Source: Thermodesulfobacteriota bacterium | GTDB taxonomy: Bacteria; Desulfobacterota; WTBG01; JAGOGO01 | DNA length: 32,000 nt | NCBI GenBank assembly: GCA_026625185.1 | Contig: CP113000.1 | Coordinates: 2,415,622 to 2,447,621, forward strand | Reading direction: 5' to 3' | Shown here: one piece after another, positions 1 to 32,000 of the stretch | Position numbering within the stretch: the first letter of the stretch is position 1 | Layout of the letters: every line of letters begins with the position of its first letter | Program-made: the position numbers and the translations under genes | Notes under the pieces: generated by a model | What the model saw: the letters and a program-made list of their open reading frames with translations, nothing else | Told to the model about the DNA's origin: nothing | The model's database searches: none

Positions 1-1
1 T

Positions 2-247
2 GCCCGTTTGGAGTTTAGCGAAAAAGAACTCGAAGCTTTCACCCGGCAGATGGACAACATTCTTACCTATTTTGACAAACTTAAGGAAGTTGACACCACC
101 TTAGTTGAGCCGACGAGTCATGCTATCCGGGTTACAAACGTTTTTCGCGAAGATGAGGTCAAAAAATCGATCGCCTTGGATTTGAGCTTGAAAAACGCTC
201 CGGAACAGGAAGGCAACTGTTTTCGCGTTCCTAAAATTATTGAATAA
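2..247 (+). CDS. gatC: Asp/Glu-tRNA(Asn/Gln) amidotransferase subunit C, 5'-truncated by the window edge
   Basis: The frame is open from the window edge. The sequence [34 protein letters not shown] is typical of GatC. gatA follows directly. Confidence 0.85.
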
Positions 248-263
248 ATCGAAAGATAGAGTA

Positions 264-1720
264 ATGGATCTCTCTACCCTTACTATTCACGAAGCCCACG
301 AACGATTGAAAAACCGGGATTTTTCCGCCGGGGAGCTAACCCAGACACTTCTCAAAAGAATAGAAGAAGTCGAACCGAAGGTAAAAGCTTATATTATTGT
401 AACCTCCGAAAAAGCCCTTAAAGAAGCGGAACAAGCCGACATGATAATTGCCGCCGGGAAAATAGCGCCGCTGACCGGTATCCCCCTGGCGATCAAGGAT
501 GTCTTGTGCACCGAGGGTATTACGACTACCTGCGGTTCAAAGATCCTCAGCAATTTTGTTCCGGTTTATGACGCCACGGTGGTCCGCAATTTAAAAAGGG
601 CCGGTGCCATTACCCTGGGAAAAGCGAATATGGATGAGTTTGCCATGGGTTCATCCACGGAAAATTCTTCTTTTGGCCACAGCCATAATCCCTGGGACTT
701 AAGCGCCATCCCCGGAGGCTCAAGCGGCGGGTCGGCTGCCGCTGTGGCAGCAGATGAGTGTATTGCCTCCTTGGGCACGGACACCGGCGGTTCAATCCGG
801 CAGCCGGCTTCCTGCTGCGGGGTGGTGGGATTAAAACCCACCTACGGAAGAGTTTCCCGGTTTGGTCTGATCGCTTTCGGCTCCTCACTTGATCAGGTCG
901 GGCCTTTGACTAAAGATGTCCGGGATGCCGCGCTTCTCATGAATGTACTGGCCGGATATGACCCGCAGGATTCAACCTCAGTGAATAAAGAGGTTCCTGA
1001 CTACACCACCTTTTTGAAACCGGACCTTAAAGAAATAACCATCGGGGTCGCCAGGGAATACTTTATCGAAGGCATTGATCCTGAGGTTGAAAAGGCGGTT
1101 AGGGAAGCATTAAATGTTTTACAGAGCCTGGGGGCAAAGACGGTTGATATTGCTCTTCCCCATACTGAATACGCCCTGCCGGTTTACTATCTCATTGCCC
1201 CAGCAGAGGCAAGCTCCAACCTCGCTCGCTATGACGGGGTGAAGTATGGCTTTCGCACCGAAAAAGATGAAAATTTAACCGCCATGTATAAAAAAACCCG
1301 GTCCGAAGGATTCGGAGCGGAGGTAAAAAGAAGGATCATGCTCGGAACCTACGCGCTTTCCGCCGGGTACTATGACGCCTATTACGGCAAAGCGTCTCAG
1401 GTGCGAACCCTGATCCGACGCGACTTTGAAGAGGCATTTAAAAAATGCGATGTGATTGTTACGCCAACGACCCCTACTCCCGCGTTTAAGATTGGTGAAA
1501 AAGTGGATGACCCGCTGCAGATGTATCTTTCGGACATCTTCACCATACCGGCCAACTTAGCCGGAAATCCGGGCATTTCGGTTCCCTGCGGTTTGACCGG
1601 CAACGGACTTCCCATCGGTTTGCAGGTTATTTCCGGCCCTTTTGAAGAAGGCAAAGTCTTGCAGACCGCTTTCGCGTATGAACAAAACACGGAATGGCAC
1701 GTTAAAAAGCCGAAGTTCTA

Positions 1721-1721
<1 letters not shown>
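264..1721 (+). CDS. gatA: Glu-tRNA(Gln) amidotransferase subunit A
   Basis: Amidase signature [12 protein letters not shown] is present, with full-length similarity to GatA. I chose ATG 264 ([15 protein letters not shown]) over the track's TTG 240, which overlaps the gatC stop. Confidence 0.95.
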
Positions 1722-1840
<119 letters not shown>

Positions 1841-1851
1841 ATAAGAAAACC

Positions 1852-2409
1852 ATGATTAATCGTGAGAAATCGTTAACCCTCCTAAAAGGACACATTCAGG
1901 CGGAAAACCTGATCAAGCATTGCCTGGCCACCGAAGCGATTATGCGCAAGGTTGCTCAGCGTTTGGGTAAAGAGGTAGAACTCTGTGGATTAACCGGATT
2001 GCTTCATGACATTGATCTGGAAATCACCCGTGATGACCAATCTAAGCATGCTTTAGTCGGCGCGGACCTTTTGGAAAAAGAAGGATTCCCTCAGGAAGCA
2101 TTACAAGCCATCCGAGCGCACAACGGAGAGCGGCTGGGGATTGAACGGCAAACCGAGTTTGAACACGCTTTGGCGGCTTCGGAAACCATCACTGGTTTGA
2201 TTGTGGCCACTGCCCTGGTGCAGCCGGAGAAAAAAATCGCGAACGTCAAGATAAAATCGGTCACCAAGCGAATGAAAGAAAAACGGTTCGCGGAAAACGT
2301 AAACCGGGACATTATTAAGGAATGTGAACTCTTCGGAATCCCGGTGGAGGATTTTGTCGCCTTAAGCATCACGGCGATGCAGGGAATTGCCGATGATTTG
2401 GGATTATAA
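1852..2409 (+). CDS. HD-domain metal-dependent phosphohydrolase
   Basis: It has the H...HD motif (LTGLLHDIDLE) and the size and helical composition typical of small HD/HDIG proteins. Confidence 0.75.
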   Translation: MINREKSLTLLKGHIQAENLIKHCLATEAIMRKVAQRLGKEVELCGLTGLLHDIDLEITRDDQSKHALVGADLLEKEGFPQEALQAIRAHNGERLGIERQTEFEHALAASETITGLIVATALVQPEKKIANVKIKSVTKRMKEKRFAENVNRDIIKECELFGIPVEDFVALSITAMQGIADDLGL

Positions 2410-2410
2410 G

Positions 2411-2575
2411 AAGCAGGGTGCGTGGAGAAGGGAACAAAGAGGTACGAGGGAGAAGGAACGAGGCTCGAGGTACGAGGCTCGAGGCTTGGGAGTAAAGAGG
2501 TTAAGAGATTAGGAGGTTAAGAAGTTAACAACTAACAACGGACAACTGACAACTAACACTTAACACCTATCACCT
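2411..2575 (+). repeat. Strand-asymmetric low-complexity spacer: a GA-rich block (2411-2525, including a 14-nt tandem duplication at 2458-2485) followed by a CA-rich ACAAC block (2526-2575)
   Basis: acgaggctcgaggt/acgaggctcgaggc are in tandem. The motifs aggaacgagg and caacggacaac are shared with the 1721-1840 spacer. Confidence 0.6.
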
Positions 2576-2602
2576 TGCTTTTCACGAAAAAAGGAGGCTG
2601 CC

Positions 2603-2911
2603 GTGCTTATGGTAGAAGTAAGCATGTTTCCGGTTGATAAAGGGGAAAGTTTAAGCGCGTATGTATCCAGGGTCTTGGGCATCATCGACCAAAGCGGTCT
2701 TGCGTACCGGATAAACCCGATGGGAACCGTGATTGAAGGCGAATGGGATGCGGTGATGGGCGTGATTAAAAAATGCCATGCGGCCTTGGAAAAGGACTGC
2801 CGCCGGATATCCACCTCTATCAAGATCGACTATAGAAAAGGGAAAAAGCGCCGGATGGATGCCAAGATTGAAGCAATAGAACAAAAGGTCGGGAAAGCGC
2901 TGAAAAAGTAA
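2603..2911 (+). CDS. MTH1187/YkoF-like (DUF77) small thiamine-binding-family protein
   Basis: MVEVSMFPVDKGESLSAYV...NPMGTVIEGEWD is the typical DUF77 pattern. An AAGGAGG RBS lies at 2591-2597. The true start may be ATG 2609 instead of GTG 2603. Confidence 0.7.
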   Translation: MLMVEVSMFPVDKGESLSAYVSRVLGIIDQSGLAYRINPMGTVIEGEWDAVMGVIKKCHAALEKDCRRISTSIKIDYRKGKKRRMDAKIEAIEQKVGKALKK

Positions 2912-2941
2912 GAACGCGAAAAGAAACAAAGGATTTAAAAA

Positions 2942-4381
2942 ATGGAATACGAAGCGATTATCGGTCTTGAAGTTCATGCCCAGTTGCTCACCAAAAGTAA
3001 AATATTCTGCTCCTGCACGACCCAGTTTGGTGCTTCCCCCAACACCAATACCTGTCCGGTTTGCCTGGGCATGCCGGGAGTGTTACCGGTGCTCAACAAA
3101 AAGGTGGTGGAATGCGCCATCAAAACCGGGTTGGCGCTTAAATGTGAGGTCGCGCCGTATTCCGTGTTTGCGCGGAAAAATTACTTTTACCCTGACCTCC
3201 CCAAAGGTTACCAGATATCCCAGTATGAACATCCGCTGGCCAAAAACGGGTACCTTGATATTGAACTGGAGGGAACAGTCAAAAGAATCGGAATTACCCG
3301 GGTGCATATGGAAGAGGATGCCGGAAAGCTGATGCACGAGATCGAAGGAGCAGTCACCGGGTATAGCTACGTGGATTTTAACCGCACCGGCGTTCCACTT
3401 TTGGAGATTGTCAGTGAACCCGATATCCGCTCCGGGGAAGAAGCGAGCATCTACCTTCAGACTCTCCGAAGCATTTTACGCTACCTTGAGGTCTGTGACG
3501 GCAACATGGAAGAAGGGAGTCTTCGGTGTGACGCCAATATATCAGTGCGGCCCAAAGGTCAAAAAGAATTCGGCACCCGGGCTGAACTGAAGAACATGAA
3601 TTCCTTTAAATTCGTCCGGATGGCCTTGGACTATGAGATTGAACGACAAATTGAGGTGCTTGAGGAGGGCGGTACTATTTTACAGGAAGCCCGGCTCTTT
3701 GATTCCAAGCAGGGCATTACCATCTCGATGCGGGGGAAAGAGGAAGCCCACGACTACCGCTATTTCCCTGATCCTGATTTAGTGCCGATTGAGCCGGGCA
3801 AAGACTGGGTCGAAGAAATCAAGGCGGCTCTTCCCGAACTTCCCCAGCAAAAGAAGGAACGTTTTACCCGGGACTATTCTCTACCCGAGTATGACAGCAG
3901 AATCCTCTCAACCTCTAAGGCGCTGGCGGATTATTTCGAAGAATGTGTTAGACTTTTTCCCCAACCGAAAGCGGTGAGCAACTGGATCATGAGCGAATTA
4001 CTACGGTTATTAAAAAAAGATAACCGGGAGATCGAAGAGTGCCCGGTTAGCCCTCAACAGCTTGCCGCCTTGTTCCACGTGATGGACAAAGGAACGATCA
4101 GCGGCAAGATTGCCAAACAGGTGTTTGAGGAAATGTACGAAACCGGTTCTTCCGCTGAGGATATTGTGCGCAAGAAAGGCCTCACCCAGGTCTCGGATGG
4201 GGCGGAAATCGAGACCATCATCGCCAAGGTATTGGCGGCAAATCCTGATGGGGTGGAGAAATACCGAAACGGCAACACGAAGGTTTTTGGCTTTTTTGTC
4301 GGCGAGGTGATGAAGGAAACCAAAGGCAAGGCAAATCCAAAAATAGTAAACCAGATTCTTCAGGAGAAATTAAAGACATGA
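2942..4381 (+). CDS. gatB: Asp/Glu-tRNA(Asn/Gln) amidotransferase subunit B
   Basis: The N-terminus [13 protein letters not shown], the cysteine cluster CPVCLGMPG and the C-terminal GatB/YqeY domain are all present. Confidence 0.95.
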
Positions 4382-5418
4382 CGATTCAACCGATAAAATG
4401 GAAAGATGATAAAGTATTACTCCTTGACCAGCGCGTCTTGCCCGAAAAGGAAGCCTATCTTGAATGCCGGACCTACCAGGACGTAGCTCACGCTATCAAA
4501 CATATGGTAGTGCGCGGAGCACCTGCGGTGGGAGTGGCCGCGGCCATGGGAATCGCCTTAGGAGTGCGGACAATTCCGGAAAAAAATAAAAATAGTTTTT
4601 TAATTCAGTTTGATAAAATATGTAATACCATTGCAGCAACTCGTCCGACAGCAGTTAATCTCTTCTGGGCGATCGAACGGATGAAAAACGTGGTTTATCA
4701 AAATCTTCATGTTTCCATAAAGGCTTTGGGCCTGCTTCTCAAAAAAGAAGCCCTAAAAATTCTCAAGGAAGACATCGAGAGCAACAAACGGATGGGAACG
4801 TATGGAAGCAAATTCATTAAGAACGGAGCTGTCATCCTTACTCACTGCAATGCCGGCGCTTTGGCAACCGGAGGGTATGGAACCGCCCTGGGAATTATCC
4901 GGGCAGCCAAGGATCAGGGGAAAAAGATTCAGGTTATCGCGGATGAGACCCGGCCTTTCCTTCAGGGAGCGCGATTGACCGCCTGGGAGCTTAAAAAAGA
5001 CCGGATTCCGGTTACCGTGATTACCGACAACATGGCAGCTTTTATGATGCAACAAAAGCGAATTGATGCTATTATCGTGGGGGCTGATCGGATTGCGGCC
5101 AATGGTGATACGGCGAATAAAATCGGTACCTACTCGCTGGCCATTTTGGCGAAGGAACATAAAATCCCCTTTTATGTGGCTGCCCCTCTTTCCACGATTG
5201 ATTTTAAAATTAAAACCGGCAAAGAAATACCGATTGAAGAGCGCGCCAAAGAAGAAGTAAGTCACATCAGGGGGAAAAGAATGGTACCGCACGGAGTTTC
5301 GATCTGGAACCCGGCGTTTGATGTTACCCCCAACCGGTTTGTTTCAGCGATAATAACCGATCAAGGGGTGGTGAAAAAACCTTTTCAAAAAAATTTAAAA
5401 AAATTGGTTTCAAAATAA
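4378..5418 (+). CDS. mtnA: S-methyl-5-thioribose-1-phosphate isomerase (eIF-2B alpha/beta/delta family)
   Basis: [17 protein letters not shown]...[12 protein letters not shown] and ANKIGTY are MtnA hallmarks. Its start overlaps the gatB stop (ATGA). Confidence 0.85.
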
Positions 5419-5439
5419 AATCTAAAGAGAGGCAAACCC

Positions 5440-6357
5440 ATGGAAGCAAAAACAGATAAAATTTGGCTGGATGGTAAATTGGTTGATTGGGATAAAGCCC
5501 AGATTCATATCCTCACCCATACCCTTCATTATGGCTGGGGAGTGTTTGAGGGGATTCGCTGTTATCATTGTCATAACGGCTCTTCCGCTATTTTTCGGCT
5601 TAAAGAGCACGTTGACCGTCTTTTTGATTCCGCTCACATTGTCGGCATTAAAATTCCCTTTACCAGAGAAGAAATCTTTTCTGCGATCCTCGAAACCTTC
5701 CGCATTAATAGGCTGAAAGAGGGATACATCCGCCCGATTGTCTTTGTTGGTGACGGCGAGATGGGAATATACGTCAAAAAGGTCGATGTGCGGGTAGCCA
5801 TTGCGGTTTGGAGCTGGGGCGCGTACTTGGGAGATGAAGGCTTAGCAAAAGGGATTAGAGCTAAGGTGTCCTCTTTTACTCGTCTCCAGGTCAGCAGTCA
5901 AATGACCAAAGCCAAGGTTTGCGGCAACTATGTCAATTCGATCTTAGCCAAAAGAGAAATTATCGCTGCCGGTTATGACGAAGCCATCCTTCTCGATACC
6001 GAGGGGTATGTGTCGGAAGCAAGCGGTGAAAACATCTTCATGGTGAAAAACGGAATTATCAAAACCTCTCCCCTTACCTCTATCCTTCCGGGTATCACGA
6101 GGGATTCCGTTATCACCATTGCGAAGGACAAGGGGTGCCAGCTTATTGAAGAGCGTTTTACCCGGGATGAGCTCTACCTTGCGGATGAAGCTTTTTTCAG
6201 TGGCACGGCAGCAGAGATTACCCCCATTCGAGAAGTTGATGACCGCCAAATCGGCCCCGGACACCCGGGACCAGTCACCAAGGATATCCAAGCCACCTTT
6301 TTTGATGCGGTTAAAGGTAAGGTGGATAAATACAAAGGGTGGCTGGCGCGCCTGTAA
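5440..6357 (+). CDS. ilvE: Branched-chain amino acid aminotransferase (class IV)
   Basis: It shows full-length class IV aminotransferase similarity ([26 protein letters not shown]). Confidence 0.9.
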
Positions 6358-6377
6358 ACTTACCCGAGATGAGCTTT

Positions 6378-6395
6378 AGTTTTTGGCTAAAAACT
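6378..6395 (+). terminator. Weak AT-rich hairpin after ilvE
   Basis: agttttt-ggct-aaaaact forms a 7-bp stem and is followed by T-rich sequence. Confidence 0.3.
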
Positions 6396-6411
6396 TTATA
6401 AATTTATTTTC

Positions 6412-6439
6412 TTGACTATGCATATTATATATGTATAAT
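6412..6439 (+). promoter_or_regulatory. Sigma70-type promoter of brnTA (TTGACT-N16-TATAAT)
   Basis: TTGACT is at 6412-6417 and TATAAT at 6434-6439. The brnT ATG is at 6445, only 5 nt after the -10 hexamer, and there is no Shine-Dalgarno sequence. Confidence 0.5.
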
Positions 6440-6444
6440 AAAAA

Positions 6445-6717
6445 ATGACGATCGCATGGGGTCCTGAAAACGCAAAATTAAATTTTCAAAAGCATAAAAT
6501 TCGGTTTTCGGATGCAGAGTCGGTTTTATTTGACCCCTTAGCTTTAACCCAAGAAGATAAAGATGCTGACGGGGAGCAGCGTTTTATTTCTATTGGCACT
6601 GATGCCTTTAACCGGGTTTTAGTTGTGGTGTATGCCTTTCGCGGGGATAAAATCCGAATCATTCCCGCAAGGCGGGCAACAAAAAAAGAAAGAAAATGCT
6701 ATGAAGAAAGAATATGA
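6445..6717 (+). CDS. brnT: BrnT-family (DUF497) type II toxin
   Basis: The ~90-aa protein has the DUF497 pattern (N..KH.I.F..AE.VLFDP...ED...GE.RF..IG...VLVVVY..R.D.IRIISAR.AT..E) and overlaps its downstream partner. Confidence 0.8.
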   Translation: MTIAWGPENAKLNFQKHKIRFSDAESVLFDPLALTQEDKDADGEQRFISIGTDAFNRVLVVVYAFRGDKIRIIPARRATKKERKCYEERI

Positions 6718-6961
6718 TTTTCGCAATGCAAAACGTGGTCAGGTTGTAATCCCAAAAGGAAAAACTCGTATTACGATCTATATTGATAATGATGTGCTCG
6801 AAAAATTTCGTTCCCGTGCCGATTCCGCCGGATTCGGTTACCAAACAATGATAAATGAGGCTTTGAGAGAATACCTTAACCAGCCCCAAGAATCCTTGCT
6901 TAATGAGAGCACACTACGAAAAGTGGTTCGTGAAGAGTTAAAACGGGCTGCCCATCATTAA
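6701..6961 (+). CDS. brnA: BrnA-family antitoxin
   Basis: The MKKEYDFRNAKRG N-terminus and a C-terminal RHH-like segment (GYQTMINEALREYL) are present. ATG 6701 overlaps brnT by 17 nt. Confidence 0.8.
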   Translation: MKKEYDFRNAKRGQVVIPKGKTRITIYIDNDVLEKFRSRADSAGFGYQTMINEALREYLNQPQESLLNESTLRKVVREELKRAAHH

Positions 6962-7442
6962 TAAAACCTTATCGCCAATCAACTCACCCCTCTCAACTTT
7001 TCTCCACCCTTTGATAGCCAATACCACCCTTGGGTAGGATCAATGACTTTTCAGGGCTTAAAAGGGCTTTGAGGTAATCCTGGTGGTCGAAAAAGAGAAC
7101 AAGGGGACTTTGTTTTGCATTCTTCAATGTTTTACCTAATCTCTAACATATTGAATTTTAAATTAAAAATTGCAAACCTTGCCTAACTATCTGAAAACTT
7201 AATGAAAGCAGCCAATGACACGGCTACCCCCTGTTTTTAAATTGGGACACCGCCTTGCCGGGAAGAGGGATAAGGTGAGGGGATTTTTTTAATGTGGTTT
7301 TTTTATAAAATTGTTAACATTTTTGCCAGAGCACCGCATGCCCTGATATGGGGGCGATCCCCCTTTCAAGAGGGGAATTACCCGTTACTTCGTTACACCC
7401 CTTTTAAAGGGGGGATTGTTTTTGGGCGAATGTCAATCGCCC

Positions 7443-7727
7443 TTATGCCGAAATTTTTAACCATAATGCTGCGTTATGAAGTTTTTTGTCAAGGATCCAA
7501 AGAGTTGCTTGGCTCAAGAGAGTTGAAGCGAGTAAATTAATGTCGATCCATCCTAAACCCAGGCCGTATAATTTTTTTGCATCAAGAAAACGCATTACTT
7601 CCTCATGTTCGGCAAGGTGGGCCTGTGGCGGTGACTCCATAAGCCGAAAAATTCCTCTCGGTTTCGCAGAGAACCGCACGCAAGTTCTCCCACCAAAAAA
7701 GGATGGCTAAGAACTTCCTCATCATAA
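7443..7727 (-). pseudogene. vapC: PIN-domain VapC toxin remnant, 5'-truncated and frameshifted
   Basis: One frame reads YDEEVLSHPFLVGELACGSLRNREE. The neighbouring frame continues IFRLMESPPQAHLAEHEEVMRFLDAKKLYGLGLGWIDINLLASTLL..LWILDKKL. The join, near 7647-7657, needs a 1-nt correction. No N-terminal acidic PIN segment and no vapB are present. Confidence 0.65.
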
Positions 7728-7733
7728 AGAGGA

Positions 7734-7762
7734 TAAAAAAACCTCCCATAGGGAGGTTTTTT
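7734..7762 (-). terminator. Rho-independent terminator of the hdr-flx operon (bidirectional shape)
   Basis: In aaaaaaa-cctccc-ata-gggagg-tttttt the GC stem is flanked by an A-run and a T-run. It lies 32 nt downstream of the flxA stop. Confidence 0.75.
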
Positions 7763-7793
7763 AGTATTTCATGTTTTTTTGAGGATAGGGCGG

Positions 7794-8630
7794 CTAAAGT
7801 TCTGCGGGGAGTTCATTGAGCTGGGTGAGGGAAAAGACCGGCCCGTCTTTGCAGACATACATCGTGCCGATGTTGCAGCGGCCGCAAATGCCGATGCCGC
7901 ACTTCATCCGCTTTTCCAGGGTAGTGATGATCTGATCATCTTTAAATTTAAGCTCTGAGAGAGCTTGGAGAGTAAATTTAATCATGATCGGGGGACCGCA
8001 GGTGATGGCCACGGTATTTTCCGGGGAAGGAGCGACTTCCTTCAGCACGTTAGGAACTAATCCGACCCGCTTATCCCACCCGGGGAATTCATTGTCCACC
8101 GTCAATATCATGTTAACATCAGATCGTTCTTCCCATTCCTTAAGCTCGTCCTTGTAACAGAGATCATTCGGAGTTCGGGCGCCATAGATGATGGTGATGT
8201 CGCCATAATCCGCCCGCTGGTCGAGCATAAAGAGGATCAAGGTACGAAGCGGGGCAAGACCGATACCGCCACCGATAAAAAGAATCTGTTTGCCTTTCAT
8301 TTGCGCATAAGGAAACCAGTTTCCCAACGGAGCGCGCACGCCGATTTGATCACCTTCGGCAAGTTCATGGAGGGCAGAGGTAACTTCTCCGGCCTTCATC
8401 ACGCTGAACTGAAGATAATCCATGCGCGTGGGCGGGGAGTTAATGACAAAGGTTGACTCTCCCACGCCAAAGAGAGAAAGCTGTCCTACCTGCCCTGGTT
8501 CAAAGGTAAAGTTTTTCATCTTCTCAGGATTATTTAATACCACCTGAAAAGATTTGATATTAGGCGTCTCATCAATAATTTTTATAACCGTACCTATTTC
8601 AGGGAGGTAGGGATTATGAATCGAACTCAT
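7794..8630 (-). CDS. flxA: FAD/NAD(P)-binding oxidoreductase with C-terminal 2Fe-2S site (PyrK / sulfhydrogenase gamma-like; FlxA-type)
   Basis: It has the NAD-binding motif LFIGGGIGLAPL and the C-terminal cluster motif MKCGIGICGRCN. It is the last gene of an hdrCBA-flxDCBA-like arrangement. Confidence 0.7.
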   Translation of the reverse strand: MSSIHNPYLPEIGTVIKIIDETPNIKSFQVVLNNPEKMKNFTFEPGQVGQLSLFGVGESTFVINSPPTRMDYLQFSVMKAGEVTSALHELAEGDQIGVRAPLGNWFPYAQMKGKQILFIGGGIGLAPLRTLILFMLDQRADYGDITIIYGARTPNDLCYKDELKEWEERSDVNMILTVDNEFPGWDKRVGLVPNVLKEVAPSPENTVAITCGPPIMIKFTLQALSELKFKDDQIITTLEKRMKCGIGICGRCNIGTMYVCKDGPVFSLTQLNELPAEL

Positions 8631-8633
8631 CCG

Positions 8634-9677
8634 TTAAGCTCCTTGAGCATGAGCAACAATTTCACTTATATCCACTGACATCGGGCAGTAACGAATACAC
8701 CGGCCGCAACCACAGCAGGCGATCACGCCTTGGTATTTTTTCGGATAATAACTAAACTTATGCCCCACGCGGTTTTTTAAGCGCTGGTGTTTGTTTTGTC
8801 GCGGGTTATGGCTGCTTGCCTCTAAGGTAAAGTGGAAAAACATGCAGGCATCCCAGCTCCGAATCCGCTCGCCGCTATTGCCGACCTGCTCATCCGTGAT
8901 GTTAAAACAATAACAGGTGGGGCACAGGTAGGTGCAGGCGCCGCAGCTGATACATTTTGCGGTTTCTCCTTCCCAAAATTGACTATTCTCAAAAAGAGAG
9001 AGAAGTTTTTCCGGCGTACCTTCAAGTATAGCAAAAGGTTTTTTTACTAATGCGGAAACTCTTTCGTGAGCTTTTTGCGCTTGTTCTTTATACGCGCTGC
9101 CGTCTTCAAATAAACTATCTTTGAAAATCTCTTTCCCTTTTTCCGTCATCGGCTCAAAAAAGTACCCTTTCCCCAGCTCGGTCATCATAAGGTCAGAACC
9201 ATCGCTTTCGGCCGGGCCTCGTCCAACGGACGTACAGAAGCAACCCGGAGAGGGCGCATTGCAGGCCAGGGTGATAATGGTGGTCTTTTCTCTTCTTCCT
9301 TTATAGTAAGGATCAGCGGTATCGGTTTCAAGGTAGACTCGGTCATAGATACGAAATCCCTGGGCATCGCAGGGTCGGCTACCAAAAATAATTGTTGGGA
9401 CAAAATCTAAATTTTCTTTAAGTTCTAAAGAGGTCTTTTTGGGGTCTTCCGGATCCTTTTTAAAATTAAAATTAAAGAGTGTCTCGCTTTGCGGAAAGAT
9501 AATTCCTTTGGGGGGGAGATTAGCCGGCCGGGTAAGGCAAAGGGTCGCTCCCGGAGCAAAACGTTTAAAGAGAACAACCTCACCATCTAAAACCGGCGCG
9601 AAGACCGCAAATTTTTTGCTTAAGGCTTCGAGTAACGCAGGTAAATTTTCTTTGGGGAGAAAACCAGTATCAGCCAT
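8634..9677 (-). CDS. flxB: Fe-S subunit (sulfhydrogenase beta/AsrA-like; FlxB-type)
   Basis: It has the motifs CISCGACTYLCPTCYCF and CCGCGRCIRYCP and is adjacent to flxA. Confidence 0.65.
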   Translation of the reverse strand: MADTGFLPKENLPALLEALSKKFAVFAPVLDGEVVLFKRFAPGATLCLTRPANLPPKGIIFPQSETLFNFNFKKDPEDPKKTSLELKENLDFVPTIIFGSRPCDAQGFRIYDRVYLETDTADPYYKGRREKTTIITLACNAPSPGCFCTSVGRGPAESDGSDLMMTELGKGYFFEPMTEKGKEIFKDSLFEDGSAYKEQAQKAHERVSALVKKPFAILEGTPEKLLSLFENSQFWEGETAKCISCGACTYLCPTCYCFNITDEQVGNSGERIRSWDACMFFHFTLEASSHNPRQNKHQRLKNRVGHKFSYYPKKYQGVIACCGCGRCIRYCPMSVDISEIVAHAQGA

Positions 9678-10624
9678 TAGATTTCATGCTCCTCAATAGT
9701 TGCCTCTTCTACCTTAAAGGTGTACATGGGTGGTGTATCATCGGGATTCATTCCGGCTTCATAACCAAATAGTTCTTTTAAATCCATGCTGATCTTCTTT
9801 TTGATTTTCGCCACCGGAATATCCATCGGGCAAACGCGCTCGCATTCTTCACACGAAATGCATCGGCCCGCCAAATGGAGACCGTGAATCATGTGGAACA
9901 TAGCTTTCTCCGTCACATTAGCCCGCTGTGAGGTCCAGTGTGGGTCACGGCTTTCGGCAATACATTTATCCTGACAGATGCACATTGGGCAGGCATTCCG
10001 GCAGGCATAGCAGCGAATACAACGGTCGAATTCCTTCTCCCAATACGCGCGCCGCTCTTCGAGTGATAGTTTTTCAAATTCTTTGGTTTCCTCAAAGGTA
10101 TCCTGCGGCTTATTGGATTGAATCGCCTCTCCTGCTAAGACATCATATTGGAGAGGAGTGGCTAATTGACAGGTTGCACATTTTCTTGGCGCAACATCTG
10201 CAGAAGGGATCGTCTTTGGCCCTTCGGGAATTTTTACGATGATATTGTCACCTTCGAAAGTCACTTCCTGGACAGTCTGCTGATTGATCGCCGCCATGAC
10301 TTTTTTAACGGAAATAACCCGTAGACAAGGAACACCGATGACTTTAATGTTTTCCCGGGTGATTAATTTTTCCTGCATGTACTGCACAATCGCGCGGCTA
10401 TCACATCCTTTTACTATCACCCCGACTTTTCCTTTCAAAAAGGGAATATAAGAGCAGAGGTTTTGCACGCAAAGCGGGTTCCAGATAAGCTGATCTACTT
10501 GTTCCGGCTTGTCCAGGAAATAAGGAGTCGCATGCAAGGGATCAAATCCCTGGCGATAACCGATAACAACATCCACCTCAGGTAATATCTTTCGTACCGC
10601 TTCTTTCAGTTTTTCTATGAACAC
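9677..10624 (-). CDS. flxC: Fe-S subunit with two 4Fe-4S motifs (FlxC-type)
   Basis: It has the motifs CIRCYACRNACPMC and CISCEECERVCP, and its ends overlap both neighbouring genes. Confidence 0.6.
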   Translation of the reverse strand: MFIEKLKEAVRKILPEVDVVIGYRQGFDPLHATPYFLDKPEQVDQLIWNPLCVQNLCSYIPFLKGKVGVIVKGCDSRAIVQYMQEKLITRENIKVIGVPCLRVISVKKVMAAINQQTVQEVTFEGDNIIVKIPEGPKTIPSADVAPRKCATCQLATPLQYDVLAGEAIQSNKPQDTFEETKEFEKLSLEERRAYWEKEFDRCIRCYACRNACPMCICQDKCIAESRDPHWTSQRANVTEKAMFHMIHGLHLAGRCISCEECERVCPMDIPVAKIKKKISMDLKELFGYEAGMNPDDTPPMYTFKVEEATIEEHEI

Positions 10625-11052
10625 TCTGTTTTCTCCTCTTTTTGGTGGAAGGGCCCGAGCTCATGAATTGCTTTGGTAAAATCGGTCACCACATTTTTCC
10701 ACCGAGCGCCCTCAGAAGCAGAAACCCAGGTATAGTGAAACCTGCGCTCATCAATGCCCAAGAAAGGAAGGAGCCGCTTTAACATTTCGAGCCTCCTTCG
10801 GGCATAGAAATTTCCATCCGAATAATGGCAATCACGGGGATGGCATCCGGAAACCAAAACCCCATCGGCGCCATTAAGCAGTGCTTTTACCACGAATAAA
10901 GGATTAACTCTTCCGGAGCAAGGAACCCGGATAATACGGAGATCAGTCGGTTGCTTGAAACGACCGACTCCGGCGGTATCTGCCCCTCCGTAGGAACACC
11001 AGTTACATAAGAAACCGACAATGCGAAGTTCTTTTCCGGCTAGGTAAGACAT
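10615..11052 (-). CDS. flxD: MvhD-like 2Fe-2S protein (FlxD-type)
   Basis: FLCNWCSYGGAD...VPCSGRV...GCHPRDCHY is the MvhD/FlxD signature. All conserved positions are Cys. Confidence 0.85.
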   Translation of the reverse strand: MSYLAGKELRIVGFLCNWCSYGGADTAGVGRFKQPTDLRIIRVPCSGRVNPLFVVKALLNGADGVLVSGCHPRDCHYSDGNFYARRRLEMLKRLLPFLGIDERRFHYTWVSASEGARWKNVVTDFTKAIHELGPFHQKEEKTECS

Positions 11053-13001
11053 AGGGCGTTAACCTCAGCTAAGAGTTGGTTGTCAGTAAAGTGCTGTAGT
11101 TGGATCGCCCCGCAGGGACAGGTGGAGTTACAAATTCCGCAGCCGGCACAAACCGTTTCGATAACATTCGCAATAATTCTCCCGTCACGGAGTTGTTGTT
11201 CTTCAATTGCGCCGAAAGGACAGGTCCCGATGCATTTGCGGCAGCCGACACAAATATTGGTATTAACCCTTGCTATCTGAGGATCGGACTCTAAAGTATC
11301 TTTAGAAAAGATCGAAAGGACTTTGGCTGCTGCCGCGCTTCCTTGGCCGACAGAGGCAGGAATATCTTTTGGTCCTTGACAGGCGCCGGCTAAAAACACT
11401 CCAGACGTATTAGTCTCTACGGGCCGCAGTTTGGGATGGCTTTCTACATAGAATCCATGCGGATCATAAGAAATATGAAGTTTTTCAGCTAAGGTTCTGG
11501 CATCAGTAGTAGCAGTTACTGCGGTTGCGAGCACGACTAAGTCCGCCTCAATTTCCACTTGTGTACCTAAAAGGGTATCAGCTCCTTTGACAATCATTTT
11601 TTTCCCTTTGGGATAGATTCTTGATACCCGGCCCCGGATATATTGCACACCATATTCTTCCTGAGCCCTTCGGGTAAATTCATCATAGCCCTTTCCCGGA
11701 GAACGGATATCCATATAAAAGACGTAAGATCGAGAGTCGGGGATATGATCTTTGGTTAAAATAGCTTGCTTGGCAATATACATGCAACAAAAGTTGGAAC
11801 AGTAAGGGATACCGATGGATTTGTCCCGGGAACCCGCGCACGACACAAAAACGATGGTTTTAGGTTCCGCGTGGTCAGACGGTCTTTCAATGTGTCCTGA
11901 GGTAGGGCCTGAAGCATTGAGGATTCGTTCGTATTGAATTCCCGAGATCACATCCGGATAGCGGCCGCCGCCGTATTCCGGAAGTTTATCGAGGTCAATC
12001 AGACCATAACCGGAAGCGACAATAATCGCTCCCACATCCTCCGTTACAATTTCATCCTTCATTTCGTAATTGATGGCTCCGACCGGGCAAAACTTAGCGC
12101 AGACACCGCACTTGCCTTTAATGAACTGCCGGCAGAATTGAGCATCAATCTTGGCTTTTTTGGGAATCGCTTGGGGAAAAGGGATATTAATTGCCCGGGC
12201 AGGTGCAACCCCAAAATTAAAATAGTCAAAAGCATTCCGAGAAGGGCATTTTTCGATGCAGGCTCCGCAGCCGGTACATTTGGACCAGTCTACGTAAGTT
12301 GCTTTTTTGCGGATTTTAATCTGGTAATTGCCCACATAACCTTTGATCTCTTCGATTTCGGAATAGGCGTACAGATTTATTTTTTCATGCTGGGATACAT
12401 CCACCATCTTGGGGCCTAAAATGCAGATTGAACAGTCTACCGTGGGGAAGGTTTTATCCAGACGAGCCATCATGCCCCCGACCGAAGGGCTTTTTTCCAC
12501 CAGCACCACATCTAACCCACCATCGGCACAGTCCAGCGCGGCTTGCATACCGGCTACGCCACCACCGATAACCAGCACCCGTTTATTAATTTTAAATTTG
12601 GCCGGGAAAAGAGGCTTGTTTTGTTTTGCTTTTTCAACCGCAAGCTTTATCGCTTCAATCGCTTTATTAGTATTTAATTCTTTATCTTCTCCAATCCACG
12701 AACAGTGTTCCCGGATATTAGCCATTTCAAAAAAGTACCGATTTAGTCCGGTTTTTTCCACTGTCCGGCGGAACGTGACCTCATGCATCCGCGGTGAACA
12801 GGCGGCAACCACCACTCGGTCAAGTTTTTCTCGTTTGATTGCCTCCTTGATTTCTTCCTGGCCAGGTTCGGAGCAGGTGTACATGTAGGTCGTAGCAAAG
12901 GCGACACCGGGCATCATTCGGGCTGCTTCGGCAACTTTAGCCACCTCAACCGTACCGGCAATATTATTTCCGCAATGACAAATAAATACTCCAACCCGCA
13001 C
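11040..13001 (-). CDS. hdrA: Heterodisulfide reductase subunit A, full-length all-Cys form
   Basis: It has the N-terminal CHCGNNIAG motif, the FAD motif VIGGGVAGMQAA, DCSICILGP, the inserted ferredoxin motifs CTGCGACIEKCP and CGVCAKFCP, and C-terminal CVGCRKCIGTCP/CAGCGICNSTCP. It starts at GTG, with GAGGAG inside the hdrB 3' end. Confidence 0.92.
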   Translation of the reverse strand: MRVGVFICHCGNNIAGTVEVAKVAEAARMMPGVAFATTYMYTCSEPGQEEIKEAIKREKLDRVVVAACSPRMHEVTFRRTVEKTGLNRYFFEMANIREHCSWIGEDKELNTNKAIEAIKLAVEKAKQNKPLFPAKFKINKRVLVIGGGVAGMQAALDCADGGLDVVLVEKSPSVGGMMARLDKTFPTVDCSICILGPKMVDVSQHEKINLYAYSEIEEIKGYVGNYQIKIRKKATYVDWSKCTGCGACIEKCPSRNAFDYFNFGVAPARAINIPFPQAIPKKAKIDAQFCRQFIKGKCGVCAKFCPVGAINYEMKDEIVTEDVGAIIVASGYGLIDLDKLPEYGGGRYPDVISGIQYERILNASGPTSGHIERPSDHAEPKTIVFVSCAGSRDKSIGIPYCSNFCCMYIAKQAILTKDHIPDSRSYVFYMDIRSPGKGYDEFTRRAQEEYGVQYIRGRVSRIYPKGKKMIVKGADTLLGTQVEIEADLVVLATAVTATTDARTLAEKLHISYDPHGFYVESHPKLRPVETNTSGVFLAGACQGPKDIPASVGQGSAAAAKVLSIFSKDTLESDPQIARVNTNICVGCRKCIGTCPFGAIEEQQLRDGRIIANVIETVCAGCGICNSTCPCGAIQLQHFTDNQLLAEVNALCLT

Positions 13002-13004
13002 GCG

Positions 13005-13964
13005 TTAAGACTCCTCTTCTTCAGCTTTTTTGGCCTTGGGCTTTTTTGCCTTGGCTTTTTCTTGTTCTTCTTTGATTCGTTCCTCAACCGGCCTTCGGGT
13101 TTTCAACAAACCTTCTGCCTGGATATTATGCTTATCAATTCCCAGTTCCTGAGGAGAATACCCATAGGTTAATCCCATGACTTGAGTGAAAAAAAGAACC
13201 GGTATATTAAAGGAAGACCCCATAGTGTTGTTGATTTGCCCTTGGCGCAGATCCAGGTTCTGATGGCAAAGCTGGCACGTGACGACCAGGCAATTTGCTC
13301 CGGCATCTAACGCCATGCTTAAGACCTTCGAGGAAAGCTCATTGACCATTTTTCTTTTCGCCACTCCGAAAGCCGCCCCGCAACATTCCACTTTAAAGGC
13401 AAAGTCACAAACTTTAACGCCCACTGATGTCATAAGATTATCCATGGCCATAGGATTTTCCGGGTCATCAAACTCCATAATTTCAGGGGGACGATTAATA
13501 ATGCACCCGTAATAGGGGGCAACCTTCAAGTCAGGAAAATCAAGGGTAACTTTTTCAGCAACTGGTTTAGGCCCAATATCCTCAACGAGGATTTGGAGGA
13601 CCGATTTTGCCGTCACTCCACAGTTGTATGGTTCATCAAGAATCGCATTAACTTCTTTCTTGAAACCCTCTTCTTTTTTCATCCGAAGATGCGCTTTTTT
13701 AAAAGCCGAAAGACACGCGGGGCAGGCGGTGATCACCGTGGAAGCTCCCATCTTTTCCACAATCGCTAAGTTGCGGGCCGCGACCGCAGCAGCGAAAACA
13801 TGGTCTACAGAATGGGCCGGAGTAGAGCCACAGCAGCTCCAGTCATCCGGCTCAATAAGCTTCACTCCTAAGGCGGCAAGCACCTTGCGGACTGACATGT
13901 CATATTCGATGGCTGAAGCTTCAAGCGAACAGCCGGGAAAATATATGTACTCTTTTTCAGACAC
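13005..13964 (-). CDS. hdrB: Heterodisulfide reductase subunit B (two CCG domains) with a K/E-rich C-terminal tail
   Basis: It has the motifs DWSCCGS and VECCGAA. The final ~30 aa are KEEQEKAKAKKPKAKKAEEEES-like. Confidence 0.9.
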   Translation of the reverse strand: MSEKEYIYFPGCSLEASAIEYDMSVRKVLAALGVKLIEPDDWSCCGSTPAHSVDHVFAAAVAARNLAIVEKMGASTVITACPACLSAFKKAHLRMKKEEGFKKEVNAILDEPYNCGVTAKSVLQILVEDIGPKPVAEKVTLDFPDLKVAPYYGCIINRPPEIMEFDDPENPMAMDNLMTSVGVKVCDFAFKVECCGAAFGVAKRKMVNELSSKVLSMALDAGANCLVVTCQLCHQNLDLRQGQINNTMGSSFNIPVLFFTQVMGLTYGYSPQELGIDKHNIQAEGLLKTRRPVEERIKEEQEKAKAKKPKAKKAEEEES

Positions 13965-14523
13965 GATTTTTTCTCATTTCCTGGAATTTGCGGAAAATTT
14001 CTGCCACCTTATCGCGCCCTTTGATCCTGGTGGGCAAAAAGTGGATTTTACCTTTGCCGAGGATCTTTGGTCCCAAATCAGCATCAGCAAGCAAATGCCC
14101 GGATTTGAAGTTATACCCCATAAGTATGCCAACTTCAAAAACCCGGCCATGGTGTTTCATGGAGGAGAGAAACGAATCATAAAAAGTTTTTACATCTTTT
14201 TCAGAAACGTAGTTTTCACGGCGGGCGATAATGCGGAGCACATCCATGATATGAGCGATATCAATCTCACAGGGGCAACGAGTGGTACAGGTTTCACAGG
14301 TAGCGCAAAGCCAAATTGATCGGGAGTTAAGGATAGTCTCCTTCTGCCCCGTTTGGAAGAGACGCATCACCTGGCTGACCGGGTAATCAAAGTATTTCGT
14401 ATAAGGACAACCGGCCGTACAGTTCCCACACTGGTAACACAGTGCCGGATCTTGAAGGCTTTCTTTTTTTACCTGGTCAATAAATTGCCAGTCAGTTTTT
14501 TCGGTTAAATTAATAGGTTCCAT
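13957..14523 (-). CDS. hdrC: Heterodisulfide reductase subunit C
   Basis: It has the motifs CYQCGNCTAGCP and CATCETCTTRCP. Confidence 0.9.
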   Translation of the reverse strand: MEPINLTEKTDWQFIDQVKKESLQDPALCYQCGNCTAGCPYTKYFDYPVSQVMRLFQTGQKETILNSRSIWLCATCETCTTRCPCEIDIAHIMDVLRIIARRENYVSEKDVKTFYDSFLSSMKHHGRVFEVGILMGYNFKSGHLLADADLGPKILGKGKIHFLPTRIKGRDKVAEIFRKFQEMRKNRV

Positions 14524-14559
14524 AGAGTTAAAATTTTTAAGGTTGAATTTAAGTTTTTC

Positions 14560-14589
14560 TTTTTAACATGCCATATGAAAATCTGTCAA
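14560..14589 (-). promoter_or_regulatory. Candidate extended -10 promoter of the hdrC1 operon (TTGACA-N15-TGT-TAAAAA)
   Basis: The minus strand reads ttgaca gattttcatatggca tgt taaaaa, about 35 nt upstream of the hdrC1 ATG. The same architecture occurs at 22297-22326. Confidence 0.4.
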
Positions 14590-14714
14590 TAGATTTTTTC
14601 AAAAGTAATTTTTAAATTATTTCAAAAAAGTTTGGATGATATTTGTCAGCCACAAATATGATAAAAACCCTTTTAAACCCTGTTCGCAGTCTATTTTTTT
14701 GTACCAGGCTATTT

Positions 14715-15200
14715 TCAAACTTTGATTATCGCACAGATTTCGTTATAGATCTCATCGACAATTTCGGGGATTCGTTCAGCAACAATCGGAGAGCATTGTT
14801 CTTCGAAGGTATAACAATCAGAGACGCCAATGCCATAAATTATGACTTCTTGGGGAATAGGGAGGCCTAAACGTTTTCCAAAGGTGATAGCAATGGGAAG
14901 GTTGATTTCGTGGAGGACACCAAGCCGTGAGGTGGGCGTAAAGTCCTCCACCCCAAACTTCATGAGCTTACCGGCATGCTCTTTACCCAGATCAACGGCA
15001 TCAATAATGACCGCCTTGTCGTAGCCGTAAAGGATGTCGAGAAGGTTAAAACCAGCCAGGGATGCTTCAACAAAATCTATCTCCGGAGAGGAAAGGCGTT
15101 TTTGCAACCCTCGGACTATATAAATACCGACACCATCATCTTTGAGAATGGTATTTCCTAATCCCAATACGAGGATTTTACCCGTTCTATGCTCGCTCAA
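14715..15200 (-). CDS. [NiFe] hydrogenase maturation endopeptidase (HyaD/FrhD family)
   Basis: It has ILVLGLGNTILKDDGVGIY at the N-terminus and overlaps the mvhA 3' end by 14 nt. Confidence 0.85.
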   Translation of the reverse strand: MSEHRTGKILVLGLGNTILKDDGVGIYIVRGLQKRLSSPEIDFVEASLAGFNLLDILYGYDKAVIIDAVDLGKEHAGKLMKFGVEDFTPTSRLGVLHEINLPIAITFGKRLGLPIPQEVIIYGIGVSDCYTFEEQCSPIVAERIPEIVDEIYNEICAIIKV

Positions 15201-16647
15201 GCTGCTCCACTACCTTACCGTGGATATCATAGATCGTTAATTTTAGAGGCATTTGGCCTGGGAGCGAATGGGTAGCACAGCTGAAGCAGGGGTCGTAGGC
15301 TCTAAAGGCCATTTCGATCATGTTCAATATACCGTTTGATATGACCTGACCTTTCTTAATAAGGCCCATGGCAGCTTTTTTGATGGACATCGAAATAGGA
15401 GCATGATTGTTGGTGGTGCCGACAATAAGGTTTGCCTTTTCCACAAACCCGTTTTTGTCAGTCTTATAGTGGTGGTAGAGCGTACCGCGCGGCGCTTCAA
15501 CCACCCCAACGCCTTCGGTAGGTGTCTCGGTCGGCAAGATGCGCACATTGGGATCAGTGATACTTTTATCCTGAGCCAGTTCCAGCAACCGTTCCGAAGC
15601 ATACATCAGTTCTATTACCCGCGCCCAGTGGTTGGCCAGTGTTGCATGCACCGGTTTTCCGAGGGTTGTTATATACTTTTCATAGGCCTCTTGTGCGAGG
15701 GGAGTAGCCATTCCTGAGGCTGCATTCAACCGCGCTGCGGGTGCAGCACGGTAGACGCCGCTTTCTTTGCCGTCAACAAAACCTTTCCATCCCACTTTCT
15801 TGAGGTAAGGGAACTTGAGATATGACCATGGCTCCACGTGTTCGGCGATATTGTCCAAATATTCTGAGGGTGTGTATTTGGCTACTTCTTTCCCCTCAGG
15901 GTCAACCACCTTGATTTTACCGTCGTAGAAGTTTACCTTATCATTCTGGTCAACCAGTCCCATGTAGTAGGTTTTCAACTGGTAGGGTTCGCTCAGAATG
16001 AGGTCCACATAGGCTTTGTTCTTGAGCACCACATCATCAAAGAGCTGTAAAGTAAACTTGGAGAATTCAACGCAGGACTTTGCCTTCTCCTCGATCTGGG
16101 CGCGCTCTTCCTCGGTTATCCCTTTGGATACACCACCAGGAAGGGTCCAGACCAAGTGAGTAGACCTTCCGGCAATCATGACCTGAATATCCTGAGCAAT
16201 ACCTCGATGTTTGATAACTTCCCCACCGATCGGAAGTCCTACTTTATCCACCACGCCGAGGATATTGCGTACTGCCGGGTCAGCATCCGGACCGAGCACA
16301 AAGTCCGGCGCCGCCAATGCGTAGAAGTGGGCGATGTGGCTGTGGACATAGTGAGCAGAATAAAACATCTCCCGAAGTTTTTTGGTCACTTCCGGAGGAT
16401 CAGCATGGTACACGGCATCTACGGCCTTACCCGAGGCCAGGTGATGTGCGCCCGGTCAGACCCCGCAGACCCTCGTAACAATTCGGGGTATTTCCTCTAC
16501 CGGCCTTCCTTCACAAAACTTCTCAAATCCCCGCAGCTCCGGAACCTGGAAATAGACATTCTCCACGTCACCGGCATCATTCAAGAAGATTTCGATTTTT
16601 CCATGGCCTTCAAGCCTGGTAATGGGATCAATACTAATTTTTTTCAT
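15187..16647 (-). CDS. mvhA: [NiFe] hydrogenase large subunit, group 3c MvhA-type, with an in-frame TGA (putative Sec, codon 64)
   Basis: Track ORFs 16456..16647 and 15187..16413 are in the same frame. They are separated by TGA (plus-strand tca at 16456-16458) and 14 codons reading PGAHHLASGKAVDA. The joined protein has RLEGHG, RVCGV-U-PGAHH (RxCGxCxxxH) and C-terminal DPCFSCATH plus a cleavable tail. Confidence 0.85.
16416..16446 (-). promoter_or_regulatory. Candidate bacterial SECIS hairpin downstream of the mvhA UGA
   Basis: The mRNA reads CAUC-ACC-UGGCC-UCGGGUAA-GGCCG-UA-GAUG. It starts 10 nt after the UGA. It has a 4-bp lower stem, a 5-bp upper stem and a GGU-containing apical loop. Confidence 0.4.
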
Positions 16648-17605
16648 TACTTCTTTTCCTCCTTAGATACGAAGCGGCCAATCCAAAGCGGTAAAAAGTG
16701 CCCACCGGATCCGCAATTTGGGAGACAATCGAATTAATTTCCGCCGGGTCATTAGAGTCGATTACCGAGGCTAACGCACTTAAAAATTTTGTTCCCTGAT
16801 CATGCACTTTGGGAGCTGGGCCATAACAGCCACGACACGGCATGTTAGACTTAACCGTGCACCGATTACCACAGCCACCGCGGGTTGCTGGGCCTAAGCA
16901 GATAATTCCTTGATCCAAGAAACACTTTTGGTTGTCAAAGATGATTTCATGCGGCCGATAAAACTTCTTAACTTTGCGGTCTTCCTTTGGCCGGGTGCAC
17001 TCATCACACAAGGTCTTATCCGAGGCGCCAATCACTGCTCCCTTGGGAGGCAGATCTCCCTTAGCAATGATATCAACCACAGCCGCAACCTGATGAATTG
17101 CCGGTGGGCAACCGGGCATGAAGTAATCAACATCCACAACTGCTGCTGTTGGCAATACCGTATTATAAAATTCCGGGATGATTAATTCGCCTTCCTGAGC
17201 AGAGAATCGTTGCACGGGCAAAATGCCATCAGGATTTTCCGTAGAAGGCGTCTCTCGATAGGCACGATTGAGAACAGTTTCCTTGGTGAAAAGGTTTGCC
17301 AAGCCAGGTATTCCACCCTGATGGGCACATGCCCCCATAGCAACTACTATCTTCGACTTTGCCCGCAAAAGTTTAGTCATATGTTCATTTTCAGAGTTTC
17401 TTACCCCGCCATTAATGAGACAAATATCAATGGCCCCATCAGCCATCTTTTCAATTTCTTCGTATTTGTGGTCGGTCGCTACCGGCCAGAGGACAATGTC
17501 GGCAATTTCGGCTATCTTCAGCAGACCCTCATTTGTATCCAGTATAGCCACATCACAGCCTCCGCAGCCTGCTGCCCAGTAGATCGCCAGCTTCAGCTTT
17601 GCCAT
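16634..17605 (-). CDS. mvhG: [NiFe] hydrogenase small subunit, MvhG-type
   Basis: It has N-terminal WAAGCGGCDVAILD and distal cluster cysteines (GCPP, CLGPATRGGCG, CRGCYGP). It overlaps the mvhA start by 14 nt. Confidence 0.9.
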   Translation of the reverse strand: MAKLKLAIYWAAGCGGCDVAILDTNEGLLKIAEIADIVLWPVATDHKYEEIEKMADGAIDICLINGGVRNSENEHMTKLLRAKSKIVVAMGACAHQGGIPGLANLFTKETVLNRAYRETPSTENPDGILPVQRFSAQEGELIIPEFYNTVLPTAAVVDVDYFMPGCPPAIHQVAAVVDIIAKGDLPPKGAVIGASDKTLCDECTRPKEDRKVKKFYRPHEIIFDNQKCFLDQGIICLGPATRGGCGNRCTVKSNMPCRGCYGPAPKVHDQGTKFLSALASVIDSNDPAEINSIVSQIADPVGTFYRFGLAASYLRRKRSNEKN

Positions 17606-17615
17606 GCCTTACCTC

Positions 17616-18035
17616 CTATTTCACCAATAACTTGGTTCCGTTAAAAGGTCCGAGAGCCTTAACCTTCTTAACAAACTCATCCACCACCTTAGCATACCGA
17701 TCTCCTTCAGAAGCTGATACCCACTCGAGCCTCACCCGATCATCTTCGACTCCAAATTGTTCAAGCACCCGCTTCAACAGGGAGTATCGCCTGATGGTTT
17801 TATAGTTTCCCTCATGGTAGTGGCAGTCACCGGGGTGGCACCCGGTAATGAGAACACCATCAGCGCCAGCGGCAAAGCACTTCATCACAAAGGAAGGCTC
17901 CACCCTCCCACTGCACATTACCCTTACTGGCCGTACGTTAGGAAGATATTTTATTCTTGCTGTGCCGGCCAGATCCGCGCCCGCATAAGAACACCAGTTA
18001 CAAAGGAATCCTACAATTTTCGGTTCAAAACTCAT
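17616..18035 (-). CDS. mvhD: MvhD (methyl-viologen-reducing hydrogenase delta subunit-like 2Fe-2S protein)
   Basis: FLCNWCSYAGAD...MCSGRV...GCHPGDCHY is the MvhD signature. Confidence 0.9.
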   Translation of the reverse strand: MSFEPKIVGFLCNWCSYAGADLAGTARIKYLPNVRPVRVMCSGRVEPSFVMKCFAAGADGVLITGCHPGDCHYHEGNYKTIRRYSLLKRVLEQFGVEDDRVRLEWVSASEGDRYAKVVDEFVKKVKALGPFNGTKLLVK

Positions 18036-19768
18036 ATAAGCACCCCCTCAATTTCAGAGACTATTTGATCTTCAGTAAAGAATTGGGCGATTATCGCTTC
18101 GCTGGGACAAGCAGCCGCACAGGTGCCGCATCCCTTACAGAGAACGGGATTTATTGATGATAGTTTCTCGTTTGGGTCATAGGAAATGGCGGTGTAAGGG
18201 CAGAGGTTATTGCATATCCGGCAGCCAGAACAGAGCTCCGGGATTATCTGTGAGATCGCGGCATCTAACTCCACCTCACCTTTCATGATCAATGACATAA
18301 CCTGTGAAGCAGCCGCCGATGCCTGAGCCACAGTATCCGGGATATCCTTAGGGCCTTGCGCTGCTCCGGCAATAAAGACCCCATCTGTTGACGTGGAAAC
18401 CGGTGCAAGCTTTGGATGCCTTTCCATGAAGAAACCATCCTTGCTCCGGCTCACCCCAAAAAGCCTCCCTAAAGCCTCAGCATCTTCTGGTGGTTCGAGG
18501 GCACAACAGAGCACTGCCATATCTACCGGGATCCGTCTGATCCTGCCTACCAATGTGTCCTCGCATCGGACCACAAGTTTTCCTTTCTCTTCCTCATAGA
18601 TCGGAAAGGTAATCTCTCCGGTTTTACCCCTTACAAACCTAACTCCTTCTTTCAAAAGTCGCTTATAGAACTCTTCATAGCCCTTCCCAAAACAGCGGAG
18701 GTCAATGTAGAAATTATAAACCTCAGCGTCAGTTTTCTCCTTTATCAGGTGGGCAAATTTGAGGGCGTACATACAACAGACCCGGGAACAGTATTCGTGG
18801 AAGTTTTCATCTCTGCTTCCCACACAATGAAGCAAGGCAACTGCTTTTGGTTTTTCACCATTTTCCAGAAGGACTTCTCCACCCGTAGGTCCGGCAGCAC
18901 AGTTGAGCCATTCAAATTCAAGGCTGGTGAGTACATTAGGAAGGGTTCCATAACCGAACTGGGCCATTGCCTCGGGATTAAAAGGATGGAAACCAGGGGC
19001 GAGAAGAATGTTTCCCACTTCCACTTCAATTTCCTCTTCCTTCATTTCATAGTCGATCGCTTCTCTCTCACAGACTTGGCTACAGATGCCGCACTTCCCG
19101 GTGCGAAAATGGATGCAGGTCTCGGGGTTAATTACCGGCTTATTCGGTACGGCTTGCATACTCGTTACATAAATCGAAGACTTGGGACCCAAGAGAAGCT
19201 CGCTGTGAACAATTTTTCGTTCCTTGATGTCATCCATGTGAATGTAACCAGTAGGACATATAGTCGCACAGGCACCACAAGCAATACAGCGATCTGATTC
19301 AGCAGTGAGGTGTCGCTCCTCTCCTTTACCCTCAAACCGAAAAACTACTTGGCCAACCACTTCCTCACACATATTGACGCAGAGGCCACAGAGGATACAG
19401 CCTTCCCCCTCCGCGGGTATGGAAATATTATATTCTTCAGCGAGATGCCGCAAAATGGGAACCTCGGGTGCCCGGGCGATGAGCCGTTCCACTGCTTTTT
19501 TTCTTCGCTCTTTCGTGCGATCGGAATCCGTGTAGATCTTCATTCCTTCTTTAACGTTGCTATTACAGGAGGTGGCAAGGCTACTTTCTTCCTTCCCCTC
19601 CTTTTCCCGCTTTACCTCCACGATACAGAGGCCGCAGACAGTCGTCGGTTTTACCCGCTCATGGTGGCAAAGGGTAGGAATGTCAATCCCGGCCTTTTGG
19701 CAAGCTTTAAGGATGGTAGATGATTCCTCTACCTGATATGGTTTATCGTTTATAGTAATCGAGACCAA
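18032..19768 (-). CDS. hdrA: Fusion protein: an N-terminal 2Fe-2S ferredoxin-like domain plus 2x[4Fe-4S] module, joined to the C-terminal two-thirds of HdrA
   Basis: The N-terminus has C-x10-C-x2-C-x19-C (LCHH..VCGLC..SC), then CILCGLCVNMC and CIACGACATICP. From CIHFRTGKCGICSQVCE onward it is colinear with HdrA1 from its second inserted-ferredoxin motif to the C-terminus. It has its own AGGAGG RBS and TTG start at 19768. Confidence 0.8.
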   Translation of the reverse strand: MVSITINDKPYQVEESSTILKACQKAGIDIPTLCHHERVKPTTVCGLCIVEVKREKEGKEESSLATSCNSNVKEGMKIYTDSDRTKERRKKAVERLIARAPEVPILRHLAEEYNISIPAEGEGCILCGLCVNMCEEVVGQVVFRFEGKGEERHLTAESDRCIACGACATICPTGYIHMDDIKERKIVHSELLLGPKSSIYVTSMQAVPNKPVINPETCIHFRTGKCGICSQVCEREAIDYEMKEEEIEVEVGNILLAPGFHPFNPEAMAQFGYGTLPNVLTSLEFEWLNCAAGPTGGEVLLENGEKPKAVALLHCVGSRDENFHEYCSRVCCMYALKFAHLIKEKTDAEVYNFYIDLRCFGKGYEEFYKRLLKEGVRFVRGKTGEITFPIYEEEKGKLVVRCEDTLVGRIRRIPVDMAVLCCALEPPEDAEALGRLFGVSRSKDGFFMERHPKLAPVSTSTDGVFIAGAAQGPKDIPDTVAQASAAASQVMSLIMKGEVELDAAISQIIPELCSGCRICNNLCPYTAISYDPNEKLSSINPVLCKGCGTCAAACPSEAIIAQFFTEDQIVSEIEGVLI

Positions 19769-19781
19769 GCTTTTCCCTCCT

Positions 19782-20627
19782 CTATTCTACTTCCTTGATT
19801 GTTTTATTTCCCATCTTGATGGCTCTTTTCTTTGGTACCGTATAAGCAGGGCAAGCGGCGAAACATATCCCGCAGCCGGTACATTTTTCCAAGGAAACAT
19901 ATCGGGGTTTCTTCTTGATTTTAGCCTTGAAGCTTCCAATGAAGCCTGATACTTCGGTTACCTCGCTGTAAGTAAGAAGGGTTATATTTGGATGCTGGCC
20001 CACCTGGGCCGTCTTGGGCGTCAAAATTCAGGCCGAGCAATCAAGGGTAGGGAAGGTCTTATCCAGTTGGGACATATGCCCTCCAATGGAAGGCTTCTTT
20101 TCGACAAGGTAGACGTGGTTTCCCCCTTCGGCTAAATCTATGGCTGCCTGAATTCCGGCGATACCACCCCCAACGATCAAGGTGCTGGGATTGATCTTGA
20201 CCTTTTTCATCTCTAAAGGAGCAAGGAATGCAGTTCGGAGCACTGCCCCCGAGACTAAGGCCTTTGCCTTTTGGGTGGCATCCCGCGCGTCTTCATGAAC
20301 CCAGGAACAGTGTTCCCGGATATTGGTCATATAAAATAGATAGCGATTAAGGCCCGCTGCTTCACAGGCTTTTCTAAAGGTATTTTCATGCATCCGCGGT
20401 GAACAGGCAGCTACCACCACGGCGTTAAGACCTTGCTCTTTGATATCGTTTTTTATAAGGTCTTGACCTGGATCAGAGCACATAAAACGGTACTCTTTAC
20501 ATACCGCCACTCCGGGAAGAGACGAGGCGAATTCCACCACCTCCGGGACATTTAATTTTCCCGCAATATTTGCGCCACAATCGCAAACAAATACCCCTAT
20601 CTTTTTCCCCGCGATTTTCGCTTCCAT
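19782..20627 (-). CDS. hdrA: HdrA N-terminal part (N-terminal Fe-S domain plus the first half of the FAD domain) with an in-frame TGA (putative Sec, codon 200); ends at TAG
   Basis: Track ORFs 20028..20627 and 19782..20024 are in the same frame and joined by TGA (tca at 20028-20030). The joined sequence TLDCSA-U-ILTPK aligns with TVDCSICILGPK of HdrA1. It ends after the first inserted-ferredoxin motif CTGCGICFAACP. Confidence 0.8.
19997..20010 (-). promoter_or_regulatory. Candidate SECIS upper stem-loop downstream of the hdrA UGA
   Basis: The mRNA reads GGCCC-AGGU-GGGCC, a 5-bp GC stem with a GGU-containing tetraloop. It starts 17 nt after the UGA. Confidence 0.4.
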
Positions 20628-20639
20628 GGCAAAATTCTC

Positions 20640-21509
20640 CTATAAGTATTTGGATACCACCGGCTCTGCCGGAACGATTAAACTTTTAAATCCCAGTGAG
20701 TTTTTGTCAAGCCCAAGGGCAATCCCCATTAACTGGGTAAAATAGAGAATCGGCATGGTGAAACCAAGATTAAATTTCTTTTTTACTCGGGGTTGATAAA
20801 CATCAATATTCATATGGCAAAGAGGGCAAGTAACCACCATAAGATCTGCCTTGTTATCCTTAGCACAGATGAGCAGATTTCTTACCATCCTAAGCCCAAT
20901 ATCCTCTCCCAACCCCACTAACGTGCCTCCACAGCATCTTACCTTTGCGGGAAAAAAGACCGGGTTGGCACCCAATGCGGTCACCAGTCTGTCTAACGAC
21001 TTTGGATTTTCGGTATCCTCAACTCCTCCTTTTGGCCTTACCATCAAACAGCCGTAATAGCAGGCTACGTTGAGTCCCTCCAGTCGGCGTTTCACCAGGC
21101 TGCTTATTTTTTCTAGTCCCACATCGTTTATGATAATCTCAGCTAAGTGTCTAACCTTTACGTTGCCATTATAGGAAAGCCCCACTTCCTCCAGTACCTT
21201 ATAGATTTTTTCTTTTATTTCTGGGTAATCTTTGAGATACTGATTCGTCTTTCTGAACATGGTGTAACATCCACTGCAGGGGATCGCCATATCCTTTCCC
21301 TCTTTCTCGGCTAAAGCGAGGTTCCTAGCGCACAGGGCAAAAGAGTTCATTTCATTTATGCCCATATAAAGGGAGGCGCCGCAACAGTTCCAATCCTCCA
21401 GTTCTTTAAAATTAACTCCTAAGGGCGCTGATATGGTATTGATCGATTCAAAGTAAGCCTTTGAAGTAGCCTTTAACGAACATCCGGGATAATATATGTA
21501 TTCCATCAC
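20640..21509 (-). CDS. hdrB: Heterodisulfide reductase subunit B (second copy)
   Basis: It has the CCG motifs DWNCCGAS and VRCCGGT. It lacks the K/E tail of copy 1. Confidence 0.9.
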   Translation of the reverse strand: MMEYIYYPGCSLKATSKAYFESINTISAPLGVNFKELEDWNCCGASLYMGINEMNSFALCARNLALAEKEGKDMAIPCSGCYTMFRKTNQYLKDYPEIKEKIYKVLEEVGLSYNGNVKVRHLAEIIINDVGLEKISSLVKRRLEGLNVACYYGCLMVRPKGGVEDTENPKSLDRLVTALGANPVFFPAKVRCCGGTLVGLGEDIGLRMVRNLLICAKDNKADLMVVTCPLCHMNIDVYQPRVKKKFNLGFTMPILYFTQLMGIALGLDKNSLGFKSLIVPAEPVVSKYL

Positions 21510-22081
21510 AGTCCGCCAACCTCCTCTGCTTTTTGGATCATTGTCTTTATTTTATTAACGTCTTTTATTTTCTCTGGCATCAGCGGGAGTTTACCATGAG
21601 AAAAGAGGCTCCATCCTAAAGGTATATCTTTAATAGATTTAAAGGGGTTCTTCATGGCAAACCGGAATACAAGCTCTGCTTCATGGTTTCGGCCGTATCT
21701 ATTTATCATATTGACAAACTCCTTCGAAAGTTTTTCCACCTTTAAACCCCGAGGATATTTCCCGGAACGGAGGGCAATTCTCTTTAAAGCATACATAATA
21801 TCGGTAATCTTTATTCCCATGGGGCACCGATAAGTACAGGTATAGCACGATGTGCAAAGCCAGATGGCCTGACTCGACAAAACTTCCTCTCGCAATCCTG
21901 CCCTGATCATTGCCACAAGATGCCTTGGAGTATAGTCCATCATAAAACTTGCCGGGCAGCAGCCGCTACAAGTACCGCACTGAATACATTGCACAATCTC
22001 CTCACCGCCAGGGATGGTACTGATTTCTTTTATAAAATCCAGAGCTACACCCCGTTCCATTAAAACATCTAGCCCAGCCAT
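21506..22081 (-). CDS. hdrC: Heterodisulfide reductase subunit C (second copy)
   Basis: It has the motifs CIQCGTCSGCCP and CTSCYTCTYRCP and overlaps hdrB2 by 4 nt. Confidence 0.9.
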   Translation of the reverse strand: MAGLDVLMERGVALDFIKEISTIPGGEEIVQCIQCGTCSGCCPASFMMDYTPRHLVAMIRAGLREEVLSSQAIWLCTSCYTCTYRCPMGIKITDIMYALKRIALRSGKYPRGLKVEKLSKEFVNMINRYGRNHEAELVFRFAMKNPFKSIKDIPLGWSLFSHGKLPLMPEKIKDVNKIKTMIQKAEEVGGL

Positions 22082-22296
22082 CCTAACCTCCCTCGGTTAA
22101 ATGGTCGTTTAAGCAATACAGTAAATGAAATATTTAGAAATGGTTGAAAAAAATAACTTTAAAAAAAGGGGGATACCAAAAACTCAATAAAGGTTTATCT
22201 TCTGAATAGAAATATTAATCGATAAACTTTCACGTTATTGGTTCGGTCAATGGATTGAGGGCAAAAGGGAATTTGGTTAAAGATTGAATGTAAAAA

Positions 22297-22326
22297 TTTT
22301 TAACACGAAAAAAGGTCGTTTGTCAA
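22297..22326 (-). promoter_or_regulatory. Candidate extended -10 promoter of the hdrC2-mvh operon (TTGACA-N15-TGT-TAAAAA)
   Basis: The minus strand reads ttgaca aacgaccttttttcg tgt taaaaa. It would leave a leader of about 210 nt before the hdrC2 ATG at 22081. Confidence 0.4.
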
Positions 22327-22696
22327 TATAAAAGTTGATAAAAGTCATCTTTTATGAACTTGAACCCTTTTTTGATAAATCCAAGCAAATTACCCTTATT
22401 ATAAAATAGTTACAAAACTTTTAGTTTTTAAAAGGTAAGGTATTTGTTGCGTTTACTATAACTATTGGAAATATTGATAATGTTTAAGAAAAACAAATAA
22501 AGATTAGCCAATAGAAGGAAAGATAGTGACCGCTTGGCACTTCCCGGAAATAATCGGTTTAACCAAGAGCCTTTTTTTCTAAAACAAAGCTTGGATGGAG
22601 AAGGGAGGGTTGCGTTAAAGGGTAAACTCTGATATTAAAAAACATTATTGTTAAATTGAGGTAAGGTAGCCTCTTAAGAACAAAGGGATTAGAGGT

Positions 22697-23347
22697 TTGA
22701 CTCAAATAATTCGGATAGATCCGCATAACTTTTCTTTTCAAACAATTGTTCCGGCCCTGGAAATACTTAGGTCAGGAGGAGTAGTGGCTTATCCAACTGA
22801 AACTTTCTATGGACTGGGAGTTCATGCCTTAAATGAGGAGGCAGTTAAAAAGATTTATGCGATTAAAAAGAGAGATTTTTATCAACCCCTTTTAATCCTT
22901 ATTCCTCATCGAGGCGTGCTTCCCCTTTATGTGAGGGATGTTCCTAAAGGTGCCCTAATGCTGATCGAAAGATTCTGGCCTGGGCCTTTAACTCTGATAT
23001 TTTTCGCTTCTTCTCATTTACCATCTATGCTTTTAGGGGAAGCTGATAAGATCGCTATTCGGGTCTCCTCCCACCCAATTGCCCAAGCATTGACTGAATG
23101 GCTAAATGCTCCGATTACTTCTACCAGTGCCAATATTTCGGGTGCACAAAGTCCATGCACTGCAGAAGAAGTATCTTCTCAATTGGAAAATAAAATAGAT
23201 CTCCTCTTGGATGGGGGCCGGACCCAGGGGGAAAAGCCTTCCACTATTATTGATGTAACTGTCTCCCCCCCCCGGTTAATTCGTGATGGAGCCATCCCGT
23301 TTGCAGCAAATAATAAAGACGAAATTGTATGGAAAATTATTAAGTGA
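22697..23347 (+). CDS. tsaC: L-threonylcarbamoyladenylate synthase (TsaC/YrdC/Sua5 family)
   Basis: It has the motifs VAYPTETFYGLG, KKRDFYQPL, SANISG and STIID. The start is TTG. Confidence 0.85.
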   Translation: MTQIIRIDPHNFSFQTIVPALEILRSGGVVAYPTETFYGLGVHALNEEAVKKIYAIKKRDFYQPLLILIPHRGVLPLYVRDVPKGALMLIERFWPGPLTLIFFASSHLPSMLLGEADKIAIRVSSHPIAQALTEWLNAPITSTSANISGAQSPCTAEEVSSQLENKIDLLLDGGRTQGEKPSTIIDVTVSPPRLIRDGAIPFAANNKDEIVWKIIK

Positions 23348-23840
23348 GGGAAAATCAGTAGATAACTATGATTGATTTCCCTATCACCTTGGAATTATAT
23401 CGTTTTCTTCTTGATCTGGCACTATATCAATCATTAACAATTTGATTATAAATCAGTTTTTATCACCCATATAGTCAACTCAAAGATAAAATGATATTAA
23501 ACGTTACCTGGATTAATATAAATGGTCGGGTTGACAGTATCACTTCACCGGAAACCGGGCAGCATCTTAAACACCCGAAGGATTTTTTCTCTTCTCTATC
23601 TTTTGTTGTGGGCGGGGTCCGGGAAATATCTCTAACTTCACTTGCATTCTTTTTGCATTCGGTTGCCTGTTATTCTGAAAGAGAGCTGTCACCGCATCGT
23701 TAGACCTGGGGCTCTCAAGAGAGCACATGAAGAAATGTTTCTTTTCCTTTTGGTGAAAAACACGGGTAATTGGACTGTCGCAATGAAAGTTTTTTTTAGT
23801 AATCCTAAGATATTTTTTGTTATCTTTTTGCACTTTTTTC

Positions 23841-23878
23841 TTGACATGCAATTACAATATAACTATATTGTAATTGCA
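23841..23878 (+). promoter_or_regulatory. Near-consensus sigma70 promoter (TTGACA-N17-TATATT) embedded in a perfect 14-4-14 palindrome (operator-like)
   Basis: TTGACA is at 23841-23846 and TATATT at 23864-23869. The palindrome is tgcaattacaatat-aact-atattgtaattgca at 23847-23878. The mirror reading on the minus strand gives TTAAGA-N17-TATATT. Confidence 0.5.
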
Positions 23879-23950
23879 TCTTAACCAATTTCCACCTCCA
23901 TCCGACAGGTGTAAGCCGTTTTGAGTTAAGTGGCTGTAATCTATGATTAA

Positions 23951-24589
23951 TCAATGAGTACCATTGTTTTTATAACCGCGCAGATAGTAAAGGACTCTCC
24001 TTACGTATTCCTGGGTCTCATCGTAAGGGGGAATGGCATAATTGCAGCCGATCACCGCATTTTCTCCGGCATTGTAAGCAGCCACGGTTAAGTGCAAATC
24101 ATTGTTAAAGATATTCAAGAGCCTTCGCAGATATTTAACCCCGCCCTCAATATTATCACGGGGACTAAAAATATTTTTCACTGACATATCTTCAGCAGTT
24201 CCGGGCATAAGTTGCATTATTCCTTTGGCGCCTTTTGGCGATATGGCTGAAGGATTAAAGTCAGATTCTGCTTTTATAACCGCCCGAACCAGGTCACAGT
24301 CAACCTGGTATTTAATGGCCATTTCCCGGATCAACGGATCATATATCTTGCAGTCATACTTGATAGAGCGAAAATATCCCCCGTAGCTGTGAACGTATAC
24401 CCTGTAGCGTCTATCGGTTGGGACATTGGTGAAATGAATAGTGCCCTTTTCATCTATGTAGCGATAAATATCTGCGGAAGCAGAGAAGGGATGAAAAAAT
24501 AGTAGTGCAATCAGGATAACAAAGAGGAGGATTTTAAAACGAAATATAACTTCGTATTGTATTTTTTGGTTTTTTGTAATAAAAGTCAA
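23951..24589 (-). CDS. Lytic transglycosylase (SLT domain) with an N-terminal signal/TM segment and a DUF4124-like segment
   Basis: The catalytic region is AESDFNPSAISPKGAKGIMQLMP...AAYNAG. A GGGAGGGA RBS precedes the TTG start. Confidence 0.85.
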   Translation of the reverse strand: MTFITKNQKIQYEVIFRFKILLFVILIALLFFHPFSASADIYRYIDEKGTIHFTNVPTDRRYRVYVHSYGGYFRSIKYDCKIYDPLIREMAIKYQVDCDLVRAVIKAESDFNPSAISPKGAKGIMQLMPGTAEDMSVKNIFSPRDNIEGGVKYLRRLLNIFNNDLHLTVAAYNAGENAVIGCNYAIPPYDETQEYVRRVLYYLRGYKNNGTH

Positions 24590-24708
24590 TTTTCATTCCC
24601 TCCCTATCGAGAAGGATTTTTGGCAGAGGATATCAAATTTTCTAACACGCATAAAAAGAAATTTATTATTAAGCTTAAAGTAACTCTTTAATTATTTCAT
24701 GAGTAGAA

Positions 24709-24900
24709 ATGGATTTCAAGTATTTTTTAAGTGTTATTGGATTGGTCTTAATTATCGAAGGGTCGCCCTATTTTCTTTTTCCGGAAAAGTTAAAAAAATT
24801 TTTAGCACAAATTTTAAATATTTCTGATGGGTATCTCAGAATGTTTGGACTGGTGATTATGCTGGCGGGTTTGGTAGTGCTTTATCTGGCAAGAAGGTAA
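24709..24900 (+). CDS. Small two-TM membrane protein (DUF2065-like)
   Basis: The 63-aa protein has two hydrophobic helices and the EGSPYFLFPEK motif typical of DUF2065. Confidence 0.6.
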   Translation: MDFKYFLSVIGLVLIIEGSPYFLFPEKLKKFLAQILNISDGYLRMFGLVIMLAGLVVLYLARR

Positions 24901-24909
24901 CTAATTAAT

Positions 24910-25965
24910 TTAAATGATAATTTTTAGTTTTTGGCCAACCCTGAGAGGGGAGTCAATCTCTAACTTATTTAATTCAGCAATTTCTTTTGCTTGCTGCTTG
25001 TTTCCCACAAAATCTTCCGCTATTGACTCCATGGTATCCCCTTCTTTTACCGTATAAATTCTGAGTCGGCGGGGGGCTTCAGGGGGACCATAAAGGAGTC
25101 CATCCAAATGAGATTTATATTCATCCTCGAATATATTTCCTTGCTGATTCATAATTTCCTGTTTTGTTACTTCTGCTTCTCCTTTACCTTCTTGTCCCCT
25201 TATTTTACCCATGCCGATATTGAAACCAACCATCTGTTTTGCTTCATTACGGGTTGCGCTGATCCGGTCAAAAATGTCAGGATGGGTGGAAGTATAAACG
25301 CTATATCCGGCTGCGCCTTGGGACATTCGGCTTAACTGGGAGAGAAAAATACTTGCCTGCATGGGGTCGTATCCGGCGCGGTACATATAGGTAAGCCCCA
25401 TGGCATCAGCCTCAAATTCCTTTTCCCGACTATATCCTAAGGTAATCGATTGCGTAAGCGCTGCGGTTACCGGAGCCATCTCCCGGGCGCCGGGAGCAGC
25501 CAGGGATGCCAAGGTCAGAGCCGAAAAAGCCAATTGTTCTGAGAGCTGGCTCGCGCTATGGCGGGCGCAAACATGCCCGATTTCGTGGCCTAAAACACTC
25601 GCCAGTTGGGCTTCATTGTCCAGCTCAGCCAATAATCCCCGGGTGATATAAATATATCCTCCCGGTAAGGCAAAGGCATTGAGGATAGGTATATCAACAA
25701 TGTGAAATTCGTAGGAAATTGAGGTCCGGTCGGATACGTTTACCAGCCGCTGACCAACCTCATTCACATAATGCTCCAGGTCGGTATTATTGTACACCCC
25801 ATATTGCTTGCTTATTTCATAACTGGCATTTCGCCCTAATGAAATTTCTCTATCTTCACTGATGAAATTCAACTCCCGTGTTCTGGTCACGGGATTGATC
25901 CCACAGGCAGAAAAAATGAAAACAATCACCATGAAAATGATTATATATCGGTTAGAAAATATCAT
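24910..25965 (-). CDS. M48-family zinc metalloprotease lipoprotein with a C-terminal LysM domain
   Basis: It has the lipobox FIFSAC, the HEIGH zinc motif, and a LysM domain (YTVKEGDTMESIAEDF...LRVGQKLKI). Confidence 0.85.
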   Translation of the reverse strand: MIFSNRYIIIFMVIVFIFSACGINPVTRTRELNFISEDREISLGRNASYEISKQYGVYNNTDLEHYVNEVGQRLVNVSDRTSISYEFHIVDIPILNAFALPGGYIYITRGLLAELDNEAQLASVLGHEIGHVCARHSASQLSEQLAFSALTLASLAAPGAREMAPVTAALTQSITLGYSREKEFEADAMGLTYMYRAGYDPMQASIFLSQLSRMSQGAAGYSVYTSTHPDIFDRISATRNEAKQMVGFNIGMGKIRGQEGKGEAEVTKQEIMNQQGNIFEDEYKSHLDGLLYGPPEAPRRLRIYTVKEGDTMESIAEDFVGNKQQAKEIAELNKLEIDSPLRVGQKLKIII

Positions 25966-25992
25966 GGCCTTTTCATCCTTAAAAAAAGTGAG

Positions 25993-26781
25993 TTAGAAGT
26001 TGTTCCCCGATATTCTCATGGGGATCCCTTTTTCAGAGAGGTATTTTTTTGCCTCCATAATGCTATATTCCTGGTAATGGAAGATGGAAGCAGCCAGAAC
26101 CGCATCCGCCTTTCCATCGTTTAAGGCTTGATAAAGGTGTTCCAAGGTGCCTGCTCCGCCGGAAGCAATGACCGGGACAGGGACTCGCTCGGAAACCATT
26201 TGAGTAAGCGCTATATCATACCCGGCTTTTGTTCCGTCGCAATCCATGCTGGTAAGCAGGATTTCTCCTGCGCCCATGGCGACCACCTTATCGATCCATT
26301 CCAACGCGTCTATGCCGGTGGGATTTCTTCCTCCGTGGGTATAAACCTCCCACCGCGGATGACCGCGAAGATCATCAGGGGTCCGTTTTGCGTCAATAGC
26401 GACCACAATGCATTGGCTGCCGAATCGTTCAGCAGCTTCTTTTACAAACTCTAAGCGTTGCACGGCGCCGGTATTAAGAGAAACTTTATCAGCCCCGGCA
26501 TTGAGAAGGTCCCGAATGTCCTTAAGGCCATTGATGCCCCCTCCCACGGTAAGAGGCATAAAAACTTCCTCAGCCGTGCGGGCCACAATATCGAGGATAA
26601 TTTTCCTTTTTTCGTGCGAAGCAGTAATATCCAAAAAACATAGCTCATCTGCGCCTTGAGCATCATAACTTTTCGCATTTTCCACCGGATCTCCGGCATC
26701 CCGGAGCTGAACAAAATTGATCCCTTTTACTACTCGGCCGTCTTTTACATCTAGACAAGGGATTATTCGTTTGGTTAACAT
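25993..26781 (-). CDS. hisF: Imidazole glycerol phosphate synthase cyclase subunit
   Basis: It begins [20 protein letters not shown] and shows full-length HisF similarity. Confidence 0.95.
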
Positions 26782-27509
26782 AGGGTTCCTTTGGCCACAC
26801 GGAGCGCTTCCGGGAGGTCTATCGTTCCTTTATACAAGGCCCGTCCGATAATAACGCCGGTGATTCCTTCCTTGGTTAAAAGCAGAAGATTTTTAATATC
26901 CTCAATGTTGGCAACTCCTCCGGAAGCGATTACGGGAATGGAAACTGCCCGGGCCAGGATCCGAGTAGCGTCCAGGTTTATCCCCATGAGCATGCCGTCT
27001 CTTTGAATATCAGTATAGATAATGGCTGTCGCGCCCTCTTGTTCTGATTTTTTTGCCAGTTCAATGGCGGATAATGCAGTCTGTTCCGCCCACCCTTGGA
27101 TCGCAACCTTCCCATTTCTGGCGTCGATTCCCACCACGATGCGACCCGGAAATTTTGCGCATGCTTCCGGAAGGAAATTTTTCTGCTGATAAACCACCGT
27201 GCCCACGATAACCCGGTTTATGCCCAGGTTAAGATACTCTTCAATACTCTCGAGGGTTCTGATCCCTCCTCCCAGCTCGACCGGGATGCGAATCGCGCGC
27301 ACAATTTTTTCAATTATTGATTTGTTTTGAGGAGAGCCGGCAAAAGCTCCGTCTAAATCAACCAAGTGAAGCATTTCTGCGCCCAGCGCTTCCCACTTCC
27401 GTGCCACTGCCGGGGGGTCTTGAGAAAAAATAGTTTCCTGTTCCATTCTTCCCTGTTCCAAACGGACACATTTCCCATTTTTAAGATCAATCGCCGGAAT
27501 AATCAACAT
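26775..27509 (-). CDS. hisA: ProFAR isomerase
   Basis: It begins [18 protein letters not shown] chose ATG 27509, which follows a GGTGGAG RBS. The track's upstream extension to 27581 runs into hairpin-rich spacer. Confidence 0.9.
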
Positions 27510-27626
27510 CGCCACTAACTCCACCTTAAAAGAGACAAGAATCGGAATATCGGAGTCATAAATCAGAATGAACCCCCTCAATTCCCCTTTGGGAAATGGG
27601 GGGGAGATAAAAAGATAAAAATTATT

Positions 27627-27650
27627 CTCCTCTTTATTAATAAAGGGGAG
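27627..27650 (-). terminator. Terminator-like hairpin inside the hisH-hisA spacer
   Basis: The minus strand reads ctcccctttatt/aataaagaggag (a stem of ~10-12 bp), followed by aauaauuuuuaucuuuuuauc. Confidence 0.3.
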
Positions 27651-27749
27651 TTAGAGGGGTTTGTTGAATTCTCCCCATTGATGCTCCGATTAATAACTAC
27701 TGCTTCCGGTAAACAAATCCTTTAGTCTTATTCTTTTTATAAAACATGG

Positions 27750-28388
27750 TTAAATAAGCTTGCCAAACCCTCCAAGCATTGCCAACCCCAGATTTTGGCT
27801 TTTTTCCGGGTGAAATTGGCAGGCAAATATGTTGTCTTTCCAGACGCTGGAGGTGAACTCAACTCCATAGTCGGTTGAGGTTGCCGTCACCCCAGGGTCT
27901 TCAGGTTTTACGTAATAGGAATGGACAAAATAAAAATATGATCCATCAGGAATTCCGGCTAACACCGGCGGCCGCTTTTGAATCGTAATCTTGTTCCAGC
28001 CCATGTGAGGTACTTTAAGAGCATTCCCGGGATTTTCTCCATTCCCAAAAAACCGCACCACCTTTCCTTTAATCACATCGAGACCGGGATGGACACCGAA
28101 TTCTTCGCTTTCCGAAAACAGGACCTGAAGCCCCAGACAGATCCCCAAAAAGGGCTTTCCTCGGGAAATAGCTCTGAGAATGCCGGTAACCAGTCTGCGC
28201 TTTTCTAGATTCCGCATGCAGTCAATGAACGAACCAACGCCCGGCAGGATAATGCCATGGGCATCGTTAATGGTGCGGGCTTTATCGGTAATCACTGCCG
28301 GAACCCCAACTTTCTCCAGACCTTTTTGCACACTCCGGAGATTCCCCATTCCATAATCTATAACCGCTACAAATTTATCTGAAGCCAT
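27750..28388 (-). CDS. hisH: Imidazole glycerol phosphate synthase glutamine amidotransferase subunit
   Basis: It has VAVIDYGMGNLRSV, the catalytic GICLG and a C-terminal HPE. The start is ATG 28388 or TTG 28400. Confidence 0.9.
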   Translation of the reverse strand: MASDKFVAVIDYGMGNLRSVQKGLEKVGVPAVITDKARTINDAHGIILPGVGSFIDCMRNLEKRRLVTGILRAISRGKPFLGICLGLQVLFSESEEFGVHPGLDVIKGKVVRFFGNGENPGNALKVPHMGWNKITIQKRPPVLAGIPDGSYFYFVHSYYVKPEDPGVTATSTDYGVEFTSSVWKDNIFACQFHPEKSQNLGLAMLGGFGKLI

Positions 28389-28427
28389 ATGAGATGACAA
28401 AGAAGTAACAGGTGAAAAGCAAGAAAA

Positions 28428-29015
28428 TTAGAGCACTCCTTTAGTGGAAAGCACCCCTTGAACCCGATGGTCGAGGGTTACGGCGTCACAAAGAGCTCTT
28501 CCAAACGCTTTGAAAACCGCTTCAACAATATGATGACGATTGCTTCCGTAAGGAACACTAATATGGACCGTGATCCCCGCGGCATTGCTCAGGGCCTGAA
28601 AAAATTCTTTTACCACCTCAATATCAAAGGTTCCGATTTTTCCGCGGACGATAGGAAGCTTATAAGCCAGATGCGCCCGGTTGCAAATATCAATCGACAC
28701 CTGGGCCAACGTCTCATCCATGGGAACTGAGGCAAACCCATACCGCCGGATCCCTTTTTTATTGTTCAGACCTTTTTTTAGCGCCTCTCCCAGAATGATC
28801 CCGATGTCTTCGATCGAGTGGTGAAAATCTACGTCCAGATCACCCCTGGCGTTAATGGTCAGATCAAAAAATCCGTGTTTCGCCATGAGTTCGAGCATGT
28901 GGTTAAAAAAAGGAACTCCAGTATCAATTTCCGACTTTCCTTTGCCGTCGAGATTTATCCGCAAACTGATTTGAGTTTCCGAGGTTTTTCGGTTTAACGA
29001 AATAGTGCGAGCCAT
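28428..29015 (-). CDS. hisB: Imidazoleglycerol-phosphate dehydratase
   Basis: It has RKTSETQISL, the HH..E motifs and the typical ~195-aa length. I chose ATG 29015 over the track start at 29030. Confidence 0.9.
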   Translation of the reverse strand: MARTISLNRKTSETQISLRINLDGKGKSEIDTGVPFFNHMLELMAKHGFFDLTINARGDLDVDFHHSIEDIGIILGEALKKGLNNKKGIRRYGFASVPMDETLAQVSIDICNRAHLAYKLPIVRGKIGTFDIEVVKEFFQALSNAAGITVHISVPYGSNRHHIVEAVFKAFGRALCDAVTLDHRVQGVLSTKGVL

Positions 29016-29196
29016 GAGCCTTATCCTCAAAATTTTTATTTAATAAAAAATATTTATACCAGATTCCTTTAAGCCTGTCAATTTTGAGGTTTTTTCGCTC
29101 CGGCCCCTTATTTTTGACCGCCAACCATAAGAAAAGTTCTCGATTTCCTATTGATTTTTAACGACTTGTTTAAGGGCCAAAGTTTAAAAATTTTTC

Positions 29197-29230
29197 TTGA
29201 AAAGAATGTTGGTATGATATAATATCATAC
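29197..29230 (+). promoter_or_regulatory. mazEF promoter with a 9-1-9 palindromic operator over the -10 region
   Basis: TTGAAA is at 29197-29202 and TATAAT at 29218-29223. The perfect palindrome gtatgatat-a-atatcatac lies at 29212-29230, and GGAGG at 29232-29236. Confidence 0.55.
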
Positions 29231-29244
29231 TGGAGGTGATGCCT

Positions 29245-29487
29245 ATGGCAACTTCAAAAATTGCAATAACAATTGATGACAACACGCTAAAGCAACTCGA
29301 TCTTCTTGTTAAATCAAAACTATTTCCAAACCGTAGTCGTGCTATTCAAGATGCCGTTACAGAAAAACTAATGCGGCTTGAAAAAGGACGACTTGCCAAA
29401 GAGTGCGCAAAACTTGATTCTCAATTCGAACAGTCTTTAGCGGAAGAAGGTTTTTCAGCGGAAATGGAAACATGGCCGGAATATTGA
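29245..29487 (+). CDS. Ribbon-helix-helix (CopG/MazE-like) antitoxin
   Basis: The N-terminal beta strand [15 protein letters not shown] and [10 protein letters not shown] form the RHH signature. It overlaps the toxin gene by 16 nt. The start is uncertain among GTG 29236, ATG 29239 and ATG 29245. Confidence 0.75.
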
Positions 29488-29810
29488 GGGGAAATATCCA
29501 TTGGGCAGATTTAAACCCTGTTATTGGTAGTGAACAGCGTGGGTTGCGTCCGGTTCTGGTTTTAAGTCACAATGTTTTTAACGAAAGGTCCGGGACGGTT
29601 ATTGCAGTTGCGTTAACAAGTCAACAACCAAAAGCCGGTTTCCCTCTGACCTTAGAGTTAAACGACAAAACCCTTCCCAAAAAATCCTGGGTTAAAATCA
29701 GTCAGGTTCGTACTCTTTCCGTAAAACGCATCAGGAAGAAAATTACAAAAGCCTCGGATGAAGAACTTTCCCTTATTATTGAAGGTTTGAATGAGATCAT
29801 TGGCTATTAG
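29472..29810 (+). CDS. mazF: MazF/PemK-family endoribonuclease toxin
   Basis: [27 protein letters not shown]...AVALTS...[10 protein letters not shown] is the PemK/MazF pattern. Confidence 0.85.
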
Positions 29811-29925
29811 ACAGCAACTGGTACGGTCACAAACCAGCCTGTTTTTTCTTGATTTTTTTCCCTCCAACGAGTTAAAAATAAAAAATAATTATGTGACCTG
29901 AAAAAGGAAATATTTTTTGGCGGTT

Positions 29926-29982
29926 GCGGAGGAAAAGTTTTGTACAGATTGATTTTAATAAAATAGGCCGGATCGCCAGGTA
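29926..29982 (+). repeat. Copy 1 of a ~57-nt direct repeat (brnT upstream region)
   Basis: gcggaggaaaagttttgtacagattgattttaataaaataggccggatcgccaggta matches 30581-30637 at most positions. Confidence 0.7.
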
Positions 29983-29987
29983 TAACA

Positions 29988-30283
29988 ATGGCTATAAATT
30001 ACAATTTTGAGTGGGATCCCATAAAGGCCAGTGACAACAAAGACAAACATGTGTAACATTTGATGAAGCAGCAACAGTATTTAGAGATTCAAAGGCACTT
30101 TACATATTCGACCCAGACCACAGTGAAACTGAAGATAGATGGATAACTGCGGTTATTTCGGAGAAGGGACGGTTACTGGTCGTGGTCCATACCTTTCAAG
30201 AAGAAAGTAAAGATGCTATCACGATCAGAATTATTTCAAGCCGAAAAGCAACAAAACAAGAAATCAAAACATATGGTGAATGA
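29988..30283 (+). pseudogene. brnT: brnT (DUF497) toxin inactivated by a 1-nt deletion
   Basis: It reads MAINYNFEWDPIKASDNKDKH, then a TAA at 30054-30056. Shifting by one nucleotide at ~30051 restores VTFDEAATVFRDSKALYIFDPDHSETEDRW...LLVVVHTF...IRIISSRKATKQE, ending at TGA 30281-30283. That stop overlaps the brnA ATG as ATGA. Confidence 0.8.
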
Positions 30284-30483
30284 ACATGAGAAAAGAGTAT
30301 GATTTTTCAAAAGGCCAAAGAGGCAAGTTCTATCATCCGGATATGAAGCTGAACATTCCCATTTATCTCGATGAGGAAGTTTCTGCTTTTGTAGAGAAAA
30401 TAGCGGCGAAGAAAGGGCTTGATCGATCCTCGGTAGTGAACGAGCTCCTCAAGGGTGATATGAAAATCTCCGAGGCAATGTAA
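30280..30483 (+). CDS. brnA: BrnA-family antitoxin (intact, partner toxin decayed)
   Basis: It begins MNMRKEYDFSKGQRGKFY and ends with an RHH-like segment (LDRSSVVNELLKG). Confidence 0.75.
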   Translation: MNMRKEYDFSKGQRGKFYHPDMKLNIPIYLDEEVSAFVEKIAAKKGLDRSSVVNELLKGDMKISEAM

Positions 30484-30580
30484 TTTGATCGCTTTCGGCG
30501 AACATGTCATGTGAGCAGCCTTCTAAACTCTAAGCGTTTTATAAGTGACTCAAGCGTTAGTCCTATAATAAGATTAGATC

Positions 30581-30637
30581 GCGGAGGAGAAACTCTTGCA
30601 AGGATTGATTTTAATAAAAAGGCCGGATTGCCAGGTA
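30581..30637 (+). repeat. Copy 2 of the ~57-nt direct repeat, not followed by a brnT gene
   Basis: The sequence is gcggaggagaaactcttgcaaggattgattttaataaaaaggccggattgccaggta. It is followed by ggccttttttgtttttt. Confidence 0.7.
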
Positions 30638-30757
30638 AAAAGGTGATGGGCCTTTTTTGTTTTTTGAAGAGGTCAGGAGTCCAATCAAAAGGGTTTGAAC
30701 TGGCTTACACAGAAGGCCAGAGCCTTTGTTTGCAGTATTACACAGACTGAATAATCA

Positions 30758-31279
30758 TTGTTAGGATTTCATAATATTACCTGCAATATGGATCTTGAAT
30801 CACTAAGAAAATCATTTCGACCAGGAAAAGTAAAAATGCTTCTGATTGGAGAATCAGCGCCCGTCAGCGGTAATTTTTTTTATATTAAGGGGGCGATGAC
30901 AACTTATACTGCTCGTGCCTTCGAGAAAAGTTATGGAATCAAATTTTGTGACCACTCTGATTTCTTAAACTTTTTTCGCAAATGTGGTTGTTATATAGAT
31001 GACCTTTCTCTCATCCCGGTAAATGCTATGAACCCAAAGGAACGTGAGCAAGCATTGAAGGGAGGTATAAAGCCATTATCGCAACGCATACTCGAAATCA
31101 GGCCTGAAATTGTCGTTTCTGTTCTCCGAAAGATTGAACCATACGTTCGAGAGGCTGTTAAAATGACAGGCCTTGAGATGATTTTTTTTGTGCTCCCGTT
31201 TCCTGGCAATGGGCATCAAAATACGTATGTTGACGGGTTATCGAATATCTTGAGACAGTTTATGCCAATTAAAACATAA
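30758..31279 (+). CDS. Hypothetical protein, possibly uracil-DNA glycosylase superfamily fold
   Basis: It is a long ORF. LLIGESAP resembles UDG motif A (GE.P), and a late LPFPGNGH sits where UDG motif B would be. There is no clear RBS. The start is ambiguous between TTG 30758 and ATG 30788. Confidence 0.4.
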   Translation: MLGFHNITCNMDLESLRKSFRPGKVKMLLIGESAPVSGNFFYIKGAMTTYTARAFEKSYGIKFCDHSDFLNFFRKCGCYIDDLSLIPVNAMNPKEREQALKGGIKPLSQRILEIRPEIVVSVLRKIEPYVREAVKMTGLEMIFFVLPFPGNGHQNTYVDGLSNILRQFMPIKT

Positions 31280-31347
31280 CCTTGCACTGGGCTTGCCGCC
31301 AAAGGGAGCGGCACAATTCGGTTTCTCGTTAGGATGAGGAACATTGA

Positions 31348-31653
31348 ATGTGGGGGAAAGCAAAATCATCATCGGACACGCGCTGGTCGGGAAGGGTGAC
31401 CAAAGAAAGCAATGCGCTGGATTTGGAGGAGGGAGTATTCACCTGGTCGGACCCAAAGAAGATTGCGCTGTCGCTCAAGCAGTCGGCGGATAGCAGTACC
31501 CGCCGCAAGGCCTCGCCGTTTCGCTCCGCCATGTCGATGCTCGTATTCTATATCAACCGGGCCGGCAAAAACCTGGACAAGGATCAGTCGCGTATTCTGG
31601 AACAGGCCAAGGAAGAACTGCGCGCACTCTATGAGAAGAGAGGACATAAGTAA
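31348..31653 (+). CDS. DUF3175-family protein
   Basis: VTKESNALDLEEGVF...DPKKIALSLKQSADSS.RRKASPFRSAMSMLVFYINRAGKNL matches my recollection of the DUF3175 pattern. Its codon usage is distinctly G+C-rich. Confidence 0.6.
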   Translation: MWGKAKSSSDTRWSGRVTKESNALDLEEGVFTWSDPKKIALSLKQSADSSTRRKASPFRSAMSMLVFYINRAGKNLDKDQSRILEQAKEELRALYEKRGHK

Positions 31654-31813
31654 TCGCCGAGGAAGTACAAATATAAATGCGAACAACGGGCTGCATGATA
31701 CGGCGGGGTGCAAAGGGATAAACAACTTGAATTGTCCCGCTGACGGTGAGCCTTATCATTAGGCATCGTTAAACCTTTTTGATTGTTAGACCAATAATCG
31801 AAAGGAGGCAGGC

Positions 31814-32000
31814 ATGAGAGCACAAATTTTAGGATTGCGGGTGGCAAGCGTCATTTTCGGGCTGATAACTGTGGCGCAGGTGGCGCGCCTGGTGATACGG
31901 CCCGAGGTGCTTGTTGCTGGACACCTGATGCCGCTCTGGCCAAGTGCGATTGCGGTGGTGATTTTAGGCAGCCTGTGTATCTGGCTTTGGAAACTCTCAG
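31814..32000 (+). CDS. Hypothetical membrane protein, 3'-truncated by the window edge
   Basis: AGGAGG lies 6 nt upstream of ATG 31814. The frame stays open to the edge. Two hydrophobic segments are present (VASVIFGLITVAQVA and WPSAIAVVILGSLCIWLW). Confidence 0.5.
   Translation, partial: MRAQILGLRVASVIFGLITVAQVARLVIRPEVLVAGHLMPLWPSAIAVVILGSLCIWLWKLS

Follow-up and report, generated by a model that had tools for sequence, protein, structure and literature searches.

An in-frame UGA at the N-terminal bridging-ligand position of a bacterial Mvh-type hydrogenase, a probable selenocysteine site

Selenocysteine positions in described hydrogenases

Two ligands bridge Ni and Fe in [NiFe] hydrogenases, and one of them is the second Cys of the N-terminal RxCGxC motif. 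In the large subunit considered here this position is residue 64, which we take to be equivalent to Cys68 of D. gigas and Cys79 of E. coli Hyd-1. To our knowledge, all mechanistic and structural insight into hydrogenase selenium has come from enzymes in which selenocysteine (Sec) binds Ni terminally, next to the glutamate of the proton relay. We know of only one bridging-Sec enzyme that was studied, the engineered E. coli variant C79U, and of no natural one.

The canonical [NiFeSe] enzymes (Desulfomicrobium baculatum / Desulfovibrio vulgaris HysAB, PDB 1CC1, 2WPN; Methanococcus VhuA/VhuU, FruA) are characterized both biochemically and structurally, whereas the type described below is known from sequence alone. 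Both have UGA at one of the four Ni-ligating Cys positions, and both are found in anaerobes that also carry a (here predicted) Sec-containing HdrA. However, the canonical Sec takes the place of the first Cys in the C-terminal motif (DPUxxC) and is a terminal ligand of Ni next to the proton-relay Glu, and this position is a Cys (TGC) in the present gene. The original prediction had described the canonical site in this way, in agreement with the literature (PMC13582414; PMC8020662).

It had also implied that Sec in the N-terminal motif might be new, and this part does not stand. The arrangement, called CXXU, was already reported in Group 1, in Group 3 (2011) and in Group 4 (2026), and was engineered as C79U. 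Baltazar et al. (2011, Eur J Inorg Chem), as cited in PMC13582414, described N-terminal CXXU with a predicted bridging Sec in two Group 1 sequences and one Group 3 sequence. The papers through which this work is quoted here disagree on its content, one giving N-terminal CXXU (PMC13582414) and the other the bridging C579 (PMC8020662). More recently, 27 CXXU sequences were found in Group 4 (Takano et al., 2026), the sole group surveyed for the N-terminal variant (PMC13582414). Our literature search (Mvh plus N-terminal Sec, group 3c) found no paper that surveys the site across Group 3, and in the searched literature N-terminal CXXU in Group 3 is mentioned for one sequence only.

The present gene resembles the CXXU variants in several respects. 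The proposed Sec occupies the second Cys of the N-terminal CxxC, a predicted Ni-Fe bridge, while the C-terminal motif has Cys; a SECIS-type hairpin with a G at loop position 1 or 2 lies just downstream; and the Sec-type genes form a small minority, are dispersed among Cys-type relatives and have repeatedly interconverted with them. In contrast to the Group 4 CXXU enzymes, which belong to a membrane-bound complex, this MvhA would be soluble, Mvh-type (group 3c-like) and Hdr-linked. It also differs from the single Group 3 sequence, as far as the quoted account of it goes, in being found in 95 species-level genomes with a family-specific SECIS.

Engineered E. coli Hyd-1 C79U has Sec at the second Cys of the N-terminal motif, the same ligand position. 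The variant assembled and was active, with 13% of the native activity, the highest of four Sec variants (Evans et al., 2021; PMC8020662). Moreover, it showed a lower K_M for H2 and became almost inactive under prolonged 10% O2 (PMC8020662). By analogy, its assembly and H2 turnover show that a bridging-Sec site would be chemically feasible. It should, however, be noted that Hyd-1 is a Group 1d O2-tolerant uptake enzyme in which Sec was placed artificially at UAG (PMC8020662), whereas the present enzyme is group 3c-like and the codon is UGA. A natural, co-evolved enzyme of group 3c may not share the properties of C79U.

The closest solved structure is the MvhAGD-HdrABC complex of Methanothermococcus thermolithotrophicus (PDB 5ODC), with an alignment covering residues 1-474. 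As in that complex, MvhA, MvhG, MvhD, HdrA, HdrB and HdrC are encoded together. The archaeal enzyme has an all-Cys NiFe site, whereas the bacterial operon has UGA at the bridging column; its HdrA, unlike the archaeal one, is split and has an extra NuoG-like 2Fe-2S domain.

The mvhA gene and its operon

The window, meaning the whole 32-kb stretch of DNA that was analyzed, was identified as part of the NCBI MAG GCA_029216095.1 (contig JARDUJ010000166.1). It has on its minus strand the gene order hdrC-hdrB-hdrA(split)-mvhD-mvhG-mvhA-hycI-like (14715-22081). The features of mvhA are the following.

15187..16647, minus strand: mvhA, [NiFe] hydrogenase large subunit of MvhA/VhuA type (group 3c-like), 486 residues with UGA64 read through (Pfam NiFeSe_Hases)
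16658..16664, minus strand: ribosome-binding site AAGGAGG, 10 nt before the start codon of mvhA (ATG, 16645-16647) (sequence)
16465..16467, minus strand: TGC codon of Cys61, first Cys of the N-terminal motif (terminal Ni ligand) (sequence)
16456..16458, minus strand: in-frame UGA, codon 64, in R-V-C61-G-V-U64-P-G-A-H; proposed Sec, Ni-Fe bridging ligand (sequence and translation)
16422..16439, minus strand: proposed SECIS hairpin, +20 to +37 from the U of UGA (folding and comparison of Sec-type with Cys-type genes)
15277..15294, minus strand: C-terminal ligand motif D-P-C-F-S-C, codons TGC/TGT (sequence and translation)

Re-reading of the minus strand confirmed that the TGA lies at the second Cys column of the N-terminal RxCGxC of an mvhA-type large subunit. 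The codons are CGA ATT GTT ACG AGG GTC TGC GGG GTC TGA CCG GGC GCA CAT CAC, translated as R-I-V-T-R-V-C-G-V-[TGA]-P-G-A-H-H. Translation also bore out the rest of the predicted arrangement: the two open reading frames (16456..16647, 63 aa, and 15187..16413, 408 aa) share one frame, the 14 codons separating them read PGAHHLASGKAVDA, and the joined product has 486 residues. The C-terminal motif was likewise found as predicted, with ordinary Cys codons; in full it reads D-P-C-F-S-C-A-T-H, its first Cys being the TGC at 15286-15288. Therefore, this MvhA does not have the canonical DPUxxC [NiFeSe] site.

At the N-terminal motif, the protein aligns without gaps to the solved MvhA 5ODC_F (RVCGV[U]PGAHHLASGKAVD versus RICGICQVAHHLASAKAVD), so that the UGA column corresponds to the second Cys of RxCGxC. 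Among the closest 120 database homologues, 117 are full length and have Cys in this column; the other three are N-terminally truncated gene calls from the source organism and close relatives. In a codon-level comparison of 120 sampled family members, as the original prediction had proposed, 118 have TGC or TGT and two have TGA.

Family assignment is based on several comparisons. The best PDB matches are MvhA 5ODC_F (E=1.9e-115), then 9SFI_g and 9SW2_F (F420-non-reducing hydrogenase subunit A), whereas the solved Group 1 enzymes match at E 1e-37 or weaker. The best NCBIfam match is VhuA, with 416.6 bits against an 800-bit equivalog cut-off, which suggests a bacterial relative of the VhuA type rather than an archaeal VhuA equivalog. 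A NuoD/Group 4-related model scores only 26.8 bits, and the protein appears to be MvhA-like (Group 3) and to lie outside Group 4. Both ligand motifs of the MvhA/VhuA type are present, RxCGxCxxxH with U at the second Cys and DPCxxCxxH, as are the CXXU-type features, N-terminal C61-G-V-U64 and C-terminal C-F-S-C. Finally, mvhA is co-encoded with mvhG, mvhD, hdrABC and a C-terminal maturation protease, as in the group 3c type. These neighbors are as follows.

14715..15200, minus strand: hydrogenase maturation endopeptidase (HycI family), overlapping the end of mvhA (Pfam HycI)
16634..17605, minus strand: mvhG, hydrogenase small subunit (Pfam Oxidored_q6; best NCBIfam match VhuG)
17616..18035, minus strand: mvhD, delta subunit linking the hydrogenase to HdrA, with no in-frame stop (Pfam FlpD, 1e-53; NCBIfam VhuD / HdrA2 C-terminus)
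18032..19768, minus strand: hdrA1 C-terminal part, 578 aa, a NuoG/HoxU-like 2Fe-2S + 4Fe-4S domain fused to HdrA ~217-650 (Pfam, NCBIfam)
19782..20627, minus strand: hdrA1 N-terminal part, 281 residues, with an in-frame UGA at 20028-20030 in DCSA-U-ILTPK (sequence)
19997-20010, minus strand: hdrA1 hairpin GGCCC-AGGU-GGGCC, +21 to +34 (fold)
20640..22081, minus strand: hdrB1 (20640-21509) and hdrC1 (21506-22081) (Pfam CCG, Fer4_8)

The UGA of hdrA1 sits at the known CxxU Sec site of HdrA, and its hairpin is in the same register as that of mvhA, with a stem from +21 and the loop AGGU. HdrA is an experimentally verified selenoprotein family, for which the CxxU motif is listed (PMC13188914, Table 1). 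A paralogue in the window, hdrA2, has DCSIC at the UGA site. The C-terminal part of hdrA1 has its own GGAGG ribosome-binding site and a TTG start. A frameshift or error at the hdrA1 break (19782) was considered and rejected, as this is a clean two-gene split with a GGAGG site and is conserved in a related locus (L001).

The remaining genes of the window were assigned by Pfam to GatA, GatB, MtnA, His biosynthesis and toxin-antitoxin functions. Rfam gave no family at gathering threshold in the 32-kb window. The window also lacks selA, selB, selD and tRNA-Sec according to tRNA, Rfam and Pfam scans; for this reason, we infer the Sec machinery of the source genome.

Sec-type homologues and the candidate SECIS hairpin

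As regards an assembly error, against which the original prediction had argued for a check of the reads, the same TGA occurs in three further assemblies from separate sequencing runs. One of them (L006, a Logan assembly of run SRR21915714) has an identical 408-aa product and an identical sequence at the TGA site; the two others (L001 and L002, from two further runs) come from relatives about 91% identical. In this column, TGC is found in the nearest Cys-type relative (91% identical; P0001, loci L003 and L004).

A degenerate-pattern scan of species-representative genomes was used to find further TGA-carrying genes. It gave 96 matches, 95 of which are MvhA homologues with TGA at the N-terminal second-Cys column. 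In these 95 homologues, 420-434 (about 422) further codons are open and reach DPCxxCxxH wherever the C-terminus is covered, DPCxxC being present in every such case. Further stops interrupt the frame in four of the 95 (L034, L043, L071 and L086), which may be pseudogenes or products of faulty assembly. The Sec-type homologues are found in at least eight phyla, including Chloroflexota, Bacillota, Krumholzibacteriota, Nitrospirota, Thermodesulfobacteriota, Acidobacteriota and KSB1. Judged from 120 sampled members, about 2% of the MvhA family is Sec-type and about 98% has Cys. Sec and Cys were interchanged at least 19 times in the family, a rough estimate obtained by neighbor-joining and Fitch parsimony. 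At codons 1, 3, 4, 5 and 13-16 past the UGA, the amino acids P, A, H, H, D, A, V and Y are kept while two to four synonymous codons are used at each position in free variation. The frame past the UGA is thus under purifying selection. Where the adjacent hdrA is visible, it has U in 9 of 13 Sec-type loci versus 1 of 17 Cys-type loci.

The predicted fold downstream of the mvhA TGA contains a hairpin of the bacterial SECIS type, in the region where the original prediction had proposed to look for one. It consists of a 5' arm UGGCCU (16439-16434), an apical loop CGGGUA (16433-16428) and a 3' arm AGGCCG (16427-16422). Its stem pairs +21 to +25 with +32 to +36 and is extended by U20-G37; the loop has a G at position 2. 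The five core stem pairs are all formed in 87 of 93 Sec-type genes versus 11 of 116 Cys-type genes. When a G at loop position 1 or 2, as in the published bacterial consensus (PMC13582414), is also considered, the counts are 87/93 and 3/116 (Fisher p=3e-47). Synonymous sites are frozen at nt 22-36 only, and in TGA genes only, and it is because of this freezing that stem and loop G are concentrated in Sec-type genes. Among genes encoding the peptide A-S-x-K-A, the third-base combination C,G,G,C is found in 84 of 91 Sec-type genes, whereas the top combination in Cys-type genes reaches at most 2 of 41.

Compensatory changes occur as well: four pairs are altered on both sides, versus 1.3 expected, and none of 500 shuffles reaches four. 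The signal of classical covariation is modest because the mvhA stem is nearly invariant. The family-specific SECIS consensus of Sec-type mvhA is GGCC-UCGGGU/UCGUGY-AA-GGCC. Isolated 59-nt downstream segments have unremarkable MFE z-scores (+0.5 to -1.4), and the corresponding segment of a Cys-type relative adopts another structure of equal stability. The folding energy of the whole segment is therefore a poor discriminator; the comparison of position-specific pairing and synonymous-codon use between Sec-type and Cys-type genes is informative.

Decoding of the UGA codon and possible significance

The alignment with 5ODC_F, the 95 TGA homologues, the hairpin specific to TGA genes and the UGA in hdrA together support the original claim of a Sec at the second Cys of the N-terminal motif. 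We propose, with a probability of about 0.87, that mvhA encodes one MvhA-type large subunit of 486 residues in which the UGA at codon 64 is recoded to selenocysteine. The short GC-rich hairpin that begins 17-18 nt past the UGA, with its loop CGGGUA, would be a bacterial SECIS element. When the UGA occupies the A site, it would recruit SelB-GTP-Sec-tRNA(Sec) to the ribosome, so that translation would continue past PGAHH as far as the normal C-terminus. Once the enzyme has matured, Sec64 would stand in place of the second Cys of RxCGxC; the resulting [NiFeSe] site would be non-canonical, with selenium in the Ni-Fe bridge and a Cys at the C-terminal position that usually holds Sec. The subunit would be associated with MvhG, MvhD, a Sec-containing split HdrA and HdrBC, all from one operon, presumably in an electron-bifurcating H2:ferredoxin/disulfide oxidoreductase.

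Other readings of the UGA have to be weighed. A reassignment of UGA in the genetic code was rejected, because TGA is the normal stop of 7 of the 28 genes of the window. That the UGA is read through SelB and the SECIS but receives Cys, carried by a Cys-charged, tRNA-Sec-like tRNA-ReC, so that the enzyme is an ordinary all-Cys one, seems to us improbable. Such a UGA-decoding Cys-tRNA was raised as a caveat (PMC13582414), and the tRNA and Rfam scans of the window give no clue to the decoding tRNA. However, the same operon has a UGA at the classic Sec site of HdrA, a verified selenoprotein family (PMC13188914, Table 1), and tRNA-ReC was reported as an accessory alongside tRNA-Sec, not as a substitute. 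Moreover, a costly UGA with its SECIS would have been kept for Cys in 95 lineages with no obvious benefit, although TGC and TGT are one mutation away from TGA and the Sec and Cys forms do interconvert.

Readings in which the UGA terminates translation fare worse. If mvhA were a pseudogene, or if sequencing or assembly had gone wrong, the locus would yield no functional large subunit. Gene callers do break mvhA in two, a second Hdr module is present in the window, and 98% of the family members use Cys. Against this, the same TGA recurs in three other assemblies and in 95 species, the 422 codons downstream are open and conserved with synonymous variation only, and the hairpin is conserved specifically in TGA genes. 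The small subunit, MvhD and the maturation protease of the operon are intact, and the 32-kb window contains no other hydrogenase large subunit. Such a reading is effectively refuted, and we give it hardly any weight. It is just as implausible that the gene is naturally split and gives two products, one of 63 residues with RVCGV at its end and one of 408 residues that starts at GTG 16413, in the manner of Methanococcus voltae VhuA/VhuU. Split large subunits of this kind exist (VhuA/VhuU; PMC13188914, NCBIfam VhuU), and hdrA1 of the same operon is a genuine two-gene split. Nevertheless, a split would leave the 14 codons between the TGA and GTG 16413 untranslated, whereas these codons (PGAHHLASGKAVDA) encode the His that is invariant in RxCGxCxxxH and are conserved at the protein level in each of the 95 homologues. 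In addition, GTG 16413 has no ribosome-binding site, unlike the hdrA1 split with its GGAGG, and the position of the first downstream start is not conserved (gene calls in relatives of 409 versus 394 aa). A split would also part the two Cys of one CxxC metal-binding turn, removing one ligand.

With recoding to Sec as the preferred reading, the comparison shows what is probably a real, conserved and fairly common bridging-selenium form in soluble Hdr-linked hydrogenases. It is likely that bacterial Mvh-type (group 3c) enzymes include a widespread, uncatalogued natural subclass with Se in the Ni-Fe bridge (at least 95 species, at least eight phyla, about 2% of the family, at least 19 switches), in which the N-terminal bridging position, and not the C-terminal one, is the Sec site. 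If so, the general rule that places Sec at the C-terminal site in Group 3 [NiFeSe] enzymes would hold for the archaeal Vhu/Fru enzymes only, and bridging selenium would give a selectable property in low-H2 anoxic niches, for instance a lower K_M for H2. A natural bridging-selenium enzyme raises the question of what tuning effect a softer, more polarizable bridge donor has on the metal-metal site, on the affinity for H2 and on inactivation. At present, the annotation of Sec-type mvhA genes is systematically wrong, giving two pieces of 63 aa and about 408 aa, and hydrogenase surveys therefore undercount or misclassify them. They are common enough to occur in cultured strains, so that purification and study are possible; the cultured carriers found are Desulfotruncus alcoholivorax DSM 16058, Desulfoscipio geothermicus DSM 3669 and Desulforudis sp. 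Tu-874.

The in-frame TGA of mvhA

Read in one frame, 15187-16647 yields one product of 486 codons, the sole interruption of which is a TGA. The ORF list holds the gene as two pieces, 16456..16647 (63 aa) and 15187..16413 (408 aa). An AAGGAGG ribosome-binding site lies ahead of the ATG at 16647. Around the interruption, the minus strand reads CGA ATT GTT ACG AGG GTC TGC GGG GTC TGA CCG GGC GCA CAT CAC, which translates as R-I-V-T-R-V-C-G-V-stop-P-G-A-H-H. The original prediction is correct in every coordinate and sequence statement (TGA, two ORF pieces, joined 486 codons, DPCFSC).

16456-16458, minus strand: in-frame TGA of mvhA, read directly in the sequence
15277-15294, minus strand: C-terminal motif DPCFSC of mvhA, with Cys codons TGC and TGT

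The joined product matches Pfam NiFeSe_Hases. Its best match among solved structures is 5ODC_F, MvhA of the Methanothermococcus thermolithotrophicus MvhAGD-HdrABC complex (E=1.9e-115), followed by other F420-non-reducing hydrogenase large subunits, with Group 1 enzymes at 1e-37 or weaker. Among NCBIfam models, VhuA scores highest, at 416 bits. This score is under the equivalog cut-off of 800 bits, and thus the protein is a bacterial relative of the type, not the archaeal equivalog. The motif aligns to 5ODC_F without gaps (RVCGV-C/U-PGAHHLASGKAVD against RICGICQVAHHLASAKAVD), which places residue 64 at the second Cys of RxCGxC, exactly where it had been predicted. Of the four Cys ligands in [NiFe] hydrogenases, the first of each motif (N- and C-terminal) binds Ni terminally and the second bridges Ni and Fe. 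In canonical [NiFeSe] enzymes, both Group 1 HysAB and archaeal Vhu/Fru, Sec takes the place of the first Cys in DPCxxC. In contrast, this feature was looked for and not found in mvhA, which has Cys in its C-terminal motif and UGA in the N-terminal one.

The same TGA is present in a separate assembly from run SRR21915714, which encodes an identical 408-aa product and is identical at the site; the codon is therefore confirmed by other sequence data. Two assemblies of one ~91% identical relative (L001, L002) also have the TGA. Another 91% relative (protein P0001; loci L003, L004) has TGC in this column, and its gene call is an uninterrupted protein of 486 aa.

Occurrence of the TGA and the downstream hairpin

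Of the best 120 database homologues, 117 are complete and have R-[ILV]-C-G-V-C-P-x-A-H (three of these with K or S for R), the other three being N-terminally truncated calls from the window organism and close relatives; all 120 have DPCxxC. A species-representative genome collection was scanned with the pattern TGYGGNGTNTGACCNNNNGCNCAYCAYNNNGC, in which TGA is obligatory at the second Cys. It gave 96 loci, 95 of them MvhA homologues; the other, L095, matched by chance. In every locus that includes the C-terminus, the frame of the homologue runs 420-434 codons beyond the TGA to DPCxxCxxH. In a metagenome scan with TGH, 120 sampled family members had TGC (93), TGT (25) or TGA (2) at this position. 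Genes carrying TGA (Sec-type) thus make up about 2% of the family, the others being Cys-type.

Carriers belong to Dehalococcoidia and other Chloroflexota, Desulforudis and other Peptococcaceae/Bacillota, Krumholzibacteriota, Nitrospirota/Thermodesulfovibrio, Syntrophaceae/Thermodesulfobacteriota, Acidobacteriota, KSB1, Latescibacteria and Neomarinimicrobiota. Cultured strains among them are Desulfotruncus alcoholivorax DSM 16058, Desulfoscipio geothermicus DSM 3669 and Desulforudis sp. Tu-874. For 291 large subunits, 80 of them Sec-type and 211 Cys-type, Fitch parsimony on a neighbour-joining tree gives, as a rough estimate, at least 19 Cys/Sec changes, and thus the two forms interconvert repeatedly within the subfamily. 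Four loci (L034, L043, L071, L086), three of them from MFD-series MAGs, have an extra stop 76-140 codons past the recoded TGA (TGA, TAG, TGA and TAA, respectively); they may be pseudogenes or assembly errors or, in the two TGA cases, reflect further recoding. Three MAGs each hold two separate Sec-type mvhA on different contigs: L022 and L077 (CAWKAJ01), L039 and L040 (JBGOXA01), L042 and L082 (CAWHBU01).

A hairpin is predicted after the UGA, with stem pairs U20-G37, G21-C36, G22-C35, C23-G34, C24-G33 and U25-A32 and the loop C26-G27-G28-G29-U30-A31.

16439-16422, minus strand: predicted hairpin of mvhA, beginning 17-18 nt past the UGA

It is near-invariant among Sec-type genes (GGCC-UCGGGU/UCGUGY-AA-GGCC). 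Since the peptide is conserved in this region, the proper comparison is with the corresponding stretch of Cys-type genes. All five core stem pairs form in 87/93 Sec-type versus 11/116 Cys-type genes. With G at loop position 1 or 2, the bacterial SECIS consensus (PMC13582414, section 18), the counts are 87/93 versus 3/116 (Fisher p=3e-47). Among genes with the same A-S-x-K-A peptide, the third bases are C,G,G,C in 84 of 91 Sec-type genes, whereas no combination exceeds 2 of 41 in the Cys-type. Pairing and synonymous codons thus bear out the expectation of a SECIS, kept in Sec-type and rare in Cys-type genes. Post-UGA codons 1, 3, 4, 5 and 13-16 keep their amino acid with 2-4 synonymous codons in free use, which shows that they are translated and under protein-level selection; at codons 7-11 (nt 22-36), synonymous sites are frozen. 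Compensatory changes are found in L059 (C24-G33 to U-A), L083 (G21-C36 to A-U) and Nitrospirota genes (both Ala codons GCC to GCG). Stem pairs changed on both sides number 4, against 1.3 in shuffles, and 0/500 shuffles reach 4.

At residue 74 (post-UGA codon 10, 16429-16431), Sec-type proteins have Gly (GGU) or Cys (UGY), and Cys-type proteins mostly Thr, Ala or Val; the amino acid appears to be dictated by the SECIS loop. P0001 (L003:1192-1250; L004) retains the SGK peptide with codons GCA-UCA-GGU-AAA-GCC, which disrupt pair 24-33 and abolish G27, consistent with a SECIS recently lost or not yet gained. The two most divergent TGA members, L076 (7376-7429, Neomarinimicrobiota MAG) and L102 (7821-7874, Bacillota MAG), are without the family hairpin and fold others nearer the UGA, whose loops contain GG (AGGU at +24..27; GGC at +21..23). 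From their predicted folds, these could be independently evolved SECIS.

A second TGA in hdrA1 and the competing readings

The minus-strand gene order is hdrC1-hdrB1-hdrA1(split)-mvhD-mvhG-mvhA-hycI-like protease. In the window, in-frame TGA joins on the coding strand within a gene occur only in hdrA1 and mvhA.

19782-20627, minus strand: N-terminal part of hdrA1, with in-frame TGA 20028-20030 in DCSA-U-ILTPK
19997-20010, minus strand: predicted hairpin of hdrA1, GGCCC-AGGU-GGGCC, stem from +21, G27-G28 in the loop

The hdrA1 TGA coincides with the CxxU position given for Sec in the HdrA family of selenoproteins (PMC13188914), and the paralogue hdrA2 (11040-13001) has DCSIC there. The hdrA1 and mvhA hairpins stand in the same register relative to the UGA. 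Where a neighbouring hdrA is visible, it contains U at 9/13 Sec-type mvhA loci versus 1/17 Cys-type loci. The 32-kb window was scanned for tRNA genes, Rfam matches and sel genes, with 0 of each.

The break in hdrA1 (18032-19784, minus strand) is a genuine two-gene split, also found in the 91% relative L001. The 281-residue N-terminal part stops at TAG 19782-19784; then a GGAGG ribosome-binding site precedes TTG at 19768, which starts a 578-aa protein. Its first ~190 residues form a NuoG/HoxU-like 2Fe-2S + 4Fe-4S domain, fused to HdrA residues ~217-650. This insertion may mean a different electron input or output.

For mvhA, a natural split into two polypeptides is refuted: the 14 codons that separate the TGA from the first start show conservation at the protein level and include the invariant His, GTG 16413 has no ribosome-binding site, and the position of the first downstream start differs among relatives. 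A pseudogene or a sequencing error is likewise refuted by the independent assemblies, the 95 homologues with an open frame and the Sec-specific hairpin. UGA reassignment can be discarded, as TGA terminates 7 of the 28 annotated window genes and the genetic code is therefore standard. Finally, tRNA-ReC could put in Cys at the mvhA UGA, a caveat raised in the literature (PMC13582414); this is unlikely because of the linked classic HdrA Sec site. Comparative sequence evidence thus suggests that UGA64 very probably encodes Sec (probability of roughly 0.87). The original prediction of Sec at the second N-terminal Cys is supported by the homologous TGA, the Sec-specific hairpin and the linked hdrA1 UGA.

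Relation to known enzymes and proposed function

The [NiFe] site comprises two terminal and two bridging Cys (PMC8020662), and for the CXXU motif, with Sec at the second Cys of the N-terminal CxxC, the bridging role is stated explicitly (PMC13582414). According to PMC13582414, Baltazar et al. (2011) reported N-terminal CXXU in two Group 1 and one Group 3 sequence, with Sec as predicted Ni-Fe bridge. The non-canonical natural Sec position of that study is cited discordantly, as bridging C579 of the C-terminal motif (PMC8020662) or as N-terminal CXXU (PMC13582414). "Purported examples" with bridging Sec are mentioned (PMC8020662). Moreover, 27 CXXU-type Group 4 sequences are described, with the same SECIS rule and scattered Sec/Cys pattern as in the mvhA family (PMC13582414). 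A 2026 review of prokaryotic selenoproteomes gives only UxxC for MvhA/VhuA/VhuU (PMC13188914), and our literature search found no survey of the N-terminal Sec site in Group 3. Thus, CXXU is not new as a kind and the novelty of the window gene is modest. That bacterial Mvh-type enzymes use CXXU widely and recurrently, with a SECIS specific to the family, appears to be absent from the searchable literature; it is an extension of the CXXU type, not a new category. Sec-type mvhA genes are systematically mis-annotated as fragments.

We know of no natural bridging-Se hydrogenase characterised so far; the cultured carriers now make one testable. The only experimental guide to bridging-Sec behaviour is E. 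coli Hyd-1 C79U, which assembled with 13% of native activity, the highest among four single Sec variants. Its K_M for H2 was lowered and its response to transient O2 native-like; it was almost inactive at prolonged 10% O2 (PMC8020662).

It can be proposed that the downstream hairpin binds SelB-GTP-Sec-tRNA(Sec), whereby UGA64 would be recoded, steps that the sequence comparisons support. Maturation of the full-length subunit would then fall to the Hyp system and to the HycI-like protease encoded next to it. We infer that Sec64 would be a selenolate bridging Ni and Fe, the other ligands being Cys61, Cys459 and Cys462; any physiological benefit is likewise conjectural. The partners of the enzyme would be MvhG, MvhD and the Sec-containing split HdrA1/HdrB1/HdrC1, and the proposed reaction is oxidation of H2 with electrons bifurcated to ferredoxin and a disulfide.

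Directly after the protease gene lies a second module (hdrC2-hdrB2-hdrA2-mvhD2 and FrhB-like, ferredoxin-like and NAD-binding proteins).

7794-14523, minus strand: second, all-Cys Hdr module, directly downstream of the mvhA operon
9677-10624, minus strand: FrhB/FdhB-like protein
8634-9677, minus strand: Fer4_22 protein
7794-8630, minus strand: NAD_binding_1/DHODB Fe-S protein

It resembles Flx/Hdr-type NAD(P)H-linked modules and is probably NAD(P)H-linked itself. The window thus combines two Hdr systems, one Sec-type and H2-linked, the other Cys-type and probably NAD(P)H-linked. The region is bordered by toxin-antitoxin genes, namely a BrnT/BrnA pair at ~6445-6961 (plus strand; Pfam matches on L005) and a MazF/PemK-family toxin at 29472-29810 (plus strand).

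Follow-up and report, generated by a model that had tools for sequence, protein, structure and literature searches.

The closest known system to the locus analyzed here is the class II benzoyl-CoA reductase BamBCDEFGHI, the only described complex in which a HydBC-type module is linked by BfuA to an HdrA-type flavoprotein (bioRxiv 10.64898/2026.04.10.717634). In this enzyme, the three-cluster BfuA (BamI) is a separate subunit that connects the HydBC-type BamGH to the HdrA-type bifurcating flavoprotein BamE, whose C-terminal ferredoxin domain (E1/E2) it feeds; an MvhD-like adaptor is present as well. According to the same preprint, the inserted ferredoxin domain of HdrA reduces external ferredoxin. 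Type-2 BfuA subunits, such as BamI and WorA of WorABCSL (PDB 9MQX chain A), are defined by an A1 [2Fe-2S] cluster and A2 and A4 [4Fe-4S] clusters, without A3 or A5 (Schut et al. 2022, PMC9304861), and in BfuA the [2Fe-2S] domain is the contact toward BfuB (PMC12318220). BfuB (FMN/NADH, NuoF-like) and BfuC (NuoE-like) make up the conserved core of the family. Two further systems are built around HdrA: MvhAGD-HdrABC of hydrogenotrophic methanogens (PDB 5ODC; also 8RVU, 7BKB), a type characterized by flavin-based bifurcation in which H2 drives the coupled reduction of ferredoxin and a heterodisulfide, and FlxABCD-HdrABC, another bacterial link of NAD(H) to HdrA, whose NADH-binding subunits are unrelated (Ramos et al. 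2015).

We compared these systems with the operon hdrC-hdrB-hdrA(N)-[bfuA-like::hdrA(C)]-mvhD-mvhG-mvhA-hycI of the window, i.e., the whole 32-kb stretch of DNA analyzed here (Table 1). The operon encodes a predicted Mvh-type [NiFe(Se)] hydrogenase/heterodisulfide-reductase complex with HdrA in two polypeptides. Specifically, hdrB (CCG), hdrC (Fer4), mvhD (FlpD), and the hdrA halves form one co-oriented cluster, mvhA, mvhG, and mvhD adjoin hdrABC as in the MvhAGD-HdrABC type ([NiFe] hydrogenase group 3c), and MvhA carries the large-subunit motifs RVCGV(U)PGAHH and DPCFSCATH. The order hdrC-hdrB-hdrA is kept in related loci. The database name of the mvhG product is F420-non-reducing hydrogenase small subunit. 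The locus shares the gene set hdrC, hdrB, hdrA, mvhD, mvhG, and mvhA with the methanogen complex, whose four HdrA domains are recognizable here and whose HdrA chains rank first among the PDB matches (E about 1e-110). In contrast to that complex, HdrA here consists of two polypeptides, the break lies inside the inserted ferredoxin domain, and a 186-aa three-cluster module is inserted at the break. Since the host is a bacterium, the disulfide substrate is presumably not CoM-S-S-CoB. Compared with benzoyl-CoA reductase, the BfuA module sits in the inserted ferredoxin domain, which is the other branch, and the partner is a [NiFe] hydrogenase, with no tungsten BamB/BamC.

Table 1. Features of the split-hdrA operon (window coordinates)
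Feature	Position	Strand	Evidence
hdrC, 2x[4Fe-4S] subunit, first gene of the operon	21506..22081	-	Pfam Fer4_8/Fer4_17
hdrB, two CCG domains	20640..21509	-	Pfam PF02754 CCG x2, E=3e-25
hdrA N-half, 281 aa (gene 1)	19782..20627	-	NCBIfam HdrA2 positions 1-267, E=1.8e-113
In-frame TGA, probable selenocysteine codon (CxxU), hdrA N-half	20028..20030	-	TLDCSA-U-ILTPK; aligns with Cys of TLDCxxC motif
GGCCC-AGGU-GGGCC hairpin, candidate bacterial SECIS	19997..20010	-	18 nt after TGA
Intergenic spacer between hdrA halves, 13 nt	19769..19781	-	AGGAGG at 19776-19781; read from sequence, conserved in L085
Gene 2, 578 aa, BfuA-like module fused to hdrA C-half	18032..19768	-	Pfam, NCBIfam
[2Fe-2S] domain of gene 2 (aa 1-82)	19523..19768	-	Pfam PF13510 Fer2_4, E=1.9e-16; equivalent to BfuA cluster A1 / NuoG N1b
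2x[4Fe-4S] ferredoxin-like domain of gene 2 (aa 121-186)	19211..19408	-	Pfam Fer4_7 at 124-174; equivalent to BfuA clusters A2, A4
Second half of HdrA inserted ferredoxin domain (gene 2 aa 187-245)	19034..19210	-	C218-x7-C226-x2-C229-x3-C233; aligns to HdrA1 and solved HdrA structures
Rest of HdrA FAD domain and C-terminal 2x[4Fe-4S] ferredoxin domain (gene 2 aa 246-578)	18035..19033	-	Similarity to HdrA1, PDB HdrA chains
mvhD, [2Fe-2S] adaptor	17616..18035	-	Pfam FlpD, E=1e-53
mvhG, [NiFe] hydrogenase small subunit	16634..17605	-	Pfam Oxidored_q6
mvhA, [NiFe] hydrogenase large subunit	15187..16647	-	Pfam NiFeSe_Hases, translation
HycI-type hydrogenase maturation protease	14715..15200	-	Pfam HycI

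The first-pass annotation had read the second hdrA of the window as two genes, split inside the inserted ferredoxin domain. This reading is borne out by open reading frames in different frames and by complementary coverage of the HdrA2 profile (NCBIfam NF040770 / NF041778), of which gene 1 covers the N-terminal part (Table 1) and gene 2 residues 192-576 cover positions 264-640 (E=1.6e-131). Gene 1 opens with the N-terminal Fe-S domain and continues into the FAD (thioredoxin-reductase-like) domain, of which it encodes the first half, including a CSAU motif. Next comes the first motif of the inserted ferredoxin domain, CTGCGICFAACP (aa 249-260, nt 19848-19883), and after it a conserved 21-aa tail and the stop TAG at 19782-19784. 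Gene 2 starts in another frame, 13 nt past this stop, at a TTG (19766-19768) with an in-frame stop seven codons upstream; its own AGGAGG ribosome binding site and TTG start are present just as first described. The gene 2 motif CIHFRTGKCGICSQVCE at aa 218-234, whose Cys218, 226, 229, and 233 are invariant in homologues, probably pairs with the gene 1 motif in trans. This motif is indeed colinear with HdrA, as had been claimed, but colinearity restarts earlier, at about residue 190; consequently, the region absent from HdrA1 measures about 190 aa and not the ~215 aa given before. All four HdrA domains are recovered from the two genes together (profile coverage, Cys motifs), gene 2 is 36% identical to HdrA1 over 449 aa, and its best PDB matches are HdrA chains (E=1e-109 to 1e-116). 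Each half scores 380-440 bits and does not reach the curated HdrA2 family cut-off of 1100. The unsplit HdrA1 of the same window (653 aa, colinear) scores 798 bits, likewise under the cut-off.

The one observation in favor of a sequencing or assembly frameshift, or of a pseudogene of a normal hdrA, is that the two open reading frames lie in different frames 13 nt apart, and we regard this explanation as hardly credible. The same TGA, TAG, 13-nt spacer with AGGAG, and TTG recur in L085, a contig from an independent metagenome with 85% aa identity, so the split is not an assembly artefact. In addition, hundreds of N-half and C-half proteins occur separately, usually several genes apart, the start of gene 2 coincides exactly with the native N-terminus of the Fer2_4 domain, and both genes are under purifying selection. 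The best 120 database homologues of the N-half are almost all stand-alone proteins (275-290 aa, 62-69% identity), and their tail keeps the motif P-x-[KR]R-x-I-[KR]-x-G-x-x-x-[IV]-[KR] across loci, as it does in re-fused forms. For gene 2, at least 120 clusters of homologues of 578-624 aa align at 100% coverage, every one of them with all three 4Fe-4S motifs. The ~280-aa N-half and ~585-aa C-half families extend over many bacterial phyla and some archaea. Judged from these sequences, the hdrA split is an ancient and widespread family trait that is not peculiar to this genome.

Residues 1-186 of gene 2 make up a BfuA/NuoG-type module with one [2Fe-2S] and two [4Fe-4S] clusters and no His-ligated cluster. 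The first-pass annotation had placed a NuoG/HndD-type 2Fe-2S domain at the start of this protein and proposed domain searches on both proteins, with the fold of residues 1-80 as the critical point; the motif is present, and the Fer2_4 match (Table 1) supports a 2Fe-2S fold. The ligands C34-x10-C45-x2-C48-x19-C68 are invariant in 85 homologues, and the AF2 model gives this domain a pLDDT of 91-95 (mean of 82.9 for the whole of gene 2). The two further 4Fe-4S motifs listed at that stage, CILCGLCVNMC at 124-134 and CIACGACATICP at 161-172, fall within the Fer4_7 match. Furthermore, WorA (9mqx_A) matches gene 2 over residues 4-186 in phmmer (E=6.7e-29), and Foldseek superposes the gene 2 model on it with an rmsd of 2.0 A over 187 columns (35% identity). 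The His-ligated A3 motif is absent from gene 2, in which residues 83-123 hold no Cys and Pfam NADH-G_4Fe-4S_3 finds no match. Altogether, sequence and model identify a predicted type-2 BfuA. We note that BLAST or HMM searches can also align CIACGACATICP with HdrA motif 1; because structure comparison places CIACGACATICP in the BfuA-like module, we rejected this assignment and attribute the alignment to generic motif similarity. The module has the same cofactor motifs as WorA and BamI. Unlike in these subunits, it is fused in frame to the HdrA C-half and is neither free nor joined to a catalytic domain. In relatives, the module is encoded after BfuC- and BfuB-like genes, whereas no BfuB or BfuC gene accompanies it in the window.

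A survey of hdrA neighborhoods for the same fission and insertion, which had been proposed with the first-pass annotation, found this arrangement to be widespread. In 49 of 50 assessable related loci, NuoE/NuoF-like (BfuC/BfuB type) genes sit between the hdrA halves and a NuoF-like gene lies upstream of the fusion gene, directly adjacent to it in 40; three loci (L027-L029) have HdrA_N::NuoE fusions. The NuoF-like protein of the nearest relative best matches BfuB/HydB of bifurcating enzymes (7t2r_B, 1e-140; 9mqx_B, 1e-138), compared with 3e-95 for complex I Nqo1. Since the flavoprotein genes lie between the halves in these loci, the split resembles a scar left by the entry of a Bfu cassette into hdrA, and comparative evidence strongly supports an origin of the architecture through insertion of a bfuC-bfuB-bfuA (NuoE/NuoF/NuoG-N-like) cassette. 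The gene-level signature of an Hdr-Bfu double module (HydBC-type + BfuA + HdrA) is present in relatives, with the flavoprotein genes missing from the window. There are also re-fused, unsplit HdrA variants (773-811 aa). These retain both of the extra 4Fe-4S motifs as well as the tail of the N-half but lack the 2Fe-2S domain. One of them (L088) lies in a complete hdrCB-hdrA-mvhDGA operon without NuoEF, and its confident model (pLDDT 87, pTM 0.83) superposes on whole HdrA 5odc_A at a TM of 0.88.

Neither tblastn with NuoE/NuoF queries nor Pfam on the flanking open reading frames gave a NuoE/NuoF match anywhere in the 32-kb window. In a neighbor-joining tree (without support values), the window and L085 are nested inside NuoF-bearing clades. 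Secondary loss of the flavoprotein genes in the window lineage is strongly supported by this comparative evidence and, because these genes are missing, this genome, a Thermodesulfobacteriota MAG, is the unusual member of the family, by all appearances a rare derived form. The omega values relative to L085, 0.058 in the 2Fe-2S domain and 0.025 in the dicluster domain, are rough because dS between the window and L085 is near saturation (0.9-2.7). By this measure, purifying selection still acts on the extra module (omega 0.03-0.06). Of the 20 near-invariant positions within the 2Fe-2S domain, the window lineage has substitutions at 4 (A23C, Y42T, R46G, V65A), among them R46, which is 99% conserved, compared with 4-8% of such positions in the other gene 2 domains, a 3-position linker apart.

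As the NuoE/NuoF search covered 32 kb of a 3.3-Mb genome, BfuB and BfuC could be encoded elsewhere. The BfuA-like module may then still dock a HydBC/BfuBC-type NADH/ferredoxin flavoprotein, giving a full Hdr-Bfu-Mvh supercomplex from unlinked genes, which we consider unlikely but deserving of some weight. This possibility accords equally well with the strong purifying selection acting on the 2Fe-2S domain, and it would also suit the four intact ligand Cys and the known contact of this domain with BfuB. Moreover, the domain is intact in the window, unlike in the two other NuoEF-less lineages examined, where it is followed by a frameshift (L053) or deleted (L051-type). However, the flavoprotein genes lie in cis in nearly all assessable relatives, no NuoE/NuoF-like gene occurs within 11-18 kb on either side, and the replaced residues include R46. 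The erosion in L053 and L051, together with the unusual substitutions in the window, would also suit a module that is an evolutionary leftover of BfuBC loss, without an electron-transfer role and kept for folding or for holding the HdrA halves together. This is improbable in our view: none of the 12 cluster-ligand Cys of the module has been lost, its omega (0.025-0.058) is as low as that of the catalytic core, and both extra 4Fe-4S motifs persist even in the re-fused forms.

In the explanation that we favor, the module carries electrons. From homology, the inserted ferredoxin domain of HdrA, its low-potential exit, would be completed in trans by the two chains, and the A4-A2-A1 clusters would lengthen the low-potential branch by three clusters. 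In relatives, this cluster chain presumably ends at the BfuBC NAD(H)/ferredoxin module. In the window organism, it most likely works without BfuBC, and the modified [2Fe-2S] domain may offer a soluble or other partner a new terminal site; we count the re-fused variants without this domain, the L088 operon, and the four substitutions including R46G in favor of such a BfuBC-independent role. The explanation as a whole (a two-chain HdrA with a BfuA wire, cassette origin, secondary BfuBC loss, and a BfuBC-independent chain) is, in our judgment, probable though far from secure. The first suggestion of a rewired low-potential branch or a different electron acceptor gains support from these results and fits the BfuC/BfuB context of the wider family, while path and acceptor are what we infer. 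A comparable wire reportedly exists in the Fdh-Hdr-Fmd supercomplex of Methanospirillum hungatei, for which work by Watanabe and colleagues is said to have found the low-potential exit of HdrA hard-wired to a partner Fe-S chain and not to free ferredoxin. The HdrA chain of that supercomplex (PDB 7BKB) is a top structural match, but the supercomplex differs in having a separate polyferredoxin subunit as its wire, an unsplit HdrA, and no BfuA-type module.

Alternatively, the module could wire the split HdrA to the NADH-oxidizing FlxABCD-HdrABC proteins and so replace BfuBC as the NAD(H) link. Their genes (7794-14523) lie directly downstream on the same strand, and Pfam assigns NAD_binding_1 and an Fe-S domain to FlxA and identifies FlxB and FlxC as Fe-S proteins; the HdrA of this set (HdrA1, 653 aa) is colinear and unsplit. 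Adjacency of the two contiguous, co-oriented operons is the sole evidence, and in other bacteria each Flx-Hdr cluster forms a unit of its own (Ramos et al. 2015); we hold this wiring to be very improbable. A broader interpretation can be offered tentatively, with slightly more doubt than conviction: [NiFe]-hydrogenase supercomplexes may include a widespread class not described so far, of which the window would be a naturally occurring intermediate that lacks BfuBC. In this class, a HydBC/BfuBC-type NADH/ferredoxin bifurcating module would be plugged into the low-potential exit of HdrA via a BfuA module that is inserted into the inserted ferredoxin domain and splits it; in the window lineage, the retained and remodeled [2Fe-2S] end would have been re-purposed as a new docking site. 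If true, a single hydrogenase would couple in series two electron-bifurcating sites that differ in mechanism. The gene signature occurs in many bacterial phyla and several archaeal lineages. Our literature search found no paper describing an Hdr-Bfu-Mvh architecture.

Finally, gene 1 had been described as one gene, and its coordinates and TAG hold, but it is a single gene only if an in-frame TGA (Table 1), unmentioned before and at which the open reading frame listing breaks, is read through. The widespread split family and the position of the window as an odd member without flavoprotein genes had likewise been missed. TGA occurs at this position of the TLDCxxC motif in 12 of 63 HdrA N-parts of the fetched loci and in L085, and HdrA appears among the listed CxxU selenoprotein families (PMC13188914). 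This TGA is probably a selenocysteine codon. The candidate SECIS hairpin has a folding energy that alone is not significant and no Rfam match, and no sel genes or tRNA-Sec were found within the 32-kb window. Around the TGA, a block of ~55 nt that holds the GGU-loop hairpin has stayed almost unchanged between the window and L085, whereas the flanking codons show synonymous changes. A second in-frame TGA, which 7 of 31 homologues share, lies in mvhA at 16456-16458 (RVCGV-U-PGAHH).

The second hdrA of the window is divided between two genes of a minus-strand operon, an N-terminal half (gene 1) and a C-terminal half fused to an additional cluster-binding module (gene 2), which lie downstream of hdrC and hdrB and are followed by mvhD, mvhG, mvhA, and the gene for a HycI-type protease. 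Gene 1 ends with CTGCGICFAACP, 21 further residues, and a TAG; after a 13-nt spacer that contains AGGAGG, gene 2 begins at a TTG in a different frame, with an in-frame stop 7 codons 5' of this start. The cysteine motifs of gene 2 are C34-x10-C45-x2-C48-x19-C68, CILCGLCVNMC, CIACGACATICP, and CIHFRTGKCGICSQVCE, and Pfam assigns residues 1-82 to Fer2_4 (E=1.9e-16) and residues 124-174 to a dicluster domain. Against the best-scoring HdrA profile (NF040770), gene 1 covers positions 1-267, and residues 192-576 of gene 2 cover positions 264-640; therefore, the two HdrA halves are complementary. The first-pass annotation had described the same boundary, frames, ribosome-binding site, TTG start, and cysteine motifs, all of which are present, and the Pfam match supports the 2Fe-2S fold that it proposed. 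The extra region, which it put at about 215 residues absent from the colinear HdrA1, is corrected to about 190. Its claim that this hdrA is two genes holds as regards the split; since gene 1 carries an in-frame TGA, it is a single gene only with selenocysteine read-through.

Locations of the features (window positions unless a related locus, L, is named; P, database protein)
Feature	Location	Strand	Remarks
hdrC	21506-22081	-	ORF + Pfam
hdrB	20640-21509	-	ORF + Pfam
hdrA N-half (gene 1)	19782-20627	-	281 codons
In-frame TGA of gene 1	20028-20030
Hairpin in gene 1	19997-20010	-	GGCCC-AGGU-GGGCC
Gene 2	18032-19768	-	578 codons
mvhA	15187-16647	-
In-frame TGA of mvhA	16456-16458		N-terminal CxxU
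Second Hdr cluster	7794-14523	-
Regulators between hdrA halves	L002:493-4282; L087:2379-6229; L001:2301-4255
Fusions of ~1060-1110 aa	L016, L020, L022, L024, L026, L033-L041, L043-L045, L047-L049, L054
NuoF-like fusion, 1045 aa	L003:3825-6962; L004
Frameshift in fusion gene	L053:10001-10539
Unsplit HdrA, 773-811 aa	L051:2826-5141; L088:9001-11406; P0241, P0242, P0265, P0270, P0273, P0279, P0297, P0309, P0316, P0343, P0346, P0347

An assembly artefact or a pseudogene was excluded as the source of the split by the layout of an independent relative, by the size of the families that each half forms, by low omega, and by the exact coincidence of the gene 2 start with the native Fer2_4 N terminus. 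Specifically, in L085, an independent metagenome contig, gene 2 is 85% identical, and the TGA, the TAG, and the TTG all recur, as does a 13-nt spacer, there with AGGAG. Homologues of gene 2 form at least 120 database clusters (578-624 aa, full coverage), all of which keep the three 4Fe-4S motifs, while the best 120 matches of gene 1 are nearly all free-standing proteins of 275-290 aa with 62-69% identity. In addition, comparison of the window with L085 gives omega values of 0.064 and 0.080 for the two genes, which indicates purifying selection on both.

Residues 4-186 of gene 2 match PDB 9mqx_A (E=6.7e-29); this chain, WorA, serves as BfuA in the electron-bifurcating enzyme WorABCSL (PMC12318220). 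BfuA, BfuB, and BfuC are the NuoG-N-, NuoF-, and NuoE-like subunits of the Bfu (HydABC) family. We used AlphaFold2 to model gene 2 as a single chain; a natural re-fused relative was modelled separately. The superposition of the gene 2 model (pLDDT 88-95 for residues 1-180) on WorA spans 187 columns (rmsd 2.0 A, 35% identity), and the remainder of the model matches HdrA chains. Because of this superposition, both extra 4Fe-4S motifs belong to the NuoG/HydA-type module. BLAST and HMM searches align CIACGACATICP to motif 1 of HdrA; this BLAST pairing is generic, and a complete inserted ferredoxin domain within gene 2 was rejected, given that residues 1-187 superpose on WorA as one unit and the best-scoring HdrA2 profile begins at residue 192. 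The sole candidate partner for the C218-C233 motif is the C-terminal four-Cys motif of gene 1, and the inserted ferredoxin domain is therefore probably completed in trans by both chains. The gene 2 module contains no motif for a His-ligated cluster; in the Bfu nomenclature (PMC9304861), it is classed as a BfuA of type 2, with the clusters A1, A2, and A4.

The gene context was compared across 84 related loci from species-representative genomes and metagenomes, with reference proteins mapped by tblastn. A BfuA-like::HdrA-C fusion occurs in 57 loci. Among the bacterial hosts are Ignavibacteria, Zixibacteria, Aminicenantes, Calditrichaeota, Armatimonadetes, Acidobacteriota, Chloroflexota, Desulfobacterota, Spirochaetes, Verrucomicrobiota, Cloacimonadota, Gemmatimonadota, and Fibrobacterota; the archaeal hosts include Altiarchaeales and Thermoplasmata. 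Among the 50 assessable loci (those in which 2.5 kb or more of sequence precedes the fusion gene), a NuoF-like gene lies upstream of the fusion in 49, directly adjacent in 40, with a NuoE-like gene in 45 and the HdrA N-half farther upstream in 46. The genes usually run hdrC-hdrB-hdrA(N), 0-4 kb of regulators in the style of HydABC operons, nuoE-nuoF-bfuA::hdrA(C)-mvhD, and then a variable partner (mvhG-mvhA, formate dehydrogenase, or more HdrA-like genes). The NuoF-like protein of L086, the closest relative of the window with such genes, matches BfuB/HydB subunits from bifurcating enzymes with solved structures (7t2r_B, 1e-140; also 9bov_B, 9mqx_B, and 8a6t_B), whereas its match to complex I Nqo1 is far weaker (3e-95). 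In three MAG loci (L027, L028, and L029, from Spirochaetales, Verrucomicrobiota, and Myxococcales), the HdrA N-half runs in frame into NuoE-like, 2Fe-2S thioredoxin-like sequence, and this HdrA_N::BfuC fusion argues that the flavoprotein module and the N-half are physically associated. The simplest reading is that a bfuC-bfuB-bfuA cassette entered hdrA inside the inserted ferredoxin domain; on this reading, the N-half was left with its conserved tail, and the C-half became joined to BfuA.

Several loci carry variations on this arrangement. In many, the interval between the hdrA halves holds a HydABC-operon regulator set, namely a DRTGG protein, HATPase_c proteins, a PHP protein, and a HydS-like sensory [FeFe]-hydrogenase homologue (Fe_hyd_lg_C), which suggests regulation like that of confurcating hydrogenases and hints at NADH- and ferredoxin-linked H2 metabolism. 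A second subfamily of fusions of ~1060-1110 aa, several of them archaeal, consists of a BfuA-like module, a partial HdrA C-part, and then another HdrA N-part and C-part, preceded by a short HdrA_N fragment and NuoE/NuoF-like genes; the double HdrA is reminiscent of BamE of class II benzoyl-CoA reductase (BCRII, Bam). In two Dehalococcoidia loci (L003 and L004), the interposed NuoF-like gene is a fusion with a GltD/NfnB-like domain (Fer4_20 + Pyr_redox_2), and downstream lie a formate-dehydrogenase-like molybdopterin enzyme and a second, colinear HdrA with HdrCB, with no hydrogenase there.

The window itself is a derived member of the Hdr-Bfu-hydrogenase architecture in which the flavoprotein genes are absent. 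No NuoE- or NuoF-like gene lies within its 32 kb, and it is the only one of the 50 assessable loci without a NuoF-like gene upstream, a state common to L085. In a neighbor-joining tree without support values, the window and L085 are sister to the NuoEF-bearing L086 and L087, deep inside NuoF-bearing clades, and the other NuoEF-less cases (L053 and L051) are placed elsewhere. Among the other genome-collection loci, L053 alone has halves that adjoin without NuoEF; its fusion gene has a frameshift between the 2Fe-2S and dicluster domains, which could be decay or a long-read assembly indel error. L051 encodes a single unsplit 777-aa HdrA, which as a query returned about a dozen clusters of "HdrA-like polyferredoxin." In the alignment, the 2Fe-2S domain is missing from these unsplit variants, none of which has NuoEF nearby, whereas their N-half tail, BfuA linker helix, and both additional 4Fe-4S motifs are retained; these proteins therefore appear to derive from the split form by deletion and re-fusion. 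In L088, the re-fused HdrA sits in a full hdrC-hdrB-hdrA-mvhD-mvhG-mvhA-hycI-hypAB operon without NuoEF, which adjoins a sulfhydrogenase-like (group 3b-like) cluster. The model of its close homologue P0241 is confident (pLDDT 87.3, pTM 0.83) and superposes on the whole Methanothermococcus HdrA with a TM of 0.88. We infer a series from canonical HdrA through the cassette-split form and bfuCB loss (window) to 2Fe-2S loss with re-fusion, and this natural deletion series (full cassette, window type, re-fused type) offers a test of what the low-potential HdrA branch needs.

For the orphan module, comparison of the window with L085 gives an omega of 0.058 in the 2Fe-2S domain and 0.025 in the dicluster domain, values as low as in the catalytic core, although dS is near saturation. 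All ligand cysteines of the module are retained. At near-invariant positions (at least 85% conserved in 118 homologues), the 2Fe-2S domain is substituted at 4 of 20 (A23C, Y42T, R46G, and V65A, all common to L085), R46 being 99% conserved among these homologues, whereas the other domains, a 3-position linker apart, are changed at 4-8%. On these substitution patterns, we read the module as functional, with a remodelled terminal domain. A BfuBC pair could still be encoded elsewhere in the organism's genome.

Wagner et al. 2017 reportedly described the inserted ferredoxin domain as the low-potential exit of HdrA. A preprint on BCRII (bioRxiv 10.64898/2026.04.10.717634) restates this role. The three clusters added by the BfuA chain (A4-A2-A1) would lengthen this branch; in the relatives, the chain would continue to the FMN/NAD(H)/ferredoxin site in BfuBC, and Hdr-type and Bfu-type bifurcating sites would be coupled within one hydrogenase. 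Such a coupling, if real, alters the picture of how many uncultured anaerobes connect their pools of H2, NADH, and ferredoxin. In the window, the most likely terminus of the chain is the altered 2Fe-2S domain, which would serve a soluble or other partner. The suggestion of a rewired low-potential branch made in the first-pass annotation is supported and, by domain identity and the gene context of the relatives, sharpened to a BfuA-type connector; functional roles past the domain level are those we infer.

Four kinds of electron-bifurcating machinery are known, the HdrA and Bfu types among them, and the parts of the window complex belong to known families (HdrABC-MvhAGD and type-2 BfuA). Among described enzymes, BCRII alone links a HydBC-type module with an HdrA-type flavoprotein, and according to the same preprint, two bifurcation modules in one complex were previously unreported. 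In BCRII, the C-terminal ferredoxin domain of BamE is fed by BamI, a subunit of its own, whereas the window BfuA is covalently inserted into the other HdrA branch and has a [NiFe] hydrogenase as its partner. The co-occurrence of nuoEFG-mvhD-hdrA units in Desulfotignum phosphitoxidans was mentioned, without analysis, in a genome paper of 2013. Full-text literature searches gave no account of an hdrA split by nuoEF/bfuCB, though the HdrA-module review (Appel et al. 2021) may mention one. At the sequence level, the split hdrA is a gene-level signature of Hdr/Bfu pairing with [NiFe] hydrogenase or formate dehydrogenase, much commoner than BCRII, and the Hdr-Bfu-hydrogenase architecture is apparently both widespread and undescribed.

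The in-frame TGA of gene 1 (TLDCSA-U-ILTPK) is predicted to encode selenocysteine in a CSAU motif. A block of ~55 nt around and after it is nearly invariant between the window and L085 and contains a hairpin that is a candidate SECIS. The energy of this hairpin is no better than that of shuffled sequence (z=+0.31 and -0.76), nor is that of the hairpin after the mvhA UGA (z=+0.57), and within the window Rfam gave no match and no tRNA-Sec was found. Gene callers cut the N-half at the Sec codon, giving a truncated 199-aa product (P0123, L085), and the halves are labelled "FAD-dependent oxidoreductase" and "4Fe-4S binding protein"; such complexes are therefore undercounted in genome surveys. The TGA of mvhA falls at what we take to be the Ni-Fe bridging position, and the window MvhA has an all-Cys C-terminal motif (DPCFSCATH). 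Of the 31 Mvh-type large subunits encoded in the fetched loci, 7 share this TGA (L055, L060, L064, L065, L077, L086, and the window), and two others, those of L037 and L041, have a classical C-terminal DP-U-xxC. In a 2026 paper, an N-terminal CxxU is known for one Group 3 sequence only.

Directly downstream of the split-HdrA operon lies a second, co-oriented Hdr cluster with hdrC2, hdrB2, the colinear hdrA1 (653 aa), an mvhD-like gene, and three FlxC/FlxB/FlxA-like genes (FrhB_FdhB_C+Fer4, Fer4_22, and NAD_binding_1+DHODB_Fe-S_bind, respectively), which by its predicted domains is a separate, FlxABCD-HdrABC-type NADH-linked system.
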